From a virus (lineage: Duplodnaviria > Caudoviricetes): a DNA stretch of 52,571 nt. Every line of letters begins with the position of its first letter. Positions within the stretch are counted from its first letter, which is position 1. The stretch is taken from the IMG/VR virus record IMGVR_UViG_3300050133_000102, positions 1 through 52,571 of that record; one strand, written 5' to 3'. The notes under the pieces were generated by a model. The model was not told where the DNA came from. It did no database searches and saw only the letters and a list, made by a program, of their open reading frames with translations. The translations under genes and the position numbers were made by a program. Below, piece after piece: positions 1 through 52,571 of this stretch.

Positions 1-24
1 CATTTTTTTGATAAGCTCCAGCAT
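1..24 (-). CDS. 5' end of a gene running off the window (MLELIKKM...), probably a second DUF1048-like protein
   Basis: ATG at 24-22 preceded by AAGGAGG; N-terminus resembles that of the adjacent DUF1048-like gene. Confidence 0.45.
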
Positions 25-26
25 CG

Positions 27-411
27 TTATTGCCCCTCCTTATTAAATTTTTCCATAACCTCTTTGTTTAGTTTTTCCCGCAGCTTTTCAGTATTTTCAG
101 TATAGGTAACCGACGCACGCAGAAACTCATCACAAAACCCGCCGACGTCGCTGCCTATGACGTCAAGAACCTGCTTGCCATCCGCAGCTTGTTTCAAACA
201 AATCCACTAAGTCCGTAAATATCGTCAGGTCACCGTCAGGACCAACGCCATTAATAAGCATATAATGTTTAATTTTGCGAAGCACAAACCGATAATCTTT
301 CGGCAGGGCGTCAACCCGCTTCATAAATTGCTTATAGTTCCGTCTTATTTCCATGTTGCCTTCCGTGTCGCCTATTATCAATTTTATGAATTTTTTGATA
401 GCGTCAAGCAT
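27..411 (-). pseudogene. DUF1048-family protein, frameshifted
   Basis: ORF 411-163 reads ...RVDALPKDYRFV...DLVDLFETS then stops. A shifted frame continues AADGKQVLDVIGSDVGGFCDEFL...NKEGQ* to 27, the expected C-terminal half. Lies downstream of padR. Confidence 0.75.
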
Positions 412-412
412 T

Positions 413-745
413 TTACCGCTCCTCCTTTAATTGGGTGATTTTCAACGCGACAAATTCCCATTTTTCCCAGGACCTCCGCAGTTCCTCACGCCCCGCGTCG
501 TTGAGCGCGAAAAACTTTCGTGGCGGCCCCATGTCGGAGGGCTTTTTGGTGATCTCTACTAACTTGCTTTTTTCAAGCCGGATCAGGATGGTGTACACCG
601 TTCCCTCCACAACATCTGTGAAGCCGAGGGCGTTCAGCCGCCGCGTGATTTCGTAGCCGTAGGTTTCTTTGCGGCTTATAATTTCAAGGACGCAGCCCTC
701 AAGCACGCCTTTGAGCATTTCCGTTAGGTTTTCCAGCACAATCAC
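413..745 (-). CDS. padR: PadR-family transcriptional regulator
   Basis: LKGVLEGCVLEII...TYGYEI...EGTVYTILIRLEK...GPPRKFF winged-helix signature. Confidence 0.93.
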   Translation of the reverse strand: MIVLENLTEMLKGVLEGCVLEIISRKETYGYEITRRLNALGFTDVVEGTVYTILIRLEKSKLVEITKKPSDMGPPRKFFALNDAGREELRRSWEKWEFVALKITQLKEER

Positions 746-949
746 CCCTTGCTATTCTGTATGGCTGATATTCTGTATCACTTACTACCGCTATATAGTA
801 ACACATAGTAGCTGGCTTGTCAATGGCGATTGTTCTGATAATGAATTTCAACTAAAACGCAAAATGCTAACCAGACCAGCTAAGCAAAGTCAATCATTTT
901 TAAAAAAAAGATAGCAATGGGCGCCGCCCCCGGGCTTGTGACAAATGAA

Positions 950-1043
950 ATTGCACACCCCATTGCACACCCTCCCAATCTTTTAACGGCTTAGCCGTTG
1001 ATGGCGGCAAAAACAGATAGGGTTCAAGTCCTGTCTTTCCCCA
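950..1043. other. Possible attachment-site remnant (arm-like direct repeats plus degenerate tRNA 3'-end-like sequence)
   Basis: ATTGCACACCC at 950-960 and 962-972; palindrome AACGGC-tta-GCCGTT at 985-999; GGGTTCAAGTCC...CCA at 1020-1043. Confidence 0.3.
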
Positions 1044-1350
1044 AATGACTCCAGAGAAACCACTTATAAATGATAAAAGCCATTCCGCGAAACCGCTGGA
1101 ATGGCTTAAATACTGGGCTTTTGAGCAAATTAAAAACCACCTATCGACAGAATTTCTTCTATCAATAGATGGTAGTTAATATGAAAGTAAAGACCAATTT
1201 TGATACCAAATGCACACGGACGCTACCTTTCGTTAAAAGGTTCAGGAATAATTAAAAGATGCACCCCTATTTCAAGCTGGCTCTATGAAGTTCCAAACTT
1301 TGATACAAAGAAAAAAGCCCTCTCCAGTCATAAAAGGCTGAAAAAGGCTT

Positions 1351-1400
1351 AAAATAAAGGCTTCCGTGGTCAATTGCTGACTTCGGAAGTCCTGTTTTTC
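1351..1400 (-). terminator. Probable intrinsic (possibly bidirectional) terminator closing the leftward defence operon
   Basis: Stem GGCTTCCG (1359-1366) / CGGAAGTC (1384-1391) with an A-rich left flank and a T-rich right flank. Confidence 0.5.
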
Positions 1401-1588
1401 TTTATGCAGTTGTGTGATTTGCCGCCGTGGTTGAAGGGCAACTTACCCTCCTTTGGTAGCTGAAAGGCAATAATTAAAATGTACGGTAAAATTAAAAAGT
1501 TCACATGGCATAGAAGTAATCGGACCATTCCATGTGACTCTTCCTTTCGATGTTCGTAGTATCTTGATTATCACAGTAGAGTGCTGGA

Positions 1589-2119
1589 TTAATTACTTTC
1601 TTTTAGGACTATCGGATATACGGTGCTATTGAGCACAACAGATAGATGCCCATCCTCGGCTTCCAGTTTAATAGAGGCAAAATCACCATTGTAATCGTTA
1701 ATATTGCAAGCACACTCATAATCTATTGGTTCGCTTTCTGCCATCGTATCCGCCGCAATCTTACTTCTAAATAGCGCAAAATGAGCTCTTGTAACATAGT
1801 TCGTTATACAGCAGAGGCAATAAACCATGTTTTTATATATAGTAGCTGCTATGGCATAGGCACCATCGGATGCGTGTATAATTTTGCTTTCCAATGTATC
1901 CCATACAAATACCAACCCGCCTTGTCCGCTCGCCGTAAGCAAGAAGCCAACGATACAATCATCGATGACTTTCGCTGATCCACCTTCGAAATCACCTGCT
2001 GTTGCATATGACCAATACGGCAGCAGAGCAGAAAACGGGATGAAGTATTGCGCATTTTCTTTGATATACTCCAGAAAGATGTCTTTGTCCGCCACGAACT
2101 TCAAATGTTCAATACTCAT
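1589..2119 (-). CDS. Hypothetical protein (176 aa, beta-rich looking)
   Basis: ORF with GGAG RBS, 16 bp downstream of the desulfurase; no recognised motif. Confidence 0.7.
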   Translation of the reverse strand: MSIEHLKFVADKDIFLEYIKENAQYFIPFSALLPYWSYATAGDFEGGSAKVIDDCIVGFLLTASGQGGLVFVWDTLESKIIHASDGAYAIAATIYKNMVYCLCCITNYVTRAHFALFRSKIAADTMAESEPIDYECACNINDYNGDFASIKLEAEDGHLSVVLNSTVYPIVLKESN

Positions 2120-2135
2120 ATCCAGTCTCCAACTT

Positions 2136-3266
2136 CTATCGAATTATTTTAACCAGCGCTTCTGCAATGGAATCAACATCATCCGATGTATTGCTTTTTC
2201 CAAGTGAAATGCGAATTGTTCCCTTAGCAAGTTTCTCATCGAGATTGATAGCTTGAAGAACATGAGAAATATCCGTGTTTACACTATTACAAGCCGAACC
2301 GGTAGATATGCAGATTCCCATTAAGTCCATACGGTGAAGAATTGCTTCCCCATCCGCTCCGCCAAATGAAAGGCTTACGAATCCAGGCAGTGTTTTTTCA
2401 CCGCCATTGCGAACAAACGGAATATTCGACGCACAAAGAACCTTCAGCAACTGGTGTTCCAATGCTCGTGTGTGGACTATGTTGTCGCTGATGGCGGCAC
2501 AGTTATCTTTTAATGCGGTCGCCATTCCTACAATTGATGCAATGTTTTCTGTTCCCGCGCGATATTGGCTTTCCTGCGCACCCCCATCGGCATAGGACAT
2601 GATTTTCGTACCCTTGTGTATGTACAAAAAGCCGATTCCTTTGGGTCCATTGAATTTATGAGCCGATGCCGAAAGCATATCTACACCAAGCTTCTGAACA
2701 TCAATTTCGACGTGACCGACAGCTTGCACCGCATCTGTATGAAATAGCGCACCATGAGAGTGAGCCACATCGCAGAGTTCCTTAATCGGCTGTATAGTCC
2801 CAATCTCGTTATTGGCATACATAACAGACACGAGACGTGTCGTATTCGAAATCATCCCAATGAGTGCCTCGACTGTTATAATGCCATCCGCAGTCGGCAT
2901 AAGGTAGGCTACTGGATATCCAAGCCGTTCTACGGCTGCACAGGAATGTAGGAGCGCATGATGCTCAAATGCTGATGTAATCATTGCTCTCTTGTCAGTG
3001 TCAGCAAAAGCCGAGCCCTTTATGGCCCAGTTATCGCTTTCTGTTCCGCCGGAAGTGAAGAAAATCTCCTCTGGCATAGCATTGATGCTTTCGGCAATAC
3101 CTTCTCTCGCGTCAGAGAGGGCTTTCTTCGGCTTTCTTGCAAATGAGTATGGCTGTGAAGCATTGCCATACTCATCAAGTAGCCACGGCATCATTGCATC
3201 AAAAGCGGCTTTATTCAATTGTGTCGTTGCCGCATTATCGGCATAGATTAGCTGCTTCATACTCAT
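2136..3266 (-). CDS. iscS: Cysteine desulfurase (IscS/NifS class; DndA/SspA-equivalent)
   Basis: IYADNAATT, FTSGGTESDN, HTDAVQA, SAHKFNGPKGIG (PLP lysine), STGSAC (catalytic Cys). Confidence 0.95.
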   Translation of the reverse strand: MSMKQLIYADNAATTQLNKAAFDAMMPWLLDEYGNASQPYSFARKPKKALSDAREGIAESINAMPEEIFFTSGGTESDNWAIKGSAFADTDKRAMITSAFEHHALLHSCAAVERLGYPVAYLMPTADGIITVEALIGMISNTTRLVSVMYANNEIGTIQPIKELCDVAHSHGALFHTDAVQAVGHVEIDVQKLGVDMLSASAHKFNGPKGIGFLYIHKGTKIMSYADGGAQESQYRAGTENIASIVGMATALKDNCAAISDNIVHTRALEHQLLKVLCASNIPFVRNGGEKTLPGFVSLSFGGADGEAILHRMDLMGICISTGSACNSVNTDISHVLQAINLDEKLAKGTIRISLGKSNTSDDVDSIAEALVKIIR

Positions 3267-4834
3267 TATTCCTTATACTGCACATCTGGTATTGTGCTTT
3301 TCCCGGGAACATCAAATTCCTTGGGATCAACGATGCACAGTTGCCTTTTAATTATTGCTCGCATTTCCTTTGCAGGGTTTAAGCAATATTTGATAAACTC
3401 ATCTGGCGCAATGTCTTCTTTGTGTTGGGCATTCGGGTATAATAGCTTAACAAAGGCGGTACAAAGCCTTTTTATTGCCGTCATATCACGCGTATCTGCC
3501 TTTGGAGGCACATCGATACAGGCATCGACGAGCGCTGCATATGAAAGCTCGTCGCGCATAGCGTGGAGAACCTCTGCAAAGTATTCGGTATTAATTGCCC
3601 ATCCGTTTGCAATCAAGTCTTGATTTAAGCGGGGAATTTTCCATCCGGGGATAAAGCCGTGAAATCTATCCAGAGTGGCAGATTCGCCAAAGACCTCGCT
3701 GATGTTTTCAACCATGTTCTGATTGATGTCAAATTTACCGGCGTCAATATTTCCAAGGACGATTACACCAGCATCCGTAGCCATCTGTGCGTCAAAGCCC
3801 TTTATCTCGCCAAACTCCATATAGTGTTTCAGCGCCTGCTGGATTTGCCCCGGCTGATCAAAAGTAATCGACTGTACTTCATCAAATCCGACATAATCGA
3901 ATCTGGTTAAAAGACCGCCTACTTTTTTCGCATTGTCATAAATCAACGTTGCGCGGGAAACCGTGCCGCCACTAATCAGCCAACCGCGTTTACTGATTTT
4001 TTCGTATATATAGCTCTTTCCCGTTCCTTTAGGTGCAAGTTCGATGAGATTGATTCTTTTCTCTACAAAAGGTAACAACCTTCTTAGGAAGAACAGCTTC
4101 GGTTCCTCACTAATTTCACCCGTTTCTGAGTCGACATATCCTGCTGGGTTATAGTCCACAGCAGAAATGATTACATCAATCCATTCGTGAATATCAAAGT
4201 TTTTCCTCGCTTCTTTATAAAAATTGAGGTCAACTCTGTATGGGCAAAACGGTTTGTACCCGCTTAGGTATATTTCGTTGGGCTTGTAACTGGGTTTGTC
4301 GTCCTCTTCCTCATTATGCTTAGACGATTTCCCGAACAGCTTATCATAGAATTTTGTCGGAGCGTGAGAGCCGTTATTAAAGTCGTCATCAAGGCTAAGC
4401 GTGCTTCCGAGGGCTAATTCAATGATTCCCCAGTTCTCGCTTTCTTTCAGCAACACATCGGCATATTGCTCTAATACTTCATCTGAGACTATGCCGGAAG
4501 CGCCGCCACGGGCACCTCCGAAATCTGGGAGTTCAAATTGAACGACGCTTTTTTTCAAGTTCACTTCCAGACGCACTCGGGCAAGCAGCTTTTCTGTGCT
4601 GCCCTGCATAAGACGGTATTTAATCACCTGATATGCATCTCGGTCGGGAATGAACTTTTTGATATAAGATAGCGTTCCATCATAGTCAATGTTCCCCTGA
4701 TTGTCAGAGAACTTCATTACAAGCCAATCACGCATATATGAAGGCAGACTCAGATTAGAAAAGAACTCAGACCGTTTAGGCTCTTTGAGAACAACCATAT
4801 CCGAGAATACCTGTTTTACTTTTTCTTCAAGCAT
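3266..4834 (-). CDS. brxL: BrxL-like AAA+/MCM-type ATPase, no Lon protease domain (522 aa)
   Basis: RRLLPFVE-RINLIELAPKGTGKS (Walker A), VGFDEVQ (Walker B), LDRFHGFIPGWKIPR, DTRD; start placed at ATG 4834 after AAGGAGG. Confidence 0.85.
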   Translation of the reverse strand: MLEEKVKQVFSDMVVLKEPKRSEFFSNLSLPSYMRDWLVMKFSDNQGNIDYDGTLSYIKKFIPDRDAYQVIKYRLMQGSTEKLLARVRLEVNLKKSVVQFELPDFGGARGGASGIVSDEVLEQYADVLLKESENWGIIELALGSTLSLDDDFNNGSHAPTKFYDKLFGKSSKHNEEEDDKPSYKPNEIYLSGYKPFCPYRVDLNFYKEARKNFDIHEWIDVIISAVDYNPAGYVDSETGEISEEPKLFFLRRLLPFVEKRINLIELAPKGTGKSYIYEKISKRGWLISGGTVSRATLIYDNAKKVGGLLTRFDYVGFDEVQSITFDQPGQIQQALKHYMEFGEIKGFDAQMATDAGVIVLGNIDAGKFDINQNMVENISEVFGESATLDRFHGFIPGWKIPRLNQDLIANGWAINTEYFAEVLHAMRDELSYAALVDACIDVPPKADTRDMTAIKRLCTAFVKLLYPNAQHKEDIAPDEFIKYCLNPAKEMRAIIKRQLCIVDPKEFDVPGKSTIPDVQYKE

Positions 4835-4847
4835 TTTGCTACCTCCT

Positions 4848-5051
4848 TCAGATAAATAATGTACACCCTTGCTCTTTAAATTCATCAATTTTGATTTTCA
4901 AGTCTGCAACGTCGCAGCTGAATGACTCGCTCATACATTCCAGACATTGAAACTTCTGAACATCAGGTGAGATCAATTTCTTATTGAGCGCAACTTCGTC
5001 CTTTGTCAACAGCCTGCCGCAGTCTCGACATTTTTTAGCTTGTGGTTTCAT
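4848..5051 (-). CDS. Small zinc-finger protein (CxxC...CxxC, C-terminal GCxLF)
   Basis: CRDC...DEVALNKKL...FQCLEC...EFKEQGCTLF; GGAG RBS; fills the gap between pglZ and brxL. Confidence 0.8.
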   Translation of the reverse strand: MKPQAKKCRDCGRLLTKDEVALNKKLISPDVQKFQCLECMSESFSCDVADLKIKIDEFKEQGCTLFI

Positions 5052-5059
5052 AATAGCTC

Positions 5060-7408
5060 CTATAAATCGTCATCGACAACCAGCCCTTTTCTTTTCACAT
5101 GAATGGTTTCCGTCTCAGCTGTGAAGATGTTGTTCAAATATATGCGAACAGAGTAGCTTTGGTCGAGACTAAGTCCTGAAATAAGGACGTTCCAATTGTC
5201 TCCCTCTGTTGCATGAGCCTGTAATTGATTACCGTTAATTTCTACCGTTACGCTCTTTACCGAGCCTTTGGCTGTGATGGTTAAAACAGCGTCGCCATTA
5301 CCATCAAGATGAACTTCCGATGACGCCAAATCATATGAAAAATTAACACTGGCTTTTACTTTTTTCTGACCAAGCTTCTTGAAGTGTATAATTGGAACCA
5401 GAATTTCTTCTGGCGAAGCACCTCCATGTAATTCTCCGGGCGCATTACCAGAAATCGTAAAATGGTTATGCGTTTTAAACGCTATGACGGCTCCTTCTTT
5501 TACGGTATTTGTTATCGATGGCATCTTGCTATCTGATGGCATTTCACAATATCGTCCGAGGTTGTATACGGTTGCCGACGATGGCGAGTTAATTCCCTCT
5601 GTTTTATGAAAGCCTTTTGCTGCCATTCTGCTCATGCCGTGGTCTGCGGTAACAACAATATCTTTGTCGGGATGTTTTGCAGCTGCTTGGCAGATAATAT
5701 CAGCAATCTTGTCCATCATTTCAAACTGTTTCGCTATTATTGAATCATAATTGCAATCGCTTTTATCCTTGATGTGACTCAGTGAATCCAAGGCATCAAA
5801 CTTCTTTTCCGAAATAGTGGCAGGGTCGGCTTTTTCCATATTAACAGGCGTTACTGTTGGTAGCACGGCCGTTCCGATATCGACAAATGGATTCACCAAC
5901 GCTGAATTTTGCCGCTTTACCTTGGCAAGTAACATGTCTATCCACTCAATTCCCATGCCATCTATCCACAGGAAGTACGCATCACCTGACCCTTTTAGTG
6001 AAAACAGGATTTGACCCCTTGTTTTGTAATCATAGGGGTTAATTTCGCCTGCCATGTTTGAAAACGAAAGGCTGAAGCGGTCTGCAACCTTGTTAATCTT
6101 ATACTGAGAAATATATTCGGACAGTTCTGTCTCCAGATGTTCCGGCTCGGATAAATAGAGCACAAGGTCTGGATATTTTTCTTTAAGGATTGTCTTAAAA
6201 TCGCTGGGTTGCTTTCCTTCTGATAATGACTGTGACAGCAACTCGATTATTTTTGTCCGTTCATCATGCGTTTTCCCTGTAAGAATTTTTATTTTAATTC
6301 TGGCATCTGATAAACAATCATATCTCGCCCAGAATTCTTGGCTCAATTCATCGATGTCGAGGGAGTTAAGGGCGTCTTTTCTCTGCTCAAGCCATTCATC
6401 AAAATTTGTATTATCAGTGCAACTTAGGATAGCGCACTCAAGAGAGAGGGGGACTGTGTCAGCAGTGCTTGCCTTGGATAAAGCAAACGAAATATAATCA
6501 CTCTTTTGATTAAGCCCAAGCGTATACCACAGGTAAAAAAGCCATTTTTTGCTTGAATCGAATGTGTTCCAATTGCTGAGAATTTGATATGGATCGAATG
6601 TTACACGGTTAAGTGCTCTCGTTACAAGGCTTTCAAGCGTTCCATTAGCAGTTGGAACACACGGAACAAGAGATGTCCACTGTTCATCAGTGCCCAACTC
6701 TTTTATTAACTTTGCGTTGTTCTCCTTGAGAGAACTGCAAATATATGAAAATGGGTCGGTAACAATAGAAAGAGCATAATCACCGCTGGACTGCGACAAC
6801 TGCTTTATTTGTCGGGTCGCAAATGACATGCCCGACTTTATTTTTTTGTCATCCCATAGCTGCAACCACGATTTCAGCCCGTTCGCATTGACAATTCCGG
6901 GTTGGCTTGCGAACGCTTTTGAGTATGCCAGTGCGGAAAAGTCCGAGGGTGCCTCATCAATTTCAAAAAGAGCGTTTCCAAACCGTTCCTCATCCAATGT
7001 TCCCACAATTAATTGGAATAATCCCTTGGCGGCAAAAATGGGTATCCAGACTCTTTTCTTTGAATGCACATGCCGGTTCAGAATGGAGTACAGGCATGCA
7101 GAGTTCCGCTCGGTGACTTCACCGACACGCAAGTATTCTCCAAGGTGTGGGAGAAGTATATTGTTGTCCTTATGCTGATCCAAGTAATCGATGAGTGCTT
7201 TTAAGTCAGGTACGGTATCTTCGCCTTTGCAGAACATATCATCAGAAAGACGAACAACAATGTCCGCCTTGTCAGACAAGGCAGCTATCAGTGTATAGTA
7301 TGTCTTCAAGTTATTCACGAAGAACACACGCGCAACAAGCCGACTTTCTGCGTTATCGGTCGCTATTCCAGTCATCAGTTCTGGTAATGAAATCTGTTTT
7401 ATTAACAC
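5060..7408 (-). CDS. pglZ: BREX (type 4) PglZ alkaline-phosphatase-superfamily protein
   Basis: WIDGMGIEW, LPTVT, VVTADHG, HGGASPEEILVP motifs; GTG start with AAGGAGG. Confidence 0.9.
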   Translation of the reverse strand: MLIKQISLPELMTGIATDNAESRLVARVFFVNNLKTYYTLIAALSDKADIVVRLSDDMFCKGEDTVPDLKALIDYLDQHKDNNILLPHLGEYLRVGEVTERNSACLYSILNRHVHSKKRVWIPIFAAKGLFQLIVGTLDEERFGNALFEIDEAPSDFSALAYSKAFASQPGIVNANGLKSWLQLWDDKKIKSGMSFATRQIKQLSQSSGDYALSIVTDPFSYICSSLKENNAKLIKELGTDEQWTSLVPCVPTANGTLESLVTRALNRVTFDPYQILSNWNTFDSSKKWLFYLWYTLGLNQKSDYISFALSKASTADTVPLSLECAILSCTDNTNFDEWLEQRKDALNSLDIDELSQEFWARYDCLSDARIKIKILTGKTHDERTKIIELLSQSLSEGKQPSDFKTILKEKYPDLVLYLSEPEHLETELSEYISQYKINKVADRFSLSFSNMAGEINPYDYKTRGQILFSLKGSGDAYFLWIDGMGIEWIDMLLAKVKRQNSALVNPFVDIGTAVLPTVTPVNMEKADPATISEKKFDALDSLSHIKDKSDCNYDSIIAKQFEMMDKIADIICQAAAKHPDKDIVVTADHGMSRMAAKGFHKTEGINSPSSATVYNLGRYCEMPSDSKMPSITNTVKEGAVIAFKTHNHFTISGNAPGELHGGASPEEILVPIIHFKKLGQKKVKASVNFSYDLASSEVHLDGNGDAVLTITAKGSVKSVTVEINGNQLQAHATEGDNWNVLISGLSLDQSYSVRIYLNNIFTAETETIHVKRKGLVVDDDL

Positions 7409-7428
7409 GGATATGCCTCCTTCCGCTA

Positions 7429-10400
7429 TTAGTCCTCATCAAGAAGGAACAGACAAGCTTCTGCACTCGAATCAAGTAGCTTAATCAGTTTAGCTCTCAA
7501 CTGTTCTTCTGTCATTTTTGCTGCCTTTTTCTTGGCATTACCACTCACTTCGTCTCTAAGCCCTATCGTGATGAATTGCTCGGTGATTTTTCTAATGGCA
7601 ACAACAGAGTTATTCCACGATGAATAATCCCTGTATCCGCTGTCCTGAATCTTTATTTTGAGCTCATCAATATGCGGTAAAAGGAGATTATAGTATTTCT
7701 CCGATGCAACATTTACGATGAAACATCTGTCGATTTCATTTTTATCCTTCAAAACGGCAAAATCTGTTTCTGTGATAGAACTCAAAGCATTTTCCAATCG
7801 AATGGAATCAATTCGCTCGTTGCGACTGAGCGCAGAAACCACAGAGAAAATAAATGTGCAATTGGGCATTACCCAAGCAACGGGCATCATGTATGTTTGC
7901 GCCCATTCTGCAACGCCTGCTGTGTCTGTCTTTGCCAGCCAAATGGCAAGCAGAGAATTCGCCTGCTTTGTGTATGCTAAATCGTTGATTTTATTGAGGA
8001 TTGCGGTCTTGAAACTGTGTTCTGTTTGGGAGTATGGCTCTTTCTGCAACGCTTTAAGGATATCGCTGCATTCTGCGTCTGAAAATGTGCCCATCCCATT
8101 TTTTGCGATATACGCTTTCAAAACATTCATTGGATGTGAGATATTTTCAATGGCATCCTTTGTGTACAGCTCCAATTCGCTGATGATTGCGGCCTTTTCT
8201 TCGCTCGAATATCCAATCCACTTGCCACTTGCGATATTATGTAAAGTAGCAACAGTCTTTGCCCAGTTATCAGGAAGACCGGCATACACGCAGCCCGGGA
8301 CACGAATATAGTCCAGATAATTCGACAGGGTTTCTTTGATTTTTTCTACGGATTCTGCCGTTCCATTAAGGGCAGAATTCACTACACCTACGAGCGTAAG
8401 GTCGATAGTCAGTTTTGCTGTTGCTTCAGCAACCTCACTTTCGCGCCATTGCCACTTTTCTTCTTCAAGAGCTTTGCTGAGCATGTTGAACAGCGTGTCT
8501 ATCGAGAAATTATATTTTTTACAGGCATTCTCTGCATCTGGAGCGGTTTTAAAAACAAAATTTTTCATGCCATTGGCGAGTTTTGACCTACCTTTAAACA
8601 GACCCGTAAATAGAGGCACGTACGCTTTTGCGCTAACTTTTACAAGGCTGACTATGTCTTCCATGACGGCTGTTTGGCTGCCAATCTCCAGAATGTATTC
8701 AACGTACTTATCCACGATTTCGCAGATTTCTGTTTTTATACCCGCGTAATCCATATCCTCAAGATATTTTAAAGCCCAGAATGGATAGCCGTTCTTTGTA
8801 ATGTGGATTTTTACATTTTTGCGGCAATCGTAAACGTCACCAATTTCTTCTGGGGTAAGTGCGAAAATTCTCCGTGTGATGTCTTTGAAGCGTTTCTCAA
8901 TATCGCTTTCGCTGGAGAGTTTCATGCCAGCGGATTTGCCGGAGAGCATGCTGACGACCATCGTCGGAATCGTATCTTCATCCAGCTTGTGCGCATTGTT
9001 GCCGTCATACCATGTAAATTTTCCAACATAGAAATGGAATGCAAAACCGAGAAGGTAGCAACACACACTGGTATCGTAGTAACCGAGTTTCTGCTGCATA
9101 TCGTCCCACAGGTCGGTGAGCAGCAATGTGCCGGAAGTTAATGCCTTATTGAGATATGTACACAACGAAGCCATGCTGCGACCGACCTTCGTTTCGGTCA
9201 TAGCCATGATATCTTCAATGGTTCCACAATCCCAGACGTTTTCATCATTATCGCGGAGAACATCAACGCAGTCCTGCCACTGCTGATTGAAATTCTTTTG
9301 CTTGTCATTTGCTGCGCTCTTGGTTTCAAGGGTGGTCTTAGACACACCATAGTAAGCCGGTGCCATAGCCGGTGACTTATAAAGCGTAATTTTACGAATG
9401 ATATTTTCAGGTGCCGCAGGGAAAAACCTGAAAACAATCTTTTCATAATTCGAGATAACATTTTTGTTTGTATAAACGTGCGCAGGCGTATCTCCATATA
9501 GAAGGTCCATATCTTTGCCAATAGCAGTGCTGACCCAGTTGCCGACAAGGTCAACAGCCTGAGTCTGATAGGAGTTCGCATTTACGGTATTTCCGGCTCT
9601 TTGTGCGAGGGAACCGTTGGCAACCAGCTCATACCAGCTCTGGAATATTTCCTCTGGCAAAGGATATCTCATCACGGTAACAAGAACACGATGTGTTTCA
9701 TCGTCCGCAATTAATCCAGAAATGGTCGTTTTAATCTTATCGCTTTCTTCGACAGATGGTACTGCCACAATCAGTAAGCCGAACTTATGGTGCGTTTTTT
9801 CTACGGCTTTTTTCAACTCCCCGAATTTGAAGTTGAGTTGCTGCGTTGTTCCCCAACAGGTATCAATAATCAGGCGCTTGACAACAGCTTTTTCATCCGG
9901 TACGAATTGCTTTTTTAGAATTGAGCCGAAACAAGAGTCCGTACCGAGCAGTTTTGCGGGTGAATTGTCCTTTTTGACTTTTTCAATTTCTGCATCAAGC
10001 TCTCCACCGGTGCTGGAATACGGAAGCTCGATTCTCGAACCCTCATGGAGGTCGGGTGCCAAAACAAGAACATTCAGAGGATCGGAGCTGAGCGAATGCA
10101 GGTAGCTTTTCACTGAATCCTTGTCCATTATGCCGGAAAAACAGTCGCAGAGGGTTTTCTCAGTTACTTGGATTCCCTTGCTGCCTCTGGTTTTCTTCAA
10201 GCTATGCCCTGTACCAATGGTGGCAAGCAATAGCATTGCAGCTTTAAAAACGCGAAGCGCACGGTCGTCGCTGATGAGATTTTTAACCTTGCTGTAGTGC
10301 TTGAGAGCATCCTCGGCGGTTTTAGTCAGGTCTTTTTTACCGCCAAGATTGTTTACGAAGAAGTAATCCCACAAGTAGTCAGGGGTTACCCATTTCCAGT

Positions 10401-11655
10401 CATACTGTCCATTGTTATGAATATAAGCACGGAAACCGTCCTCACCGCTACTCTTTAAGAATTCAAAAATACTTCTGTTGGACGCGGCAAGTCCAGCGAC
10501 CATAGAAACAAGATTAACCGTCATCGGGTGGATGGGGAATATTTTCTTAAGCGTGTTAGCATCCATGTCAGAGTCAGGGTCACCCATGTATGAATGCACA
10601 CTACCGCTAATAGATGAATAGAGGTCTTCGCAAATATCCTCCCAGTTGCCCTTCATCCCGTCTTTGGTGATGATGCTCTCACCGATAAGTTTGAAAGTCG
10701 TTTTTTTGCTTAAGGACACATCAATCTTATGGAAGCGGGCATCGGCTTTTCCGAGAGAGCCATTCACACTCTCGGAAAACAGGCCGGGATACTCGTGCAT
10801 AACATAAATAATAAAGAACGGCAGCTCTTTGGAGAAGATAGATAATTGCTGTATTATGTCGAGGTCATTATTCCGAATATACTCGGTAAACTCATCCCAG
10901 ATAATAAATATCCCTGATTTCGATAATTCCTCATTACCTGAGTAGACATCTTTTAGCCACGCTTTGAATGTTTCGAGGTCGGTTGCCAGACCGATGTTCA
11001 TCGACTGCAGGATTTCCTGGGCGCTGGAACAAGCCGTAATATCACCATCTTGGACAGCGTCATAGAAACTGTCAAACGTATCATATGTGCTCCAATGTTC
11101 AGGATACTCGCCGTTTTCAAAATCCTGTACCAGCTTCGGTCGAAAGTCCTTAACAGTGCTACGAACCGAGTCGACCAGAGAATTTCGACCTGTATAAGAG
11201 AAACCATTCTCTTTCAGAATATCCCGAACTGACTGTTCGATCTGAAAAAGGAATTTGTTGGAGGTATTAAGCTGCTTGCTTTCACCGCTGCGGAACTTCA
11301 CATAATAGCGAGCTTTTTTCCGGGCGGCGAGAAACTTGTCCTTCACATCGAGGAACAGCTTATTCTTATTCAAAAAGTTTTCCACGATGCCGTAGTCATC
11401 CTGCAGAAAGTGCTTAATGACAATAGCAGAGTAGGTCTTACCTGTACCATAAGAGCCCTTAATCCAGTAATGCCACACATCTTCGTTGGGGTCATCGGGG
11501 CGCAGGGAGCTGGCAAGCAGTTTTACTGCGGTCACCATGTCGTCATTAACAATATAGCGACTCCAGAAATCCGCATTTCTGCTATCGGAGCTGATATCTA
11601 CCACAGACTCATATCCGGGCGTCAATTCTATGAAGGAATCATATTTGTTTGCCAT
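7429..11655 (-). CDS. brxC: Large P-loop ATPase, BrxC/PglY/SspC family (1408 aa)
   Basis: GSYGTGKT Walker A, IIWDEF Walker B, FPIHP, SNRSIFEF; lies between brxP and pglZ; start placed at ATG 11655. Confidence 0.82.
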   Translation of the reverse strand: MANKYDSFIELTPGYESVVDISSDSRNADFWSRYIVNDDMVTAVKLLASSLRPDDPNEDVWHYWIKGSYGTGKTYSAIVIKHFLQDDYGIVENFLNKNKLFLDVKDKFLAARKKARYYVKFRSGESKQLNTSNKFLFQIEQSVRDILKENGFSYTGRNSLVDSVRSTVKDFRPKLVQDFENGEYPEHWSTYDTFDSFYDAVQDGDITACSSAQEILQSMNIGLATDLETFKAWLKDVYSGNEELSKSGIFIIWDEFTEYIRNNDLDIIQQLSIFSKELPFFIIYVMHEYPGLFSESVNGSLGKADARFHKIDVSLSKKTTFKLIGESIITKDGMKGNWEDICEDLYSSISGSVHSYMGDPDSDMDANTLKKIFPIHPMTVNLVSMVAGLAASNRSIFEFLKSSGEDGFRAYIHNNGQYDWKWVTPDYLWDYFFVNNLGGKKDLTKTAEDALKHYSKVKNLISDDRALRVFKAAMLLLATIGTGHSLKKTRGSKGIQVTEKTLCDCFSGIMDKDSVKSYLHSLSSDPLNVLVLAPDLHEGSRIELPYSSTGGELDAEIEKVKKDNSPAKLLGTDSCFGSILKKQFVPDEKAVVKRLIIDTCWGTTQQLNFKFGELKKAVEKTHHKFGLLIVAVPSVEESDKIKTTISGLIADDETHRVLVTVMRYPLPEEIFQSWYELVANGSLAQRAGNTVNANSYQTQAVDLVGNWVSTAIGKDMDLLYGDTPAHVYTNKNVISNYEKIVFRFFPAAPENIIRKITLYKSPAMAPAYYGVSKTTLETKSAANDKQKNFNQQWQDCVDVLRDNDENVWDCGTIEDIMAMTETKVGRSMASLCTYLNKALTSGTLLLTDLWDDMQQKLGYYDTSVCCYLLGFAFHFYVGKFTWYDGNNAHKLDEDTIPTMVVSMLSGKSAGMKLSSESDIEKRFKDITRRIFALTPEEIGDVYDCRKNVKIHITKNGYPFWALKYLEDMDYAGIKTEICEIVDKYVEYILEIGSQTAVMEDIVSLVKVSAKAYVPLFTGLFKGRSKLANGMKNFVFKTAPDAENACKKYNFSIDTLFNMLSKALEEEKWQWRESEVAEATAKLTIDLTLVGVVNSALNGTAESVEKIKETLSNYLDYIRVPGCVYAGLPDNWAKTVATLHNIASGKWIGYSSEEKAAIISELELYTKDAIENISHPMNVLKAYIAKNGMGTFSDAECSDILKALQKEPYSQTEHSFKTAILNKINDLAYTKQANSLLAIWLAKTDTAGVAEWAQTYMMPVAWVMPNCTFIFSVVSALSRNERIDSIRLENALSSITETDFAVLKDKNEIDRCFIVNVASEKYYNLLLPHIDELKIKIQDSGYRDYSSWNNSVVAIRKITEQFITIGLRDEVSGNAKKKAAKMTEEQLRAKLIKLLDSSAEACLFLLDED

Positions 11656-11656
11656 T

Positions 11657-14011
11657 TCAATTACCCCCCAGTACGATATTAACGACATCCAGTGAGTTCT
11701 TCTCGCTATTCAGTGTTATATTATCGAGGTCAGCAACAAATGCGATTTTGATGAAATCGGGATAGTCATTTGCAAGCTGACGTACCATCTCCTTGAACGC
11801 GTCCTCGTCCAAAGCAAAAATCGTGACAGGGTCCATACCGACGAAATTCTCCGGGCGGTTGTCGCGGATGTTCTTTAGCTCCTTCAGCGTAATGTTAAAG
11901 TGTCCGCCAAGCTTCTCCGCGTATCGATACATCGCATAGAGGATGGCAGTGCCATCAGGCGTAGACCAGCCTTTTTTTGTGAAGCGATATGAGTTGCCAC
12001 TCGGAATCGGTACGCCCATTTCTAATGTCGAACCTATAGGGCTATTAACAAAGGTTTCGGCCAATGAAGTAATGGCATTATTCCGTGTAGAAGCGGAATA
12101 AATATCATCAATCATTTCCACAAGCTCCGCCTTTGTGTAGGTTTCATCATTTGGCACATTAAGCAGATACCATTTTACCAGCGTGGAATTATAAGCTAAA
12201 TTAGTCCATATCACAGCCCATGTAAATGGGTGAAATGGGCCTATTTCTATCAATTTTTCACCAAGAGCGGTAATTTGACCATTCTTTCCATTTGATGTGC
12301 CAACTTCGATTACTTCGCTCTCTTTTAGATAGACCTTAAGCGCATCATATTGGCGATTGCCGTATTCCTTCGAACTCCAGCAATCGTTACCTTGCTCGAA
12401 GAAATGTTCAAGCCAAGCTCCCCTTAATCCAAAGTGTTGATACCTATTCATACCCTTAAGGTCCATGTTGCTACCTCCTTGTGTTGTGGACAATGAACGT
12501 GCTACTTTGCATCCTTTTGCAACTTCCGTGATACATTTTCCACAATGAACACATTTTTCGCTTATTATTGAGATTTTTCGATTTTCATCTATGGTAAACG
12601 CCCCTGTCGGACATTCCACAGAACAACTATTGCAGCCAATACAATAGGCGGCCTTATTTGCTAAACCACGTAACCAACTTATGGTGAATCTGTCCATACT
12701 GCTGAAGCCGGAATATGTTACCGTTGAATTATCTTCACCTACTTCAAAATTGTAGGTTTTATCCTTAATAATCTGTTTCCCGGAGTTTTGATTACGTTCG
12801 ACAATTGGACCTATTATTCTTCCGACCTCTATCCAAGGCTGTCTAATTTCACTAAAGACAAATTGCAAGGTATCATCTTGAATTATCTCGTGTACGCGGT
12901 TACCTCCATTTTTTAATCCGCGTCCTCCGAACCGACCTTTCCAACCACCTTGGGCAACGTACTTTTTTACTTCTTTTTCAGGCTTGTTATCGGCAGCATA
13001 TTCTTCAACTCGTGCCAAGAATGGTGCCAAATCATCTTTATATGCGATATTTGCAATTCCATCCCACCAAGCTGATGACATTGGACACACAGCACAACCG
13101 ACTCGGAATAGGCCTAATCTGTATGCATTATTGAACAGAATATCACGCTCCAAGATATACAAATATATCTCAGATGTACTCCATTTCAAAATGGGGCTGC
13201 AATTAATCTGATTAATATGTTTCTTTCCTTCGGACAATTCTGTATAGGTTGAACGCTGCTCACTTTCTTCGGCACGAACGCCATCAAAAACCACGGCTTT
13301 GATATTTTCGCCTTCGGATATTTTTTGCAAAAGTACAAGTGTCGGCACTGATTTGTGTACACCGCAGCACCAGCGAAGTCTTCTCCCCGGAGGACCGAAT
13401 TCGCTCCACGATTCCTTCGCGTCAAACTCCGATTTTGCGGTTTGAAAATTTAGATTCGGATAATGTTTTTTTGCTTTTTCGACCGCTTGGTATGTATCGC
13501 GAAGTTCCATCCCCGTATCTCCAAAGACCACAAGGAATTGGTCTGGTACCAAGGCTCTTTGAACGATATCAAGAATAACAATGGAATCTTTGCCACCGCT
13601 ATATGCAGCAACAAACTTATAGCCCTTTGTAGCATATTCATCGTATGTTGCTCGAATAAATTGAACAGTTCTTTGTACAAGCCCCTCCATGATGGAAGCA
13701 TTTGTTTTTATAAGCTTATCAACATCAATCGGCTCCAACTTTTTAATTTCGGTGTTCTTAATTACGATTTTCGGCTTTTCATAAAAGCTGCCGCCCTTGG
13801 CTTCCGCAATCACCTCGCCGTTTAACACATATTTCCGAATACCCTCTGCCCACAGTAGCGGCGCTTTGGTATCGGGATATTCCCAGACCTTATACATTTC
13901 GAAGAAGTCCAGTTCTTCCTTGAAAACAGGTCTTATTTCTTTTTGAACGGTTACGGAAACATCGAGCTTGAAAATGCCGTTTTCTCCGTCCACCCATCTA
14001 TATCCATACAT
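11657..14011 (-). CDS. brxP: BrxP: PAPS-reductase (DndC/SspD-like) domain + ferredoxin-type Fe-S domain + C-terminal DUF4007-like domain
   Basis: SGGKDS PP-loop, RWCC, GVRAEESEQR, RVGCAVCP; CIGCNSCSVECP and CVHCGKC; C-terminal ~270 aa winged-helix-like region. Confidence 0.85.
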   Translation of the reverse strand: MYGYRWVDGENGIFKLDVSVTVQKEIRPVFKEELDFFEMYKVWEYPDTKAPLLWAEGIRKYVLNGEVIAEAKGGSFYEKPKIVIKNTEIKKLEPIDVDKLIKTNASIMEGLVQRTVQFIRATYDEYATKGYKFVAAYSGGKDSIVILDIVQRALVPDQFLVVFGDTGMELRDTYQAVEKAKKHYPNLNFQTAKSEFDAKESWSEFGPPGRRLRWCCGVHKSVPTLVLLQKISEGENIKAVVFDGVRAEESEQRSTYTELSEGKKHINQINCSPILKWSTSEIYLYILERDILFNNAYRLGLFRVGCAVCPMSSAWWDGIANIAYKDDLAPFLARVEEYAADNKPEKEVKKYVAQGGWKGRFGGRGLKNGGNRVHEIIQDDTLQFVFSEIRQPWIEVGRIIGPIVERNQNSGKQIIKDKTYNFEVGEDNSTVTYSGFSSMDRFTISWLRGLANKAAYCIGCNSCSVECPTGAFTIDENRKISIISEKCVHCGKCITEVAKGCKVARSLSTTQGGSNMDLKGMNRYQHFGLRGAWLEHFFEQGNDCWSSKEYGNRQYDALKVYLKESEVIEVGTSNGKNGQITALGEKLIEIGPFHPFTWAVIWTNLAYNSTLVKWYLLNVPNDETYTKAELVEMIDDIYSASTRNNAITSLAETFVNSPIGSTLEMGVPIPSGNSYRFTKKGWSTPDGTAILYAMYRYAEKLGGHFNITLKELKNIRDNRPENFVGMDPVTIFALDEDAFKEMVRQLANDYPDFIKIAFVADLDNITLNSEKNSLDVVNIVLGGN

Positions 14012-14028
14012 AAATCTGCCATCCTTTG

Positions 14029-16590
14029 TTAGTTTATAGTCACCTTACTGTTTTTCTCCGTCCAGTAAAAGCGCAAATCGCCGGCAACAGTCTTATGTAC
14101 ATTCCACATCTTTTCTGAGCCGTGAATTAATCCTTTGTCGAGCAAAAACTCTCTGAATTCTGAAGCGGTTAGTTCTTTTGGAAGCGAAAATGACTTTGAT
14201 ACTTCATTCCAGACCAAATCCGAAAATGTTCTGAATGGAGAATTCTTCTTCAGAATAGCTGCCGGAATGGTCTTTTTGTCGTTGTCATTACCTGCTTCGA
14301 CGGTAATGTATCCAATATCAAAAAGCCGTAACATGTCTTCCAGAAAAAGAGGCGACCATTGAATATTGGTCGGTACAGCCGGAAGCGTCGTGTAGAAATA
14401 GTCTGCAATTTCGCCGAAAGCGATATAGGCTTCGCCTTCAAGCAGGTTCTCTATTTGAACCCTGAGAGCGCTCAGGAAATTATCGTTCACATAAAGTGCT
14501 TCCTTCAGGGCAAAGCAGTTTTCCGCATACTGAAGGAAGGATTTACTGCCTGAGGTGAACAGAATATTTGAGAATGACTGGTCTGGTGTTGCAGAGCCGA
14601 TTGACTCAAAAAAGGTAAGTGCCTGTTCGCGGGTAAAAATATTCTGATGCTCTCGACCATACTTGATTAACAGGCCGTGAAAGTCTTTCGGATAGTTTGG
14701 CTCGTTCCTCCAGATATGCATACCATTCAGGAACAAGAAAGAATTACCTTTATAATTCTCCTGAGTAAAAAGATGCACCGCGAGGTCAAATACCTCCGGG
14801 CGCGACTCAAACGCATTGTTGTAGAAGAAGAAATCATCCAGCCGAAAATGCGCATCATTATATAGCTGCTGTGCGGATGTGTAATCGCCATTAGCGGCAA
14901 ATTGCTTTGTCAGGACATCAAGAAGAATTCCCGCCATTTCGTCATAATTGCTTATATTATCCTTGTGATAATATTTTTTAAGCGCCTTTACTGCATGACA
15001 TGCCGTCAATGCATGATTGACCTGCGGTGTACTGTAATTTGAAAAGTGCGCAAAAACATCTTTCTCTGATATTCCGTCACTACTGGCTTTCAGGAAAGCA
15101 GACAGTTCATTGGTAAGCCCTGTGGATGCAGTCTCAGTTCTTGGCTCTGCCTTTGCTTTCTCAGGGGTACTAATTGCAGGAAAATCCACTGCGTCAATTC
15201 CATCTGGATAAAGATAGCTAAAGTATTTTACCAGTTTCTGAAACGCAGCGGAAAAGCGATTATGCTGGTCTTGATTAATCTGCCTGAACCCTTCATCTGC
15301 CATTAAACAAGAGACGGTCGACAGCGCTTCTTTGCTGTCAACGCCAGAAATATTTCTGCTGGGAAGATTGTGTTCTCTTGCATGTGATTCTGCCTTGTTT
15401 AGCGCGGAAACATAGCTGCGGCACGTACCATCTGCCATTTTTTCAATGTTTTTCAGCCACTCCGAAAATGTAATATCAGAATTGTTGCCAGACGCAATAT
15501 GCGTTTCTTCCTTTGGCTGCATCTTATCATGAACCCTATCGGAAGGCTTCTTTTCTTGATATTCAATTACAACATTTTCTGAAGAAATGCCACAAATATC
15601 AAGTAATGCTGTAATCTTCTTCACTATGTCGGTGGCGCTGATATTGGTTTCGATATAATAATCATCAATGATTTGTTTCGGCGCAGTCATCCCATCGGCA
15701 GCACCAAAATCCAGCCTGCCGCTTTTGTAAAATGACTGTCCAATCGGAATGATGGCTGTATAATCCGTATAAATGCTTTTGAACAGCTTAACATACAACT
15801 CAGTCCAATTTGAAACTGATTCCTCACGAACCCCGCGATATGTGAACACTACGGGTCTTGTGTATGCGAGAGATGGCATATTCCTGAAATCGATTATCAT
15901 GTTATTGTTTGTTTCTGTGGGAGTTGCGGATGCTACTGGGATTACTTCAGTGGTTTCTTCTGCAGGGGTAATATTGGGCAAATCCATCACAAATGCGTAA
16001 TACCAGTTAGCCGCAGAGATGATATTGTTAATCTGCTTCTTGTTTTTTATCCTGAATATTTTGTTTTGGCTCACCGTTTTGGCAAAGCGCTTGATGGTGC
16101 TTTCATCTGTTGTTTCAAACAACGGGGCAGAAAGGACTTTGATTTTCAGACAAAACTCTTCTGCAACAGGCAAAAATCGGCATAGGAAATCAGGCTGGAC
16201 TTTTGGCGCTTTGACTGCCAGCCACGCACAAAACTGCTGACGAGTTTTTTCTTGAATATCACTCACGCCTTTTGCCTCCATCAATATTTTTTCGTAACCT
16301 TTGTAATCATTTTTGTACAGTTGCACCATCTGCCTGAAAAGGTCAGATGTGTTTTTCAGACCGATACCATCGTCAGAAAATAGATAATCAAGTTCACCCA
16401 GCCGCATGTTGATCCCATTTTCGTTGCGATATGTTTCGTCAATAACTACGCCTCGACTGGACGCCCGTAAGCGCAGCGCTTCAGACAGTGTGGTGAAGAC
16501 AGCCCTTCTCGACAATTTGTTTTCTTTTGTCTTCCAGTACGCTTCAATAAGAAGGGCTGCTTCGTACTGATCCCATTTTGGCTGTCGCAC
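14029..16590 (-). CDS. Large multi-domain hypothetical protein (853 aa), probably DNA-binding, defence-associated
   Basis: Long ORF with GTG start and AAGGTG RBS; two internal helical repeats (FxxWL...SAA..Y/L..F); no catalytic motif recognised. Confidence 0.7.
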   Translation of the reverse strand: MRQPKWDQYEAALLIEAYWKTKENKLSRRAVFTTLSEALRLRASSRGVVIDETYRNENGINMRLGELDYLFSDDGIGLKNTSDLFRQMVQLYKNDYKGYEKILMEAKGVSDIQEKTRQQFCAWLAVKAPKVQPDFLCRFLPVAEEFCLKIKVLSAPLFETTDESTIKRFAKTVSQNKIFRIKNKKQINNIISAANWYYAFVMDLPNITPAEETTEVIPVASATPTETNNNMIIDFRNMPSLAYTRPVVFTYRGVREESVSNWTELYVKLFKSIYTDYTAIIPIGQSFYKSGRLDFGAADGMTAPKQIIDDYYIETNISATDIVKKITALLDICGISSENVVIEYQEKKPSDRVHDKMQPKEETHIASGNNSDITFSEWLKNIEKMADGTCRSYVSALNKAESHAREHNLPSRNISGVDSKEALSTVSCLMADEGFRQINQDQHNRFSAAFQKLVKYFSYLYPDGIDAVDFPAISTPEKAKAEPRTETASTGLTNELSAFLKASSDGISEKDVFAHFSNYSTPQVNHALTACHAVKALKKYYHKDNISNYDEMAGILLDVLTKQFAANGDYTSAQQLYNDAHFRLDDFFFYNNAFESRPEVFDLAVHLFTQENYKGNSFLFLNGMHIWRNEPNYPKDFHGLLIKYGREHQNIFTREQALTFFESIGSATPDQSFSNILFTSGSKSFLQYAENCFALKEALYVNDNFLSALRVQIENLLEGEAYIAFGEIADYFYTTLPAVPTNIQWSPLFLEDMLRLFDIGYITVEAGNDNDKKTIPAAILKKNSPFRTFSDLVWNEVSKSFSLPKELTASEFREFLLDKGLIHGSEKMWNVHKTVAGDLRFYWTEKNSKVTIN

Positions 16591-16636
16591 ATTATCACCT
16601 TCGATTTTACGCTCTCATGTGTACTAAAAAACGGAC

Positions 16637-16870
16637 TTATGTTTCAGCCGGATTATGCTCTGCGTTTCCGTCAGACACAATTTCCATGATATCGCCTATC
16701 TTGCAGTTTAATGCGGTACAAATTTTGAGCAGTATTTCCGTATTTACATTTCCGCCGTTACCGAGCTTGGCAACGGATGTGGCGCTAATGCCACTCATCT
16801 CACGCAGGGTTTTCTTGTTTATTCCTTTGTCAATTAATAATTTCCACAGTTTGTTGTAGCTGAATCGCAT
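16637..16870 (-). CDS. XRE/Cro-C1-type HTH transcriptional regulator
   Basis: SYNKLWKLLIDKG...SGISATSVAKLG...LLKICTALNCKIGDIMEI, a pattern common beside Firmicutes restriction loci; GGAGG RBS. Confidence 0.9.
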   Translation of the reverse strand: MRFSYNKLWKLLIDKGINKKTLREMSGISATSVAKLGNGGNVNTEILLKICTALNCKIGDIMEIVSDGNAEHNPAET

Positions 16871-16889
16871 ACTATACCTCCATTGCTTT

Positions 16890-18554
16890 TTACTGCTCAG
16901 TTACATTGACCTTATTGGTTTTCTTAGCCCACGAATAACCGTAAAGCTCATTACCACCCTCGCTAAGGCGGATTATCGTAGTGCTATCCAATATTTCCTG
17001 AATGCGTTTTGTCGGTGCATCCTGCTTATCATACGCAATGAATATTTGCTTTCCACTCTGAAGATATAACTCCATGATTCTTTCCAACGGCTCATAGCCT
17101 ATGTGATTGAACATTAGCGAATCATGAATGATTGCTGGTAACGGTGTTATCTTCAAAACGCTCAAGTCAAAAACTATCATACTCTTAAACCCTGTTCCCA
17201 TACCGCCATCGTCCGGAGTATAAAAGCTATACTTTGCGCTGCTTTCAAACTGAATGACCGGAGCCATTCTGGTGCCGTTGTAGATATAATCATTAAATCT
17301 AACCATTTGCTCGTTGATTGTCGAGGCAATAAGGTTCAGTACCTCCATTTCAACACCTGACAGAGCTTTTTTCGCTGCCTTGACATCGGCCACCAATGTT
17401 TGTGAGGTTTCGCAAGCCTTATTCTGCGATTTCAGTACGGCTATCCTACGTGTCAAATCGGTGAACTTCTGCAAAAATTTCTGCGGGATAGTAACCGGAA
17501 TCCCAAATTCACGCTGTTGCGCTTGCAAATCCTCGATTTCAGCATTTAATACATCTAACAAAGATTGGAGTCTACCAATTTCCTCCTCCATTTCGTTTTC
17601 CAAAATGCTGTGTATTTGTTGGTGAAACCTTTCAACAGAATCAAGTCTCTGAATGTCGATTTCAGGGAAGAGCTCAGAAAGCTCGCGGTAATCACTGTCA
17701 GTAATTGTAAAACCACTGTTGTTGATTTTTATGGTGTTTTGCTGAGAAATCAACTTACTCCTATTTCGTTTAAATAGTGTAATCCGGCTCTTTATAGCCA
17801 GTACAGTATCTGCGTTATCCATATCTTCCTCGGTCATATTGACATCAAGGGTGTCTGTTAACGCCTGAAGCTCTTCCTCTAATCTTTCAATCTCTCTTTC
17901 GTTATCCATGGCTTGCCGGGCAGTAGGGACATATACCTGAAGGACATCTTCTTTTTTGGCGTCGTTAAAGGCGTCCTTTTTGTCCTCCTTTTTCTTGCTC
18001 TCGCTTTTATACTGCTCAATCTGAGTGTAATAATTAAAAAGTTTTTCTAAAGCTGTAATTGCAGCGGAGGCGCTTTCTTTTGAATCTGCATGCAGCGGAA
18101 GTTTCTCTGAATAATTGTCCTTGCCGTAGATTCGCATGTATCGTCCTACAATATCTCTAAATGTGATCGATGGGAGATCAATCTTATACATTTCAAATAA
18201 ATGCTGACGAAAATCTGCTAATTTGATTGTCTCTATTACACTGTAGTTTTCATTGCATTTATTCACTTCAGTTGGCGTAACAATGCTACGGGAATAGTAT
18301 TCTTTCTTCCCGCCAAAAACAAAAGCAAAACTTACGGTATGCCGTACATCGGCGAATCGAGCTTTTACGTCGGTTCCTGTGTAGTAGGTATCGCCGCCGA
18401 AACAAAAGTCGACAGCAAGTAAAAATGTCGACTTTCCAATAGAATTGTCGGATTGCTTTCCGCCACGTACTGTATTCAGACCGCTGTGAAATATGATACG
18501 GCCGCGTTTGCTACCATTCGATACAAACTCATCACTCATGATTTCGCTCAACAT
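16890..18554 (-). CDS. lmuB: ABC-3C/Lamassu SMC-like ATPase (DUF2326 type)
   Basis: FHSGLN...NSIGKST Walker A, central coiled coil, GGMGTG signature, IIHDS Walker B, KQIFIAYD. Confidence 0.85.
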   Translation of the reverse strand: MLSEIMSDEFVSNGSKRGRIIFHSGLNTVRGGKQSDNSIGKSTFLLAVDFCFGGDTYYTGTDVKARFADVRHTVSFAFVFGGKKEYYSRSIVTPTEVNKCNENYSVIETIKLADFRQHLFEMYKIDLPSITFRDIVGRYMRIYGKDNYSEKLPLHADSKESASAAITALEKLFNYYTQIEQYKSESKKKEDKKDAFNDAKKEDVLQVYVPTARQAMDNEREIERLEEELQALTDTLDVNMTEEDMDNADTVLAIKSRITLFKRNRSKLISQQNTIKINNSGFTITDSDYRELSELFPEIDIQRLDSVERFHQQIHSILENEMEEEIGRLQSLLDVLNAEIEDLQAQQREFGIPVTIPQKFLQKFTDLTRRIAVLKSQNKACETSQTLVADVKAAKKALSGVEMEVLNLIASTINEQMVRFNDYIYNGTRMAPVIQFESSAKYSFYTPDDGGMGTGFKSMIVFDLSVLKITPLPAIIHDSLMFNHIGYEPLERIMELYLQSGKQIFIAYDKQDAPTKRIQEILDSTTIIRLSEGGNELYGYSWAKKTNKVNVTEQ

Positions 18555-18774
18555 ATCTCAACACCTCCGTTTCTTCGTCATAATCTATTTTATTAAGGGC
18601 GTATAGGCAATCTAAAATTTCCATATATTCATTTACTCCGGTAACGTTCCCTTGAACTCTTTTATATAGTTCCGAAACACTGCATGGAGCTTTTTTTAAT
18701 ATCTGTAGAATGCTTGGAAATTTTGATATGATGCTTTCGTTGTATGAAAACAACTTATTCGGCAATAACATCAT
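18532..18774 (-). CDS. lmuC: ABC-3C middle component (LmuC-like)
   Basis: LLPNKLFSYNESIISK...ELY...LDCLYALNKI; overlaps both neighbours. Confidence 0.78.
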   Translation of the reverse strand: MMLLPNKLFSYNESIISKFPSILQILKKAPCSVSELYKRVQGNVTGVNEYMEILDCLYALNKIDYDEETEVLRYVERNHE

Positions 18775-19870
18775 ACACCTCGCACTTCTGGACAAAATAC
18801 GAAACGACTATTTCACATGCCATTCTGTCCTCGTTTGTACTGCTTTGTATCCAGTCAACCAGTTTTTTAAATATCGTTGGTTGAGATAAGTTTTCATTGC
18901 TCAACTTCAGATAGTTTATTTTCACGCTGTTACAGAATGGTCGAAAATGTTGTTTTCCTTCCTGATCCATCTGCTTAAGCCATTGGTCAACTTTACTATA
19001 GTAAGCGGTTACATAACTTTTCACTTTGATAAACAGTGGATTGTAATCGGCCCTGATTTTTTGCCTCACTCTAACCGGGTTATAGTTCAATGGAACCAGT
19101 TCTTCATCAGGAGCAATTAAGATTTTCTCAAGTACTCTTTCAACACCATGCTCGATTTGTTCAGAAGATAGTATTAAGGATTCCACCGCATCCTGCATTA
19201 ACCGCTTTTTTAGTGATTTAAGCCTTGCTTTTGCTTCAGGTAGCTTATTTTGTGTCAGCTTTGCGTAACAGGATGGGCACAGAGCTATTAAGTTATCAAA
19301 AGTCACAGGCTGCGACTCATCGATTCTTAAGACCTCATAACACAATTCGGCCTGGCCATTTATGTCGGACTGCAATGACTGATTACACCAGTCATTGGGG
19401 CAAATACAATTTGTTTCAATAACAAGACTAACGCCAAAAGATCCTTTTAGTCCATCACCAGTATTAATTCTGGTGATGGATTTCTTTTTATCATTAACAG
19501 CCTCAAGCAATATTGACTGAAAGAGCTCTGCTATTTTCTTAGCAACATTGAATGTCGTTATTTCGGGGCAGTAATCCTGAAAGTTACCGCAGATATTGAA
19601 CAACGCTCCTTCTTCAAAAGAATCAATATATGTTTCGAACTTTGTCGTTTCAATGTACTGATTTACTTTTTTCGCCAGCGACCTGATTTTTCGGGTTCCA
19701 TTGAAGTAGCTCTTAAAAGTTGAAACTAATTGCTCGCCAAAAGGATTATCGTCTTCTAATTCTTCAGGGTATTCGATAATTTCGCAGAATAATTCAAGCG
19801 CAAATTTACCGGTAGTCATGCCACCACCGATAATCGGAAAAAGCAAATTTGCAAATTTCTCGAATGTCAT
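18755..19870 (-). CDS. ABC-3C/Lamassu first component (LmuA-like): HTH-like N-terminus + degenerate HNH zinc domain + ABC-3C C-terminal domain
   Basis: C-terminal CEIVVSYFVQKCEVY motif; CPNDWC...NLIALCPSC; first gene of the three-gene module. Confidence 0.75.
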   Translation of the reverse strand: MTFEKFANLLFPIIGGGMTTGKFALELFCEIIEYPEELEDDNPFGEQLVSTFKSYFNGTRKIRSLAKKVNQYIETTKFETYIDSFEEGALFNICGNFQDYCPEITTFNVAKKIAELFQSILLEAVNDKKKSITRINTGDGLKGSFGVSLVIETNCICPNDWCNQSLQSDINGQAELCYEVLRIDESQPVTFDNLIALCPSCYAKLTQNKLPEAKARLKSLKKRLMQDAVESLILSSEQIEHGVERVLEKILIAPDEELVPLNYNPVRVRQKIRADYNPLFIKVKSYVTAYYSKVDQWLKQMDQEGKQHFRPFCNSVKINYLKLSNENLSQPTIFKKLVDWIQSSTNEDRMACEIVVSYFVQKCEVYDVIAE

Positions 19871-20017
19871 CTACGTATCCTCCTCACTTTTTGTACCCAA
19901 CTGTATCCGACTGTGACAGTGCGTAATGCTGTCAAAATTAAAATCTAACTATAATTGTTTTATGTAAGAAGGGCTCGCAATTGGCACTGATAAAAACACC
20001 ACGAGCCACTTTTACAT

Positions 20018-20046
20018 AGTGTACCACGGAATTTCGCAATAATCAA
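20018..20046 (-). promoter_or_regulatory. Sigma-A-type leftward promoter for the defence operon
   Basis: Minus strand TTGATT (20046-20041), 17 bp spacer, TG-n-TACACT (20023-20018). Confidence 0.6.
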
Positions 20047-20099
20047 TATAGTTTTGCGAACGCGAAACAAAATAGTTTCTCACATTCAATGTTTTGCGA

Positions 20100-20320
20100 G
20101 AGCCTGTGAGTGCAAAATCGCCTCGTAGTACATCCGCTGATCACGGATGGCTCAGTGCAACGTGACGAACAACCGAATAATGAACAGCTGACTACTGAAC
20201 AGGAAGCTGCAATCCGAAACGGAGTAATCTGCCAGGACTGCGGTCGGGCTTTTATGCCTGCTTTCCAATCAGCTTCGCAGATTCCTCCGTTTCGAGACAA
20301 CGACAAACGGAGGAAATCAA
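20100..20320 (+). ncRNA. Structured 5' leader / candidate cis-regulatory RNA upstream of the sigma-like gene
   Basis: Three-way junction at 20100-20153; mutually exclusive stems 20215-20232/20277-20294 and 20282-20292/20305-20315 (the latter covers the SD). Confidence 0.5.
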
Positions 20321-20845
20321 ATGAAAAACCAAGCCAATCAAGGACAAGCCAGAGACTACAAAGTCTACCTGCCTCGCCTGAAGAAATGGGTGGAGGTCAC
20401 CAAGGAGCAGTACTACGGCTACTACCGCGACTTATGGGCCACCCGCAAACGCGCTCAGGAGCACGGCCAATGTATGTGTCCCAAAAGCAAACTGTGGCTG
20501 TGCGACGGCGATTGCCTTGCCTGTCAGTATCGTGCCGCTGGCGACACCCCCTCCCTCGACTATACCTACGAGAACGAAAAAGGCGAGGCGTTCTCCATGC
20601 TAGACAAGCTGGAAGATGAATCTGTCAGCATTGAGGAAATTGTCACCGACAAAGCCGTGCTGGAGCAACTGTTTAATCGTCTCGACGAAATTATGCCTGA
20701 AGCCCGCCGCATCGGTGAGCTTCGTCTCGCAGGACTTACCGACACCGAGATAGCAAAAATCATCGGAGTTTCCCGCACCACCTTTCTTTCCCGCCTCAAA
20801 AAAGCCGCCGAATTTTTGAAAGATGAATACAGCGATTTGTTCTAA
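20321..20845 (+). CDS. Phage sigma-70 region 4 / ECF-like regulator
   Basis: C-terminal HTH GLTDTEIAKIIGVSRTTFLSRLKK; Cys cluster CMCP...CDGDCLAC; SLD motif. Confidence 0.8.
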   Translation: MKNQANQGQARDYKVYLPRLKKWVEVTKEQYYGYYRDLWATRKRAQEHGQCMCPKSKLWLCDGDCLACQYRAAGDTPSLDYTYENEKGEAFSMLDKLEDESVSIEEIVTDKAVLEQLFNRLDEIMPEARRIGELRLAGLTDTEIAKIIGVSRTTFLSRLKKAAEFLKDEYSDLF

Positions 20846-20853
20846 TTCCATGC

Positions 20854-20890
20854 CTCCGGTCGGCTTCAAAACCGGCCGGAGAAATTTTTC
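20854..20890 (+). terminator. Hairpin terminator after the sigma-like gene
   Basis: CTCCGGTCGG / CCGGCCGGAG followed by AAATTTTT. Confidence 0.5.
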
Positions 20891-20908
20891 AAAAAACTTT
20901 TAGATTCC

Positions 20909-20947
20909 TTCGTCAAAACGGCCTGCTCACCTCCAGTGGGTAGTGGA
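20909..20947 (+). promoter_or_regulatory. Candidate phage-sigma-dependent promoter, copy 1
   Basis: TTCGTCAAA-N13-CTCCAGTGGGTAGTGGA; same motif and spacing at 25169. Confidence 0.6.
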
Positions 20948-20986
20948 AAGCGACAAAACACAGCTTTCTGAATGGAGGTGAACGGA

Positions 20987-21202
20987 ATGTATAAGACCCA
21001 AGTAAAACCCCAGACCTGCGCTGCGAACGAGGAGCTTATTGATGTCCTCACAGCAATCAGCGTGGTGTCCAAGAGTCTGGCGAGAAAACTTACAATCCTC
21101 GCCGGGCAGCGCCAATCTACGGAAGGAGGAAAATCAGATGAGCAAAATGAGCGATATGGCAATGACCATCGAAAACCTGCGCAAATGCGCTACCACTATT
21201 AA
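20987..21202 (+). CDS. Small conserved phage hypothetical protein
   Basis: GGAGGTG RBS; EELIDVLTAISVVSKSLARKL. Confidence 0.65.
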   Translation: MYKTQVKPQTCAANEELIDVLTAISVVSKSLARKLTILAGQRQSTEGGKSDEQNERYGNDHRKPAQMRYHY

Positions 21203-21455
21203 CGAAGCGGCCAATTGGCTCGCGGAGATGTTCAGCGGCGATGAGTCCGCGCAAGAAGCGAAGCCCACTCCGATCGAACCGGTACTTACGCTGGAAGCGG
21301 TCAGAGCAGTCTTGGCAGAAAAGTCCCGTGCGGGCTATACCGCCCAAATTCGCTCTCTGCTCCAGAAGTACGGTGCCAGTAGGCTGTCGGGTATTGACCC
21401 GGCCAACTACAAGCCCCTGCTTGCAGATGTGGAGGAACTGACTGATGCCACCTAA
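21138..21455 (+). CDS. Conserved phage protein preceding DUF2800
   Basis: AAGGAGG RBS before MSKMSD; LTLEAVRAVLAEKSRAG...LLQKYGA..LS.IDP..Y. Confidence 0.75.
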   Translation: MSKMSDMAMTIENLRKCATTINEAANWLAEMFSGDESAQEAKPTPIEPVLTLEAVRAVLAEKSRAGYTAQIRSLLQKYGASRLSGIDPANYKPLLADVEELTDAT

Positions 21456-22584
21456 AGGACACGCAATCCTCTCCGCATCCTCCTCTGACCGCTGGCTACA
21501 CTGCCCACCGTCTGCTCGGCTAAGTGAAAGCTATGCAGATAAAGGCAGCAACTTTGCAGCCGAAGGCACAGATGCCCACAGCCTCGGCGAGTATAAGCTC
21601 CGCCGGGCGCTGGGTATGGATGAGGAGGACCCGACAGATAACCTTACTTGGTACAACGAGGATATGGAAGATTGTGCCATTGGCTATGCCACCTATGTGC
21701 TTGAACAGGTAGAGGCCGCAAAGCAGACCTGCGCTGACCCGGTAGTCCTGATTGAGCAGCGCGTGGCTTTCTCCCGCTGGGTGGAATCCGGCTTCGGTAC
21801 CGCCGACTGCATCATCATCTCAGATGGTACGCTGAAGATCATCGACTATAAGCATGGACGTGGAATCATGGTTGAGGCCAACGAAAACCCGCAGATGATG
21901 TGCTACGCCCTCGGTTCGCTGGAGCTCTTTGACGACATCTACGACATCAACACCGTAGAAATGACCATCTACCAGCCGCGCAGGGACAATGTCAGCACCT
22001 ACAGCATTTCCAAAGATGACCTGTACCGTTGGGCCGATGAGGTCCTGAAGCCCACGGCTGATCTCGCCTTTGCCGGAGATGGGAACTTCCTCTGCGGCGA
22101 ATGGTGCGGCTTTTGCAAGGCCAAATACGACTGCCGCGCCAGAGCCGAAGCCAATATGAAACTGGCCCGATACGACTTCAAGTTGCCTCCTCTCTTGGAG
22201 GATGATGAAGTCGAAAGTATCCTCGCTCGCGTGGACGACCTTGTGGCATGGGCTTCCGACATCAAGGAATATGCCCTGCAACAGGCTATTAGCGGCAAGG
22301 AGTGGTCCAGCTGGAAGCTGGTCGAAGGCCGCTCCATTCGTAGATACACCAATGAGACGGCGGTTGCCGAGGCTGTCAATACTGCCGGTTTTGACCCATA
22401 TGAACGCAAGGTTCTCGGTGTCACCGCCATGCAGAAGCTGCTCGGCAAATCCCGCTTTGACGAACTCCTTGTGGCCTACATTGAGAAACCGCAAGGCAAA
22501 CCGACGCTCGTGCCGGAGAGCGATAAACGTCCGGCGATGAACACAGCCAAAAATGAATTTATGGAGGAAAACGATTATGAATAA
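21445..22584 (+). CDS. DUF2800 family PD-(D/E)XK (Cas4-like) nuclease
   Basis: HAILSASS..RWLHCPPS, FGTADCII, IIDYKHG, NPQMMCYALG, WCGFCKAK..C. Confidence 0.9.
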   Translation: MPPKGHAILSASSSDRWLHCPPSARLSESYADKGSNFAAEGTDAHSLGEYKLRRALGMDEEDPTDNLTWYNEDMEDCAIGYATYVLEQVEAAKQTCADPVVLIEQRVAFSRWVESGFGTADCIIISDGTLKIIDYKHGRGIMVEANENPQMMCYALGSLELFDDIYDINTVEMTIYQPRRDNVSTYSISKDDLYRWADEVLKPTADLAFAGDGNFLCGEWCGFCKAKYDCRARAEANMKLARYDFKLPPLLEDDEVESILARVDDLVAWASDIKEYALQQAISGKEWSSWKLVEGRSIRRYTNETAVAEAVNTAGFDPYERKVLGVTAMQKLLGKSRFDELLVAYIEKPQGKPTLVPESDKRPAMNTAKNEFMEENDYE

Positions 22585-23152
22585 CAACACAAACAAAGTC
22601 AACAACCCTATGAAGGTTATCACCGGTCCCGACACTCGCTGGAGCTATGCAAATGTCTGGGAGGCCAAGAGCATCAATGGCGGCACTCCGAAGTTCTCGG
22701 TCAGCCTCATCATCCCTAAGTCTGATACCAAGACTGTCGCCAAGGTTAAGGCCGCTATTGATGCCGCCTACCAAGAGGGCGAAGCCAAACTGAAAGGAAA
22801 CGGCAAGTCTGTGCCTCCAATGGCAGCTATCAAAATCCCTCTCAGGGACGGAGATGCGGAAAGACCTGACGATCCCGCCTACACTAACGCCTATTTCATC
22901 AACGCCAACTCCGCTACTGCTCCCGGCATCGTGGATGCAGACCGCAATCCCGTTCTTACCCGTTCCGAGGTGTACAGCGGCGTATATGGCAGAGCCAGCA
23001 TCAGCTTTTACGCCTTCAACAGCAACGGTAACAAGGGCATCGCCTGTGGCCTTAACAACCTGCAGAAGGTGCGCGACGGCGAACCGCTCGGCGGCAGAGT
23101 CAGTGCTGAGTCCGATTTCACAACCGACGAGGACGAGGATTTCCTAGCATAA
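22577..23152 (+). CDS. DUF2815 family single-stranded DNA-binding protein
   Basis: RWSYANVWE, PKFSVSLIIPKSD, PLRDGD, VYSGVYGR, GIACGLNNLQK, acidic tail. Confidence 0.9.
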   Translation: MNNNTNKVNNPMKVITGPDTRWSYANVWEAKSINGGTPKFSVSLIIPKSDTKTVAKVKAAIDAAYQEGEAKLKGNGKSVPPMAAIKIPLRDGDAERPDDPAYTNAYFINANSATAPGIVDADRNPVLTRSEVYSGVYGRASISFYAFNSNGNKGIACGLNNLQKVRDGEPLGGRVSAESDFTTDEDEDFLA

Positions 23153-23221
23153 ACACCAGATGCCCGAAGGGTGGCGGAGCAATCTGCCACCCTATTCGGA
23201 CTTTGAAAGGATGGTTGAACT

Positions 23222-25162
23222 ATGAAATCACTCAGCATGGACGCTGAGACCTACAGCAGCGTCAACCTTGCCAAGGCTGGGGTCTATCGGTATACCGAGG
23301 CTCCGGATTTTGAAATAATGCTTTTAGGTTACAGCGTAGACGGCGGTCCGGTACAGGTCGTTGACCTTGCCTGTGGCGAGAAAATCCCCGACGAAATAAT
23401 CAACGCCATAGCAGACGCGTCCGTAACGAAGTGGGCCTTTAACGCAAACTTTGAACGTGTCTGCCTGTCCCATCACCTCGACTATCCCACCGGAGAATAT
23501 CTCGACCCTGCAGCATGGAAATGCTCAATGATCTGGGCTGCGACGATGGGGCTACCACTGTCGCTGGAAGGCGTAGGCACCGTGCTTGGCCTCGACAAGC
23601 AGAAATTGACCGAGGGCAAGGAGCTCATCAAGTATTTCTGTACGCCTTGCAAGCCCACCGCCGCAAACGGGCAGCGTGTCCGCAATTATCCGTATCAGGC
23701 GCTGGACAAGTGGTCGAGCTTCAAAAAATATAACCTCCGCGACGTCGAAGCGGAAATGTCCATTCAGGCAAAGCTCGCCAAGTTTCCCGTGCCGGATAGC
23801 GTATGGGACGAATACCACCTCGACCAAAAAATAAACGACCGGGGCGTGGCACTGGATATGACGCTCGTCAGAGAAGCCGTCGCAATGGATACCCGCTCAC
23901 GCATAGAACTGACGCATCTGATGCAGACGCTTACCGAACTGGACAATCCGAACTCTGTTGTACAGATGAAGCATTGGCTGGCCGACAACGGTCTGGAAAC
24001 TGATACGCTCGGGAAAAAGGCAGTTGCAGAAATGCTGAAAACTGCTCCTCCGGAATTGCAGGATGTTCTTTTGCTCCGGCAGCAGCTTGCCAAATCGTCC
24101 ATAAGAAAGTATCAGGCGATGGAAAAGGCAGTCTGCTCCGATGGCCGCGCCCGTGGAATGTTCCAATTCTATGGTGCCAATAGAACAGGCCGCTGGGCTG
24201 GCAGACTGATTCAAATGCAAAATCTGCCGCAAAACCATCTGCCGGACTTGGAACAGGCTCGTGGGCTTGTACGCTGTGGTGATTTCGACGGGCTTGAAAT
24301 GCTCTATGAAGATATCCCCGACACACTCTCACAGCTTATTCGCACGGCTTTCGTGCCGATGCCCGGACACAAATTTATCGTGGCAGATTTCTCTGCAATT
24401 GAAGCCCGCGTCATCGCATGGTTTGCCGGAGAGACATGGCGGCAGGAGGTTTTTGAAAGCGGCGGCGATATTTACTGCGCGTCCGCTTCACAGATGTTCC
24501 GCGTCCCTGTCGAGAAGCACGGCGTAAACGGTCACCTGCGGCAAAAAGGCAAAATTGCTGAATTGGCACTCGGCTACGGCGGCTCCGTGGGTGCGCTAAA
24601 AGCAATGGGTGCTCTTGATATGGGCCTCAACGAAGATGAGCTACCGCCACTGGTCGATGCATGGCGGCAATCAAATCCGCGCATCGTTCAGTTCTGGTGG
24701 GACGTTGACCGCGCCGCTATGGAAGCAGTAAGAAACAAGCACACCAACGAGACGCATGGTATTACTTTTTCCTGCCGGAGCGGGATGCTGTTTATCACGC
24801 TTCCTTCCAGCAGGCAGCTTGCCTATGTAAAGCCGCGTATCGGAGAAAACAAGTTCGGCGGTCAGTGCATTACTTACGAGGGTGTCAGCGGCACGAAGAA
24901 ATGGGAGCGACTGGACAGCTATGGTCCTAAATTTGTGGAGAACATCGTGCAGGCTACGGCTCGCGACATTCTCTGCCATGCCATGCAGACGCTCCGCTGT
25001 TGTTCCATCGTGATGCATATCCACGATGAGCTCGTCATTGAAGCGGACCCGCGTGTATCTCTGAAAGCGGTCTGCGAGCAAATGGGCCGGACACCGCCGT
25101 GGGCGCAGGGACTGAAACTCCACGCTGATGGCTACGAATGCGATTTTTATAAAAAAGATTAA
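23222..25162 (+). CDS. Phage DNA polymerase, family A
   Basis: DAETYS and AFNANFER (exonuclease), RTGRWAG, ADFSAIEARV (motif A), RQKGKIAELALGY (motif B), HIHDE (motif C). Confidence 0.95.
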   Translation: MKSLSMDAETYSSVNLAKAGVYRYTEAPDFEIMLLGYSVDGGPVQVVDLACGEKIPDEIINAIADASVTKWAFNANFERVCLSHHLDYPTGEYLDPAAWKCSMIWAATMGLPLSLEGVGTVLGLDKQKLTEGKELIKYFCTPCKPTAANGQRVRNYPYQALDKWSSFKKYNLRDVEAEMSIQAKLAKFPVPDSVWDEYHLDQKINDRGVALDMTLVREAVAMDTRSRIELTHLMQTLTELDNPNSVVQMKHWLADNGLETDTLGKKAVAEMLKTAPPELQDVLLLRQQLAKSSIRKYQAMEKAVCSDGRARGMFQFYGANRTGRWAGRLIQMQNLPQNHLPDLEQARGLVRCGDFDGLEMLYEDIPDTLSQLIRTAFVPMPGHKFIVADFSAIEARVIAWFAGETWRQEVFESGGDIYCASASQMFRVPVEKHGVNGHLRQKGKIAELALGYGGSVGALKAMGALDMGLNEDELPPLVDAWRQSNPRIVQFWWDVDRAAMEAVRNKHTNETHGITFSCRSGMLFITLPSSRQLAYVKPRIGENKFGGQCITYEGVSGTKKWERLDSYGPKFVENIVQATARDILCHAMQTLRCCSIVMHIHDELVIEADPRVSLKAVCEQMGRTPPWAQGLKLHADGYECDFYKKD

Positions 25163-25168
25163 GAGATT

Positions 25169-25207
25169 TTCGTCAAAGACGCGGCTTTATCTCCAGTGGA
25201 TAGTAGA
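25169..25207 (+). promoter_or_regulatory. Candidate phage-sigma-dependent promoter, copy 2
   Basis: TTCGTCAAA-N13-CTCCAGTGGATAGTAGA. Confidence 0.6.
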
Positions 25208-25241
25208 TGGACTTAAAGCTCGTCGAGAATGGAGGTAAGAC

Positions 25242-25667
25242 ATGAGTATAAATAAATTCAATGCCGAGGGATATTACGACCCGACCGCCTATGAAGCGCT
25301 GTCCGTTATTGAGAAAGAAGAACGAGCGCTGCGGGCTTTTCGACCAATCGTATATATCTGCTCGCCTTATGCCGGAGACACGGACAGCAATATAACGGCA
25401 GCACAGAAATACAGCCGTCACGCGGTCTACAATGGATATATCCCGATTGCACCGCATCTGCTATTTCCGCAATTCCTAAACGACGCCAGTTCCACCGAGC
25501 GCCAGCTTGGGCTGTTCTTCGGAAATGCCCTGATGAGCAAGTGCTCTGAGGTATGGGTGTTCGGCAAAACCATCTCGGCCGGTATGGAGGCTGAAATCAA
25601 AAGAGCCAAGTGGAAGAATTACCGCTTGCGTTACTTTAGTGAAAACTGCGAGGAGGTGCATGACTGA
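25242..25667 (+). CDS. DUF4406-like / nucleoside deoxyribosyltransferase-fold phage protein
   Basis: VYICSPYAGD, PIAPHLLFPQF, CSEVWVFG..IS.GM..EI. Confidence 0.75.
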   Translation: MSINKFNAEGYYDPTAYEALSVIEKEERALRAFRPIVYICSPYAGDTDSNITAAQKYSRHAVYNGYIPIAPHLLFPQFLNDASSTERQLGLFFGNALMSKCSEVWVFGKTISAGMEAEIKRAKWKNYRLRYFSENCEEVHD

Positions 25668-27940
25668 TGTTCACTTTATACCATGCAGATTTTATCGGTA
25701 ATCCCGGTAACTGCTCCTATCCGCATAAAGTCGAGATCACCGACGCGGCAACGTTGACCGCTGCTGTTGGCCACGACTATGTGTGCGCAGAGTACCGGAA
25801 CTGCTACCGCAACGGCGAGAATTTCATAGGCGCTGACTGCCTTCCGGTGGACTGCGACAATGACCACTCGGAAAACCCGGAAGAGTGGGTGCTGCCCGCA
25901 GATGTCATGGAGGCGTTTCCCAATGTTGCGTTCGCAGTTCATTACAGCCGCTTCAATATGCGAGAAAAAAACGGCAAGCCCGCTCGCCCTAAGTTCCATG
26001 TACTGTTTCCCATTGACCGCATGACCGACGCGGTCGCCTATAGCGATATGAAGAAGCTGGTCAACTCCATCTTCCCGTACTTCGACACGCAGGCCCTTGA
26101 TGCCGCTCGATTCTTCTTCGGTACCAATTCACCGGAGGTCGAAATATACAACGGTGATAGGAATTTGAGCGAGTTTTTAGAGGACGACAACTTCGATGAA
26201 GATATGGCAACCGGTCATCGTGCAGATCACGTCATCGCCGAAGGTAACCGCAATGCCACCATGTCCCGCTTCGCTGGTCGTGTTATTAAGAAATACGGTG
26301 ACAGTGAAGCCTCCTCTCAGTGCTATCTGGAGGAGGCCGCCAAGTGCTCACCTCCGCTGGATGATCAGGAGCTTATGACCATCTGGCACAGCGCCCAGAG
26401 GTTTTATGCGCGAGTGCAGCAGCAGGATGGTTATGTGCCGCCGGAGGTGTATAACGACCCGACCTCTTACAAGCCCGGCGACTACTCCGATGTAGGACAG
26501 TCCGAGGTGTTAGCAAAATATTTCTCAGGCGAGCTTCGGTATTCTCCGGCCACGCACTTTATCCGCTACAGCGGGCATTATTGGCAGGAAAGCGAGCCCG
26601 GTGCACAGGCCGTTACCCATGAGCTTACTCGTCGCCAGTTGGAAGAAGCCACAAAGGACCTGCAGGCGGCAATGAAAAAGCTGACGGAAAATGGTGCGCA
26701 TGAAATCCTCGAAAACACATCTAAGCCGAAAGCCGAGTCACTCATGAGCGACGAGCAGCTGGAGGCATACAGGGCTTTTCTCGCAGCAAAGGCATATCAG
26801 TCGTTTGCCATTCGTCGCCGGGATTCCAAGAATATCACCGCAACGCTGAAAGAGTCCCATCCTATGCTGGAAATCTCGCCGCGTGACCTTGATGCCGACT
26901 GCTTTCTGCTTTGTTCGCCCGCTGCTACTTATGACCTGCGAAAAGGTATGGCTGGTGCCAGAGAGCATTCGCCGGAGGATTTCATCACCAAAATGACATC
27001 GACCTCGCCCAGCAATAAGGGCGAAAAAATATGGCTGGACAGCCTTGACCTCATCTACTGTGGCAACCAGGAGCTCATCGATTATGTGCAGATGATCTGC
27101 GGTCTTGCTGCTATCGGCAAGGTCTATGTGGAAGCCCTGATCATCGCATACGGTGGAGGTCTAAACGGTAAATCCACCTTCTGGAACGCGGTCTCCCGTG
27201 TACTGGGCCTCTACAGCGGCAATATCTCCGCCGACACCTTGACGGTCGGTTGCCGTAGAAACATCAAGCCGGAGATGGCCGAGGTCAAAGGCAAGCGACT
27301 GCTTATCGCGGCTGAGATGCAGGAAGGCGCTCGCCTCAACGATTCCACCGTCAAGCAGCTGTGCTCCACCGACGATTTGTTTGCAGAGAAAAAGTACAAG
27401 GACCCGTTCAGCTTTACACCCTGTCACACGCTGGTGCTCTATACCAACCACCTGCCGAAGGTCAGCGCCTCCGACGATGGTATCTGGCGTAGGTTAATCG
27501 TCATTCCCTTTGATGCCAAGATTGAAGGAAAGAGCGATATTAAAAATTTTGGTGAATATCTGTACGACAACGCTGGTGAAAGCATTCTCTCGTGGATTAT
27601 CGAGGGTGCTAAAAAGGTCATTGTGCTGGATTACAAGCTGCCAATACCGGAATGTGTGCAGAAAGCGATTAACGAGTATCGAGCGCAAAACAACTGGTTT
27701 GGCCATTTCCTTGACGAAAAATGTGAGCTTGATGCGAGCTACCGTGAAAGCTCCAGTGCGCTGTATCAGGCATATCGCAACTACTGCATTGATACCAACG
27801 AGTATGTTCGTGGCACCGCAGATTTCTACTTTGCACTGGAGAATGCTGACTTTGAAAGAATAAAGGTTAAAAATAAGCGCTTTTTTGCAGGCTTGCGCTT
27901 AAAAACAGACGACGGAGATTTTGAAGATTTCTTGAGCTAA
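25667..27940 (+). CDS. Phage/plasmid primase-helicase, P4/D5 family
   Basis: DCDNDH primase motif, EGNRN (PriCT-like), G..NGKST Walker A, LYTNHLP, DDGIWRRL. Confidence 0.93.
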   Translation: MFTLYHADFIGNPGNCSYPHKVEITDAATLTAAVGHDYVCAEYRNCYRNGENFIGADCLPVDCDNDHSENPEEWVLPADVMEAFPNVAFAVHYSRFNMREKNGKPARPKFHVLFPIDRMTDAVAYSDMKKLVNSIFPYFDTQALDAARFFFGTNSPEVEIYNGDRNLSEFLEDDNFDEDMATGHRADHVIAEGNRNATMSRFAGRVIKKYGDSEASSQCYLEEAAKCSPPLDDQELMTIWHSAQRFYARVQQQDGYVPPEVYNDPTSYKPGDYSDVGQSEVLAKYFSGELRYSPATHFIRYSGHYWQESEPGAQAVTHELTRRQLEEATKDLQAAMKKLTENGAHEILENTSKPKAESLMSDEQLEAYRAFLAAKAYQSFAIRRRDSKNITATLKESHPMLEISPRDLDADCFLLCSPAATYDLRKGMAGAREHSPEDFITKMTSTSPSNKGEKIWLDSLDLIYCGNQELIDYVQMICGLAAIGKVYVEALIIAYGGGLNGKSTFWNAVSRVLGLYSGNISADTLTVGCRRNIKPEMAEVKGKRLLIAAEMQEGARLNDSTVKQLCSTDDLFAEKKYKDPFSFTPCHTLVLYTNHLPKVSASDDGIWRRLIVIPFDAKIEGKSDIKNFGEYLYDNAGESILSWIIEGAKKVIVLDYKLPIPECVQKAINEYRAQNNWFGHFLDEKCELDASYRESSSALYQAYRNYCIDTNEYVRGTADFYFALENADFERIKVKNKRFFAGLRLKTDDGDFEDFLS

Positions 27941-27949
27941 TGGCTATCT

Positions 27950-28048
27950 GGGTTAACCTCGATTAAGGTCATATACAAAAAGTCTCTATAGGACTAAAAA
28001 AATAGTACTAAGAAAAGTTTTAGAAACAACCTTAATAGAGGTTAACCC
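27950..28048. repeat. 20-bp inverted repeat around an AT-rich spacer; candidate replication origin
   Basis: GGGTTAACCTCGATTAAGGT (27950-27969) vs ACCTTAATAGAGGTTAACCC (28029-28048), 19/20 complementary. Confidence 0.65.
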
Positions 28049-28081
28049 ACCCTCTTAAAATCCCTGATGGAGAACGAGAAA

Positions 28082-28363
28082 ATGAGAGAAAAAGTAATCG
28101 AGAAAAAACTGGTTCAGGCAGTCAAAGCTGCTGGTGGCATCGCACCAAAGTTCGTGAGTCCCGGCCTTGACGGTATGCCCGACCGCATCGTCTTACTGGC
28201 GGGTGGCTATATGGCCTTCGTGGAAGTAAAAGCTCCCGGCGAGAAACCACGACCGCTTCAGCTGGCAAGGCACAAATTATTACGAAGGCTCGGCTTTCAG
28301 GTTTATGTCTTGGATGACGAGCAGCAGATTGGAGGAATCCTTGATGGAATACGTACCCCATGA
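28082..28363 (+). CDS. VRR-NUC domain nuclease
   Basis: REKVIEKKL, GMPDRIVL, FVEVKAPG.KPRPLQ. Confidence 0.92.
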   Translation: MREKVIEKKLVQAVKAAGGIAPKFVSPGLDGMPDRIVLLAGGYMAFVEVKAPGEKPRPLQLARHKLLRRLGFQVYVLDDEQQIGGILDGIRTP

Positions 28364-29711
28364 CTACCAGCGCTTTTCGACACATTTCATAATGGAGCAT
28401 CCCGTATCCGCCATTCTTCTGGACATGGGGCTGGGCAAGAGCGTTATTACGCTGACCGCGCTAAATGACCTGCTGTTTGATAGCTTCGAGGCACATCGCA
28501 TTTTGGTGATCGCGCCGCTACGAGTAGCACGGGACACATGGTCTGCGGAACTTGAAAAATGGGAGCATCTGCACGGGCTGACCTATTCCGTAGCGGTCGG
28601 CAGTGAGACTCAGCGCAAAGCGGCTCTCCTACAAAAAGCCGACATCTACATCATCAACCGCGAGAATGTCCAGTGGCTCATTGATGACAGCAAGCTGCCT
28701 TTCAACTACGACACCGTCGTGATTGACGAGCTTTCGTCCTTCAAAAACAACCAAGCAAAACGCTTCAGGGCTCTGATGAAGGTGCGGCCTACGGTCAGTC
28801 GTGTGGTCGGTCTGACGGGAACGCCGTCCAGTAACGGTCTTATGGATTTATGGGCGGAGTTCCGCCTGTTGGATATGGGCAAACGGCTCGGACGCTTCAT
28901 CACCCACTTCCGCAGCGACTATTTCGTTCCCGACAAACGCAATCAGCAGATTGTGTTCAGCTACAAACCGAAGCCGGGCGCGGAGGAAGCGATATACCGC
29001 CTTGTGTCGGATATCACCATCAGCATGAAAAGCACCGACTATCTCAAAATGCCTGAATGCGTCATAAACGAAGTCCCCGTGCGGCTCTCCGACAAAGAGA
29101 TGGAATGCTACCAGACGCTTAAGGATGATTTGATTCTAAGCCTTGACGGTGAGGACATTGATGCCCAGAGCGCCGTGGGTCTGTCGAACAAGCTGACGCA
29201 GATGGCGAACGGCGCGGTTTACGGCGAGGATGGTAAGGTCATAGCGATACACGACCGAAAGCTGGATGCGCTGGAGGATTTGATTGAAGCCGCCAACGGT
29301 AAGCCCGTGCTGGTAGCCTATTGGTTCAAACACGACCTTAAGCGGATAACCGAGCTGCTTCATAAGCTGCATATTTCCTTTTCCCGTCTGGACACTGCAG
29401 AGAGCATCAAGCTTTGGAACAACGGTGAATTGCCGGTCGCTCTCATCCACCCCGCTTCGGCCGGGCATGGCTTGAATTTGCAGGCAGGCGGTTCCACCCT
29501 CATCTGGTTTGGGCTGACATGGAGTCTGGAACTGTATCAGCAGACCAATGCCCGGCTGTGGCGTCAGGGTCAGAAAGACACCGTTGTGATTCACCACATC
29601 ATTACAAGCGGAACGATTGACGAGCGCATCATGACCGCTTTGCAGAAAAAAAAGAAATCGCAGGCCGCCCTAATCGATGCGGTCAGAGCGGATTTGGAGG
29701 TGCGAAGATGA
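28344..29711 (+). CDS. SNF2-like DEAD/DEAH-box helicase
   Basis: LDMGLGKS, VIDELS, GLTGTP, HGLNLQ, QTNARLWRQGQ; start at ATG 28344 after GGAGG. Confidence 0.93.
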   Translation: MEYVPHDYQRFSTHFIMEHPVSAILLDMGLGKSVITLTALNDLLFDSFEAHRILVIAPLRVARDTWSAELEKWEHLHGLTYSVAVGSETQRKAALLQKADIYIINRENVQWLIDDSKLPFNYDTVVIDELSSFKNNQAKRFRALMKVRPTVSRVVGLTGTPSSNGLMDLWAEFRLLDMGKRLGRFITHFRSDYFVPDKRNQQIVFSYKPKPGAEEAIYRLVSDITISMKSTDYLKMPECVINEVPVRLSDKEMECYQTLKDDLILSLDGEDIDAQSAVGLSNKLTQMANGAVYGEDGKVIAIHDRKLDALEDLIEAANGKPVLVAYWFKHDLKRITELLHKLHISFSRLDTAESIKLWNNGELPVALIHPASAGHGLNLQAGGSTLIWFGLTWSLELYQQTNARLWRQGQKDTVVIHHIITSGTIDERIMTALQKKKKSQAALIDAVRADLEVRR

Positions 29712-29929
29712 TAAAGAATTACGAAAACTTGGCGAACGCCATTATTTTGCAAGCGGTGGTAGATTACCGCAAAGCCCTTCGTACTCTGTCGCTGTATCCC
29801 TACAACCGTGAAGCCCGCGGCAAGGAACAGAGCATCAGGCGGTTCTTCCGCTCCGGCTGGTTTAAGGTACTTACAAATCTCGACCCGGAAGCACTTATCG
29901 AGCGTCTGAACAAGGAGGTGGCGGCATGA
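29708..29929 (+). CDS. Conserved phage hypothetical protein
   Basis: YENLANAIILQAV.DYR...FFRS.WF..LT; ATGA overlaps at both ends. Confidence 0.75.
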   Translation: MIKNYENLANAIILQAVVDYRKALRTLSLYPYNREARGKEQSIRRFFRSGWFKVLTNLDPEALIERLNKEVAA

Positions 29930-30336
29930 CTGCAAAAGAATATCTCGGACAGGCTTACCGTCTTGACCAGCGCATCAATTCCAAGGCGGAACAGGTGGCG
30001 TCGCTGAACGCTCTCGCCACCAAATGTACCGCAACGCTGACGGATATGCCCAGAAACCCCAACCGCGCAACCTCCACGATGGCGGATGCTGTGGGAAAAA
30101 TCATCGACCTGCAGGCGGAGATTAACAACGACATTGACCGCTTGATAGATTTGAAGCGTGAAATTGTGATGGTCATCAAGTCCGTTGACAACACTGAGTA
30201 TCAGACGCTACTGGAGAAGCGGTACCTCTGCTTCCTGTCTTGGGAGCAGATCGCCGTAGATATGAATTACAGTCTGCAGCACATGTTTCGTCTGCACGGC
30301 AATGCTCTTAAAAAAGTCACCATTCCCGCAGCATGA
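29926..30336 (+). CDS. RinA/ArpU-like (DUF1492) late transcriptional activator
   Basis: MTAKEYL.QA..LD...LLEKRYL...WEQIAVDMNYS...H..AL; last gene of the replication module. Confidence 0.82.
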   Translation: MTAKEYLGQAYRLDQRINSKAEQVASLNALATKCTATLTDMPRNPNRATSTMADAVGKIIDLQAEINNDIDRLIDLKREIVMVIKSVDNTEYQTLLEKRYLCFLSWEQIAVDMNYSLQHMFRLHGNALKKVTIPAA

Positions 30337-30384
30337 GAGTAAATGAGAGAGAATGAGAGTAGGCTCTTATGATATCATTAGAAT
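30333..30384 (+). promoter_or_regulatory. Late promoter region with 10-bp-period activator repeats
   Basis: ATGAGAG at 30333, 30343 and 30353, followed by -10-like TATCAT/TAGAAT. Confidence 0.55.
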
Positions 30385-30406
30385 AGAAAAATAGAGCATA
30401 CGGCAC

Positions 30407-30443
30407 GAGCCTTCGCGGGAAAACCTGCGGGGGCTTTCCTTTT
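30407..30443 (+). terminator. Terminator-like hairpin in the late leader
   Basis: GAGCCTTCGCGGG-aaaa-CCTGCGGGGGCTT then TCCTTTT. Confidence 0.5.
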
Positions 30444-30570
30444 ACCATAAACGAGGTGGCGTTGTGCAAACGGTGCAAAAATTAAGTACAGTAAGCCATA
30501 TATATAAGTTGCTATTTCACAGCTTTAGAGTGATTAATGTTACTACCGAAAAGAAAGGTAGGTAACGATT

Positions 30571-31230
30571 ATGGAAATTCAATTCAATGTGACAGGCGCT
30601 CGGCGCAAGGAACTGGTCAATGCGGTCAGCGAGATTACGGAAAACCCGGCCGTCTACAAAGGCGCCCCCACTTTCGCCTATGAGATTGGCGGTTTTACCG
30701 TTGACAAGGACGGAACGCTCTCCTTTGACAACATGACGGACAGCAATCTGCCGGAAAAACTACTGGAGAAACTAATCGAGCGGGGCTTTGACGTTGGAAG
30801 CGAGGACAGGCTGACAATCGAGATGCCGCTGGAGGGTTTCACCAACACGGCGATTGAAAACCTTGAACGGCTCATATCCAGCAAATCCACCCTTATCAAA
30901 AAGGCCATCGGCGCGGATGCGCTCACTGTCGAGCGCACGGAAACCACACTGAAATTCCCCTGGTTTTCCTTCAACGCGACCGGCGACGAGGTCAACGCCT
31001 ACTCCTGTTTTATCGGCGCCCTCTGCGCCGCAGCAAAGGGACAGACGCGTGTCAACGCCAAAGAAAAGCCCGTGGAGAACGAGAAATTCGCATTTCGGGT
31101 GTTCCTCATCCGGTTGGGATTCGTAGGCGATGAGTATAAAGCGGCACGGAAAATCCTGCTGAAAAACCTCAGCGGAAACTCCGCCTTCAAAAACGGAGCG
31201 CCGCCGAAAGCGGAGGTGCCCGATGAATAG
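30571..31230 (+). CDS. Conserved phage protein (often annotated 'virulence-related protein')
   Basis: RKELV.A..E...YKGAPTFAYEIG; NEKFAFRVFLIRLGF.G.EYK..RKILL.NL.GNSAF. Confidence 0.75.
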   Translation: MEIQFNVTGARRKELVNAVSEITENPAVYKGAPTFAYEIGGFTVDKDGTLSFDNMTDSNLPEKLLEKLIERGFDVGSEDRLTIEMPLEGFTNTAIENLERLISSKSTLIKKAIGADALTVERTETTLKFPWFSFNATGDEVNAYSCFIGALCAAAKGQTRVNAKEKPVENEKFAFRVFLIRLGFVGDEYKAARKILLKNLSGNSAFKNGAPPKAEVPDE

Positions 31231-31453
31231 TTTCCCGTCAAAAGAAACCGTGGAGCGACTCCGCATGAAATACCCTTCCGGCACTCGTGTGGAACTGGTG
31301 TGCATGGATGATCCTTACACGAAGCTTATGCCCGGCGATAAGGGCACTGTTTCCTTTGTTGATGATATTGGCACAGTTCATGTAAATTGGGACTGCGGCA
31401 GCAGCCTGGGCGTGGCCTTCGGCGAGGACGAAATCAAGAAAATAGAATCATAA
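31223..31453 (+). CDS. DUF4314 family protein
   Basis: YPSGTRVELVCMDDPY...GDKGTV..VDDIGTVHVNWD.GSSLG. Confidence 0.85.
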   Translation: MNSFPSKETVERLRMKYPSGTRVELVCMDDPYTKLMPGDKGTVSFVDDIGTVHVNWDCGSSLGVAFGEDEIKKIES

Positions 31454-31479
31454 CCATACAAATGAATATTACACAAAAG

Positions 31480-31510
31480 GCATCTGTTCTTAATGAACGG
31501 GTGCTTTTTT
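31480..31510 (+). terminator. Intrinsic terminator after DUF4314
   Basis: GCATCTGTTC-ttaat-GAACGGGTGC followed by TTTTTT. Confidence 0.65.
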
Positions 31511-31531
31511 GTGTGGCAGGGAGAACCTTGA

Positions 31532-31864
31532 ATGCCAAACAAACCATCGATAACCTGCAACCATCCCGGCTGCTCAATGCTTGCTGTCAAGAACGGATAC
31601 TGCGAACGGCATCGGGGGTCAGGGTTTCAAAGGAACAGTGACATACAAAAGCTTTATGACAGAGACTGGAGCAGAAAAAGCAAGGCGTATCTTGCTGAGT
31701 GCCCTTGGTGTCAGGACTGCCTGGAGCATGGAGTGTACGAACCTGCAACAGAGGTGCATCACTCCATACCTCATCGAGGGAATCAGCACATCTTTTGGGA
31801 TAAGAGCAATTGGAGAGCGCTCTGCAAACGCTGTCATTCAAAGCATACAGGGCGCGGCGAATAG
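31532..31864 (+). CDS. Phage packaging HNH endonuclease
   Basis: CNHPGC...YCERH, CQDC, ATEVHHSIPHRG...FWD.SNWRALCKRCHSK. Confidence 0.9.
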   Translation: MPNKPSITCNHPGCSMLAVKNGYCERHRGSGFQRNSDIQKLYDRDWSRKSKAYLAECPWCQDCLEHGVYEPATEVHHSIPHRGNQHIFWDKSNWRALCKRCHSKHTGRGE

Positions 31865-31967
31865 CACCCCCGCCGCCAATAAAGTATCAGGAATCGCTTT
31901 TGGGGAGCGTTGGGGCCTCGGATGTGCGAAAAATCCCCTAAATTGGTATTTGGAAAGAAGGACCTGC

Positions 31968-33146
31968 ATGACTGTTATCAATAAAAATATACATGAACTT
32001 ATTCCATACGCCAACAACCCAAGAAAAAACGGCGCCGCGGTTGACAAGGTCGCGGCGAGCATAAAAGAATTCGGCTTTAAAGTGCCGATCATTATTGGCA
32101 AAGACAATGTGATTGTTACAGGCCACACAAGACTGCTGGCGGCAAAGAAGCTGGGGCTTGAAACGGTGCCCTGCGTGATTGCCGAAGATTTAACACCGGC
32201 ACAGATAAAGGCTTTTCGGCTTGCCGACAACAAGACGGCGGAGTTCTCAGAGTGGGATGACGAAATGCTGAAAGTGGAATTGGAAGAGCTGGGCGAAATG
32301 GATTTTGATTTGAATTTAACCGGCTTTGGAAAAGATGAAATTGGGGCGCTGCTTGGTGGCGAAGAGTCAGAAGCCAAAGAGGACGATTACGATGTCGAGC
32401 TTCCCGATGAGCCGAAGTCGCAGCCAGGTGACATTTATCAACTGGGCAGACACCGCCTGATGTGCGGCGACAGCACTATTAAAGAAAATGTCGAGAAACT
32501 TATGGACGGCAATAAGGCGGATCTGCTTATTACAGACCCGCCTTATAACGTGAACTATCAGGGTGGAACAAAAGACAAGCTCAAAATTCAAAACGATTCC
32601 ATGGCGGATGATACTTTTAGAAAATTCCTCGTTGACGCGTTTGCCGCTGCCGATAATGTAATGAAACAGGGCGCGGTCTTCTACATATGGCATGCGGATT
32701 CCGAAGGATTTAACTTCCGCGGAGCCTGTTTTGATATCGGATGGCAGGTCAGGCAGTGCCTTATTTGGAATAAAAGCAGTTTGGTTATGGGGCGTCAGGA
32801 CTACCAGTGGAAACACGAACCCTGCCTTTACGGCTGGAAATCCGGTGCCTCTCATCTTTGGGCAAGCGACCGAAAGCAGACGACCGTTTTCAATTTTGAC
32901 AAGCCAACCCGGAACGCGGAGCACCCGACTATGAAGCCGATCGCCTTATTCGATTATCAGATAAAGAACAATACGAAACCAGAGGATGTTGTTGTTGATA
33001 CCTTCGCCGGAAGCGGCACCACGATAATCGCTTGTGAACAGAATGGCAGAAATGCTTATTGCATGGAGCTTGACCCGAAGTATGTTGATGTTATCATCGA
33101 CAGGTGGGAAAAATTCACGGGCAAGAAGGTTATAAAATCTGGATAA
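31968..33146 (+). CDS. ParB-like N-terminal domain + N6-A/N4-C DNA methyltransferase
   Basis: PYANNPR, IVTGHTRL, RLADNK; TDPPYN, HPTMKP, DTFAGSGTT; start placed at ATG 31968. Confidence 0.92.
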   Translation: MTVINKNIHELIPYANNPRKNGAAVDKVAASIKEFGFKVPIIIGKDNVIVTGHTRLLAAKKLGLETVPCVIAEDLTPAQIKAFRLADNKTAEFSEWDDEMLKVELEELGEMDFDLNLTGFGKDEIGALLGGEESEAKEDDYDVELPDEPKSQPGDIYQLGRHRLMCGDSTIKENVEKLMDGNKADLLITDPPYNVNYQGGTKDKLKIQNDSMADDTFRKFLVDAFAAADNVMKQGAVFYIWHADSEGFNFRGACFDIGWQVRQCLIWNKSSLVMGRQDYQWKHEPCLYGWKSGASHLWASDRKQTTVFNFDKPTRNAEHPTMKPIALFDYQIKNNTKPEDVVVDTFAGSGTTIIACEQNGRNAYCMELDPKYVDVIIDRWEKFTGKKVIKSG

Positions 33147-33233
33147 TAATGGTTCTGATTATGCTCATTATACGACACTGACCTGTTCGACAAATTGGAA
33201 TCTGTCTTTGTAATATTTCACCACACGAATAAA

Positions 33234-33491
33234 TTATTTCTCTTCAGTATATCTTTCTGGCTGCAAAAGTTCCTTGGCCTCGCTAAGGCGTAAATCCCAA
33301 TATTTTTGCAGAAGCTCAATGATTTTCTCATCTCCAACTTCGGCTTCACGCAGAGCCGCAGTCGCCTTTTCAATTCCAAGGACTCTTTCTTTAAAGGCAG
33401 CTTCATCTAGCCTTGCATTGGTTTTTTCTCTTATGCCTTCTAACAGTTCACTACCAAATCCCGAAAAAGAATCACTAATAGAACGTGCCAT
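33234..33491 (-). CDS. Small hypothetical protein (85 aa), second gene of the moron
   Basis: AAGGAGG RBS, 17 bp after the upstream gene. Confidence 0.7.
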   Translation of the reverse strand: MARSISDSFSGFGSELLEGIREKTNARLDEAAFKERVLGIEKATAALREAEVGDEKIIELLQKYWDLRLSEAKELLQPERYTEEK

Positions 33492-33508
33492 ATCTATTCC
33501 TCCTTAGT

Positions 33509-34438
33509 TTAATGGTTGACGTAATAATCTATAAATCCATATTGTGTATGACAATATTTTATAAACGAAATAAAAATCATAAGAACTTCAATACGTTCCA
33601 TTTTTGTATCGGATGGATGTGTCAATCCATTTCTTGTTATCCTAGTGAAGTTTGCATAAACTTGAAAAGCTACTCTATCAACCAATGGCAACATGTCTTT
33701 AAATGTCTGATCTGATATATTGTTTTTTATCATATCAAAATACTTTTTATAGTAATTATATTTAGCAGAAGCAAGTCTAATACTAGATAACTCGGTCTGC
33801 ATCTGAGAAAATTCATTAGTAAAATTCCTAGATAAATATCCTAGTAATGCATTAATTTGCTCGTCTATTATTTTCTCACTAGATAGCCCCAGCATAATCA
33901 CTGCTGCTTCCATACAATTTGCATTATAGCACTGTAATGCCTCTTTGATATAAAACTCAACCCACTCCGAAATGCTAGGTATATTCTTAATCTTTTCAAG
34001 ATAACCATCTACATCATATGGTAAAATCTCATGTTCTTCTAAACATTTAAGCCCATATTTTGTTACATGAAAACTAGGCAAATTGGGACCATAATTTCCT
34101 GTTGCTCCAGGTGCTATAATTCCTTGATTAAGTAACAAATGGAACTGTTCATATATATTTTGGATATCACTATAACTGAAATTAGTCGTACCTTGTGGAT
34201 GAAGCAAAAGACCACTTCCACCCCATGCTGCTCCTTGTAAAGGAATATCCGATTTTATAAGACCTCTTTTTATTGCCAAACCTTCCATTAGGCGGTATAA
34301 ATCAGATTGTGTTCCTTGATATCCATATAGTTTAAACGTCTTTCCCTCAGAATCAATATCCGTACCCTCATAAGTTAAAGTATCTAACATCAAGTTTCTT
34401 ATTTCAATTGATGATAAGTTTCTTATTTCTATTTCCAT
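33509..34438 (-). CDS. Winged-helix-like + HEPN (DUF4145-like) domain protein; candidate Abi/toxin
   Basis: EALQCY..NCMEAAVIMLG..SE and RNGLTH (RxxxxH); AT-rich; GAGGAG RBS 9 nt before ATG 34438. Confidence 0.65.
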   Translation of the reverse strand: MEIEIRNLSSIEIRNLMLDTLTYEGTDIDSEGKTFKLYGYQGTQSDLYRLMEGLAIKRGLIKSDIPLQGAAWGGSGLLLHPQGTTNFSYSDIQNIYEQFHLLLNQGIIAPGATGNYGPNLPSFHVTKYGLKCLEEHEILPYDVDGYLEKIKNIPSISEWVEFYIKEALQCYNANCMEAAVIMLGLSSEKIIDEQINALLGYLSRNFTNEFSQMQTELSSIRLASAKYNYYKKYFDMIKNNISDQTFKDMLPLVDRVAFQVYANFTRITRNGLTHPSDTKMERIEVLMIFISFIKYCHTQYGFIDYYVNH

Positions 34439-34505
34439 GATTTTCATCTCCTCAAATTCCGGTTTAGCAACCTCTAATATAAACAATGAGCATTTCAATA
34501 GTAAT

Positions 34506-34534
34506 ATTATATAATGCCAAATTGTAGAAGTAAA
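34506..34534 (-). promoter_or_regulatory. Sigma-A-type promoter of the moron
   Basis: Minus strand TTTACT-17 bp-TATAAT. Confidence 0.5.
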
Positions 34535-34563
34535 GAATTTATTTCGAGAGAGGAGGCGGCAGT

Positions 34564-35022
34564 ATGGCACGACCCAGAGAGCCCATTAAATTGCTTGAGG
34601 CAAAAGGGCGCAAGCATCTTACAAAAGCGGAAATTGAAAAGCGGCGTGAAAGCGAAGTCAAGGCTCCGGCAGACGAGATAGAAGCGCCGTCATATCTGAC
34701 CGCCGAACTTAAGGATGAATTTGATAAAATAGCGAAACAGCTCGTGAATATCGGCATCATGACCAACCTTGACGTGGATGCACTCGCCCGTTTTATCATT
34801 GCCCGCGCCATGTATATCACTCTTTCTATGCAGATTATTAAACAGCCCACTGTATTGATGTCCGACAAATACCCTCAAATCGCCATAAATCAGGATAAAG
34901 CGTTTAAGCAGTGCTCCGTCTCCGCCCGCGATCTGGGGCTGACTATATCAAGCCGCTGTAAGTTGGTAATCCCGAAATCTGAAAATGAAAAGGATGACCC
35001 CAATGCAGAACTCTTTGGATAA
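34564..35022 (+). CDS. terS: Terminase small subunit, P27 family
   Basis: MARPREP...KHLTKAEIEKR...APSYL...LDVDALARF...DLGLTISSRCKLVIP. Confidence 0.92.
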   Translation: MARPREPIKLLEAKGRKHLTKAEIEKRRESEVKAPADEIEAPSYLTAELKDEFDKIAKQLVNIGIMTNLDVDALARFIIARAMYITLSMQIIKQPTVLMSDKYPQIAINQDKAFKQCSVSARDLGLTISSRCKLVIPKSENEKDDPNAELFG

Positions 35023-36787
35023 AATGCATCCGACTACCCGGTATGCCACCGAAGTGGTCAGCGGACTTCAGGGAGTGATCGGTCATAAAGAATGGCAGGC
35101 ATGTGAACGGCATCTGAAAGATATCGAACGCCAGGGTACAGTTGATTTCCCATATGTGTTCGATGAGAGCAGAGCCGACCGTATATTTGACTGGTTTGAA
35201 AAATGCTGCCGGCATCCGCGCGGAATATTTTCAGGCCAGCTCATCAATCTTAACAGTGCTCAGAAGTTCGATCTCGGTTGTGTGTTCGGCTGGGTACATA
35301 AGGATACAGGCCGCAGACGTTTCAAAAAAGTGTTCGACATGCAGGGACGCGGAAACGCTAAATCCGTTAAGCTTTCAGGCATCGCTGACTATTTCATGTG
35401 TTCCGATTGCTTTTACCTGCCGGGGCATCCGGAAGAGCGTGTTTATGAAATGAGCCCAGAAGTGGACTGTGTGGCGGTCGATAGGCAGCAGGCTAAAATC
35501 GTATGGCAGGACGCAGTAACGATGGGACAGGCAAGTCCCGATATTTCCAAACGACTCAAATTTATGAATTCTGTCGTGAAGCATAAGACGCGGGGTGGTA
35601 TGCTCCGCCCCCTCTCAAAGGACACGAAAAACAAAAACGGCGTCGCCCCATGTCTTTACGAAATCGACGAGTATCACGAGCACCCAACCTCATTCATGTA
35701 CGACGTTGGCCAGTCCTCAATGGGGAAACGAGCCCAGTCGCTCATGTATGTTATCACAACCGCCGGTAACAACGCCGAAAACAGCCCATGTAAAAAGGAA
35801 TACGATATCTGCTGTAAAATCCTTGACGGTCAAATAACCGCTGAGGATTATTTTATTATCATTCGCCAGTATGACAGAGGTGATAATCCACACGATTTTA
35901 CTCTGCTGCCCAAGGCAAACCCAATGCTTCAGGAGCCTACCGAATACAGCAATATACTCTTGCAGGAGATCATATCCGAGCATGATCTGGCTTACGGCTC
36001 CGGCGACCCAGCGAAAATTCGAGAATGGCTGATTAAGCGCTGTGACCTGTGGCAGGAAGGCAGCACAGATAAATACATGGATGGCTGCATGGATAAATGG
36101 AAAGCGGCCGGGGTGTCACGCGAGGAATTTGCAGCACTTACAAAAGGGCTTGCCTGCCTGAACGGTGACGATCTTTCAAAGCGCATTGATCTTACCGGGC
36201 AGGCCTTTCTTTTCAAACTCCGTGACGGGCGTTATGCGCTGAAGGCACATGGTTTTATCCCGGAAGCGGCGATAACGAAACACGAACATTCTGACCGTGT
36301 TCCATATCGTGATTGGATAAACAAAGGATACTGCACCGCGACTGAAGGCGAGGTAGTTGATTATAACTATTTGATTGAAAACGCCCATCAGGAGGAATTT
36401 GATAATAATATAAAAATTCTTGAATGGGATCTGGACGCCGCGCTGGCTGTGCAGCTCGAAAATAACCTACAGGCGCAGGGATATACAGTTGTTGAGATAC
36501 GTCAAAACATTATGACGCTTTCAGAGCCGACAAAACTATTTCGCGAGCTCACCATTCAGGGCAAGCTCATTCATGAGGAAAACCCGCTGCTTGACTGGTG
36601 CGTCTCGAATGCCTACCAGTACAGCGATACAAATGAGAACATCCGGCTGTCAAAGAAAAACAAGGACGACAGCCAGCGGATCGATCTTTTAGCAGCGTCA
36701 ATAAACTGTATGGCCCGACTGGTGGCGCTTGATGAGCAGTCGCAGGATATCAGCGAAAAAATATTGTCCGATGATTTTGGATTTTAG
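34985..36787 (+). CDS. terL: Terminase large subunit (exact start uncertain)
   Basis: ACERHLKD, GRRRFK, GRGNAKS Walker A, IDEYH Walker B, ITTAG, DLSKRIDLT, RIDLLAA. Confidence 0.93.
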   Translation: MKRMTPMQNSLDKMHPTTRYATEVVSGLQGVIGHKEWQACERHLKDIERQGTVDFPYVFDESRADRIFDWFEKCCRHPRGIFSGQLINLNSAQKFDLGCVFGWVHKDTGRRRFKKVFDMQGRGNAKSVKLSGIADYFMCSDCFYLPGHPEERVYEMSPEVDCVAVDRQQAKIVWQDAVTMGQASPDISKRLKFMNSVVKHKTRGGMLRPLSKDTKNKNGVAPCLYEIDEYHEHPTSFMYDVGQSSMGKRAQSLMYVITTAGNNAENSPCKKEYDICCKILDGQITAEDYFIIIRQYDRGDNPHDFTLLPKANPMLQEPTEYSNILLQEIISEHDLAYGSGDPAKIREWLIKRCDLWQEGSTDKYMDGCMDKWKAAGVSREEFAALTKGLACLNGDDLSKRIDLTGQAFLFKLRDGRYALKAHGFIPEAAITKHEHSDRVPYRDWINKGYCTATEGEVVDYNYLIENAHQEEFDNNIKILEWDLDAALAVQLENNLQAQGYTVVEIRQNIMTLSEPTKLFRELTIQGKLIHEENPLLDWCVSNAYQYSDTNENIRLSKKNKDDSQRIDLLAASINCMARLVALDEQSQDISEKILSDDFGF

Positions 36788-36795
36788 AGGGGTAA

Positions 36796-37146
36796 GTGAA
36801 ATGCATGGAAACAGCAAAAATAAGAAAACACCTTTTGAATGGGCTCGGGAAATTTGTCAGGGCATTAAATCGAGCGGCCAGGGCGACAGCAAACCGAATA
36901 AAAAAGTTAAAATCAAGGTCGCGGTATAATACCATGGCTCTAATAAAGCATACATTACCTTTTCTTGACGATATTTTTTTTACCCTCGGCCTTATCACGT
37001 TCGTCTCGGCGTCATATCTTGTAAATGCGGTTTTGGGGACATACGTTCTCGGGATCGCATTTTTTGTGGCGGCGTTTTTTTCAGGAACAGCGTTGAGAAG
37101 CCCAGCGGTGCAGCAGATTATCGGGAAATTTCAGCGAAAGAAGTGA
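36796..37146 (+). CDS. Small membrane protein between terminase and portal (true start may be ATG 36934)
   Basis: LDDIFFTLG followed by two hydrophobic helices; typical position. Confidence 0.6.
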   Translation: MKCMETAKIRKHLLNGLGKFVRALNRAARATANRIKKLKSRSRYNTMALIKHTLPFLDDIFFTLGLITFVSASYLVNAVLGTYVLGIAFFVAAFFSGTALRSPAVQQIIGKFQRKK

Positions 37147-37152
37147 TAACTA

Positions 37153-38457
37153 TTGATTTTATCCTCAATCCTTGCCCGCATGCCGCCCGGGCTTTCACCG
37201 ATGTATCAGATGGGCGATATATGGGGCGGCTGGAGTTCATCGTCAGGCAAGACCGTCACGGTGGAAAACGCAAAGAACATTGCTACGGCCTACCGATGCA
37301 TTAATGTACTTTCTGACGACGTGGCGAAAATCCCGCTCTACACCTATAAGAGCCCGTCTCGGTTTCAGATCGACCGCCTCATGCCGGACGCGGCCATGGA
37401 GAATATCGCATGGCTGCTTGAAGTCAGCCCGAACCGCTACATGTCGCCGTTCATTTTCAAAAAATCTTTAATTGAATGGCTGCTCGGTTGGGGAATGTCG
37501 TTTATCTGGGCGCCGCCTCCGCATGGAGTAAATCGGCGTGAACTGTTTATTCTTCGCGGCGACTGCACCCTGCCCTATTACGACGAAAACGGAAACCTAT
37601 GGTATCGCACAGCGTTCAATAACGGCGAGATTGACTATCTTCCTTCTGTGGAAGTTCTGCCATTGCTCATAAACAGCCTTGATGGAATATTCGGGCGCTC
37701 GGTGGTTGAGTTCGCACGCGAGAGCATTGGCCGCCAGTTGGGCGCCTATGAGACGCAGGGCAACATGTACAAGCAGGGGCTTAACCCGGCAGGAATTATA
37801 ACAGTTGCAGGCGAAGCAAGTCCCGAAGCCAGAGACAAAATACGTACGGAATTTGAAAACCGCATGGGTGGAAGTCAGAATGCCTATCGTCTTGCGGTCA
37901 TGGACAGTAAGGTGCAAAAATTTGAGGCAATCACCATGAAGCCCATCGACATTCAGTTTTTGCAAGGCATCAACGCAACCGATGTGGAGATTTGTAATTT
38001 CTTCGGTGTGCCGCTGAATAAGGTCAACATGGGCAAGCAGTCGTACAGCTCAAACGAGCAAAACAACCTTGATTACCTCGGCAGCACCCTCGACCCCTAC
38101 CTAGTGCAGATTGAACAGATAGCAAGGGTAAAGTTCCTGCCTGAGAGTCAGCAGGACACCATGTATTTCAAATTCTACCGCAAGGCCCTGCTTCAAATCG
38201 ATGCGGAGGCCAGATCAAACGTCAACACAAAAAACATTGGAATGGGCGTCTCAAGCCCGAACGAAGCGCGCGAGGACGAAGATCTGAGCGGCTATCCGGA
38301 AGGCGAAAAATTCTGGATGAGTCGCAATTACTCACCTGTAAACAATCCATTCTTTACACAACCCCAAGGAGGTGGTAACAACGAAAGTCAAAACCAAAGC
38401 GCAGCGGGAGCGGAAAGCAGCGCAGATCAAGGCGGTGGGGCAGGCACAGCAGAGTGA
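37153..38457 (+). CDS. Portal protein, HK97 family
   Basis: AYRCINVLSDDVAKIP, PNRYMS, DGIFGRS, ICNFFGVP, SSNEQ, PNEAREDEDL. Confidence 0.93.
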   Translation: MILSSILARMPPGLSPMYQMGDIWGGWSSSSGKTVTVENAKNIATAYRCINVLSDDVAKIPLYTYKSPSRFQIDRLMPDAAMENIAWLLEVSPNRYMSPFIFKKSLIEWLLGWGMSFIWAPPPHGVNRRELFILRGDCTLPYYDENGNLWYRTAFNNGEIDYLPSVEVLPLLINSLDGIFGRSVVEFARESIGRQLGAYETQGNMYKQGLNPAGIITVAGEASPEARDKIRTEFENRMGGSQNAYRLAVMDSKVQKFEAITMKPIDIQFLQGINATDVEICNFFGVPLNKVNMGKQSYSSNEQNNLDYLGSTLDPYLVQIEQIARVKFLPESQQDTMYFKFYRKALLQIDAEARSNVNTKNIGMGVSSPNEAREDEDLSGYPEGEKFWMSRNYSPVNNPFFTQPQGGGNNESQNQSAAGAESSADQGGGAGTAE

Positions 38458-39295
38458 CCTTGACCTTATTAACCAGTACACCCGCAACACTCTCACAGCA
38501 GATCAGGTCTATACCATGAAACTGACCCTTTGCGACAACGAGACAGACCGCCAATATGACCAGTTTACGCCGAACGCTTTAAATCAGCTGTCGGCGCTTT
38601 TTATTGGCAAGACGGTCATATTTGACCACAGTTGGAGCGCAAAGAACCAGACGGCGCGCATCTACAGCGCCGCCATTGAATCCGTCCCGGAAAAATCCGT
38701 AAGCAACGGGCAGCCCTATTTAAGGCTTACCGCCATGGCTTACATGCTCAGTCTTCCGGCCAACGCCGACACAATCGCGGCGCTTGATGGCGGGATTCTA
38801 AAGGAAGGCAGCGTGGCGTTTTCCAACGATACCGACACCTGCTCGATCTGCGGCAATGAATATTACTCCGGAGACTGCCCGCACTGGAAAGGACAGACTT
38901 ACATCGAAAACGGCGCCCAGAAAACCTGTTATGTGTCTCTCGACGATGTGACCGACGCCTATGAGTTCTCGCTCGTGGCAGTCCCCGCACAGACCCGCGC
39001 AGGCGTCACAAAGGCTTATAAGGACGGGCGTGCATTATCCGCAGACACGCTCAAAAAGCTCTCCGCGGCCCGCACGTTGCGTGTGCAGGCCGATGATTGC
39101 GAAATTCAGGCCCGCGCAATAGAGGACGACCTCGTGGGAGAATGGCCCGATGATAATCCGGAAGGAGCACCGCTTGACGACCCCGAAGAAGACCCCGACG
39201 ACGGGGCGGAAATCCCGCCGACCGGCGAAGAGCCGGACGATGTAAAGGCTTTTAAAGCCAAAATTAAATTTATAACTGGAGGAAAAACAGAATGA
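38372..39295 (+). CDS. Prohead protease-like protein (start codon uncertain)
   Basis: Between portal and capsid; DNETDR, FDHSW, KEGSVAF, CSICG...CPH, YEFSLVAVPAQ. Confidence 0.72.
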   Translation: MVTTKVKTKAQRERKAAQIKAVGQAQQSDLDLINQYTRNTLTADQVYTMKLTLCDNETDRQYDQFTPNALNQLSALFIGKTVIFDHSWSAKNQTARIYSAAIESVPEKSVSNGQPYLRLTAMAYMLSLPANADTIAALDGGILKEGSVAFSNDTDTCSICGNEYYSGDCPHWKGQTYIENGAQKTCYVSLDDVTDAYEFSLVAVPAQTRAGVTKAYKDGRALSADTLKKLSAARTLRVQADDCEIQARAIEDDLVGEWPDDNPEGAPLDDPEEDPDDGAEIPPTGEEPDDVKAFKAKIKFITGGKTE

Positions 39296-40560
39296 AGATT
39301 GATCTCAAAAAGTTTTACGACGCGGCCGTGGAGGCTGGCACCGCAAAAACAGCAAAAGCAGTTGAAATCCAAAAATTGTTTGACGCAAACGAAACCGAAA
39401 AGGGCCTTGCCATGAAGGCCGATCTTGACAAACTCACAAAGGGCGCCAAAGACGCCGAGGAAATGTATATCTCCATGCGCGATGCGGCACAGGGCGACGA
39501 CCCCGCAAAGAATTTTGTTCCCGCGGATGACCGTGCCAAGGCAGAGGAAGCGAAGGACGCCGACATTCTCAAATCAAACGAGTATATCAACGCGTTTTTC
39601 AAGGCTCTTTCGACCAACATGACGCCCAAAGACTTCAAAAAGTCAGGCGTGCCCAGCGGCATGGAAATCCTCATGAAGGCCCTCACCGAAACCGGCGGTA
39701 CTCCGGCAGGCGCGGACGGAGGTTTCCTGCTTCCGGTCGACTTCAACAACATGATCATCGCGCTTCAGCGCCAGTACCTCGACCTGTCTCAGTTCGTCAA
39801 CGTCGAGAACGTGCAGGCGTTCAGCGGCTGGAGGGCGGTTGAGAAAACGACTGCCCAGCTTCCGTTCACGACCTTTGGGAACGACACTCCTGTTCCCGCA
39901 GCCGAGCAGCCTGCATTTGTAAAGGTGCAGTACCAGGTCAAGGATTACGGCGGATTCCTGCCGGTGTCAAACGATCTGCTCCAGGATACACCCGTAAACA
40001 TCATGGCGTATCTGTCCAAGTGGTTTGGCCGCAAGACTATTCTGACCAACAACAGCCTGATCCTTGCCATCCTCAATGCGCTCACGACTGTTCCTGCAGA
40101 TACAGCCACGCCGAAAAACGCGCTTGACACCATCAAACACGTGCTTAACGTTGCGCTTGATCCGGATATTTCCGTCAACGCGACCATCTTTGTCAATCAG
40201 GACGGCTTCGACTTCCTCGATCAGATCAAAGACACGATGAACCGTCCTCTCCTGCAGCCCGACCCGACCAATGACACGAAGTATATGGTCAAGGGCCGTC
40301 CTGTCGCGCTTATGGCGAACCGTCTGCTTCCGTCCACGGTGGTGACCGGCACTCCGGATACATCCCACAGCCGTATCATCATCGGCGACGCGGCCGCGGC
40401 GATCACCTTGTTTGCACGCGCCGGTCTTGAGATGGTTTCAACCACTGTCGGCGGCAACGCCTGGTATAACAACAACACCGAGATCCGCGGCATCATGCGT
40501 GCCGACTGTCAGGAAATTGATGACGGCGCCGTGACCGCAATCGACGCGATTGTCGGATAG
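39292..40560 (+). CDS. Major capsid protein, HK97 fold
   Basis: N-terminal coiled scaffold, DGGFLLPVDF, PVSNDLLQD, NQDGF..LD..KD...RPLLQPD. Confidence 0.93.
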   Translation: MKIDLKKFYDAAVEAGTAKTAKAVEIQKLFDANETEKGLAMKADLDKLTKGAKDAEEMYISMRDAAQGDDPAKNFVPADDRAKAEEAKDADILKSNEYINAFFKALSTNMTPKDFKKSGVPSGMEILMKALTETGGTPAGADGGFLLPVDFNNMIIALQRQYLDLSQFVNVENVQAFSGWRAVEKTTAQLPFTTFGNDTPVPAAEQPAFVKVQYQVKDYGGFLPVSNDLLQDTPVNIMAYLSKWFGRKTILTNNSLILAILNALTTVPADTATPKNALDTIKHVLNVALDPDISVNATIFVNQDGFDFLDQIKDTMNRPLLQPDPTNDTKYMVKGRPVALMANRLLPSTVVTGTPDTSHSRIIIGDAAAAITLFARAGLEMVSTTVGGNAWYNNNTEIRGIMRADCQEIDDGAVTAIDAIVG

Positions 40561-40578
40561 AAATGGAGTGATTGACCT

Positions 40579-41091
40579 GTGGCAAATATTCTGACGGTTA
40601 ATGAAGCAGCGCGCGTCGTATCTGTTGACGTGACGGATGAAAAGCTTGCGGATGTTTTGCCGCAGGTCGACGCATATATCCAGCAGGCCACCGGATATGA
40701 CTGGACGCAGGACGATCCGGTCAATCCCACGGCCAAAGCTGCCGCCCGCCTGCAGCTCGCTCTCACCTATGACCTTATGGCCATGCTCCCGTCACAGATA
40801 GCCTCGCTTCGTGCGGGGCTTGTCTGCGCCCTCGCACAGCTTGAATTGGCAGCGGCAGGTTTGCAGGCCATAGGAAATATAAACTCTGCCGCGTATGCGG
40901 ACGACATGGAAACATACCTTGCATCCGGATTGCTCGGGCTGAACTTAATTGATTACAATCGCCTTCGCTCGACAGGACAGCGGAGTGTAGCACAGACATT
41001 GTTTGACGGCAGGCCATCCGGGGGATATGCCGATCTGCCCGCCATACAGGAGGCGCTTGATACTGCCGTAAAAGCGGTGATACCGCAATGA
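40579..41091 (+). CDS. Head-tail connector (gp6-like)
   Basis: Position after capsid; VDAYIQQATG. Confidence 0.65.
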   Translation: MANILTVNEAARVVSVDVTDEKLADVLPQVDAYIQQATGYDWTQDDPVNPTAKAAARLQLALTYDLMAMLPSQIASLRAGLVCALAQLELAAAGLQAIGNINSAAYADDMETYLASGLLGLNLIDYNRLRSTGQRSVAQTLFDGRPSGGYADLPAIQEALDTAVKAVIPQ

Positions 41092-41450
41092 GTGCGTTTT
41101 ATATCAATCCCGGCGAGCTCCGAACGCAAATCCGCATACAAAAGCAGATCACAGTTGGAACCGGCAGTTTCGCAACTAAACCATGGGTTGATTTCGGGAA
41201 TACATCCGACACTGACCCTCCGCGATACGTTTATGCGAAGTGGGAAAGCGTCAAAGGATTAGAACTTTGGGCAGCCGATAGTGTGCAGGCAGTTGACACC
41301 AACATTGTGACGGTAAGATACAATCCCGCCCTAAACGCGGCGTGCCGCATTATATGCGGCGGGATTACTTATCAGATTACGGACGTGAGCGACCCGACAC
41401 AGCACAAACAGTGGCAGCAAATTCGCGTGATGGGAGCGGTGATGGGCTGA
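41088..41450 (+). CDS. Head closure / head-tail adaptor
   Basis: INPGELRTQIRIQ, VTVRY, RII..G..YQI. Confidence 0.8.
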   Translation: MSAFYINPGELRTQIRIQKQITVGTGSFATKPWVDFGNTSDTDPPRYVYAKWESVKGLELWAADSVQAVDTNIVTVRYNPALNAACRIICGGITYQITDVSDPTQHKQWQQIRVMGAVMG

Positions 41451-41914
41451 TGGGATCATGGAAAGGCTATAGTTCTTATGGCAAATCGGCACTTGGCATT
41501 TCTATCAGCATTTCCGGTCTCGATGAATACCTTGCAAAAATTCAGGCTGCCGGAAACAACATTGATGACGCCTGCAAGGATGCGGTAAACGCCTGCCTGC
41601 CGGTAGTTGAAAAATCAATGAAAAACGGTGCTGCCCGACACCGCAAAGGCACCGGTAGATACGGAACCGATGCAGTTTACAACGCTATTGAGACAGTTCC
41701 GGCCAAGCAGGAAGGCAATTACATCTATGGCACGGTTGGGATCAATAAAAACAAACACCCGGAAGCTATACACGCAGTCTTTCAAGAATATGGTGACGGC
41801 CACAGCCCCGAATTTCCAGATCCGTTTGTGCGCCCGGCAATTGACGAAAATCGCGCAGAGATCAAAAAAACGCAGCGCGCCGTTTTAAAGGAACGGGGTG
41901 TTCCGGTTGACTAA
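41450..41914 (+). CDS. HK97 gp10-like neck/tail protein
   Basis: ISGLDEYL, FQEYG, PFVRPAID. Confidence 0.78.
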   Translation: MGSWKGYSSYGKSALGISISISGLDEYLAKIQAAGNNIDDACKDAVNACLPVVEKSMKNGAARHRKGTGRYGTDAVYNAIETVPAKQEGNYIYGTVGINKNKHPEAIHAVFQEYGDGHSPEFPDPFVRPAIDENRAEIKKTQRAVLKERGVPVD

Positions 41915-42260
41915 GTGGACAGACTTATGTGAAACAATTCTGACTGCAATCGGACTGCCTTATGACTTCGAGCGCATGTTGATTGACGCCGCACAACTTC
42001 CGGATACATTCATCGTTTACTTTTTAGTTACTGACTCGGGCGTAGCATATGCGGACGATAAGGAAACGAGCCATGAAGCGCGTGTACAGGTAAGCTTGTT
42101 TTATCGTGACAAATCCATATTCTTAACCGTTCCCAATCAGATTGAAACTGCCTTTATGGCAGCTGGCTTTATGCGCGTCGGTTCCGGCACTATTCCATAT
42201 CAGCCCGACACCGGTCACTATGGCTGGCGCTGTGATTTTCGATATTTTGAAAGGAGATAA
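41898..42260 (+). CDS. Tail completion/terminator protein
   Basis: YADDKE...RVQVSLFY...FMAAGF.R; precedes the major tail gene. Confidence 0.7.
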   Translation: MFRLTKWTDLCETILTAIGLPYDFERMLIDAAQLPDTFIVYFLVTDSGVAYADDKETSHEARVQVSLFYRDKSIFLTVPNQIETAFMAAGFMRVGSGTIPYQPDTGHYGWRCDFRYFERR

Positions 42261-42265
42261 AATTT

Positions 42266-43174
42266 ATGCCAGATATTTATGGAGAACTTATCGGTTGCGA
42301 CCAGATGTATTATGCGCATGTTGCCGATACAGCAGCCGCGTATATTCCCGGAGCAAATGCGTATCTTGCTCCGGTTGCAGAAATTCAGCATGAATCAAAA
42401 ACAGATGCGGCTACCCGGTATTATGACAATAAGCTCCGCTTTGTCACCATTACTGAGGGCGAGACCAACGTCAAGATCACTATTTCCGGCGTCCCGTGTT
42501 TGCTCGCGGCAGACGTTACCGGAAAACCCTATGACTCAGCAAAGGGTATTTTTATCGACACCGGCGATGCTTCAAATACGCCCTGGTGCGCTCTTTCCGG
42601 GCGCATGAACCTGGGCGACGGCGGATATCGGTATTTCCAGTATGAAAAAGGCAAGTTTGCCATCGGCGCACAAGACGCGCAGACCCGGGCGGACAAAACG
42701 ACTGTCAAGACGGTGGACTTGACCTACACGGCGGTCGTCACAGCGTTTGAATTTAGTATGCCGGACGGAAGCACGGAAAGCATCAAAGGGCTGTTTGCCG
42801 ATACCACAGATGCGGCATTTGACCCGTCGAGTTGGTTCACTCAGGTTCAGACCCCAGCCACGGTCAATCCTCCCGCGGCCATTGCACTTTCGACTTCCAG
42901 CCCTGCAAACAATGCGGCCGGTGTACTGGCAACCGCGCATCCATCCCTGACATTTAACAATGTGATCGCACTGGATGCGGTGACACTTGTTAAAACGTCA
43001 GACAACAGCGTTGTTGCAGCAACAAAGGCATATGACGTGACCGGAAAGATTCTCATAATTACTCCGGCTGCAAGCCTTGCCTCCGCAGGAGTTTACGATA
43101 TCATTGTTGCGGGCGTAAAGGATATTTACGGTCAGACACTGGCAACTTCGGTTATCAAATTCACAGTGGCATAA
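42266..43174 (+). CDS. Major tail protein (phi13-like) with C-terminal Ig-like domain
   Basis: YYDN, YRYFQYEKGKF, WFTQVQTP; SSPANNA...LTFNN...TPAASL...GVKDIYGQ Ig-like tail. Confidence 0.85.
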   Translation: MPDIYGELIGCDQMYYAHVADTAAAYIPGANAYLAPVAEIQHESKTDAATRYYDNKLRFVTITEGETNVKITISGVPCLLAADVTGKPYDSAKGIFIDTGDASNTPWCALSGRMNLGDGGYRYFQYEKGKFAIGAQDAQTRADKTTVKTVDLTYTAVVTAFEFSMPDGSTESIKGLFADTTDAAFDPSSWFTQVQTPATVNPPAAIALSTSSPANNAAGVLATAHPSLTFNNVIALDAVTLVKTSDNSVVAATKAYDVTGKILIITPAASLASAGVYDIIVAGVKDIYGQTLATSVIKFTVA

Positions 43175-43179
43175 TTCTA

Positions 43180-43206
43180 AGGGCCCAAATCGGGGCCCTA
43201 TATTTG
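43180..43206 (+). terminator. Hairpin after the major tail gene
   Basis: AGGGCCC-aaatcg-GGGCCCT then ATATTT. Confidence 0.4.
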
Positions 43207-43262
43207 TGCCTGATGCGCGCATGAACGCCGAGGGCAGATAAAAATAATAAGGTGGAGTTTAA

Positions 43263-43622
43263 ATGAACGCACATATCACGGGAAACGATCTGAAACAGGC
43301 TGAAAGCGGCGAGAAGATCAGCCTCGACGGTAAAGAATACAGTCTTGTCATGGATTTTAACGCAATTTGCGATATTGAAGAGAGATTCGGCAGTCTTGAA
43401 AAAGGCATGGATGAAATAGAAAAAGGTAAGATGAAAGACATCAGATTTCTGCTTGCCGCCATGCTCAAACACGACGACGATGAAATGAACGAGCGAAAAG
43501 CCGGAAGGCTCATAACCACTGAAAATATGCAGGAGATATTCGACGCACTCGGCAAGGCAATGTCGGGCTCCATGCCTCAGGGTGACACTTCAAAAAAGGC
43601 GGAGAGCCCGCAGGAGACGTAA
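43263..43622 (+). CDS. Tail assembly chaperone (gpG-like)
   Basis: LDGKEYSLVMDFNAICDIEERFG; between major tail and tape measure. Confidence 0.8.
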   Translation: MNAHITGNDLKQAESGEKISLDGKEYSLVMDFNAICDIEERFGSLEKGMDEIEKGKMKDIRFLLAAMLKHDDDEMNERKAGRLITTENMQEIFDALGKAMSGSMPQGDTSKKAESPQET

Positions 43623-43861
43623 GCTTCCCGTGGGCCTCTTATTATACGATTGCAGTAGCGACTATGAAATTTACTCCGAAACAGTTTTGGAAATCCACTC
43701 CGCGTAAAATCGGACTGCTCTGGAACGAGTATTTACGCCTTAATGGAATGTCTGACGAAAAAGAACAGCCTGCGCAGGGCGGCAATATTGTTTACCGTGA
43801 CGGCAAAGCGTACCGAAAAGCTGTGGCAAAAGACACTGACTGGACAAAAAATATATTTTAG
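43592..43861 (+). CDS. Tail assembly chaperone extension (gpGT-like), reached by -1 frameshift
   Basis: Slippery A AAA AAG at 43592-43598; -1 frame open into MKFTPKQFWKSTPRK. Confidence 0.78.
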   Translation, partial: KKGGEPAGDVSFPWASYYTIAVATMKFTPKQFWKSTPRKIGLLWNEYLRLNGMSDEKEQPAQGGNIVYRDGKAYRKAVAKDTDWTKNIF

Positions 43862-43872
43862 GGGGTGAGGAT

Positions 43873-46458
43873 GTGCCTGGCGAAAATGATCTGAATAGCT
43901 CTATAGGCATGGATACAACCGCATTTAAAGCGGGAGTTACCGAGCTTAACGCGCAAATTAAATCAATAGAAACAGGGTTCCGAGCCTCCGCCGCCGTCAT
44001 GGGCGACTGGTCGAATACATCGAGCGGGCTGACCGAGCGGACATCCTCCCTGAGTGACAAATTGGCGCTTCAAAAGCAAAAGCTTGAAACATTGAATGCC
44101 GAGTATCAAAAGGCGGTATCGGAACAGGGGGCGACAAGCAGCGCCGCTCAAAGCCTTGCAAATCAAATGTTCTCGGCTGAAAAGGCTATTTCAAGCACAG
44201 AATCCGATCTTAAGAAATACGACAGCCAATTAAAAACTGTCGTAACTCAGGAAAAGGAAAATAGCAGTTCACTTTCAAAACTGAAATCCGGTTTTCTTGG
44301 GCTTGCCGATCAATCTCAAAAATCAACTTCGCTCATTTCAAGCGGATTCGGAAGTTTGAAAAACGTTATCACAGGTTTTGCGGCAACGGCAATAGCCGGA
44401 TTTTCACTGAAATCAGTCGTTGATGAGATGAACTCCGAGGAAAAGGCATCGGCTCAAATGAGCGCCGTGTTAAAATCAACAGGCGACGCGTCGGGCATGA
44501 CTCAGAAGCAGCTCGAAGATTTGGCTGAAGCGCAGGCCAAGGTGACAACAAACGATAAAGATACTACGGAGCAGGCTGAAAACATGCTGCTCACGTTTAC
44601 GGGCATAGGTTCTAAAGTATTCCCGCAGGCGACAATCGCCGCGGAGGATATGGCAACTGCTATGCACACGAACGCCACAGATGCGGCTAAGACCCTCGGC
44701 AAAGCTCTCAACGACCCCGCGGCAGGATTATCTAAACTTACGAGACAGGGCGTGGTGTTCACCGCCGCGCAAAAAGAGCAAATCACAGCCATGGAAAAAG
44801 CGGGGAATGTGGCAGGCGCGCAAGGGGTTATTATTGCCGAACTCACAAGAGAATTCGGAGGCAGCGCAAAGGCTGCGGGTTCGACGGTTGCCGGGCAAAT
44901 CCAGATCATGACCAACGGCATAAAGGAATCCGGAGCGTCAATACTTGCATCCCTCATGCCGATCGTGACGAGCATGATGCCAATGTTTACAAAAGCCATA
45001 CAAGGGATTTCATCAGTAATTACCGCACACAAGAGCGAAATCATCGGTGCGGTATCCATGGTTGCAATCGTTGTAAAAGATATTTTCGGATTTGTCGAAA
45101 ATCATGGAGCGCTCATAAAGGGAGCAATTATCGGAATCGTCGGTGCTATGGTGGCGTGGAAAGTGGTGACGCTCGCGTCAATGTTAGTGCAAGGGATTCA
45201 GACAGGCATCCTTGCCGCACAAGTATTAGCGTCCGGCAGTGCCACTGCCGCAAAAGCCGTTCTTACCGCTGCGACGGAAGCGGGAACGGGCGCTCAGATT
45301 GCAGAGAACGCCGCAATGATGGCCGGTATGCTGCCTATAATAGCGATCGTTGCCGCGGTGGCATTGCTTGCATTCGGAGTCTATGAACTCATAACGCACT
45401 GGAAACAGGTAAGCGCTTTTTTTGTTGGGCTTTGGCACGATGTAGAGGGCTTTTTTAAAGCCGCATGGGAATGGATAAAAAATATGTTTCTCAGTTATAC
45501 TCCGGAGGGGCTTATTATAAGTCACTGGAAACAAATCACTGCTTTCTTTTCGGGTTTATGGAAAGATGTTGAGAATGCTTTTTCAGTTGCATGGGAATGG
45601 ATAAAGAATATGTTTCTTAAATATACTCCACAGGGACTTATTATAAGCCACTGGAGTACGATAAGCGCGTTTTTCGTGGGACTTTGGAACAATGTAACCG
45701 GTGTATTTACAACGGCATGGAATGCGATTGCCGGATTTTTAACTGGAATATGGAACTGGGTCGTCGGCTTCTTCACTCAGTGGGGCCCTCTTATACTTGC
45801 TGTCCTCGTTCCATTCATTGGGATACCGCTTCTGATTTATCAGCATTTCAACCAGATTACAGGATGGTTATCGGGGATTTGGAATGATGCGGTAAATGGC
45901 GTTAAAGGATTTGTTTCGAGCGTTTCAAATGTGATCGGGGGTATCGGTGACACAATAGTCCATGCGTTCGATACAGCTATTAACTTTATCAAAAACCTGC
46001 CCGGTGAGATGCTCAACTGGGGCAAAGACATGATACAAAACCTCATAAATGGCATAAAAAGCGGAATTGACGCTGTGGGCGACGCAGTAAAAGGCGTGGC
46101 TGATAAGATCAGCTCGTTCCTGCACTTTTCAGTTCCGGATGTTGGCCCGCTTGCTGATTTTGATAAATCTCCGGGCGATATGATAAATTTAATTGCCAAT
46201 GGCCTTAATGCCGGTGTGAGTAAAGTTAAGGCGGCTGCAAATAATGTGGCAGCGGCTATGTCTTTGGCATCGGGAGGCATGCAGACCGGAACATTAGCAC
46301 CTCAGCTTGCGGGAGCCGGTTCCGGTACTTCTCAGGCAAGCACCACGAATGTTGTACACTCAGGCACCATCCACGTGGAAGGTGTCAGCGATTCCGGCCA
46401 ACTGGCTGGAGCGGTTGATATTATAATCGATCAACTACGCAGGGAGGCACGCATATGA
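43873..46458 (+). CDS. Tail tape measure protein
   Basis: 861 aa, Ala/Gly-rich helical, LGKALNDP motif, Trp-periodic repeats, LHFSVPDVGPL. Confidence 0.92.
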   Translation: MPGENDLNSSIGMDTTAFKAGVTELNAQIKSIETGFRASAAVMGDWSNTSSGLTERTSSLSDKLALQKQKLETLNAEYQKAVSEQGATSSAAQSLANQMFSAEKAISSTESDLKKYDSQLKTVVTQEKENSSSLSKLKSGFLGLADQSQKSTSLISSGFGSLKNVITGFAATAIAGFSLKSVVDEMNSEEKASAQMSAVLKSTGDASGMTQKQLEDLAEAQAKVTTNDKDTTEQAENMLLTFTGIGSKVFPQATIAAEDMATAMHTNATDAAKTLGKALNDPAAGLSKLTRQGVVFTAAQKEQITAMEKAGNVAGAQGVIIAELTREFGGSAKAAGSTVAGQIQIMTNGIKESGASILASLMPIVTSMMPMFTKAIQGISSVITAHKSEIIGAVSMVAIVVKDIFGFVENHGALIKGAIIGIVGAMVAWKVVTLASMLVQGIQTGILAAQVLASGSATAAKAVLTAATEAGTGAQIAENAAMMAGMLPIIAIVAAVALLAFGVYELITHWKQVSAFFVGLWHDVEGFFKAAWEWIKNMFLSYTPEGLIISHWKQITAFFSGLWKDVENAFSVAWEWIKNMFLKYTPQGLIISHWSTISAFFVGLWNNVTGVFTTAWNAIAGFLTGIWNWVVGFFTQWGPLILAVLVPFIGIPLLIYQHFNQITGWLSGIWNDAVNGVKGFVSSVSNVIGGIGDTIVHAFDTAINFIKNLPGEMLNWGKDMIQNLINGIKSGIDAVGDAVKGVADKISSFLHFSVPDVGPLADFDKSPGDMINLIANGLNAGVSKVKAAANNVAAAMSLASGGMQTGTLAPQLAGAGSGTSQASTTNVVHSGTIHVEGVSDSGQLAGAVDIIIDQLRREARI

Positions 46459-46790
46459 GTGACCTTTATAACCTCGACACATCTACGGATATAACGCCAT
46501 ATGTCAGCGTAAATACAGATCAGGATATTATCAAAGTGACAAACCGCACGCTCGACGGACAATATTATGTGCAGATCATCGGAAGCCCGGCTGCTTTAGT
46601 AAATCTTGATGTTTGCGTAGACGATGCCGGGAAAGCGCTACTCATGCAGGCCGACGCGGATGCAAACCTCCTTCGCGTAACCTCATCTAAGGGAATATTT
46701 CAAGGGCGCATTCTGGAATGCGGCTCATGGGCGAAAATCGGTTCAATATATTATGAAACAACAGTAAAACTCGGGGTGGTGAGCTCATGA
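46455..46790 (+). CDS. Small tail protein (distal-tail position)
   Basis: ATGA overlap with tape measure; NRTLDG.YYVQIIG. Confidence 0.55.
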   Translation: MSDLYNLDTSTDITPYVSVNTDQDIIKVTNRTLDGQYYVQIIGSPAALVNLDVCVDDAGKALLMQADADANLLRVTSSKGIFQGRILECGSWAKIGSIYYETTVKLGVVSS

Positions 46791-48160
46791 GACCGATATC
46801 CTCAGCTCTTCTGGCAAAGTTATCGCAGCGGTGGCAGGCTGATGCGACAGACTCAAAGCCGAACCTTAAGCTCATAGCGACACAATCCTCAGTCAATACG
46901 TTGATTACGGAACCGATCCACAGCGGCATTGCCGCCGCTTATGGAGACGTCGCTCTGCGGCAGCTGCCCGGAGAATTAGCACCATCCTATGCTTATGCCA
47001 TTTGCGTAGATAGTGGCGTTGCTAAAGTGTATGGACGTGCTCTCCCTGCAGATTACGAACAGGCATGGGTTTACCTTTGGACGCTGGGTGCGGCTATAGA
47101 TGTGGCCATCGAGTATAACGGCACATGGCAGATTACAAACACACGCAATTATTACATGCTCATTACCGAGGAGACCCCATGGATATTTTGGGTGGATGTT
47201 TCCGAGGTACTTTGGGCACAGCACTGGCAGGATACCAGCACGAAGGTACAGCTTGATACCGGGGTGAGTGGAATATCAGCCTGCAGGGCATGGCAATCCA
47301 TCATCACACCCACCGACGACCAAGGGCTTATTGTTGCCTACATCAAAGACGGCAAGGCGTGGTACCGGGCCTATTGCTTAGAGGTAACCGGGACACCGGC
47401 ATGGGAGGCCGCCCTGCAGATAACCGCGCTGGGCTCAGCGGTAACCACGATCGACGTGTTCCGCACCAATGACTACCGGGTAGGATTTGTGGCCGAGACT
47501 GGAGCAGGCATGCAATATGTGCTTTCAGCGAGGCAATATGCTGGCGGTTCGTTTAGGCCGGAATTTTTCAGCATCATGCCGACACAGATAGCCTTCGGAA
47601 TTATCACGATCGACTACCACCAGACGGTCGAAACCGATCACATCACGGCCCAACCTTCGACGCCTTTTGCGCGAATGTTCGACGACCCGGCGCCCGCCGT
47701 TTCCGTCGTTTCAGTTACCCGCACGGGCCTCCGCGACTTGGATCTGGCCCTCAACTACCCGCTGATTGCCGACCCCGTTTATTCCAGTTTGGTCCCCTAC
47801 GTCACGGTTTCACCGAGCCAAGCGATAGACGCGGCCTATGTCGCCAACGGGGCCTTGCACGTCACCCTCTCGGTCGACACTACGCACAACATCGGGCTCA
47901 CTTTTACGGTTTCCTTCTGCCCCTTGGCGGCCTTCAAAAGCGGCGGGAAAACCTATCCGCTTTCAGGCACCCTCACAGCACCCGCGGAGGTTGTGACGCA
48001 CCAGACAAAGACGGCGGGAAACTTCACCATGCAGGGCAGCTCGGCTGCGGTCGCCCTGATTCCGATAATCTACCATCAGGCTAAGGCCACCGAGAGCCTC
48101 ACCGCACAGGGAAGCAGCCTGACCCTCGCACTTACACAGACGGGAACGATTCCGATTTAA
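46787..48160 (+). CDS. Tail tip / structural protein
   Basis: Position, beta-rich composition, ATGA overlap. Confidence 0.55.
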   Translation: MRPISSALLAKLSQRWQADATDSKPNLKLIATQSSVNTLITEPIHSGIAAAYGDVALRQLPGELAPSYAYAICVDSGVAKVYGRALPADYEQAWVYLWTLGAAIDVAIEYNGTWQITNTRNYYMLITEETPWIFWVDVSEVLWAQHWQDTSTKVQLDTGVSGISACRAWQSIITPTDDQGLIVAYIKDGKAWYRAYCLEVTGTPAWEAALQITALGSAVTTIDVFRTNDYRVGFVAETGAGMQYVLSARQYAGGSFRPEFFSIMPTQIAFGIITIDYHQTVETDHITAQPSTPFARMFDDPAPAVSVVSVTRTGLRDLDLALNYPLIADPVYSSLVPYVTVSPSQAIDAAYVANGALHVTLSVDTTHNIGLTFTVSFCPLAAFKSGGKTYPLSGTLTAPAEVVTHQTKTAGNFTMQGSSAAVALIPIIYHQAKATESLTAQGSSLTLALTQTGTIPI

Positions 48161-48172
48161 GGAGGAGCTATC

Positions 48173-49774
48173 ATGCCAAATTTAAAGACTTCCTGCGCGA
48201 TCCACAACAGGTTTGACATCGTGGTCAAAGACGCCAAAACAGGGAAAGTGAAGCAAAGAGCAAAAGCATACAACGTGGTTTTAAACGGTTTTTTCACTTG
48301 GCTGACTAGCTACGTCGGAAGCCTTATCAGTTCAGGCACATATGGGCTTTATCTCCCATATGGGCTCTCCTACGGGTCGGGAAGTGGGACACCGGCGGTG
48401 ACGGACTCGGGTCTTTTCAGCAGCCAAGGGACACTGCAAAGCTATGATTTCGGCGCGGTCACGACCAACGCATACGGGAACCCGACATCGTGGAAATCGG
48501 TCGCCTTCACCCTTGACGTGAATACTGCAAACGGCGTGAACATTACCGAGGTCGGGCTGGTAATCGGCAACGGAAGCAGCAATACCAGACTGATCTCCCA
48601 CGCCATGCTTCAGGACAGCGAGGGCAACCAGATATCAATCAACAAAACCAGCAACGACGTCGTAATTATCACCGCGACAATTTACCTCACCATCACCAAC
48701 GCGGGCTTCGGAACCGGCGCCCTTTACCCCGCGGTACAAAACAACGCTCTCGTTACCGGACTTATGGCCGTTCAATCCAACGGAGGGACCAACAAGCGAA
48801 CCGGAATCCCGTCGACCGTTTACATGGGGAACATCATACCAGCCAACTGCGAAGAGATCGCAGCACTTGCTTCCATCTCATCAGACAGCGGAACACCCAC
48901 AGCAGACGCCACGGGGAAAGCCACCTACCCGCTCCTCACGATTTCTCCAAGCATCGGCGATAAAAAGAGCATAAGATGCATCGGACTGCCGGGCATCGGA
49001 GTGGCTGTGTTCCCGAACCACGACATATTCCCACCGTTCGCAATAAGCAATCTCGCGATAGGCACCGGCGACGGAGCCACGACGGACTTCAACATCGCGG
49101 CACCCTACATCATGACTGGCAGTGAGGTAATAACTGTAGGCGGCGCCGTGAAAACAAAGGGTACCGATTACACCATCGACTATGATGCCAATCCCTATGA
49201 TCAGCATGAGTGCTACTACTCGGCGGCATTACGTCTTGGAGCAGGAGCAACATTCGGAAACATGGGTTTAGGAACAGTAGCTTATGATCCTTGCCTATTT
49301 GGTCTTGTTAGAACCGTCGGTACTGCAGGGACAATAACACAAGCAAAACCAATTCATATTGATTTTGTTGACCCAAAATCTTGTAATCGTCTAAGATTAG
49401 AAATCAATAGCATGACTACAGTCCAACAAAATGCTCTTACTGTTGAATATTCAACAGATGATGTAAACTGGGTTACTGCTCCTGGTCTAACGCACACAGG
49501 GCAACTATGGTCTTGGACTCTTACAAATGCCCGATATTGGTGTGTTTATCTTTCAGGCCAATCATGGACATATAGTGCCGGTACATCCGCCTCCTTGGAT
49601 GGTGTTACTACTGGTGCTTCATTTTATCTTGGAAAAAGTGTCCCAGGTCTGCACTTTATAACACCTCCTGCATCAGGGCTGGCAGTTCAGGCGAGCTACA
49701 ACATCGATATCCCGTACAAGACCAGCAATAACAAGCTGACGTTTCAATGGGCATGGCAAATCGGAAGGGGATGA
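48173..49774 (+). CDS. Tail fibre / receptor-binding-like protein
   Basis: N-terminal GSGSGTPAVTDSGLF...ITEVGL...I.KTSND anchor-like motif; IGTGDGATTDF; VEYSTD..NW...ARYW carbohydrate-binding-like segment. Confidence 0.65.
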   Translation: MPNLKTSCAIHNRFDIVVKDAKTGKVKQRAKAYNVVLNGFFTWLTSYVGSLISSGTYGLYLPYGLSYGSGSGTPAVTDSGLFSSQGTLQSYDFGAVTTNAYGNPTSWKSVAFTLDVNTANGVNITEVGLVIGNGSSNTRLISHAMLQDSEGNQISINKTSNDVVIITATIYLTITNAGFGTGALYPAVQNNALVTGLMAVQSNGGTNKRTGIPSTVYMGNIIPANCEEIAALASISSDSGTPTADATGKATYPLLTISPSIGDKKSIRCIGLPGIGVAVFPNHDIFPPFAISNLAIGTGDGATTDFNIAAPYIMTGSEVITVGGAVKTKGTDYTIDYDANPYDQHECYYSAALRLGAGATFGNMGLGTVAYDPCLFGLVRTVGTAGTITQAKPIHIDFVDPKSCNRLRLEINSMTTVQQNALTVEYSTDDVNWVTAPGLTHTGQLWSWTLTNARYWCVYLSGQSWTYSAGTSASLDGVTTGASFYLGKSVPGLHFITPPASGLAVQASYNIDIPYKTSNNKLTFQWAWQIGRG

Positions 49775-49778
49775 TACC

Positions 49779-51110
49779 GTGGTTTTAACCTTTCCCTACA
49801 GCGAGACCGTGGCAGGCGGCCATGCCCCGCAGGCCGTTCACATGATGGACAATAACCTCAGAATTTTCTATATTGACGATTCAGGTGACGTAAAGGCCAT
49901 GAGCGCTGCTCCACCACTGGGGATTTACGACGCACTTTCATTCTCAGACGACGGCAGGATGAGTGCCGACTCAGGGGTGGCCGACCCGAACTTGAAAAAA
50001 GTCCCCCACTGCGGAGCTTATGGTTTCTGGAGCGCGGAGAATTCGCACAGGTTTGTCATGTACATGCTCCCCATTGACATTTCAGCCGAGCAACTCGATG
50101 GGAGCGTCCAATACACCAAGGATTCGCCGGTATCGCAGATCAGCGTAAATGCTCAAAATGTAGGCTCGGGATTGATGGGGAAATACCGGTCATCAGTAAC
50201 GCCGGGCTCCATCCTGAGTCTTGTATTTACCATGGGCGACAGCCCCGAGCTTTCGCTCGGAACATTTTATTCTGATCGGGTGAGCGGCAAGCGCGAGGCA
50301 TATGCCATAGCAATCACAGGCAGAAACAGCATCGGTAAACTTCTCTTAGAGCAGACCTTTGACGACGAGAACACATTCACAAGCGGAAACCTACGGGACA
50401 ACCTGCTCGCAATTCTCGAGATGGCGGCCGTCGAAAATTACTTTGTAGCGGACACGGCGCTAACTTGGAACCTGACGTTTGACCCGGCCACATCCGTCCT
50501 TGACGGGATACAATCTGTGGTTCAGCTCATCCCCGGGTGGAAGATCTCCGAGAACGCAGACGGAACCGTCGGCATCGGCCCGTCAACAGATGGCCGGTTC
50601 GATGCCCCTTCCACTTATACATTTCAGCGCGACAGCACCTGCTGGAGCTGCGATGCAAGTCAGGACGACCAGGAAAGCTACAGCCGCGTGTGCATCCAGT
50701 GTGCAAATCCTGTTGCCACAGTTTTTAGAGATTTGCCGCCGCACAAATACTGGCCGATTGCAGCGCATAAAACACTTTATGTGAACGTGCCGGAGGGCAC
50801 GACAACAGACCAGATGAACGCCTATGCGGATACGCTGGAGGATACCATACCGCTCACGGGGCGTGTTGAGACGTTTGCCGGAATATTTACCCCGCACCTG
50901 ATGATCGGCGACAGCGCGGAAGTGGTGGAGTCAGACGGAAGTTATTCAACCGTCGGAACAGTGACCACCGTTGAACACCATTTCGGCCGCAGCGGGTTCT
51001 ATACGCAATTCACAGTGGACAGCGGCGGACGAATTGGAAAACCAATGCTCAAGGATTACCTGAGCACAGTCTCAGGACAAAACACACAGACCAAGGTCAC
51101 AATATCATAA
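49779..51110 (+). CDS. Tail hub/baseplate-type structural protein
   Basis: LGTFYSDR, ITGRN.IGKLL, PHLMIGD, GTVTTVEHHFGRSGFYT; position before lysis genes. Confidence 0.6.
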   Translation: MVLTFPYSETVAGGHAPQAVHMMDNNLRIFYIDDSGDVKAMSAAPPLGIYDALSFSDDGRMSADSGVADPNLKKVPHCGAYGFWSAENSHRFVMYMLPIDISAEQLDGSVQYTKDSPVSQISVNAQNVGSGLMGKYRSSVTPGSILSLVFTMGDSPELSLGTFYSDRVSGKREAYAIAITGRNSIGKLLLEQTFDDENTFTSGNLRDNLLAILEMAAVENYFVADTALTWNLTFDPATSVLDGIQSVVQLIPGWKISENADGTVGIGPSTDGRFDAPSTYTFQRDSTCWSCDASQDDQESYSRVCIQCANPVATVFRDLPPHKYWPIAAHKTLYVNVPEGTTTDQMNAYADTLEDTIPLTGRVETFAGIFTPHLMIGDSAEVVESDGSYSTVGTVTTVEHHFGRSGFYTQFTVDSGGRIGKPMLKDYLSTVSGQNTQTKVTIS

Positions 51111-51133
51111 CCGCCCAATCGGGCGGTATTTTT
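51110..51133 (+). terminator. Intrinsic terminator after the tail genes
   Basis: ACCGCCC-aatc-GGGCGGT-ATTTTT. Confidence 0.65.
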
Positions 51134-51159
51134 ATATCAAAATTCAGGAGGTAAAAAAT

Positions 51160-52158
51160 ATGCAAAGCAGAAATTCCGCAAATCTACCCGGCATAGACAT
51201 CTCGCACTATGAAACCGTCAGTTACCCCGCAATCGTGGCCGCAGGCAAAAAAGCCGTGTACATTAAGGCCACAGAGGGCACAACATTCCAAGACCCTGCA
51301 TTTCTAACACACAACACGAACTGCCGGGCGCTCGGCCTTCAGACCGGGGCATACCACCTAATCCACGTTTACCCCACGTCAACCATCGACGCGCAGGTGG
51401 CCAATTTCCTCGAGGCCATAAAAGGACAACCCCTCAGCATGCCATTGATGATCGACGCAGAACCGGAAATCATTGTAGGTATGACCCCAGAGACCGTGAC
51501 CGCGCAGGTTCTCGATTTCGCGGCTAAGTTGAAGACGGCGACCGGCGTGGAGGTTGTTCTGTACGCCTGCACAGACAGCATCATCAACGCATTTACTGCA
51601 GACATTACTGCTCTCAGGCTGTATATCGCAGACACCCGGTACGGTGACACAGCCCCGGGAGAAAACAGCAAAACAGAATCATGGTGTGGTTTCCAATATT
51701 CGTGGAAAGGCGGCATCGATGGCATGACGGTCGACCTTGACGAATTCACCCCGGATATGATCATCCCTGAATACACGTATGGCGCACCGGCCCCCGTGCC
51801 CGCGCCTGCGCCCGCCCCGAAACCCGCACCGATACCGTTTGACCAGACAGTCCTCGACGCGCAGCGTGAGCTCAACGCCTTAGGTGTGAGGGACGATAGC
51901 GGGGACAAACTCTCGGAGGACGGCAAGGCAGGAAAACACACGCTGGAAGCCCTCGGCAATCATGTTCTCGTATACGACCCGACACATATAAAGGAATGTG
52001 TAAAACTCCTGCAGAAGAGGCTCGGGTTCACCGGCGAAGACATTGACGGCAGGTTCGGTGATAAGACATTGGCCTCCGTCAGAGCTTATCAGACGGCACA
52101 CGGACTGCAGGTCGACGGTAAAGCAGGCCCGCAGACGTGGGCCGCAATAATTGGGTAA
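51160..52158 (+). CDS. Endolysin: GH25 lysozyme + Pro/Ala linker + peptidoglycan-binding domains
   Basis: GIDISHY, IKATEG, GAYH, IDAE, FQYS, VDLD; PAPAPAPKPAP linker; DGRFG..T...V..YQ..HGL.VDG.AGPQTW. Confidence 0.93.
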   Translation: MQSRNSANLPGIDISHYETVSYPAIVAAGKKAVYIKATEGTTFQDPAFLTHNTNCRALGLQTGAYHLIHVYPTSTIDAQVANFLEAIKGQPLSMPLMIDAEPEIIVGMTPETVTAQVLDFAAKLKTATGVEVVLYACTDSIINAFTADITALRLYIADTRYGDTAPGENSKTESWCGFQYSWKGGIDGMTVDLDEFTPDMIIPEYTYGAPAPVPAPAPAPKPAPIPFDQTVLDAQRELNALGVRDDSGDKLSEDGKAGKHTLEALGNHVLVYDPTHIKECVKLLQKRLGFTGEDIDGRFGDKTLASVRAYQTAHGLQVDGKAGPQTWAAIIG

Positions 52159-52161
52159 AGG

Positions 52162-52545
52162 ATGTTGGCAGATATGGTTGAAACACAGGAACAGGTCACG
52201 GCTGCCATTGTAGCGCAAACGGCCACGGCCACAGCAAAAGCCGTCTTTGAAGCTGCGCAAGCGGCGGCGATTGTGGTCGAGAGGGAAAAAGGGGCAAACA
52301 TAGCTTCAATCGCAACATTGAGGACAGAGTTGAACTATCTCAAAGAACAGCAGTCTGCTTTTGAGGTTCAAATTACTCAGAAGGTGGACAATTTGGACAT
52401 AAAAATTGATAAAGTATTTGAAAAGATATTTTGCAAACTCGATGAATTAACAAAGGGCAGACCCTCGTGGATGATATCGTGGGCATTAACTGCCCTTGTT
52501 AGCTTATGCGTCGGCTTGATAGTTTTCGTTATTTCTCACCTATAA
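52162..52545 (+). CDS. Coiled-coil protein with C-terminal membrane anchor, holin/haemolysin-like
   Basis: Follows the endolysin; coiled coil then RPSW and one hydrophobic helix. Confidence 0.5.
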   Translation: MLADMVETQEQVTAAIVAQTATATAKAVFEAAQAAAIVVEREKGANIASIATLRTELNYLKEQQSAFEVQITQKVDNLDIKIDKVFEKIFCKLDELTKGRPSWMISWALTALVSLCVGLIVFVISHL

Positions 52546-52571
52546 AAAAATATTTAATTTAAGGAGAAAAA

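Follow-up and report, generated by a model that had tools for sequence, protein, structure and literature searches.

The closest described relative of the locus analysed here is the type 4 BREX system brxPCZL of Bacteroides salyersiae (PMC12914056). It has no PglX, and its BrxP, a fusion of a PAPS-reductase domain with DUF4007, is effectively a fusion of SspD and SspB, while its BrxC is a homologue of SspC. According to that paper, phosphorothioate DNA is made by brxP and brxC, brxZ and brxL are dispensable for modification in B. salyersiae, and the anti-phage activity of its variant systems awaits investigation. A second study (PMC12839542) describes an Fe-S-rich region of BrxP, a DndA-like desulfurase as a 'sixth component', and a small zinc-finger partner; in its account, the linked desulfurase and small zinc-finger protein occur in 56% of type 4 taxa. 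Its text says nothing about phage carriage, the word 'prophage' having no occurrence. In the passages on this kind of system in the type 4 BREX literature, no restriction assay was found.

The window, that is, the whole 52,571-nt stretch of the viral record IMGVR_UViG_3300050133_000102, carries at 2136–14011 on the minus strand genes for a cysteine desulfurase, BrxL, a 67-aa zinc ribbon, PglZ, BrxC, and BrxP (Table 1). The four core genes are the same as those of B. salyersiae, but several features differ from the published description (PMC12914056). The cassette encodes its own desulfurase, whereas the published reconstruction used the host SufS; it is without mcrA and has an upstream gene, orf853, and an XRE regulator; and it lies in a phage setting, on a Bacillota-like background, in peat-labelled runs. 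Taken as a whole, the best explanation, which we hold with a probability of roughly three in four, is that this is a BREX type 4 unit with its own sulfur donor, situated on the leftward 'defence arm' (BREX unit plus ABC-3C system) of a temperate, Heliusvirales-like siphophage that has integrated next to a tRNA gene. The unit would run on the minus strand over about 1184–16870, in the order XRE regulator, orf853, brxP, brxC, pglZ, zinc ribbon, brxL, cysteine desulfurase, and orphan gene.

A first-pass annotation of the window had proposed five named genes in one operon without PglX, and all five are found on the minus strand where it had placed them. The brx and desulfurase genes overlap or are separated by gaps of at most 20 nt, an operon-like spacing, and PADLOC found no PglX among the 12 proteins of the 1–20 kb stretch. 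The sole methyltransferase of the window is the ParB-N6/N4 MTase of the phage (31581–33146). The call of BREX type 4 is borne out by PADLOC, one of the checks that had been named for it, and by agreeing Pfam and NCBIfam matches: BrxP, a BrxC/PglY ATPase, a type 4 PglZ, and BrxL are present without PglX, as is the proposed sixth component in the form of a linked cysteine desulfurase and a small zinc-finger protein. E-values for the cassette proteins range from 1e-45 to 1e-240, and chance matches are therefore excluded. The span 2136–14011 holds for the named genes but cuts the unit short by three or four genes; the unit extends upstream to orf853 and the XRE regulator and downstream to a 176-aa orphan gene. 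The core of the cassette, BREX type 4 with phosphorothioation, was already published in 2026 and nothing is added to it here; the first-pass annotation had noted this link and judged the core not new, as PMC12914056 confirms, and the same caveat extends to the cassette's own sulfur donor.

Table 1. Features of the window, with the matches on which their assignment is based.
Feature	Position	Strand	Basis and remarks
Host flank, outside the insert	1–1140		PadR 413–745; DUF1048 in two ORFs, 163–411 and 27–197
Terminator-like hairpin and left insert boundary	1136–1184	-	Hairpin 1173–1136; boundary at about 1183/1184
Terminator-like site	1316–1339	-	Follows the last gene; transcription of the unit likely ends here
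Orphan gene, 176 aa	1589–2119	-	16 nt downstream of the desulfurase gene; without family match
Cysteine desulfurase (DndA/SspA/NifS-like), 376 aa	2136–3266	-	Pfam Aminotran_5 264 bits; PADLOC SspA 418.4, DndA 418.2 bits
BrxL, 540 aa	3266–4888	-	TIGR02688 397.2 bits (cut-off 329.3); Pfam BrxL_ATPase 344, BrxL_N 78 bits
Zinc-ribbon protein, 67 aa	4848–5051	-	Between pglZ and brxL; from the translation
PglZ, type 4 kind, 782 aa	5060–7408	-	NF033445 BREX_PglZ_4 342.9 bits (cut-off 140); PADLOC PglZ 154 bits; Pfam DUF7863 59 bits
BrxC/PglY-type ATPase (SspC-like), 1419 aa	7429–11688	-	PADLOC BrxC 184 bits, SspC 72 bits
BrxP, 784 aa	11657–14011	-	PADLOC BrxP 796 bits over residues 1–780 of a 779-position profile (full length)
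orf853, uncharacterised modular protein, 853 aa	14029–16590	-	17 nt upstream of brxP
XRE/Cro-type HTH regulator, 77 aa	16637–16870	-	Upstream of orf853; Pfam HTH_26 70 bits
Separate ABC-3C (Lamassu-like) three-gene system	16890–19870	-	ATPase/DUF2326, MC7, effector with CTD11; Pfam DUF2326, AAA_23, MC7, CTD11; PADLOC LmuA, LmuB, PDC-M68
Siphophage genome	20321–52545	+	Early/replication genes, terminase, portal, capsid, tail, GH25 endolysin (PHROGs, Pfam)

The predicted catalytic motifs of the cassette enzymes are intact. BrxP combines a PP-loop PAPS-reductase domain (Pfam PAPS_reduct, 102 bits), a ferredoxin-like stretch with two cysteine clusters (Fer4_7, 32.5 bits), and a DUF4007-like C-terminus whose Pfam score of 24.6 bits is slightly below the cut-off of 27. 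Across 10 BrxP sequences, SGGKDS at 138–143, CC at 215–216, C306xxC309, C457xxCxxCxxxC467, and C487xxCxxC493..C501 are invariant. BrxC, for which neither Pfam nor NCBIfam holds a matching model, has a Walker A motif, GSYGTGKT, at residues 78–85. BrxL is of the short form, with BrxL_N and the ATPase (Walker A APKGTGKS at 285–292) and without a Lon protease domain; its homologues align only from residue 4–19 onward, and its true start probably lies near 4834. The desulfurase has lysine 204 in a SAHK motif and cysteine 326 in a GSAC motif. A close copy of it directly follows brxL in 5/5 genomes, each of which encodes two or three more distant desulfurase paralogues besides, and in all five viral loci that reach past brxL.

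Two other phosphorothioation systems invite comparison. The first-pass annotation had proposed equivalents of all four SspABCD proteins, which fits the family matches: the cassette holds counterparts of SspA, SspC, and SspD, and of SspB in the C-terminus of BrxP. However, the Ssp models match far more weakly than the BREX ones (SspD 34 against BrxP 796 bits; SspC 72 against BrxC 184 bits), the SspB-like part is fused into BrxP instead of being a separate gene, and the genes do not amount to an SspABCD-SspE system. PADLOC gave no match to a reader-nuclease of the SspE or SspFGH type, and PglZ and BrxL occupy that place. With DndABCDE-DndFGH the cassette has in common a DndA-like desulfurase (PADLOC, 418 bits) and a PP-loop sulfurtransferase, but DndC models reach only 24–28 bits, DndD, DndE, DndF, DndG, and DndH have no PADLOC or NCBIfam match in the cassette, and a DndABCDE set is not formed. 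Among the related loci, a DndB-family gene was found only in one phage contig (L016).

The families present and the two type 4 studies (PMC12914056, PMC12839542) suggest how such a unit might work. The PLP-dependent desulfurase would mobilise the sulfur of cysteine and carry it as a persulfide on Cys326. BrxP, whose DUF4007 end resembles SspB and BrxA, would act together with the BrxC ATPase at short sequence motifs, leaving the resident DNA marked by phosphorothioates. PglZ and the short BrxL ATPase would most likely be directed at incoming DNA that lacks the marks, and regulation would probably fall to the zinc ribbon and to the XRE protein. A lysogen would thereby be protected from other phages, and the prophage DNA would itself be marked as self.

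The upstream gene orf853 has zero matches in Pfam, PADLOC, PHROGs, NCBIfam, and PDB sequences, and a PDB profile search returned 0 matches at E-values up to 10. Its family nevertheless comprises 2040 cluster representatives, and a relative lies directly upstream of brxP in 10/10 loci found via orf853 and in 11 of the 12 found via BrxP. From this position, orf853 is a predicted conserved partner of BrxP, to which hhalign found no similarity. Among 32 family members, Pfam gave a weak Phage_int_SAM_1 match in three and Mrr_cat in one, and in one relative an Mrr-type nuclease replaces the C-terminal module. In the ESM Atlas, orf853 lies near HARE-HTH clusters at 0.84–0.93, which we treat as a lead only. 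We guess that orf853 has a DNA-binding or DNA-reading role in restriction or in control. The type 4 BREX section of PMC12839542 does not name a large protein upstream of brxP, although its supplementary tables may list the gene, and an orf853-like gene likewise goes unnamed in the passages of PMC12914056 on brxPCZL. Before orf853 stands the XRE regulator, homologues of which are found at the same place in L005 (57%), L007 (30%), and MT835511.1 (59%), with an HTH_17 gene taking this position in L002 and L016. The 77-aa HTH protein was considered as a phage repressor and rejected, since its homologues accompany the cassette even where a locus has no phage genes.

The left end of the low-depth insert is placed at about 1184. 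Contig depth in four runs is 12–112x, with many variants, in the flank at 1–1140, and 3–11x from about 1143 onward; long clean arm contigs begin at 1143 (run X1) and 1154 (run X2). In the hairpin at 1173–1136, a T run follows a stem of 17 pairs. In runs X3 and X13, a contig departs from the window behind 1183 into what is a putative tRNA 3' end, in reverse complement. This tRNA reading of the loose end is our own and draws on 28 letters in two runs and a 22-letter variant in a third; no complete tRNA was found in the window. The PadR gene of the flank has at least 531 relatives at 79–94% amino acid identity in metagenome contigs, and in the 80 loci kept from these PadR-seeded matches (at least 531) the shared flank ends at about 874. 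A 30-nt flank pattern, used for an empty integration site, had no match in metagenome contigs.

The prophage location proposed by the first-pass annotation is supported by the phage genes, by this contig boundary, and by related records, which together fall short of proof of phage carriage; the phage setting itself is likely real. The right end of the element and its integrase would fall outside the window. One contig of X1, a run that may be the source sample, starts at 9419 and crosses the arm–phage junction at 20 kb, and in two other runs 96% and 88% of the words sampled from 15001–25000 are present. The replication module is 72–75% identical to four Ca. Heliusvirales records over 6–32% of a 25 kb query, a likeness at the nucleotide level only. 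All three of the related Ca. Heliusvirales records examined for it have a leftward arm of 20–24 kb adjoining the early genes, with an ABC-3C/Lamassu-like system beside these genes and RM systems farther out. Three IMG/VR contigs whose DNA polymerase (77–78%), exonuclease (76–80%), and SSB (82–83%) are close to those of the window have that arm slot occupied by a type 4 cassette other than the one described here, and a close relative of the present cassette lies on a contig whose phage-like backbone is a different one. In the window as in its relatives, the GC content of the arm is 8–12 points below that of the phage backbone. Large serine recombinases are located at the far end of the relatives, after the late genes, and the arm would therefore fall inside the element. 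PV036449.1, a related 'complete genome' record, has no terminal overlap or repeat. A permuted-circle reading of another contig (G010) was rejected, BrxL being absent at its far end.

The same evidence can be turned towards another reading, which we regard as unlikely: that the 19-kb arm, as a genomic island in its own right or the decayed remains of a mobile element, is lodged between the prophage and the tRNA site and is neither excised nor packaged with the phage. Its GC content (0.43 in the BREX unit and 0.40 in the ABC-3C system, against 0.51–0.52 in the phage) would suit an island, as would the occurrence of the cassette in non-phage settings, namely nine cellular loci without phage genes, one of which includes a relaxase. 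One related viral contig (G006) has an arm that continues into an RM system, a relaxase/NikA gene, and a tyrosine integrase, which makes mosaic or tandem elements possible; the window itself contains no integrase, right-hand or second att site, or terminal repeat, and IMG/VR labels the related records as linear or provirus. Against an island, the arm has no mobility genes of its own (no integrase, relaxase, or transposase was found in 1184–20300), and there is no second copy of the boundary sequence anywhere in the window, the arm–phage junction included. The divergent arrangement of arm and early genes recurs, moreover, in the three Heliusvirales records, the three IMG/VR contigs, and the one other phage-like backbone, and the serine recombinases past the late genes of the relatives would place the arm within the element.

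Granting a phage-borne unit, its beneficiary might be the phage instead of the cell: sulfur marks on prophage or progeny DNA would evade restriction in related lysogens or similar hosts, and cell defence would be secondary. The phage setting agrees with this, as does the report that modification requires just brxP, brxC, and a desulfurase (PMC12914056), but pglZ, brxL, and orf853 are intact in all related phage-borne copies that extend that far, which is unexpected for a marking-only module, and the neighbouring slot is a defence system where relatives hold RM systems; we consider this account quite improbable. Least credible of all, in our judgement, is that the desulfurase and the PAPS-reductase-like gene are auxiliary metabolic genes for sulfur metabolism or Fe-S/tRNA thiolation and have no part in DNA marking. 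Sulfur metabolism is a common class of auxiliary genes in Heliusvirales (PMC11283538), and in NCBIfam the desulfurase scores highest with NifS (436 bits, cut-off 530.75), ahead of DndA (321 bits), both below the equivalog cut-offs. Against this, both genes sit inside the brx operon in an order conserved across loci, and BrxP matches its own model at full length while cysH-type models reach at most 68 bits.

Variable slots of temperate phages holding interchangeable defence systems are known from the hotspots of P2/P4-type prophages and satellites (PMC9122126). The slot described here differs from the hotspots treated in that work in phage lineage and host phylum, and in being an arm of 19–24 kb with two or more large systems, including a BREX type 4 unit of 14–15 kb. 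That unit, presumably self-sufficient for marking and restriction, seems to be carried by a temperate phage whose relatives keep ordinary RM systems in the same slot, which raises the questions of whether prophages are a vehicle for backbone-sulfur epigenetics and whether the phage's own DNA is already marked on leaving the cell. We tentatively put forward a broader claim, possible but on present evidence still doubtful: nearly all BREX type 4 systems would have an unrecognised component in the orf853 family, whose members, modular and DNA-binding, would serve as readers or control proteins and couple sulfur marks to the PglZ/BrxL response, and temperate phages of the Heliusvirales kind would exchange sulfur-marking BREX cassettes as wholes, in an arm set aside for defence. 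If such exchange is real, some of the reported 'sulfur metabolism auxiliary genes' would be DNA-marking defence cargo. As a large protein without a known family that precedes brxP in nearly every type 4 locus examined, orf853 is a candidate for knock-out in studies of BREX type 4 restriction.

In genome loci the order orf853-brxP-brxC-pglZ-zinc ribbon-brxL is kept as far as each locus reaches, and BrxP-seeded relatives from gut records are only 29–32% identical. The 176-aa orphan gene had no match in Pfam, PADLOC, PHROGs, or NCBIfam, and none by tblastn against the related loci; it has a single other homologue among 5.8 billion clusters. The 67-aa CxxC...CxxC gene between pglZ and brxL, absent from the first-pass annotation, is present in 7 of the 8 genome loci that extend past pglZ, and its residues C8, C11, C36, C39, C46, and C63 are invariant in 12/12 aligned copies.

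ORF calls place a closely packed row of minus-strand genes in the first 20 kb of the window. Assignment with three libraries, Pfam, PADLOC and NCBIfam, recovered for this row the BREX type 4 gene set proposed in the first-pass annotation, and the absence of PglX that had also been claimed held among the 12 proteins scanned, none of which matched it. The catalytic motifs are in place: BrxP carries SGGKDS and two ferredoxin-like cysteine clusters, with motif residues unchanged across 10 BrxP sequences, the desulfurase has both its PLP lysine and its active cysteine, and a Walker A motif is found in BrxC and in BrxL. These assignments and motifs confirm the earlier observation: the BREX type 4 system at positions 2136-14011 is real and intact, has its own sulfur donor and is of a kind already known.

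Features of the window, with the supporting matches, and the modules of orf853
Feature	Position	Strand	Remarks
DUF1048 and PadR	27-745	-	precede the BREX row
DUF1048	27-411	-	broken into two overlapping ORFs
tRNA-like fragment	1019-1044	+	resembles T-arm and 3' end
Terminator-like hairpin	1136-1173		17-pair stem
176-aa gene	1589-2119	-	BREX row; orphan, one homologue
Cysteine desulfurase	2136-3266	-	PADLOC SspA 418 bits, DndA 418 bits
BrxL	3266-4888	-	PADLOC 580 bits; NCBIfam TIGR02688 397.2 bits (cut-off 329.3)
67-aa CxxC...CxxC protein (Zn ribbon)	4848-5051	-	BREX row
PglZ	5060-7408	-	NCBIfam BREX-4 PglZ 342.9 bits (cut-off 140); PADLOC 154 bits
BrxC	7429-11688	-	PADLOC 184 bits
BrxP	11657-14011	-	PADLOC 796 bits, full length
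orf853 (853 aa)	14029-16590	-	BREX row
orf853 module 1	residues 1-200
orf853 module 2	residues about 230-345		duplicated in one relative
orf853 module 3	residues about 370-460		weakly resembles integrase SAM-like DNA-binding domain (3/32 members, best E 1.3e-4)
orf853 module 4	residues about 480-853		replaced by Mrr-type nuclease in one relative
XRE-type HTH (77 aa)	16637-16870	-	BREX row
ABC-3C (Lamassu-like) system, three genes	16890-19870	-	end of row; complete
Lone minus-strand gene	33509-34570	-	patch of GC 0.37
Repeat in tape-measure gene	45391-45642	+	two tandem 126-nt units, 74% alike

The sulfur donor that had been singled out as self-contained is correctly described, but has already been published. 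In the portions of PMC12914056 consulted, brxP, brxC and a cellular desulfurase are enough to produce phosphorothioate DNA in Bacteroides, which needs neither brxZ nor brxL. Those of PMC12839542 report a desulfurase and a small zinc-finger protein linked to the system in 56% of type 4 taxa, and describe the extra Fe-S region of BrxP. The modest additions made here are that a temperate phage likely carries the cassette in its defence arm, and that brxP has a conserved partner gene directly upstream, the unnamed orf853.

The cassette is conserved and reaches beyond the interval of the first-pass annotation. Scanning species-representative genomes with an orf853 alignment led to 10 loci, which come from Clostridia, Christensenellales, Lachnospiraceae, Eubacterium, Desulfosporosinus and Synergistales. 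A relative of orf853 immediately precedes brxP in all 10, and the downstream order brxP-brxC-pglZ-Zn ribbon-brxL is kept as far as each locus extends, with the zinc ribbon present in 7 of the 8 that continue past pglZ. Since these loci were found via orf853, they do not measure how often BrxP is accompanied by it, and an independent count was seeded with BrxP. An orf853 relative was found in all eight IMG/VR loci with upstream DNA, several of them near-copies of each other (a ninth begins inside brxP), and in the one GenBank phage-collection record examined, MT835511.1, whose BrxP is 32% identical. Among 399 sampled genomes of the class, three more encode a full-length BrxP; two of these also have an orf853 relative, and the miss is a 4.9-kb contig. 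Overall, 11 of the 12 loci carry one, and they represent about six distinct lineages. Conversely, a search of the 399 genomes with the orf853 profile matched four: three are BrxP genomes in which the match adjoins brxP, and the fourth match lies at a contig edge. The best match to the desulfurase (56-69% identity) directly follows brxL in 5/5 genomes, which harbor 2-3 more distant paralogues elsewhere, and the placement is the same in all five viral loci extending past brxL; the desulfurase is a dedicated copy. The record MT835511.1 (locus L126), labelled 'Bacteriophage sp.', is unannotated and derives from human faeces. It carries a full type 4 unit at 12923-27529 in the order HTH, orf853 relative, brxP, brxC, pglZ, brxL, Zn ribbon, desulfurase. 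In this unit the zinc ribbon comes after brxL; in the window it comes before.

The orf853 protein has no family match in four libraries and no sequence match in the PDB. Its family is large, counting 2040 representatives with E at most 0.001 and 685 with E at most 1e-30, and has modules that appear in many architectures. Pairwise comparison delimits four modules in orf853. A language-model look-up pointed to HARE-HTH clusters (scores 0.84-0.93), which is a lead only. For HARE-HTH domains fused to nucleases, a modification-discriminating role in Dnd systems is proposed in the part of PMC10853773 consulted. A role of orf853 in DNA reading or control may be guessed at.

Window positions 1-20000 were compared with contigs of four runs that carry peat or permafrost labels. 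Up to about 1140 the depth is 12-112x and variants are numerous, beyond it the depth is a flat 3-11x, long clean contigs begin at 1143 and 1154, and in two runs a contig departs from the window behind 1183. Together with the hairpin, these observations argue for 1-1140 as host flank and for one insert running from about 1184 to past the window end. We read the sequence beyond 1183 in the departing contigs as a tRNA 3' end, whose acceptor by eye, and not from a tool, looks like tRNA-Gly. No mobility gene was found between 1184 and the early genes, and the boundary sequence occurs only once in the window. No complete tRNA was called anywhere in the window, and the tRNA-like fragment in the flank may be the remnant of an older integration. 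At DUF1048, two extra letters follow position 186 in the aligned contigs of all four runs, so the frameshift may reflect a variant or an assembly error in IMGVR_UViG_3300050133_000102.

From 20.3 to 52.5 kb, the window encodes exonuclease, SSB, DNA polymerase, primase-helicase, terminase, portal, capsid, tail, tape measure and endolysin, and its replication module shares 72-75% identity with four records labelled Ca. Heliusvirales. No integrase was found in the window; relatives carry large serine recombinases 3' of the late genes, by which the window's integrase would lie just past its right end. In 3/3 related Heliusvirales records, a leftward arm of 20-24 kb abuts the early genes, with an ABC-3C/Lamassu-like system nearest to these genes and RM systems of type I, II, IIG or III beyond. 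The window's own ABC-3C system, between the BREX unit and the early genes, consists of a DUF2326-containing ATPase, the middle component MC7 and an effector that combines CTD11 with an LmuA-like N-terminus; other ABC-3C/Lamassu-like variants occupy the same place in related phage records. On three IMG/VR contigs of a phage closely related to that of the window, the leftward arm holds a distant type 4 cassette (BrxC only 28-29% identical). A close relative of the window's cassette lies behind an ABC-3C of another subtype on a contig whose phage-like backbone is different. On one of the three (L016), a DndB-family gene (PF14072, 142 bits; 5787-7061, minus strand) adjoining an HTH_17 gene lies between the early genes and the cassette.

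We consider the arm, the low-GC leftward stretch of about 1184-20000, to be prophage cargo, with a probability of about 0.7. Its GC content 8-12 points below that of the phage, the occurrence of the cassette without phage genes in 9 cellular loci, and one related contig that runs on into a relaxase and a tyrosine integrase count against cargo and would fit a separate island adjacent to the prophage, which we regard as unlikely. On that contig (G006, locus L024), beyond the BREX cassette and near the relaxase and tyrosine integrase, a 1040-aa protein (L024 8921-12043, plus strand) matches PF05183, a eukaryote-type RNA-dependent RNA polymerase family, at 54.5 bits.

A literature search, judged by its listing, turned up nothing on phage-borne type 4 BREX, and 'prophage' is absent from the text of PMC12839542 and of PMC12914056. 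In the portion of the Heliusvirales paper PMC11283538 consulted, neither 'BREX' nor 'phosphorothioat' occurs, and sulfur metabolism ranks next in frequency among the auxiliary gene classes, behind the metabolism of cysteine and methionine. A near full-length BrxP is present in 2 of 50,697 GenBank phage-collection records, both unannotated.

Within the phage part of the window, the lone minus-strand gene is flanked by the phage methyltransferase and the small terminase. Its 116 homologues, most of them 309 aa long, come from Clostridium, Sedimentibacter, Paenibacillus and others. Three of the 116 match PF13643, which we take to be DUF4145, and the gene looks like a moron, perhaps defence-related.

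Follow-up and report, generated by a model that had tools for sequence, protein, structure and literature searches.

ABC-3C systems are said to have been defined by Krishnan et al. in 2020 through the CTD and MC families of Pfam. The Lamassu systems, in the part of the literature available here, are described as sensors that free a cell-killing enzyme. In short Lamassu (for example DdmABC of Vibrio cholerae and LmuACB of Salmonella), the accessible sections give the gene order as an effector that ends in a docking domain, a small protein in the middle and an SMC/Rad50-like ABC ATPase, some 550-600 aa long, whose Walker B has the form hhhhD[Q/S/T/E]; the characterised effectors named there are enzymes (Cap4 nuclease, lipase and others). 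Among short Lamassu, the preprint also names a subtype 'HNH' and a 'clade O' that has no effector; the family studied here may be one of these.

We analysed a window, that is, the whole 52,571-nt stretch of the viral record IMGVR_UViG_3300050133_000102, and focused on a minus-strand trio whose products carry CTD11, MC7 (the middle component) and DUF2326 (the ABC ATPase), with a small XRE gene next to it. The trio resembles short Lamassu in gene order, ATPase size and the Walker B form hhhhD[S]; its 371-aa 'effector' differs from the enzymes cited above in having an HNH region without its histidines and a head without an enzyme signature. In the literature searched, we found no experiments on this protein family. 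With a probability of about 0.5, we read the locus as a prophage-borne Lamassu/ABC-3C variant with a non-catalytic, binding-type output that serves the defence of the lysogen.

Composition of the trio and its relation to Lamassu

Four minus-strand open reading frames were called (Table 1). With the longest starts, the 371-aa and 87-aa genes overlap by 41 nt and the 87-aa and 554-aa genes by 23 nt. Translation of the MC7 gene, however called, probably begins not at the TTG but at a pair of ATG codons some 20 nt further down.

Table 1. Coordinates of the trio, the neighbouring genes and the control region in the window
Feature	Position	Strand	Basis
371-aa LmuA-like 'effector' subunit (acidic all-alpha head, His-less HNH relic, long helix, CTD11)	18755..19870	-	ORF, Pfam, PADLOC, phrog_6948
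Head domain, aa 1-126, nine helices	19493..19870	-	AF2 model, conservation, charge
Degenerate HNH, aa 151-210	19241..19420	-	Alignment, Foldseek, profile match to HNH
CTD11, aa 234-366, presumed docking domain for MC7 and ATPase	18773..19171	-	Pfam PF20277
87-aa middle component MC7, LmuC position	18532..18795	-	Pfam MC7, phrog_6259
554-aa short SMC/Rad50-like ABC ATPase, LmuB position	16890..18554	-	DUF2326, AAA_23, PDC-M68B, phrog_5467
77-aa XRE/HTH_26 regulator (XRE77)	16637..16870	-	Pfam HTH_26
Predicted module promoter	20018..20046	-	Read from sequence, compared with related loci
Operator-like sites	20033..20100	.	Palindrome and TTYGCRAA-type sites, conserved among loci
Inverted repeat, 17-nt arms, predicted 5' end of module leader	19961..20018	-	82% complementary
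DUF2800 RNA motif, Rfam RF02960	20118..20279	+	120.2 bits (gathering score 60.2), E 9.7e-23
Sigma-70 region-4-like protein, first rightward early gene	20321..20845	+	Weak Pfam Sigma70_ECF and Xre-like-HTH; phrog_13787

The earlier note on this DNA had assigned the trio to ABC-3C/Lamassu, and the Pfam and PADLOC searches bore this out. In the 371-aa protein, which phrog_6948 covers over its full length, CTD11 was matched at E 9.7e-33, above the 27.7-bit cut-off, and PADLOC PDC-M68A matched residues 188-367 (E 8.8e-11), whereas positions 1-141 of the LmuA model PDLC03857 matched the head only (residues 1-137, E 1.3e-20). MC7 was found at residues 11-79 of the 87-aa protein (E 8.9e-26), and DUF2326 and AAA_23 in the ATPase. 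The best PADLOC match of the ATPase was PDC-M68B (E 3.4e-14), with residues 33-530 aligned to positions 35-567 of the 581 in the model. Its match to LmuB (PDLC03859, E 2.1e-8) was weak and partial, covering residues 13-238 only, and the MC7 protein matched none of the PADLOC LmuC models, which sets the locus apart from short Lamassu. The trio therefore contains the ATPase with coiled-coil insert and intact nucleotide-binding motifs, the middle component between effector and ATPase and the CTD11 end of an ABC-3C system, and no recognisable toxic or enzymatic effector domain was found in it.

The MC7 gene was present in all 39 related loci and the ATPase gene in 38, and the trio is inherited together. 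Among 40 ATPase sequences, the Walker A Lys41 is kept in 39, a Walker B His-Asp-Ser (hhhHDS) in 35-36 and Asp478 in 36, and no CxxC hook was seen. Judged by these motifs, the ATPase looks competent, and its Walker B fits the form given for short Lamassu in the accessible text. By analogy with the Lamassu structures, as far as their descriptions were available, CTD11 is presumed to dock MC7 and the ATPase.

The HNH region and the acidic head

The strings CPNDWC, YEVLRID and NLIALCPSCY were all found in the 371-aa protein, in agreement with the previous observation that it keeps the HNH cysteines and lacks the histidines. A profile from 37 homologues matched the HNH domain of EcoKMcrA (E 1.1e-5), aligning 'LEVHHVI' of McrA with 'yevvvid' of the family and 'CPNCH' with 'CpeCa'. 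A Foldseek search with the full 371-aa model returned the HNH proteins EcoKMcrA, Cap5 and ScoMcrA as top PDB matches, with probabilities of 0.92-1.0 at E values of only 0.03-0.3. By these alignments, the middle of the protein is homologous to HNH: profile and Foldseek both recovered the beta-beta-alpha-metal fold with its zinc cysteines, and the catalytic and metal-ligand histidines are missing. The protein shares with the EcoKMcrA-type nucleases the four zinc cysteines (Cys157, Cys162, Cys198 and Cys201) and the structural Asn193, but their 'HH' dyad is replaced by Leu181-Arg182 and their last histidine by Tyr202. The ORF at 31532-31864, cited earlier as an intact HNH for comparison, does carry the complete motif (EVHHSIP ... 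CKRCHSKH).

Among 218 relatives, the four cysteines are complete in 199, and the Cys4 zinc site together with Asn193 is kept in 196. Histidine occupies the general-base position in 11 of the 218 and the preceding position in none. Whether the loss is conserved had been proposed as a check, and the result was divided: none of the 183 relatives with a head and all four cysteines keeps both histidines, whereas the last one is still present in 34 of the 218. An intact AHIYP...CxxCH motif was found only in eight HNH+CTD11 relatives, all head-less and about 250-270 aa long, and the zinc module is wholly absent from 18 of 201 head-bearing relatives. We take the HNH of the 371-aa protein to be a relic that has lost its catalytic histidines and probably still binds zinc. 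PDC-M68A would be the intact-HNH form, judged by the 253 positions of its model; the window protein matches it in the HNH-relic and CTD11 part and differs by the extra 126-aa head and the histidine loss.

The head was modelled by AF2 as a confident all-alpha domain (pLDDT 92.3, pTM 0.86), and by its profile match it is the recognised LmuA head. Its net charge is -8 (family mean -5.9), that of the HNH relic is -5 (family mean -2.5), and the head positions conserved in at least 90% of the family are all hydrophobic or Gly/Ala, with no conserved polar residues. The N-terminal ~125 aa had been described as HTH-like, which our searches contradicted. The results showed no HTH match in Pfam or NCBIfam, a probability of 0.3% against the XRE77 family by hhalign, no PDB fold by Foldseek (best E 0.12, TM at most 0.28), no PDB sequence by profile search and no usable match for residues 1-135 in a protein atlas search, and BFVD returned only three matches, all uncharacterised phage proteins. 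The head is thus acidic, without conserved polar residues and unrelated to the XRE HTH, which argues against the 371-aa protein as a DNA-binding repressor. We also found no family, fold or catalytic-type conservation that would mark the head as a toxic or enzymatic domain. The family comprises 909 representative clusters at E<=1e-3, and the His-less form is full length in 83 clusters of the 90% library.

Position in the phage control region and the XRE77 gene

The 371-aa gene had been noted as the first leftward gene, and we indeed found it opposite the sigma-like gene and the DUF2800/SSB/PolA/primase block that follows. A comparison with related loci had also been suggested before; in it, the module is the first leftward unit opposite the phage early genes in 29 of the 34 related loci with enough upstream sequence, a location that spans Bacillota, Actinomycetota, Thermotogota and others. 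In 22-23 of 39 loci, the gene on the divergent side is a homologue of the sigma-like gene. Deposited Streptococcus and Ruminococcus phages carry the module in the lysogeny-control slot, for example Javan422, in which no other repressor is annotated. A CI-type protein with HTH and peptidase, reported absent from the window, was likewise not found among the 37 window ORFs scanned, which lie before the structural-gene ORFs beyond 34564.

In phage lambda, cI-rexA-rexB are the lysogenic-side genes of a divergent control region, where the repressor shares its transcript with rexAB, which serve in defence; in ImmR/ImmA, the repressor is paired with a protein that specifically inactivates it. The window module lies on the same side of such a region but is unrelated to these in sequence. 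It ends with its small HTH gene, and both this gene and its operator are conserved across phyla. Among 55 sister phages gathered through the DUF2800 protein, only seven carry the head and ABC-ATPase unit; in the rest, the slot is filled by regulators of the HTH/ImmA-like kind and by other defence genes. Peptidase_M78 was found in 10 of 144 sister-phage ORFs. Among 126 upstream ORFs of the module loci, only 2 are HTH_3 proteins, and Peptidase_M78 is absent from the 25 families listed. Triplets of about 280 aa, 72 aa and 550-900 aa in the sister phages were considered as ABC-3C and rejected, as the Pfam tally showed HTH, Peptidase_M78 and methylase genes.

Within this slot the head recurs on three different ABC-ATPase chassis, and behind each of them lies the same XRE gene. 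In L056 and L085 it is joined to CTD6 and accompanied by MC2 and LmuB, and PADLOC recognised these proteins over their full length as LmuA (E 5e-93 to 9e-98), LmuC (2e-54) and LmuB (2e-222). This PDLC03857 type of Lamassu (CTD6/MC2/LmuB PDLC03867; L056, L062, L082 and L085) shares the head, the slot and the XRE with the window module, but has CTD6 instead of CTD11, an MC2 of 149 aa, an ATPase of 610 aa and no HNH relic. The HNH relic is missing from the 224-aa form of the slot protein as well.

The 77-aa XRE protein matched Pfam HTH_26 (E 1.7e-19, 70.3 bits against a cut-off of 22). A gap of 19 nt separates its gene from the ATPase gene, and one of 46 nt from the 853-aa gene that follows on the BREX side; the XRE gene was present in 26 of the 32 loci having sequence beyond the ATPase. 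XRE77 is 46-85% identical across loci, and the 371-aa protein 28-89% identical there.

By comparison of loci, we located the predicted module promoter, with a -35 TTGATT (20041-20046), a 17-nt spacer and a TG-extended -10 TACACT (20018-20023). The related loci compared share this layout with the near-consensus TTGAC-17-TGnTATAAT, whereas a generic promoter scan performed no better than on shuffles and did not list it. The palindrome GTTTTGCGAACGCGAAAC (20051-20068) adjoins the -35, and TTYGCRAA-type sites lie at 20033-20040 and 20093-20100. Upstream of the gene, TTYGCRAA was counted 18 times in 13,950 nt, versus 40 times in the other 384,863 nt of the loci; every upstream site falls within -149 to -234, and in L002-L005 two operator-like sites are 21 bp apart centre to centre. 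The exact operator was found in 12 of 22 XRE-bearing and none of 5 XRE-less loci, a weak contrast since the loci are related. We assign the palindromic operator to XRE77 as its putative binder. Its conservation greatly exceeds that of the 371-aa protein, and since the palindrome at the promoter is conserved as well, the sequence comparison makes XRE77 the better candidate for a DNA-binding regulator. Very similar XRE genes also head other cargo operons without any ABC ATPase, so we dropped the idea of XRE77 as a mere tail of the module; its allegiance could be to the module, the cargo or the phage backbone.

Proposed function and rival explanations

On the favoured reading, the module, which is transcribed leftward and away from the phage early operon, would be driven by a strong promoter that the co-transcribed XRE77 may autoregulate through the palindromic operator; it forms the promoter-proximal unit of the phage defence cargo arm, which continues into type-4 BREX. 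By analogy with solved Lamassu complexes, as far as their descriptions were accessible, the ATPase dimer and MC7 would keep the 371-aa subunit inactive via its C-terminal domain, and aberrant or foreign DNA, such as DNA ends, would free the subunit, which may then self-associate. Since the HNH histidines are lost and the head has no enzyme signature, the released protein most likely acts by binding rather than by cleaving nucleic acid, and a basic protein is a more probable target than DNA. The most likely outcome would be that the lysogen excludes superinfecting phages or plasmids or reacts to them abortively. A binding-type output would be new for the superfamily within the literature searched; here it would belong to a large conserved branch in which the subunit to be released carries a newly acquired head and no longer has the chemistry of a nuclease.

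Several observations count against this explanation. The 371-aa protein offers no assignable activity, toxic or enzymatic, and with that the step that would turn the module into a defence system is missing; the MC7 and LmuB comparisons fall short as described above; the unit occupies the lysogeny-regulator slot with no other repressor candidate nearby; and the recurrence of head, slot and XRE on three chassis looks tied to the phage control region. A tentative alternative, to which we give clearly less weight, is that the SMC-like sensor has been repurposed: on damaged or foreign DNA the ATPase would free the 371-aa protein, whose acidic head would act as an anti-repressor or anti-sigma-like binder that neutralises XRE77 or the divergent sigma-like early protein, giving a DNA-structure-sensing switch for prophage induction without RecA-dependent cleavage, or for derepression of BREX and restriction-modification genes. 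The slot conserved over several phyla, with Javan422 as an example, speaks for such a switch, as do the HTH and M78 (ImmR/ImmA-like) pairs of repressor and inactivator that sister phages hold there, and an acidic, non-enzymatic head is what would be expected of a binder of basic DNA-binding proteins. XRE77 moreover recurs with the head on all three chassis, sits between the module and variable cargo, and its likes head cargo operons elsewhere. Against it, the contact of the head with XRE77 or the sigma-like protein is conjectural, the conservation of XRE77 and its operator from phylum to phylum is too strong for a phage-specific immunity determinant, and the known relatives are, in the available part of the literature, abortive-infection systems. 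The unit is also accessory and lies within defence cargo, and this distribution and context fit an ordinary prophage-borne defence system equally well.

Far less probable is the proposal of the earlier note, in which the 371-aa protein would itself repress the prophage and, under ATPase control, use both its supposedly HTH-like N-terminus and the zinc module of the dead HNH. Modules derived from HNH are able to bind DNA. The first leftward position, the Cys4 site and Asn193 retained in most relatives, and the conserved operator-like sites, whose 21-bp spacing would suit a larger protein, are all compatible with it. The proposal finds no support in the profile, fold and family searches of the head, and the acidity of both head and HNH relic speaks against it; furthermore, the zinc module is missing from some relatives that have the head and from the CTD6 and 224-aa forms that hold the slot, and the operator is absent from the five XRE-less loci examined. 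It is hardly credible, finally, that the trio is a decaying, non-functional remnant of an HNH-type, PDC-M68-like Lamassu with an inactivated effector. The catalytic histidines are lost here and retained in the sister group, but the His-less form is widespread and full length, the Cys4 site, CTD11 and ATPase motifs are intact, the three genes are open and translationally coupled, and a conserved new head has been gained.

The position at the lysis-lysogeny control region, with a conserved promoter, operator and XRE of its own, makes the unit a concrete candidate for linking SMC-type DNA sensing to the control of prophage transcription. If the regulatory switch is true, the head on three unrelated ABC-ATPase chassis in one slot would represent convergent answers to a single regulatory task; if the unit is plain defence, the head is still a new effector type whose target is worth finding.

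Further defence genes lie along the arm. Among 81 ORFs downstream of the XRE gene across loci, we found BrxA in 7 and BrxB in 4, as well as type I/II restriction-modification genes and AbiTii, and in the window, where type-4 BREX follows the module, BrxP, BrxL, a PglZ-like protein and a cysteine desulfurase are present. On the other side of the control region, the DUF2800 RNA motif is located in the leader of the divergent sigma-like gene.

Family assignment and the histidine-less HNH relic

The first three minus-strand genes of the unit overlap by 41 and 23 nt in longest-start calls and are followed by a fourth, encoding the 77-aa XRE77 protein (Table). Using Pfam, we found that residues 234-366 of the 371-aa, LmuA-like protein are the CTD11 domain of ABC-three-component (ABC-3C) systems (E 9.7e-33), that the 87-aa protein is MC7 (E 8.9e-26), that the 554-aa protein carries DUF2326 and AAA_23, and that XRE77 belongs to HTH_26. 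In PADLOC the ATPase was closest to the candidate PDC-M68B, over almost its whole length (E 3.4e-14); LmuB matched only its N-terminal part, and weakly (E 2.1e-8). Two models matched the 371-aa protein: LmuA PDLC03857, through model positions 1-141, at residues 1-137 (E 1.3e-20), and PDC-M68A at residues 188-367. No PADLOC model matched the 87-aa protein. The three proteins fall into PHROG families 6948, 6259 and 5467, all of unknown function. Among 40 aligned ATPase relatives, the Walker A Lys41 was kept in 39, the Walker B had the form hhhHDS in 35-36, and the CxxC hook was absent; a Walker B of this type is given for short Lamassu in a 2025 preprint. The same preprint names 'HNH', 'SMEK' and 'clade O' groups, one of which may correspond to this family. 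At the Pfam level the module is an ABC-3C system, it agrees only in part with the PADLOC Lamassu models, and its effector lacks the recognisable enzyme activity expected of one.

Table. Features of the module, its control region and the adjoining BREX set in the window
Feature	Position	Strand	Basis or remark
371-aa protein gene	18755-19870	-	ORF; co-directional with the next three
87-aa protein gene	18532-18795	-	ORF
554-aa ATPase gene	16890-18554	-	ORF
XRE77 gene	16637-16870	-	ORF; begins 19 nt past the ATPase gene
Operator-like palindrome	20051-20068		Comparison with related loci
Further operator-like sites	20033-20040 and 20093-20100		Read from sequence
Predicted -35, module promoter	20041-20046	-	Read from sequence
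Predicted -10, module promoter	20018-20023	-	Read from sequence
DUF2800 RNA motif (Rfam RF02960)	20118-20279	+	120 bits; leader of the sigma-like gene
Type-4 BREX set behind the XRE gene	1589-16590	-	Pfam/PADLOC
853-aa protein	14029-16590	-	Included in BREX set
BrxP-DUF4007 fusion	11657-14011	-	PADLOC, E 9e-240
1419-aa protein	within 1589-16590	-	Member of BREX set
DUF7863 protein	5060-7408	-	Member of BREX set
BrxL	3266-4888	-	Member of BREX set
Class-V aminotransferase	2136-3266	-	Member of BREX set

A profile built from 37 full-length homologues of the 371-aa protein (27-88% identity) picked out EcoKMcrA among the PDB sequences, over its HNH domain (E 1.1e-5), and in the alignment to McrA the family's 'yevvvid' and 'CpeCa' fall on 'LEVHHVI' and 'CPNCH'. 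The AlphaFold model of the whole protein had a mean pLDDT of 76.8; its best Foldseek matches in the PDB were the HNH proteins EcoKMcrA, Cap5 and ScoMcrA, with probabilities of 0.92-1.0 but E-values of only 0.03-0.3. We counted histidines and cysteines in 218 aligned sequences, namely the window protein and 217 relatives of at least 250 aa (227 collected in all). The results showed that all four cysteines were present in 199 and Asn193 in 196. Histidine occupied position 202 in 34 sequences and position 182, that of the general base, in 11; no sequence had it at position 181. The N-terminal head was present in 201 of the 218, and among the 183 of these that keep the four cysteines none has histidine at both 182 and 202. 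The dead HNH proposed in the earlier note is thereby borne out, and the loss of the histidine pair is conserved in the head-bearing, four-cysteine relatives; the ORF at 31532-31864 (+), named there as an intact HNH for comparison, was confirmed as such. Eight of the 17 head-less proteins, about 250-270 aa long (P0083, P0174, P0189, P0200, P0202, P0207, P0220 and P0223), carry the canonical motif E-[VI]-A-H-I-Y-P ... C-x-x-C-H together with CTD11, and another eight resemble N-terminally short copies of the histidine-less form. Split by architecture, the sequences thus show loss of the catalytic histidines together with gain of the head, and the eight intact relatives are likely the ancestral, catalytically competent form of the effector.

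The N-terminal head and its chassis

Residues 1-126 were predicted with confidence as a fold of nine helices (pLDDT 92.3, pTM 0.86). A Foldseek search of this head against the PDB gave no counterpart, the top of the list being globin-like noise (E 0.12 at best, TM no higher than 0.28). A profile search of the PDB sequences gave no match, and the BFVD matches were three uncharacterised phage proteins only, including one of 141 aa that stands alone. When the head profile was compared with that of the XRE77 family, the probability was 0.3%. The HTH-like N-terminus claimed earlier did not hold up. Head positions conserved in at least 90% of sequences are hydrophobic or Gly/Ala, the net charge is -8 in the head (family mean -5.9) and -5 in the HNH relic (family mean -2.5), and the short linker alone is basic. 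These features argue against direct DNA binding and against an enzyme, and we infer from them a protein-binding role.

The same head was found on other chassis. In L056, L062, L082 and L085 (about 3100-6450, -), the leftward arm opens with a gene for a head-CTD6 fusion; the genes for MC2, an ATPase of 610-632 aa and an XRE77-like protein come after it. The L056 trio matched the PADLOC Lamassu models over full length (LmuA PDLC03857, E 4.7e-93; LmuC, E 2.2e-54; LmuB, E 2.1e-222), so the head counts as one already recognised for LmuA, although it is uncharacterised. In L076 (2597-6444, -), a 224-aa protein made up of the head alone lies ahead of an AAA_13/PDC-S06 ATPase and an XRE gene. Both forms lie opposite a sigma-like gene and are trailed by an XRE77-like gene, so that a single phage slot shows the head combined with three types of ATPase. 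In the 966-aa P0173, head and zinc module (query residues 2-207) are joined to a protein with C-terminal TPR repeats; this fusion stands outside any CTD11 context.

Genomic slot, control region and cargo arm

The family of the 371-aa protein is large: a word-indexed search gave 83 clusters, and representative clusters numbered 909 at E<=1e-3 and 505 at E<=1e-10. The 39 genome loci were mostly from Bacillota, among them Clostridium oryzae DSM 28571 and Clostridium manihotivorum CT4 (L002, L005), with others from Gardnerella, Boudabousia, a Thermotogaceae MAG, Treponema and Ruminobacter. The MC7 gene follows in all 39 and the ATPase gene in 38, and an XRE gene comes next in 26 of the 32 loci with at least 300 nt past the ATPase. 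The genes that diverge from the module on its upstream side are phage early genes: 22-23 of the 39 loci have a sigma-region-4-like protein next to it, DUF2800/SSB/PolA modules occur in 12 of the 26 with at least 3 kb upstream, and Ant/primase-helicase modules, as in Streptococcus phage Javan422, in others. Pfam analysis of 126 upstream ORFs gave DUF2800 (10), sigma-70 region 4 (8 plus 4), Enc34 SSB (6), ANT (4) and VapE (3). Of the 34 loci whose upstream sequence reaches 900 nt, 29 show early genes opposite the module as a union of these separate counts; the other five, where such genes were not recognised, are L006, L008, L032, L035 and L037. Relatives also occur in six deposited phages. The Javan422 record has the module at its left end, serine recombinases at its right end and no annotation of another repressor. 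Its layout is shared by Ruminococcus phage NatCom_28274 and Streptococcus phage phiStag1, the latter with a divergent neighbour that carries the annotation sigma-70 family factor. Head-bearing homologues thus hold the lysogeny-regulator slot in related phages, as the earlier note had asked.

The 13,950 nt upstream of the 371-aa gene contained the motif TTYGCRAA 18 times; the other 384,863 nt of these loci contained it 40 times, which makes it about 12-fold enriched upstream. All of these upstream sites lie at -149 to -234, and 13 of 31 loci, as well as the window, have an exact site. In the layout common to the upstream regions inspected, a TTTGC-N4-GCAAA-type palindrome stands immediately upstream of a TTGAC-like -35, followed by a 17-nt spacer, which in some loci contains a second site, and a TGnTATAAT -10. 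The exact operator was found in 12 of 22 XRE-bearing loci and in none of five XRE-less ones; the loci are related to one another, so this co-occurrence is weak support. From these sequence patterns we infer that XRE77, which is 46-85% identical across loci (28-89% for the 371-aa protein), probably autoregulates the unit. In sister phages, very similar XRE genes head other cargo operons, with similar strong promoters and different palindromes. Such genes in L048, L049, L051, L054, L055, L079, L080, L084, L089 and L097 (105-120 bits against the XRE77 profile) stand first in leftward cargo operons of phages without an ABC ATPase, and their promoters are near-consensus TTGA-17-TGnTATAAT with differing upstream palindromes. 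On the opposite strand, alternative hairpins in the sigma-like leader (20215-20232 / 20277-20294 / 20305-20315) can cover the ribosome-binding site, and the 3' part of the DUF2800 RNA leader can form a helix either with a stretch further upstream or with GGAGG, the ribosome-binding site that serves the sigma-like gene. The predicted pairing suggests that the first phage early gene may be under translational control through this leader.

Among the 80 closest DUF2800 phage loci, 55 had a sigma-like gene and at least 4 kb upstream, and a head-bearing protein was found in only seven of them. We scanned the three nearest ORFs in each of the other 48 (144 in total) and found HTH_3 (11), Peptidase_M78 (10), HTH_26 (8), HTH_31 (8) and N6_Mtase (7), as well as NACHT, DndB, BrxA and Abi_C; the slot genes there are repressor/ImmA-type regulators and defence genes. 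The 81 ORFs past the XRE gene in the 39 module loci included BrxA (7), BrxB (4), type I and II restriction-modification and AbiTii. The unit is an accessory one and belongs to a cargo arm. In the window this arm holds a type-4 BREX set, whose composition is as described in PMC12839542. Its 853-aa protein matched no family in Pfam, NCBIfam, PADLOC or PHROGs, and homologues accompany BrxP in L013-L015, L067 and L085. The GC content, about 0.42 on the left side of 20,000, is about 0.52 on the right; the step, from 0.38-0.45 in the BREX, XRE and ABC-3C genes to 0.49-0.55 in the phage replication and structural genes, coincides exactly with the divergent control region.

Possible action of the unit and neighbouring genes

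According to published work on Lamassu, including a 2025 preprint, the effector's oligomerisation domain in the solved complexes is sequestered between two SMC-like protomers and LmuC, and activation frees the effector to oligomerise. By analogy, the ATPase and MC7 would hold the 371-aa protein through CTD11 and release it when aberrant DNA is sensed; since the released protein would be no nuclease, binding by its acidic head would be its mode of action. We give a probability of about 0.5 to exclusion or abortive defence as the outcome, which is favoured because of the family, the cargo context and the accessory distribution. A regulatory switch, anti-repressor or anti-sigma-like, is a more tentative reading of the same release: the unit occupies the slot, no other repressor was found, ImmR/ImmA-type pairs fill this slot in sister phages, and the head recurs together with XRE77. 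That the 371-aa protein is itself the repressor, as first proposed, shares the argument from the slot and is very improbable, the head being acidic and not an HTH. A decayed remnant has little probability. Among the titles and abstract openings of the papers searched, we found no histidine-less HNH Lamassu, no such head and no Lamassu-type unit in a lysogeny slot.

Elsewhere in the window, the intact phage HNH ORF overlaps, in another frame, the start of a ParB-like nuclease/DNA methyltransferase fusion gene at 31581-33146 (+). Two minus-strand ORFs, 33509-34570 (353 aa) and 33234-33491 (85 aa), interrupt the late region, whose other genes are on the plus strand, in a stretch of low GC (0.36-0.39); neither had a Pfam match, the 353-aa ORF also had none in PHROGs, and the pair looks like a moron. 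Past the BREX genes, the left end holds genes for a PadR-family regulator (413-745, -) and a DUF1048 protein (163-411, -), which may lie where the element ends or already belong to host DNA.

Follow-up and report, generated by a model that had tools for sequence, protein, structure and literature searches.

Introduction

Bacteria and their phages use leader RNAs that fold in two ways to decide whether a gene is expressed. The thiM TPP and add adenine riboswitches are platforms of a sequestor and an anti-sequestor of the Shine-Dalgarno (SD) sequence, while attenuators of Bacillota, such as riboswitches and T-box leaders, work with a terminator and an antiterminator. In addition, there are many orphan structured RNAs that are known only as consensus drawings, and the DUF2800 RNA is among them. 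The motif is reportedly classed among the probable, though not certain, cis-regulators, with its mechanism unexplained. Its Rfam entry is RF02960 and its source is Weinberg et al. (2017; Nucleic Acids Res 45:10811, PMC5737381). The main text of that paper has no occurrence of the term "DUF2800", and its supplement may describe the motif, possibly together with an SD. We found no publication on the DUF2800 RNA in the literature searched.

Here we describe a leader of this kind in a virus record that was analysed as one stretch of DNA of 52,571 nt (hereafter the window). Its likeness to the DUF2800 RNA is extensive: it matches the full model, the gene of a DUF2800-domain nuclease lies two genes downstream, and the named hosts of related loci are mostly Clostridia. 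The difference lies in what the Rfam model omits, namely a strand complementary to the SD (segment B, except for 3 nt), the SD hairpin that this strand forms, and an alternative helix between B and a strand within the motif (segment A). With the SD-sequestor riboswitches the leader shares its layout, as a single anti-SD strand is contested by the SD and by a strand inside a conserved sensor (A), and the two helices are exclusive and both conserved. Unlike those riboswitches, it matches no aptamer class, its anti-sequestor helix crosses helices P2 and P3, so that either a pseudoknot forms or most of the sensor is unfolded, and the OFF state dominates the equilibrium in nearly all members. The attenuators of Bacillota are comparable in that the DUF2800 leaders appear to have a co-transcriptional period of decision and, in 85 of 113 distinct sequences, a hairpin followed by a U-run. 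In contrast to attenuators, the hairpin holds the SD of the regulated gene and is itself located 2-9 nt upstream of the start codon, and the copy in the window has no U-run. Both the RNA family and the kind of platform are already known; the link between them, with its evidence, is new in the literature searched.

Materials and methods

Relatives of the leader were gathered by five pattern scans. One pattern lay inside A and gave 52 loci. Patterns from P1, used alone or together with GGACUG and not touching A, B or the SD, gave 67 viral loci. On genome contigs a longer pattern gave 33 loci, isolate genomes among them, and the metagenome scan gave at least 117 rows. The longer pattern replaced one of 15 bases, for which most of the 120 rows on genome contigs were random matches from unrelated phyla. 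The divergent leaders came from patterns free of A, B and SD sequence. Our own HMM (nhmmer) then gave 199 hits in 363 sequences. After removal of 9 hits truncated at the end of a contig, 190 full leaders (142 distinct) remained. Of the distinct leaders, 139 had both an SD and a start codon; the other three (L293, L363 and L251) were dropped, and a short atypical variant (L240) was left out. The platform was thus not recognisable in 4 of the 142 distinct leaders. The aligned set comprises 138 leaders from phage, metagenome and Clostridia contigs, corresponding to 113 distinct rows. For the energies of the leader in the window, we used the 227 nt from P1 to 12 nt beyond the first base of the ATG.

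Results

The leader carries the entire DUF2800 RNA. The Rfam cmscan matched all 158 positions of RF02960 (model 1-158, untruncated) at 20118..20279 of the plus strand, the strand of all features described below, with 120.2 bits vs a gathering score of 60.2 (E 1.9e-22). No other family was found at the leader in the Rfam scan, the next best match having E > 3. The consensus alignment flags few non-standard pairs in the window copy, and helices P1-P4 are all present. Following the structure line of the alignment, P1 (20118..20168) is a long hairpin with an internal loop, the 3' side of which reads GGCUCAG, and with the palindrome UGAUCA in its apical loop. P2 joins 20185..20191 to 20269..20275. 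P3 pairs GCUGC at 20206..20210 with 20240-20244, and is paired in 98.4% of the cells across the 113 distinct rows. It is followed by a conserved junction (J3/4, 20211-20218; AAUCCGAA) and by P4, in which ACGGA at 20219-20223 pairs with a 3' strand, A', at 20228-20232 (95.0% paired). The P1 loop varies among members and reads UGGCCA in some. Five pairs between GCUCA of the P1 internal loop and UGAGC of J2/3 could form a pseudoknot; they hardly vary among the leaders, and true covariation is not seen in them.

Segment A (20215-20232; CGAAACGGAGTAATCTGC), by direct reading an SD-like stretch and the proposed anti-sequestor strand, spans the conserved CCGAA of the junction, the 5' strand of P4, the P4 loop and A', and corresponds to model positions 97-115. 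Segment B (20277-20294; GCAGATTCCTCCGTTTCG) is the anti-SD strand, whose partner is either A or the SD region. A agrees with the reverse complement of B at 17 of 18 positions, the sole mismatch being a U opposite a C. The core of B, TTCCTCCGTTT at 20282-20292, is an exact 11/11 complement of AAACGGAGGAA at 20305-20315, which contains the SD motif GGAGG (20309-20313), 7 nt upstream of the ATG at 20321-20323. Both complementarities had been pointed out in an initial annotation of this DNA, and direct reading returned the same coordinates and letters. What that annotation overlooked is A', the local partner of A in helix P4. Since A has a third partner, the system consists of four segments (A, A', B and the SD region) instead of three. 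The hairpin that sequesters the SD (B:SD, 20280-20318) has GGAGG in its 3' arm and appears in the minimum-energy fold of 20200-20335. As the RF02960 match takes in just the first 3 nt of B, this hairpin lies outside the published model. Pairs of 18-mers with at least 17/18 complementarity at a distance of 20-100 nt downstream occur at two places in the 52,571 bases, here and at 27949-28049, where by our own estimate a random sequence would be expected to hold about 0.003 per window. The A:B helix of the window, with its 17 of 18 pairs, is also longer than in the family at large, where about 10 uninterrupted pairs are usual.

The helices A:A', A:B and B:SD are all kept, with compensatory changes, in the 138 aligned DUF2800 leaders. 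The 18 pairs of A:B, taken as they stand in the window, are paired in 84.5% of the cells across the 113 distinct rows. For the 11-pair core of this helix the value is 90.9%, and 6 of the 11 pairs have changed on both sides, while slid registers of A:B reach at most 53.5%. Pair 16/104 occurs as A-U (96 rows) or G-C (17 rows) and pair 19/101 as C-G (98 rows) or U-A (15 rows), with no unpaired row for either. Column 16 lies in J3/4 and is without a partner in the Rfam structure. On a tree made from non-trait columns, each of these two pairs switched at least four times without unpaired intermediates, although the tree is a quick one of about 150 nt and may overcount. The covariation score of A:B is 0.145 vs a shuffle mean of 0.094, and none of 500 shuffles reaches it. 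The sequences are related, and this control is not to be read as a probability. B:SD is paired in 94.0% of the cells and has compensatory changes in 8 of 13 pairs. P3 and P4 together are paired in 96.7% across the 113 distinct rows, with P4 pair 19/35 changing from C-G to U-A. Pair 4/52 of P3 is G-U in 103 of the 113 rows and pair 21/31 of P4 in 27; such frequent G-U pairs indicate that the structure belongs to the plus-strand RNA.

The core of A falls into five classes, AAACGG, GAAUGG, GAACGG, AAUCGG and AGACGG, and with their B counterparts the classes read CGAAACGGAG/CUCCGUUUCG, GGAAUGGAG/CUCCAUUCC, GGAACGG/CCGUUCC, AAUCGG/CCGGUU and AGACGG/CCGUCU. A and B change jointly in all five, and the SD side changes with them in four. 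Within the main class there is more variation on the SD side than in B. Duplexes of A with its cognate B have a mean energy of -21.16 kcal/mol vs -18.57 kcal/mol for non-cognate combinations (2.6 kcal/mol stronger), a value reached by none of 2000 permutations. Inside the main core class the cognate advantage amounts to 0.77 kcal/mol, again with 0 of 2000 permutations. The flanks of A:B taken alone covary weakly, with 80 of 2000 permutations reaching the observed value. The initial annotation had described A:B and B:SD as mutually exclusive, and this extends to more than 100 related leaders, in which both helices use strand B and both carry compensatory changes. Such conserved and exclusive pairings support a two-way switch in the DUF2800 leaders.

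Folding predictions bring out both states. The 136-nt piece 20200-20335 folds at -43.3 kcal/mol (z -2.78; 2 of 200 shuffles as stable) into B:SD and a local hairpin in A. The longer piece of 381 nt (19960-20340) has a minimum of -113.6 kcal/mol (z -4.88; 0 of 100 shuffles as stable), and this fold contains the long A:B helix. Therefore, each of the two states is a minimum-energy fold, depending on the sequence context. When either state is forced upon the 227-nt leader of the window, A:B reaches -67.4 kcal/mol vs -64.8 kcal/mol for B:SD with P4, and the ensemble probabilities are 0.78 and 0.22. Among 127 distinct full leaders the probability of B:SD is above 0.5 in 126, and only the window favours A:B. 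The nested form of A:B, which opens P2 and P3 and is the one scored by ViennaRNA, costs on average 14.4 kcal/mol more than B:SD with P4 in these 127 leaders. Only three of them have the two states within 3 kcal/mol, and the RNAalifold consensus consists of P3, P4 and B:SD. The window copy, with its extended A:B and no U-run, is the bistable exception among the leaders. Transcripts that end after B behave differently from full leaders, as A:B has a probability above 0.5 in 75 of 119 (mean 0.61).

As bare duplexes, A:B and B:SD are of similar strength, with mean energies of -21.0 and -22.4 kcal/mol over the 113 rows, and B:SD of the window has -19.1 kcal/mol. We also considered that A:B might be the more perfect of the two helices and rejected this, as B:SD has the longer unbroken run of pairs in 87 of 113 rows and A:B outdoes it in duplex strength in only 31 of 113. 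Given that the SD-hidden state wins at equilibrium, an ON state would either be short-lived or depend on some factor. The post-transcriptional ON/OFF switch proposed in the initial annotation thus stands as far as its two pairings are concerned, which are conserved with compensatory changes; what qualifies it is that the SD-hidden state dominates 126 of the 127 leaders at equilibrium.

Past the hairpin, most relatives continue with a U-run. At least five U (U5-7) stand directly after the G+C-rich stem in 85 of the 113 distinct rows, and four or fewer in the other 28. The tail after the hairpin in the window reads AAAUCAA and has no U-run, and the terminator scan called no terminator at 20277-20320. 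Nor did a simple consensus scan call one at the hairpin of L006, a member that does have a U-run. Another candidate, that leaders lacking the U-run would have a stronger A:B at equilibrium, was rejected (mean gap 13.5 vs 14.7 kcal/mol, p = 0.19). Considering that A:B is competitive only in transcripts ending after B, and that most relatives have a U-run, the family may act co-transcriptionally and may also terminate transcription. Upstream, the promoter scan found no promoter in 19871-20117; relatives have a -10-like TATTATA box, which is degenerate in the window. Of six RNA runs with small shares, the four that were mapped cover parts of 20309-21600 and not the leader. The leader region belongs to 450 nt of intergenic DNA in which further repeated boxes occur.

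The regulated gene (20321..20845) encodes a protein of 174 aa that, judging from the ORF list, profile matches and a predicted model, is a helix-turn-helix (HTH) protein resembling regions 3/4 of sigma-70, with a Cys-rich middle. Its gene has counterparts after most of the related leaders: the gene following the leader is complete in 127 loci, corresponding to 121 distinct proteins, and 112 of these belong to one BLAST family with the protein of the window. Pfam Sigma70_ECF matches it at positions 115-183 of 185 with 21.3 bits vs a cut-off of 21.1, and NCBIfam TIGR02937 at positions 80-164 of 165 with 34.2 bits, below the cut-off of 42.9. A family profile finds in the PDB the HTH of sigma region 4 (E 2e-6 to 1e-4) and HTH domains of the NarL/LuxR type. 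The best PHROG is 13787, with no function assigned. The AlphaFold model has a pLDDT of 82.8 and a pTM of 0.39; Foldseek returned no match for it at E 0.001 or better, and the weak hits are mostly sigma factors. Sigma-70 region 2 was not found, since Pfam gives no Sigma70_r2 match and TIGR02937 aligns with its C-terminal half only. The protein is therefore like sigma-70 and ECF sigma factors in its C-terminal HTH, which matches region 4, and differs from them in having no region 2 and a TIGR02937 score under the cut-off. The initial annotation had called it the phage sigma factor and the likely master lytic activator; the first name goes further than these partial matches allow, and the second is not borne out for a product that is sigma-like by profile match. 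We regard it as a sigma-region-4-like HTH protein and a putative regulator.

In the virus record, which CheckV estimates to be 77% complete, bases 1-19870 hold accessory and defence genes on the minus strand, including an ABC-3C system at 16890-19870. From 20321 onward all large genes are on the plus strand, in the order 174-aa HTH protein, phrog_408 protein, DUF2800 exonuclease, Gp2.5-like SSB, DNA polymerase, primase/helicase, VRR-NUC, SNF2 helicase and phrog_36 regulator, followed by terminase, portal, head, tail and endolysin genes. The DUF2800 match (PF10926, 529.1 bits, 21445-22584) is on the same strand as the RNA and two genes downstream of it. With this arrangement, the RNA heads the entire rightward programme of replication, packaging and lysis.

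Discussion

The reading we favour, and consider probable, is that the pairings described here are the 3' part and the expression platform of the DUF2800 RNA, and that this platform is a switch of the SD-sequestor/anti-sequestor kind. In its default state, which would be OFF, the motif would be folded with A paired to A' in P4, and B would pair with the SD. The resulting hairpin, with an energy of about -18 to -26 kcal/mol, would keep 30S subunits from binding. In most relatives, the U-run after the hairpin means that the same structure may also stop transcription. In the ON state B would pair with A and break P4 (and, in the nested fold, P2 and P3 as well), leaving the SD single-stranded.

For the timing and direction of the switch, and for the existence of a trigger, we infer the following. 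The decision would be made during RNA synthesis, as B emerges ahead of the SD strand, at a point where A:B and the motif fold have similar stability. The leader would be ON if B captures A in the brief interval that precedes synthesis of the SD strand, or if a factor tips the balance towards A:B. Conversely, a factor that stabilises the motif, be it a small ligand, a protein or an RNA, would push the leader to OFF. The copy in the window, with A:B paired at 17 of 18 positions and no U-run, could switch at equilibrium, through translation only. The initial annotation had also named a translating ribosome as a trigger. This finds no backing in the relatives, as a conserved leader ORF across A was looked for and rejected (any one frame is open there in at most 37 of 138 leaders); since no leader ORF is conserved, the 169-aa ORF at 20110..20619 of the window is not supported either.

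The resemblance of A to the SD side calls for caution, as the complementarity of A and B could come from mimicry instead of pairing. A might then never pair with B and be an SD mimic, a standby site or the site of a shared factor, with the B:SD hairpin repressing or terminating until it is opened by a protein, a helicase, RNase processing or a standby ribosome. Such a scheme agrees with the equilibrium folds, in which B:SD with P4 prevails in all leaders but one and forms the RNAalifold consensus. It also accounts equally well for the three-way pattern, given that, in all core classes but one of the five, A and the SD side have changed in the same way. Moreover, the 3' part of B is paired inside the hairpin too, so that every nucleotide of B that pairs with A can pair there. 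We nevertheless consider it unlikely. Column 16, partnerless in the Rfam fold, pairs with column 104 in all 113 rows through two Watson-Crick types, while the SD partner is unpaired in 12. Additionally, cognate A:B duplexes beat non-cognate ones in a way that no permutation reproduced, and A:B and the motif fold are in balance exactly at the point where synthesis of B is complete, a coincidence not easily accounted for if A:B plays no part. A related question is whether hiding the SD is secondary and the leader is mainly a transcription attenuator, with B:SD and the U-run as intrinsic terminator and A:B as antiterminator. The U-runs of the relatives speak for this, as does a balance between A:B and the motif fold that exists only co-transcriptionally; in the kinetically controlled riboswitches of Bacillota the balance between folds is likewise co-transcriptional. 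Against it stand the AAAUCAA tail of the window and the absence of any called terminator at its hairpin, the uncalled hairpin of L006, and the short U-runs of 28 rows. The U-run also serves as the spacer between SD and AUG, and the energy gap is independent of it. We hold a leader that is mainly an attenuator to be improbable.

Readings that do without a two-state RNA fare worse. The inverted repeats might act in the DNA, as an operator or an origin-like site for a dimeric protein, and the long intergenic stretch with its repeated boxes and the DNA palindrome TGATCA in the P1 loop would suit such a site. However, P3 and P4 contain many G-U pairs, a combination without complementarity in DNA, the pairings covary instead of conserving a sequence, one arm of the repeats is the SD of an ORF, and the curated covariance model RF02960 is matched at twice its threshold. 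Taken together, these observations make a DNA site very improbable. Finally, SD-sequestering hairpins are the hallmark of RNA thermometers, and the leader has such a hairpin, which could melt with temperature. Yet at the family mean of -22.4 kcal/mol B:SD is, to our knowledge, far more stable than known thermometers, and neither a large conserved motif of several stems nor a covarying alternative partner would be necessary for melting. We regard this idea as very improbable.

Returning to the sequestor/anti-sequestor switch, a more daring proposal is that the DUF2800 RNA is a riboswitch carried by phages. P1-P4 would bind a small molecule of the host and thereby lock A away from B, and the phage would read host metabolism in deciding whether to make the sigma-like regulator. 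We regard this as a doubtful though possible extension. A bolder variant would have the palindromic P1 loops (UGAUCA, or UGGCCA in some members) of two leaders kiss, which could let the RNA sense the copy number of the transcript or of the genome.

Food for a wider discussion is the nature of segment A. The most conserved single-stranded stretch of the DUF2800 RNA is an SD look-alike, which covaries with an anti-SD strand beyond the published model, and that strand can hide the SD of a sigma-like regulator. An RNA of "unknown function" thereby acquires a defined ON/OFF model, in which translation of the first gene could be the read-out when ligands or factors are sought. Should there be a ligand, the DUF2800 RNA would represent a widespread class of riboswitches in temperate phages of gut and soil Clostridia. 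The named hosts of the related loci are mostly Clostridia, with a few Erysipelotrichia, Negativicutes and two bins labelled Bacteroidaceae.

Transcriptional context of the leader

Related loci carrying the DUF2800 RNA fall in part into two classes that differ in what lies upstream of the RNA. In one of them (L011, L049, L054, L055, L233 and others), TTGCGAA / TTTCGCAA-like boxes are found upstream of the RNA and are themselves preceded by a TATTATA element resembling a -10 box. The window has several copies of the box (TTTCGCAA, TTTTGCGAACGCGAAA and TTTTGCGAG; 20031-20100), situated between helix P1 and the divergent gene, and its copy of the -10-like element is degenerate. These boxes could be operators. 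Further upstream lies a long hairpin of about 20 pairs (19960-20019), which could act as a terminator insulating the leader; a similar hairpin in related loci ends in CGAGCCGCUUUUA. In the second class (L006, L002, L013, L003, L227, L255) the RNA comes immediately behind an upstream ORF whose C-terminus is conserved (...FSELYAIEADL), and here the leader is operon-internal and not a 5' UTR.

On the 3' side, a hairpin that resembles a terminator, with 10 pairs, including 8 G-C pairs, and a U-rich tail, is located directly behind the gene for the 174-aa sigma-region-4-like protein (20854-20881), and this gene may therefore form a transcription unit separate from that of the replication genes. Directly upstream of the leader region, and divergent from it, the minus strand encodes an ABC-3C defence-type system (16890-19870) composed of an AAA/DUF2326 ATPase, a Middle Component 7 and a CTD11 effector-like protein. 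Two ORFs overlap the leader itself, one of 169 aa on the plus strand (20110-20619) and one of 87 aa on the minus strand (20043-20306). Both look spurious, because the frame across segment A, the upstream partner in the proposed switch, is not conserved among relatives.

Possible loop contacts and unusual relatives

The apical loop of P1 contains the palindrome UGAUCA (20127-20133). Among 45 leaders anchored on segment A, two have both positions altered to give UGGCCA, which is still palindromic, whereas UGGCCU, present in one leader, is not. The retained symmetry would fit loop-loop dimerisation. A few members have a broken palindrome. The internal loop of P1, GCUCA(G) (20139-20145), could pair with UGA(A/G)C, a complementary stretch of the P2-P3 junction (20194-20200). 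The five pairs are nearly unvarying among relatives, so that a pseudoknot between the two elements is possible, without support from covariation.

Some relatives depart from the common arrangement. At L339 (238-1130), the usual 170-aa protein is replaced by a full-length sporulation sigma factor of the SigG/SigF type (NF006071, 431.8 bits), preceded by the same leader and the same hairpin over the Shine-Dalgarno sequence. Shortened leader variants, in which the 3' region of P2 is replaced, occur in L240, L267 and L299. The first of these, from a Bacteroides-labelled bin, has only a small UACUCCU/AGGAGGA hairpin, which apart from CUCC shows no complementarity to segment A.

Apart from the leader, the only place in the window where an 18-mer has at least 17/18 complementarity to a site within 100 nt is 27949-28049, a long hairpin shortly after the primase/helicase gene.
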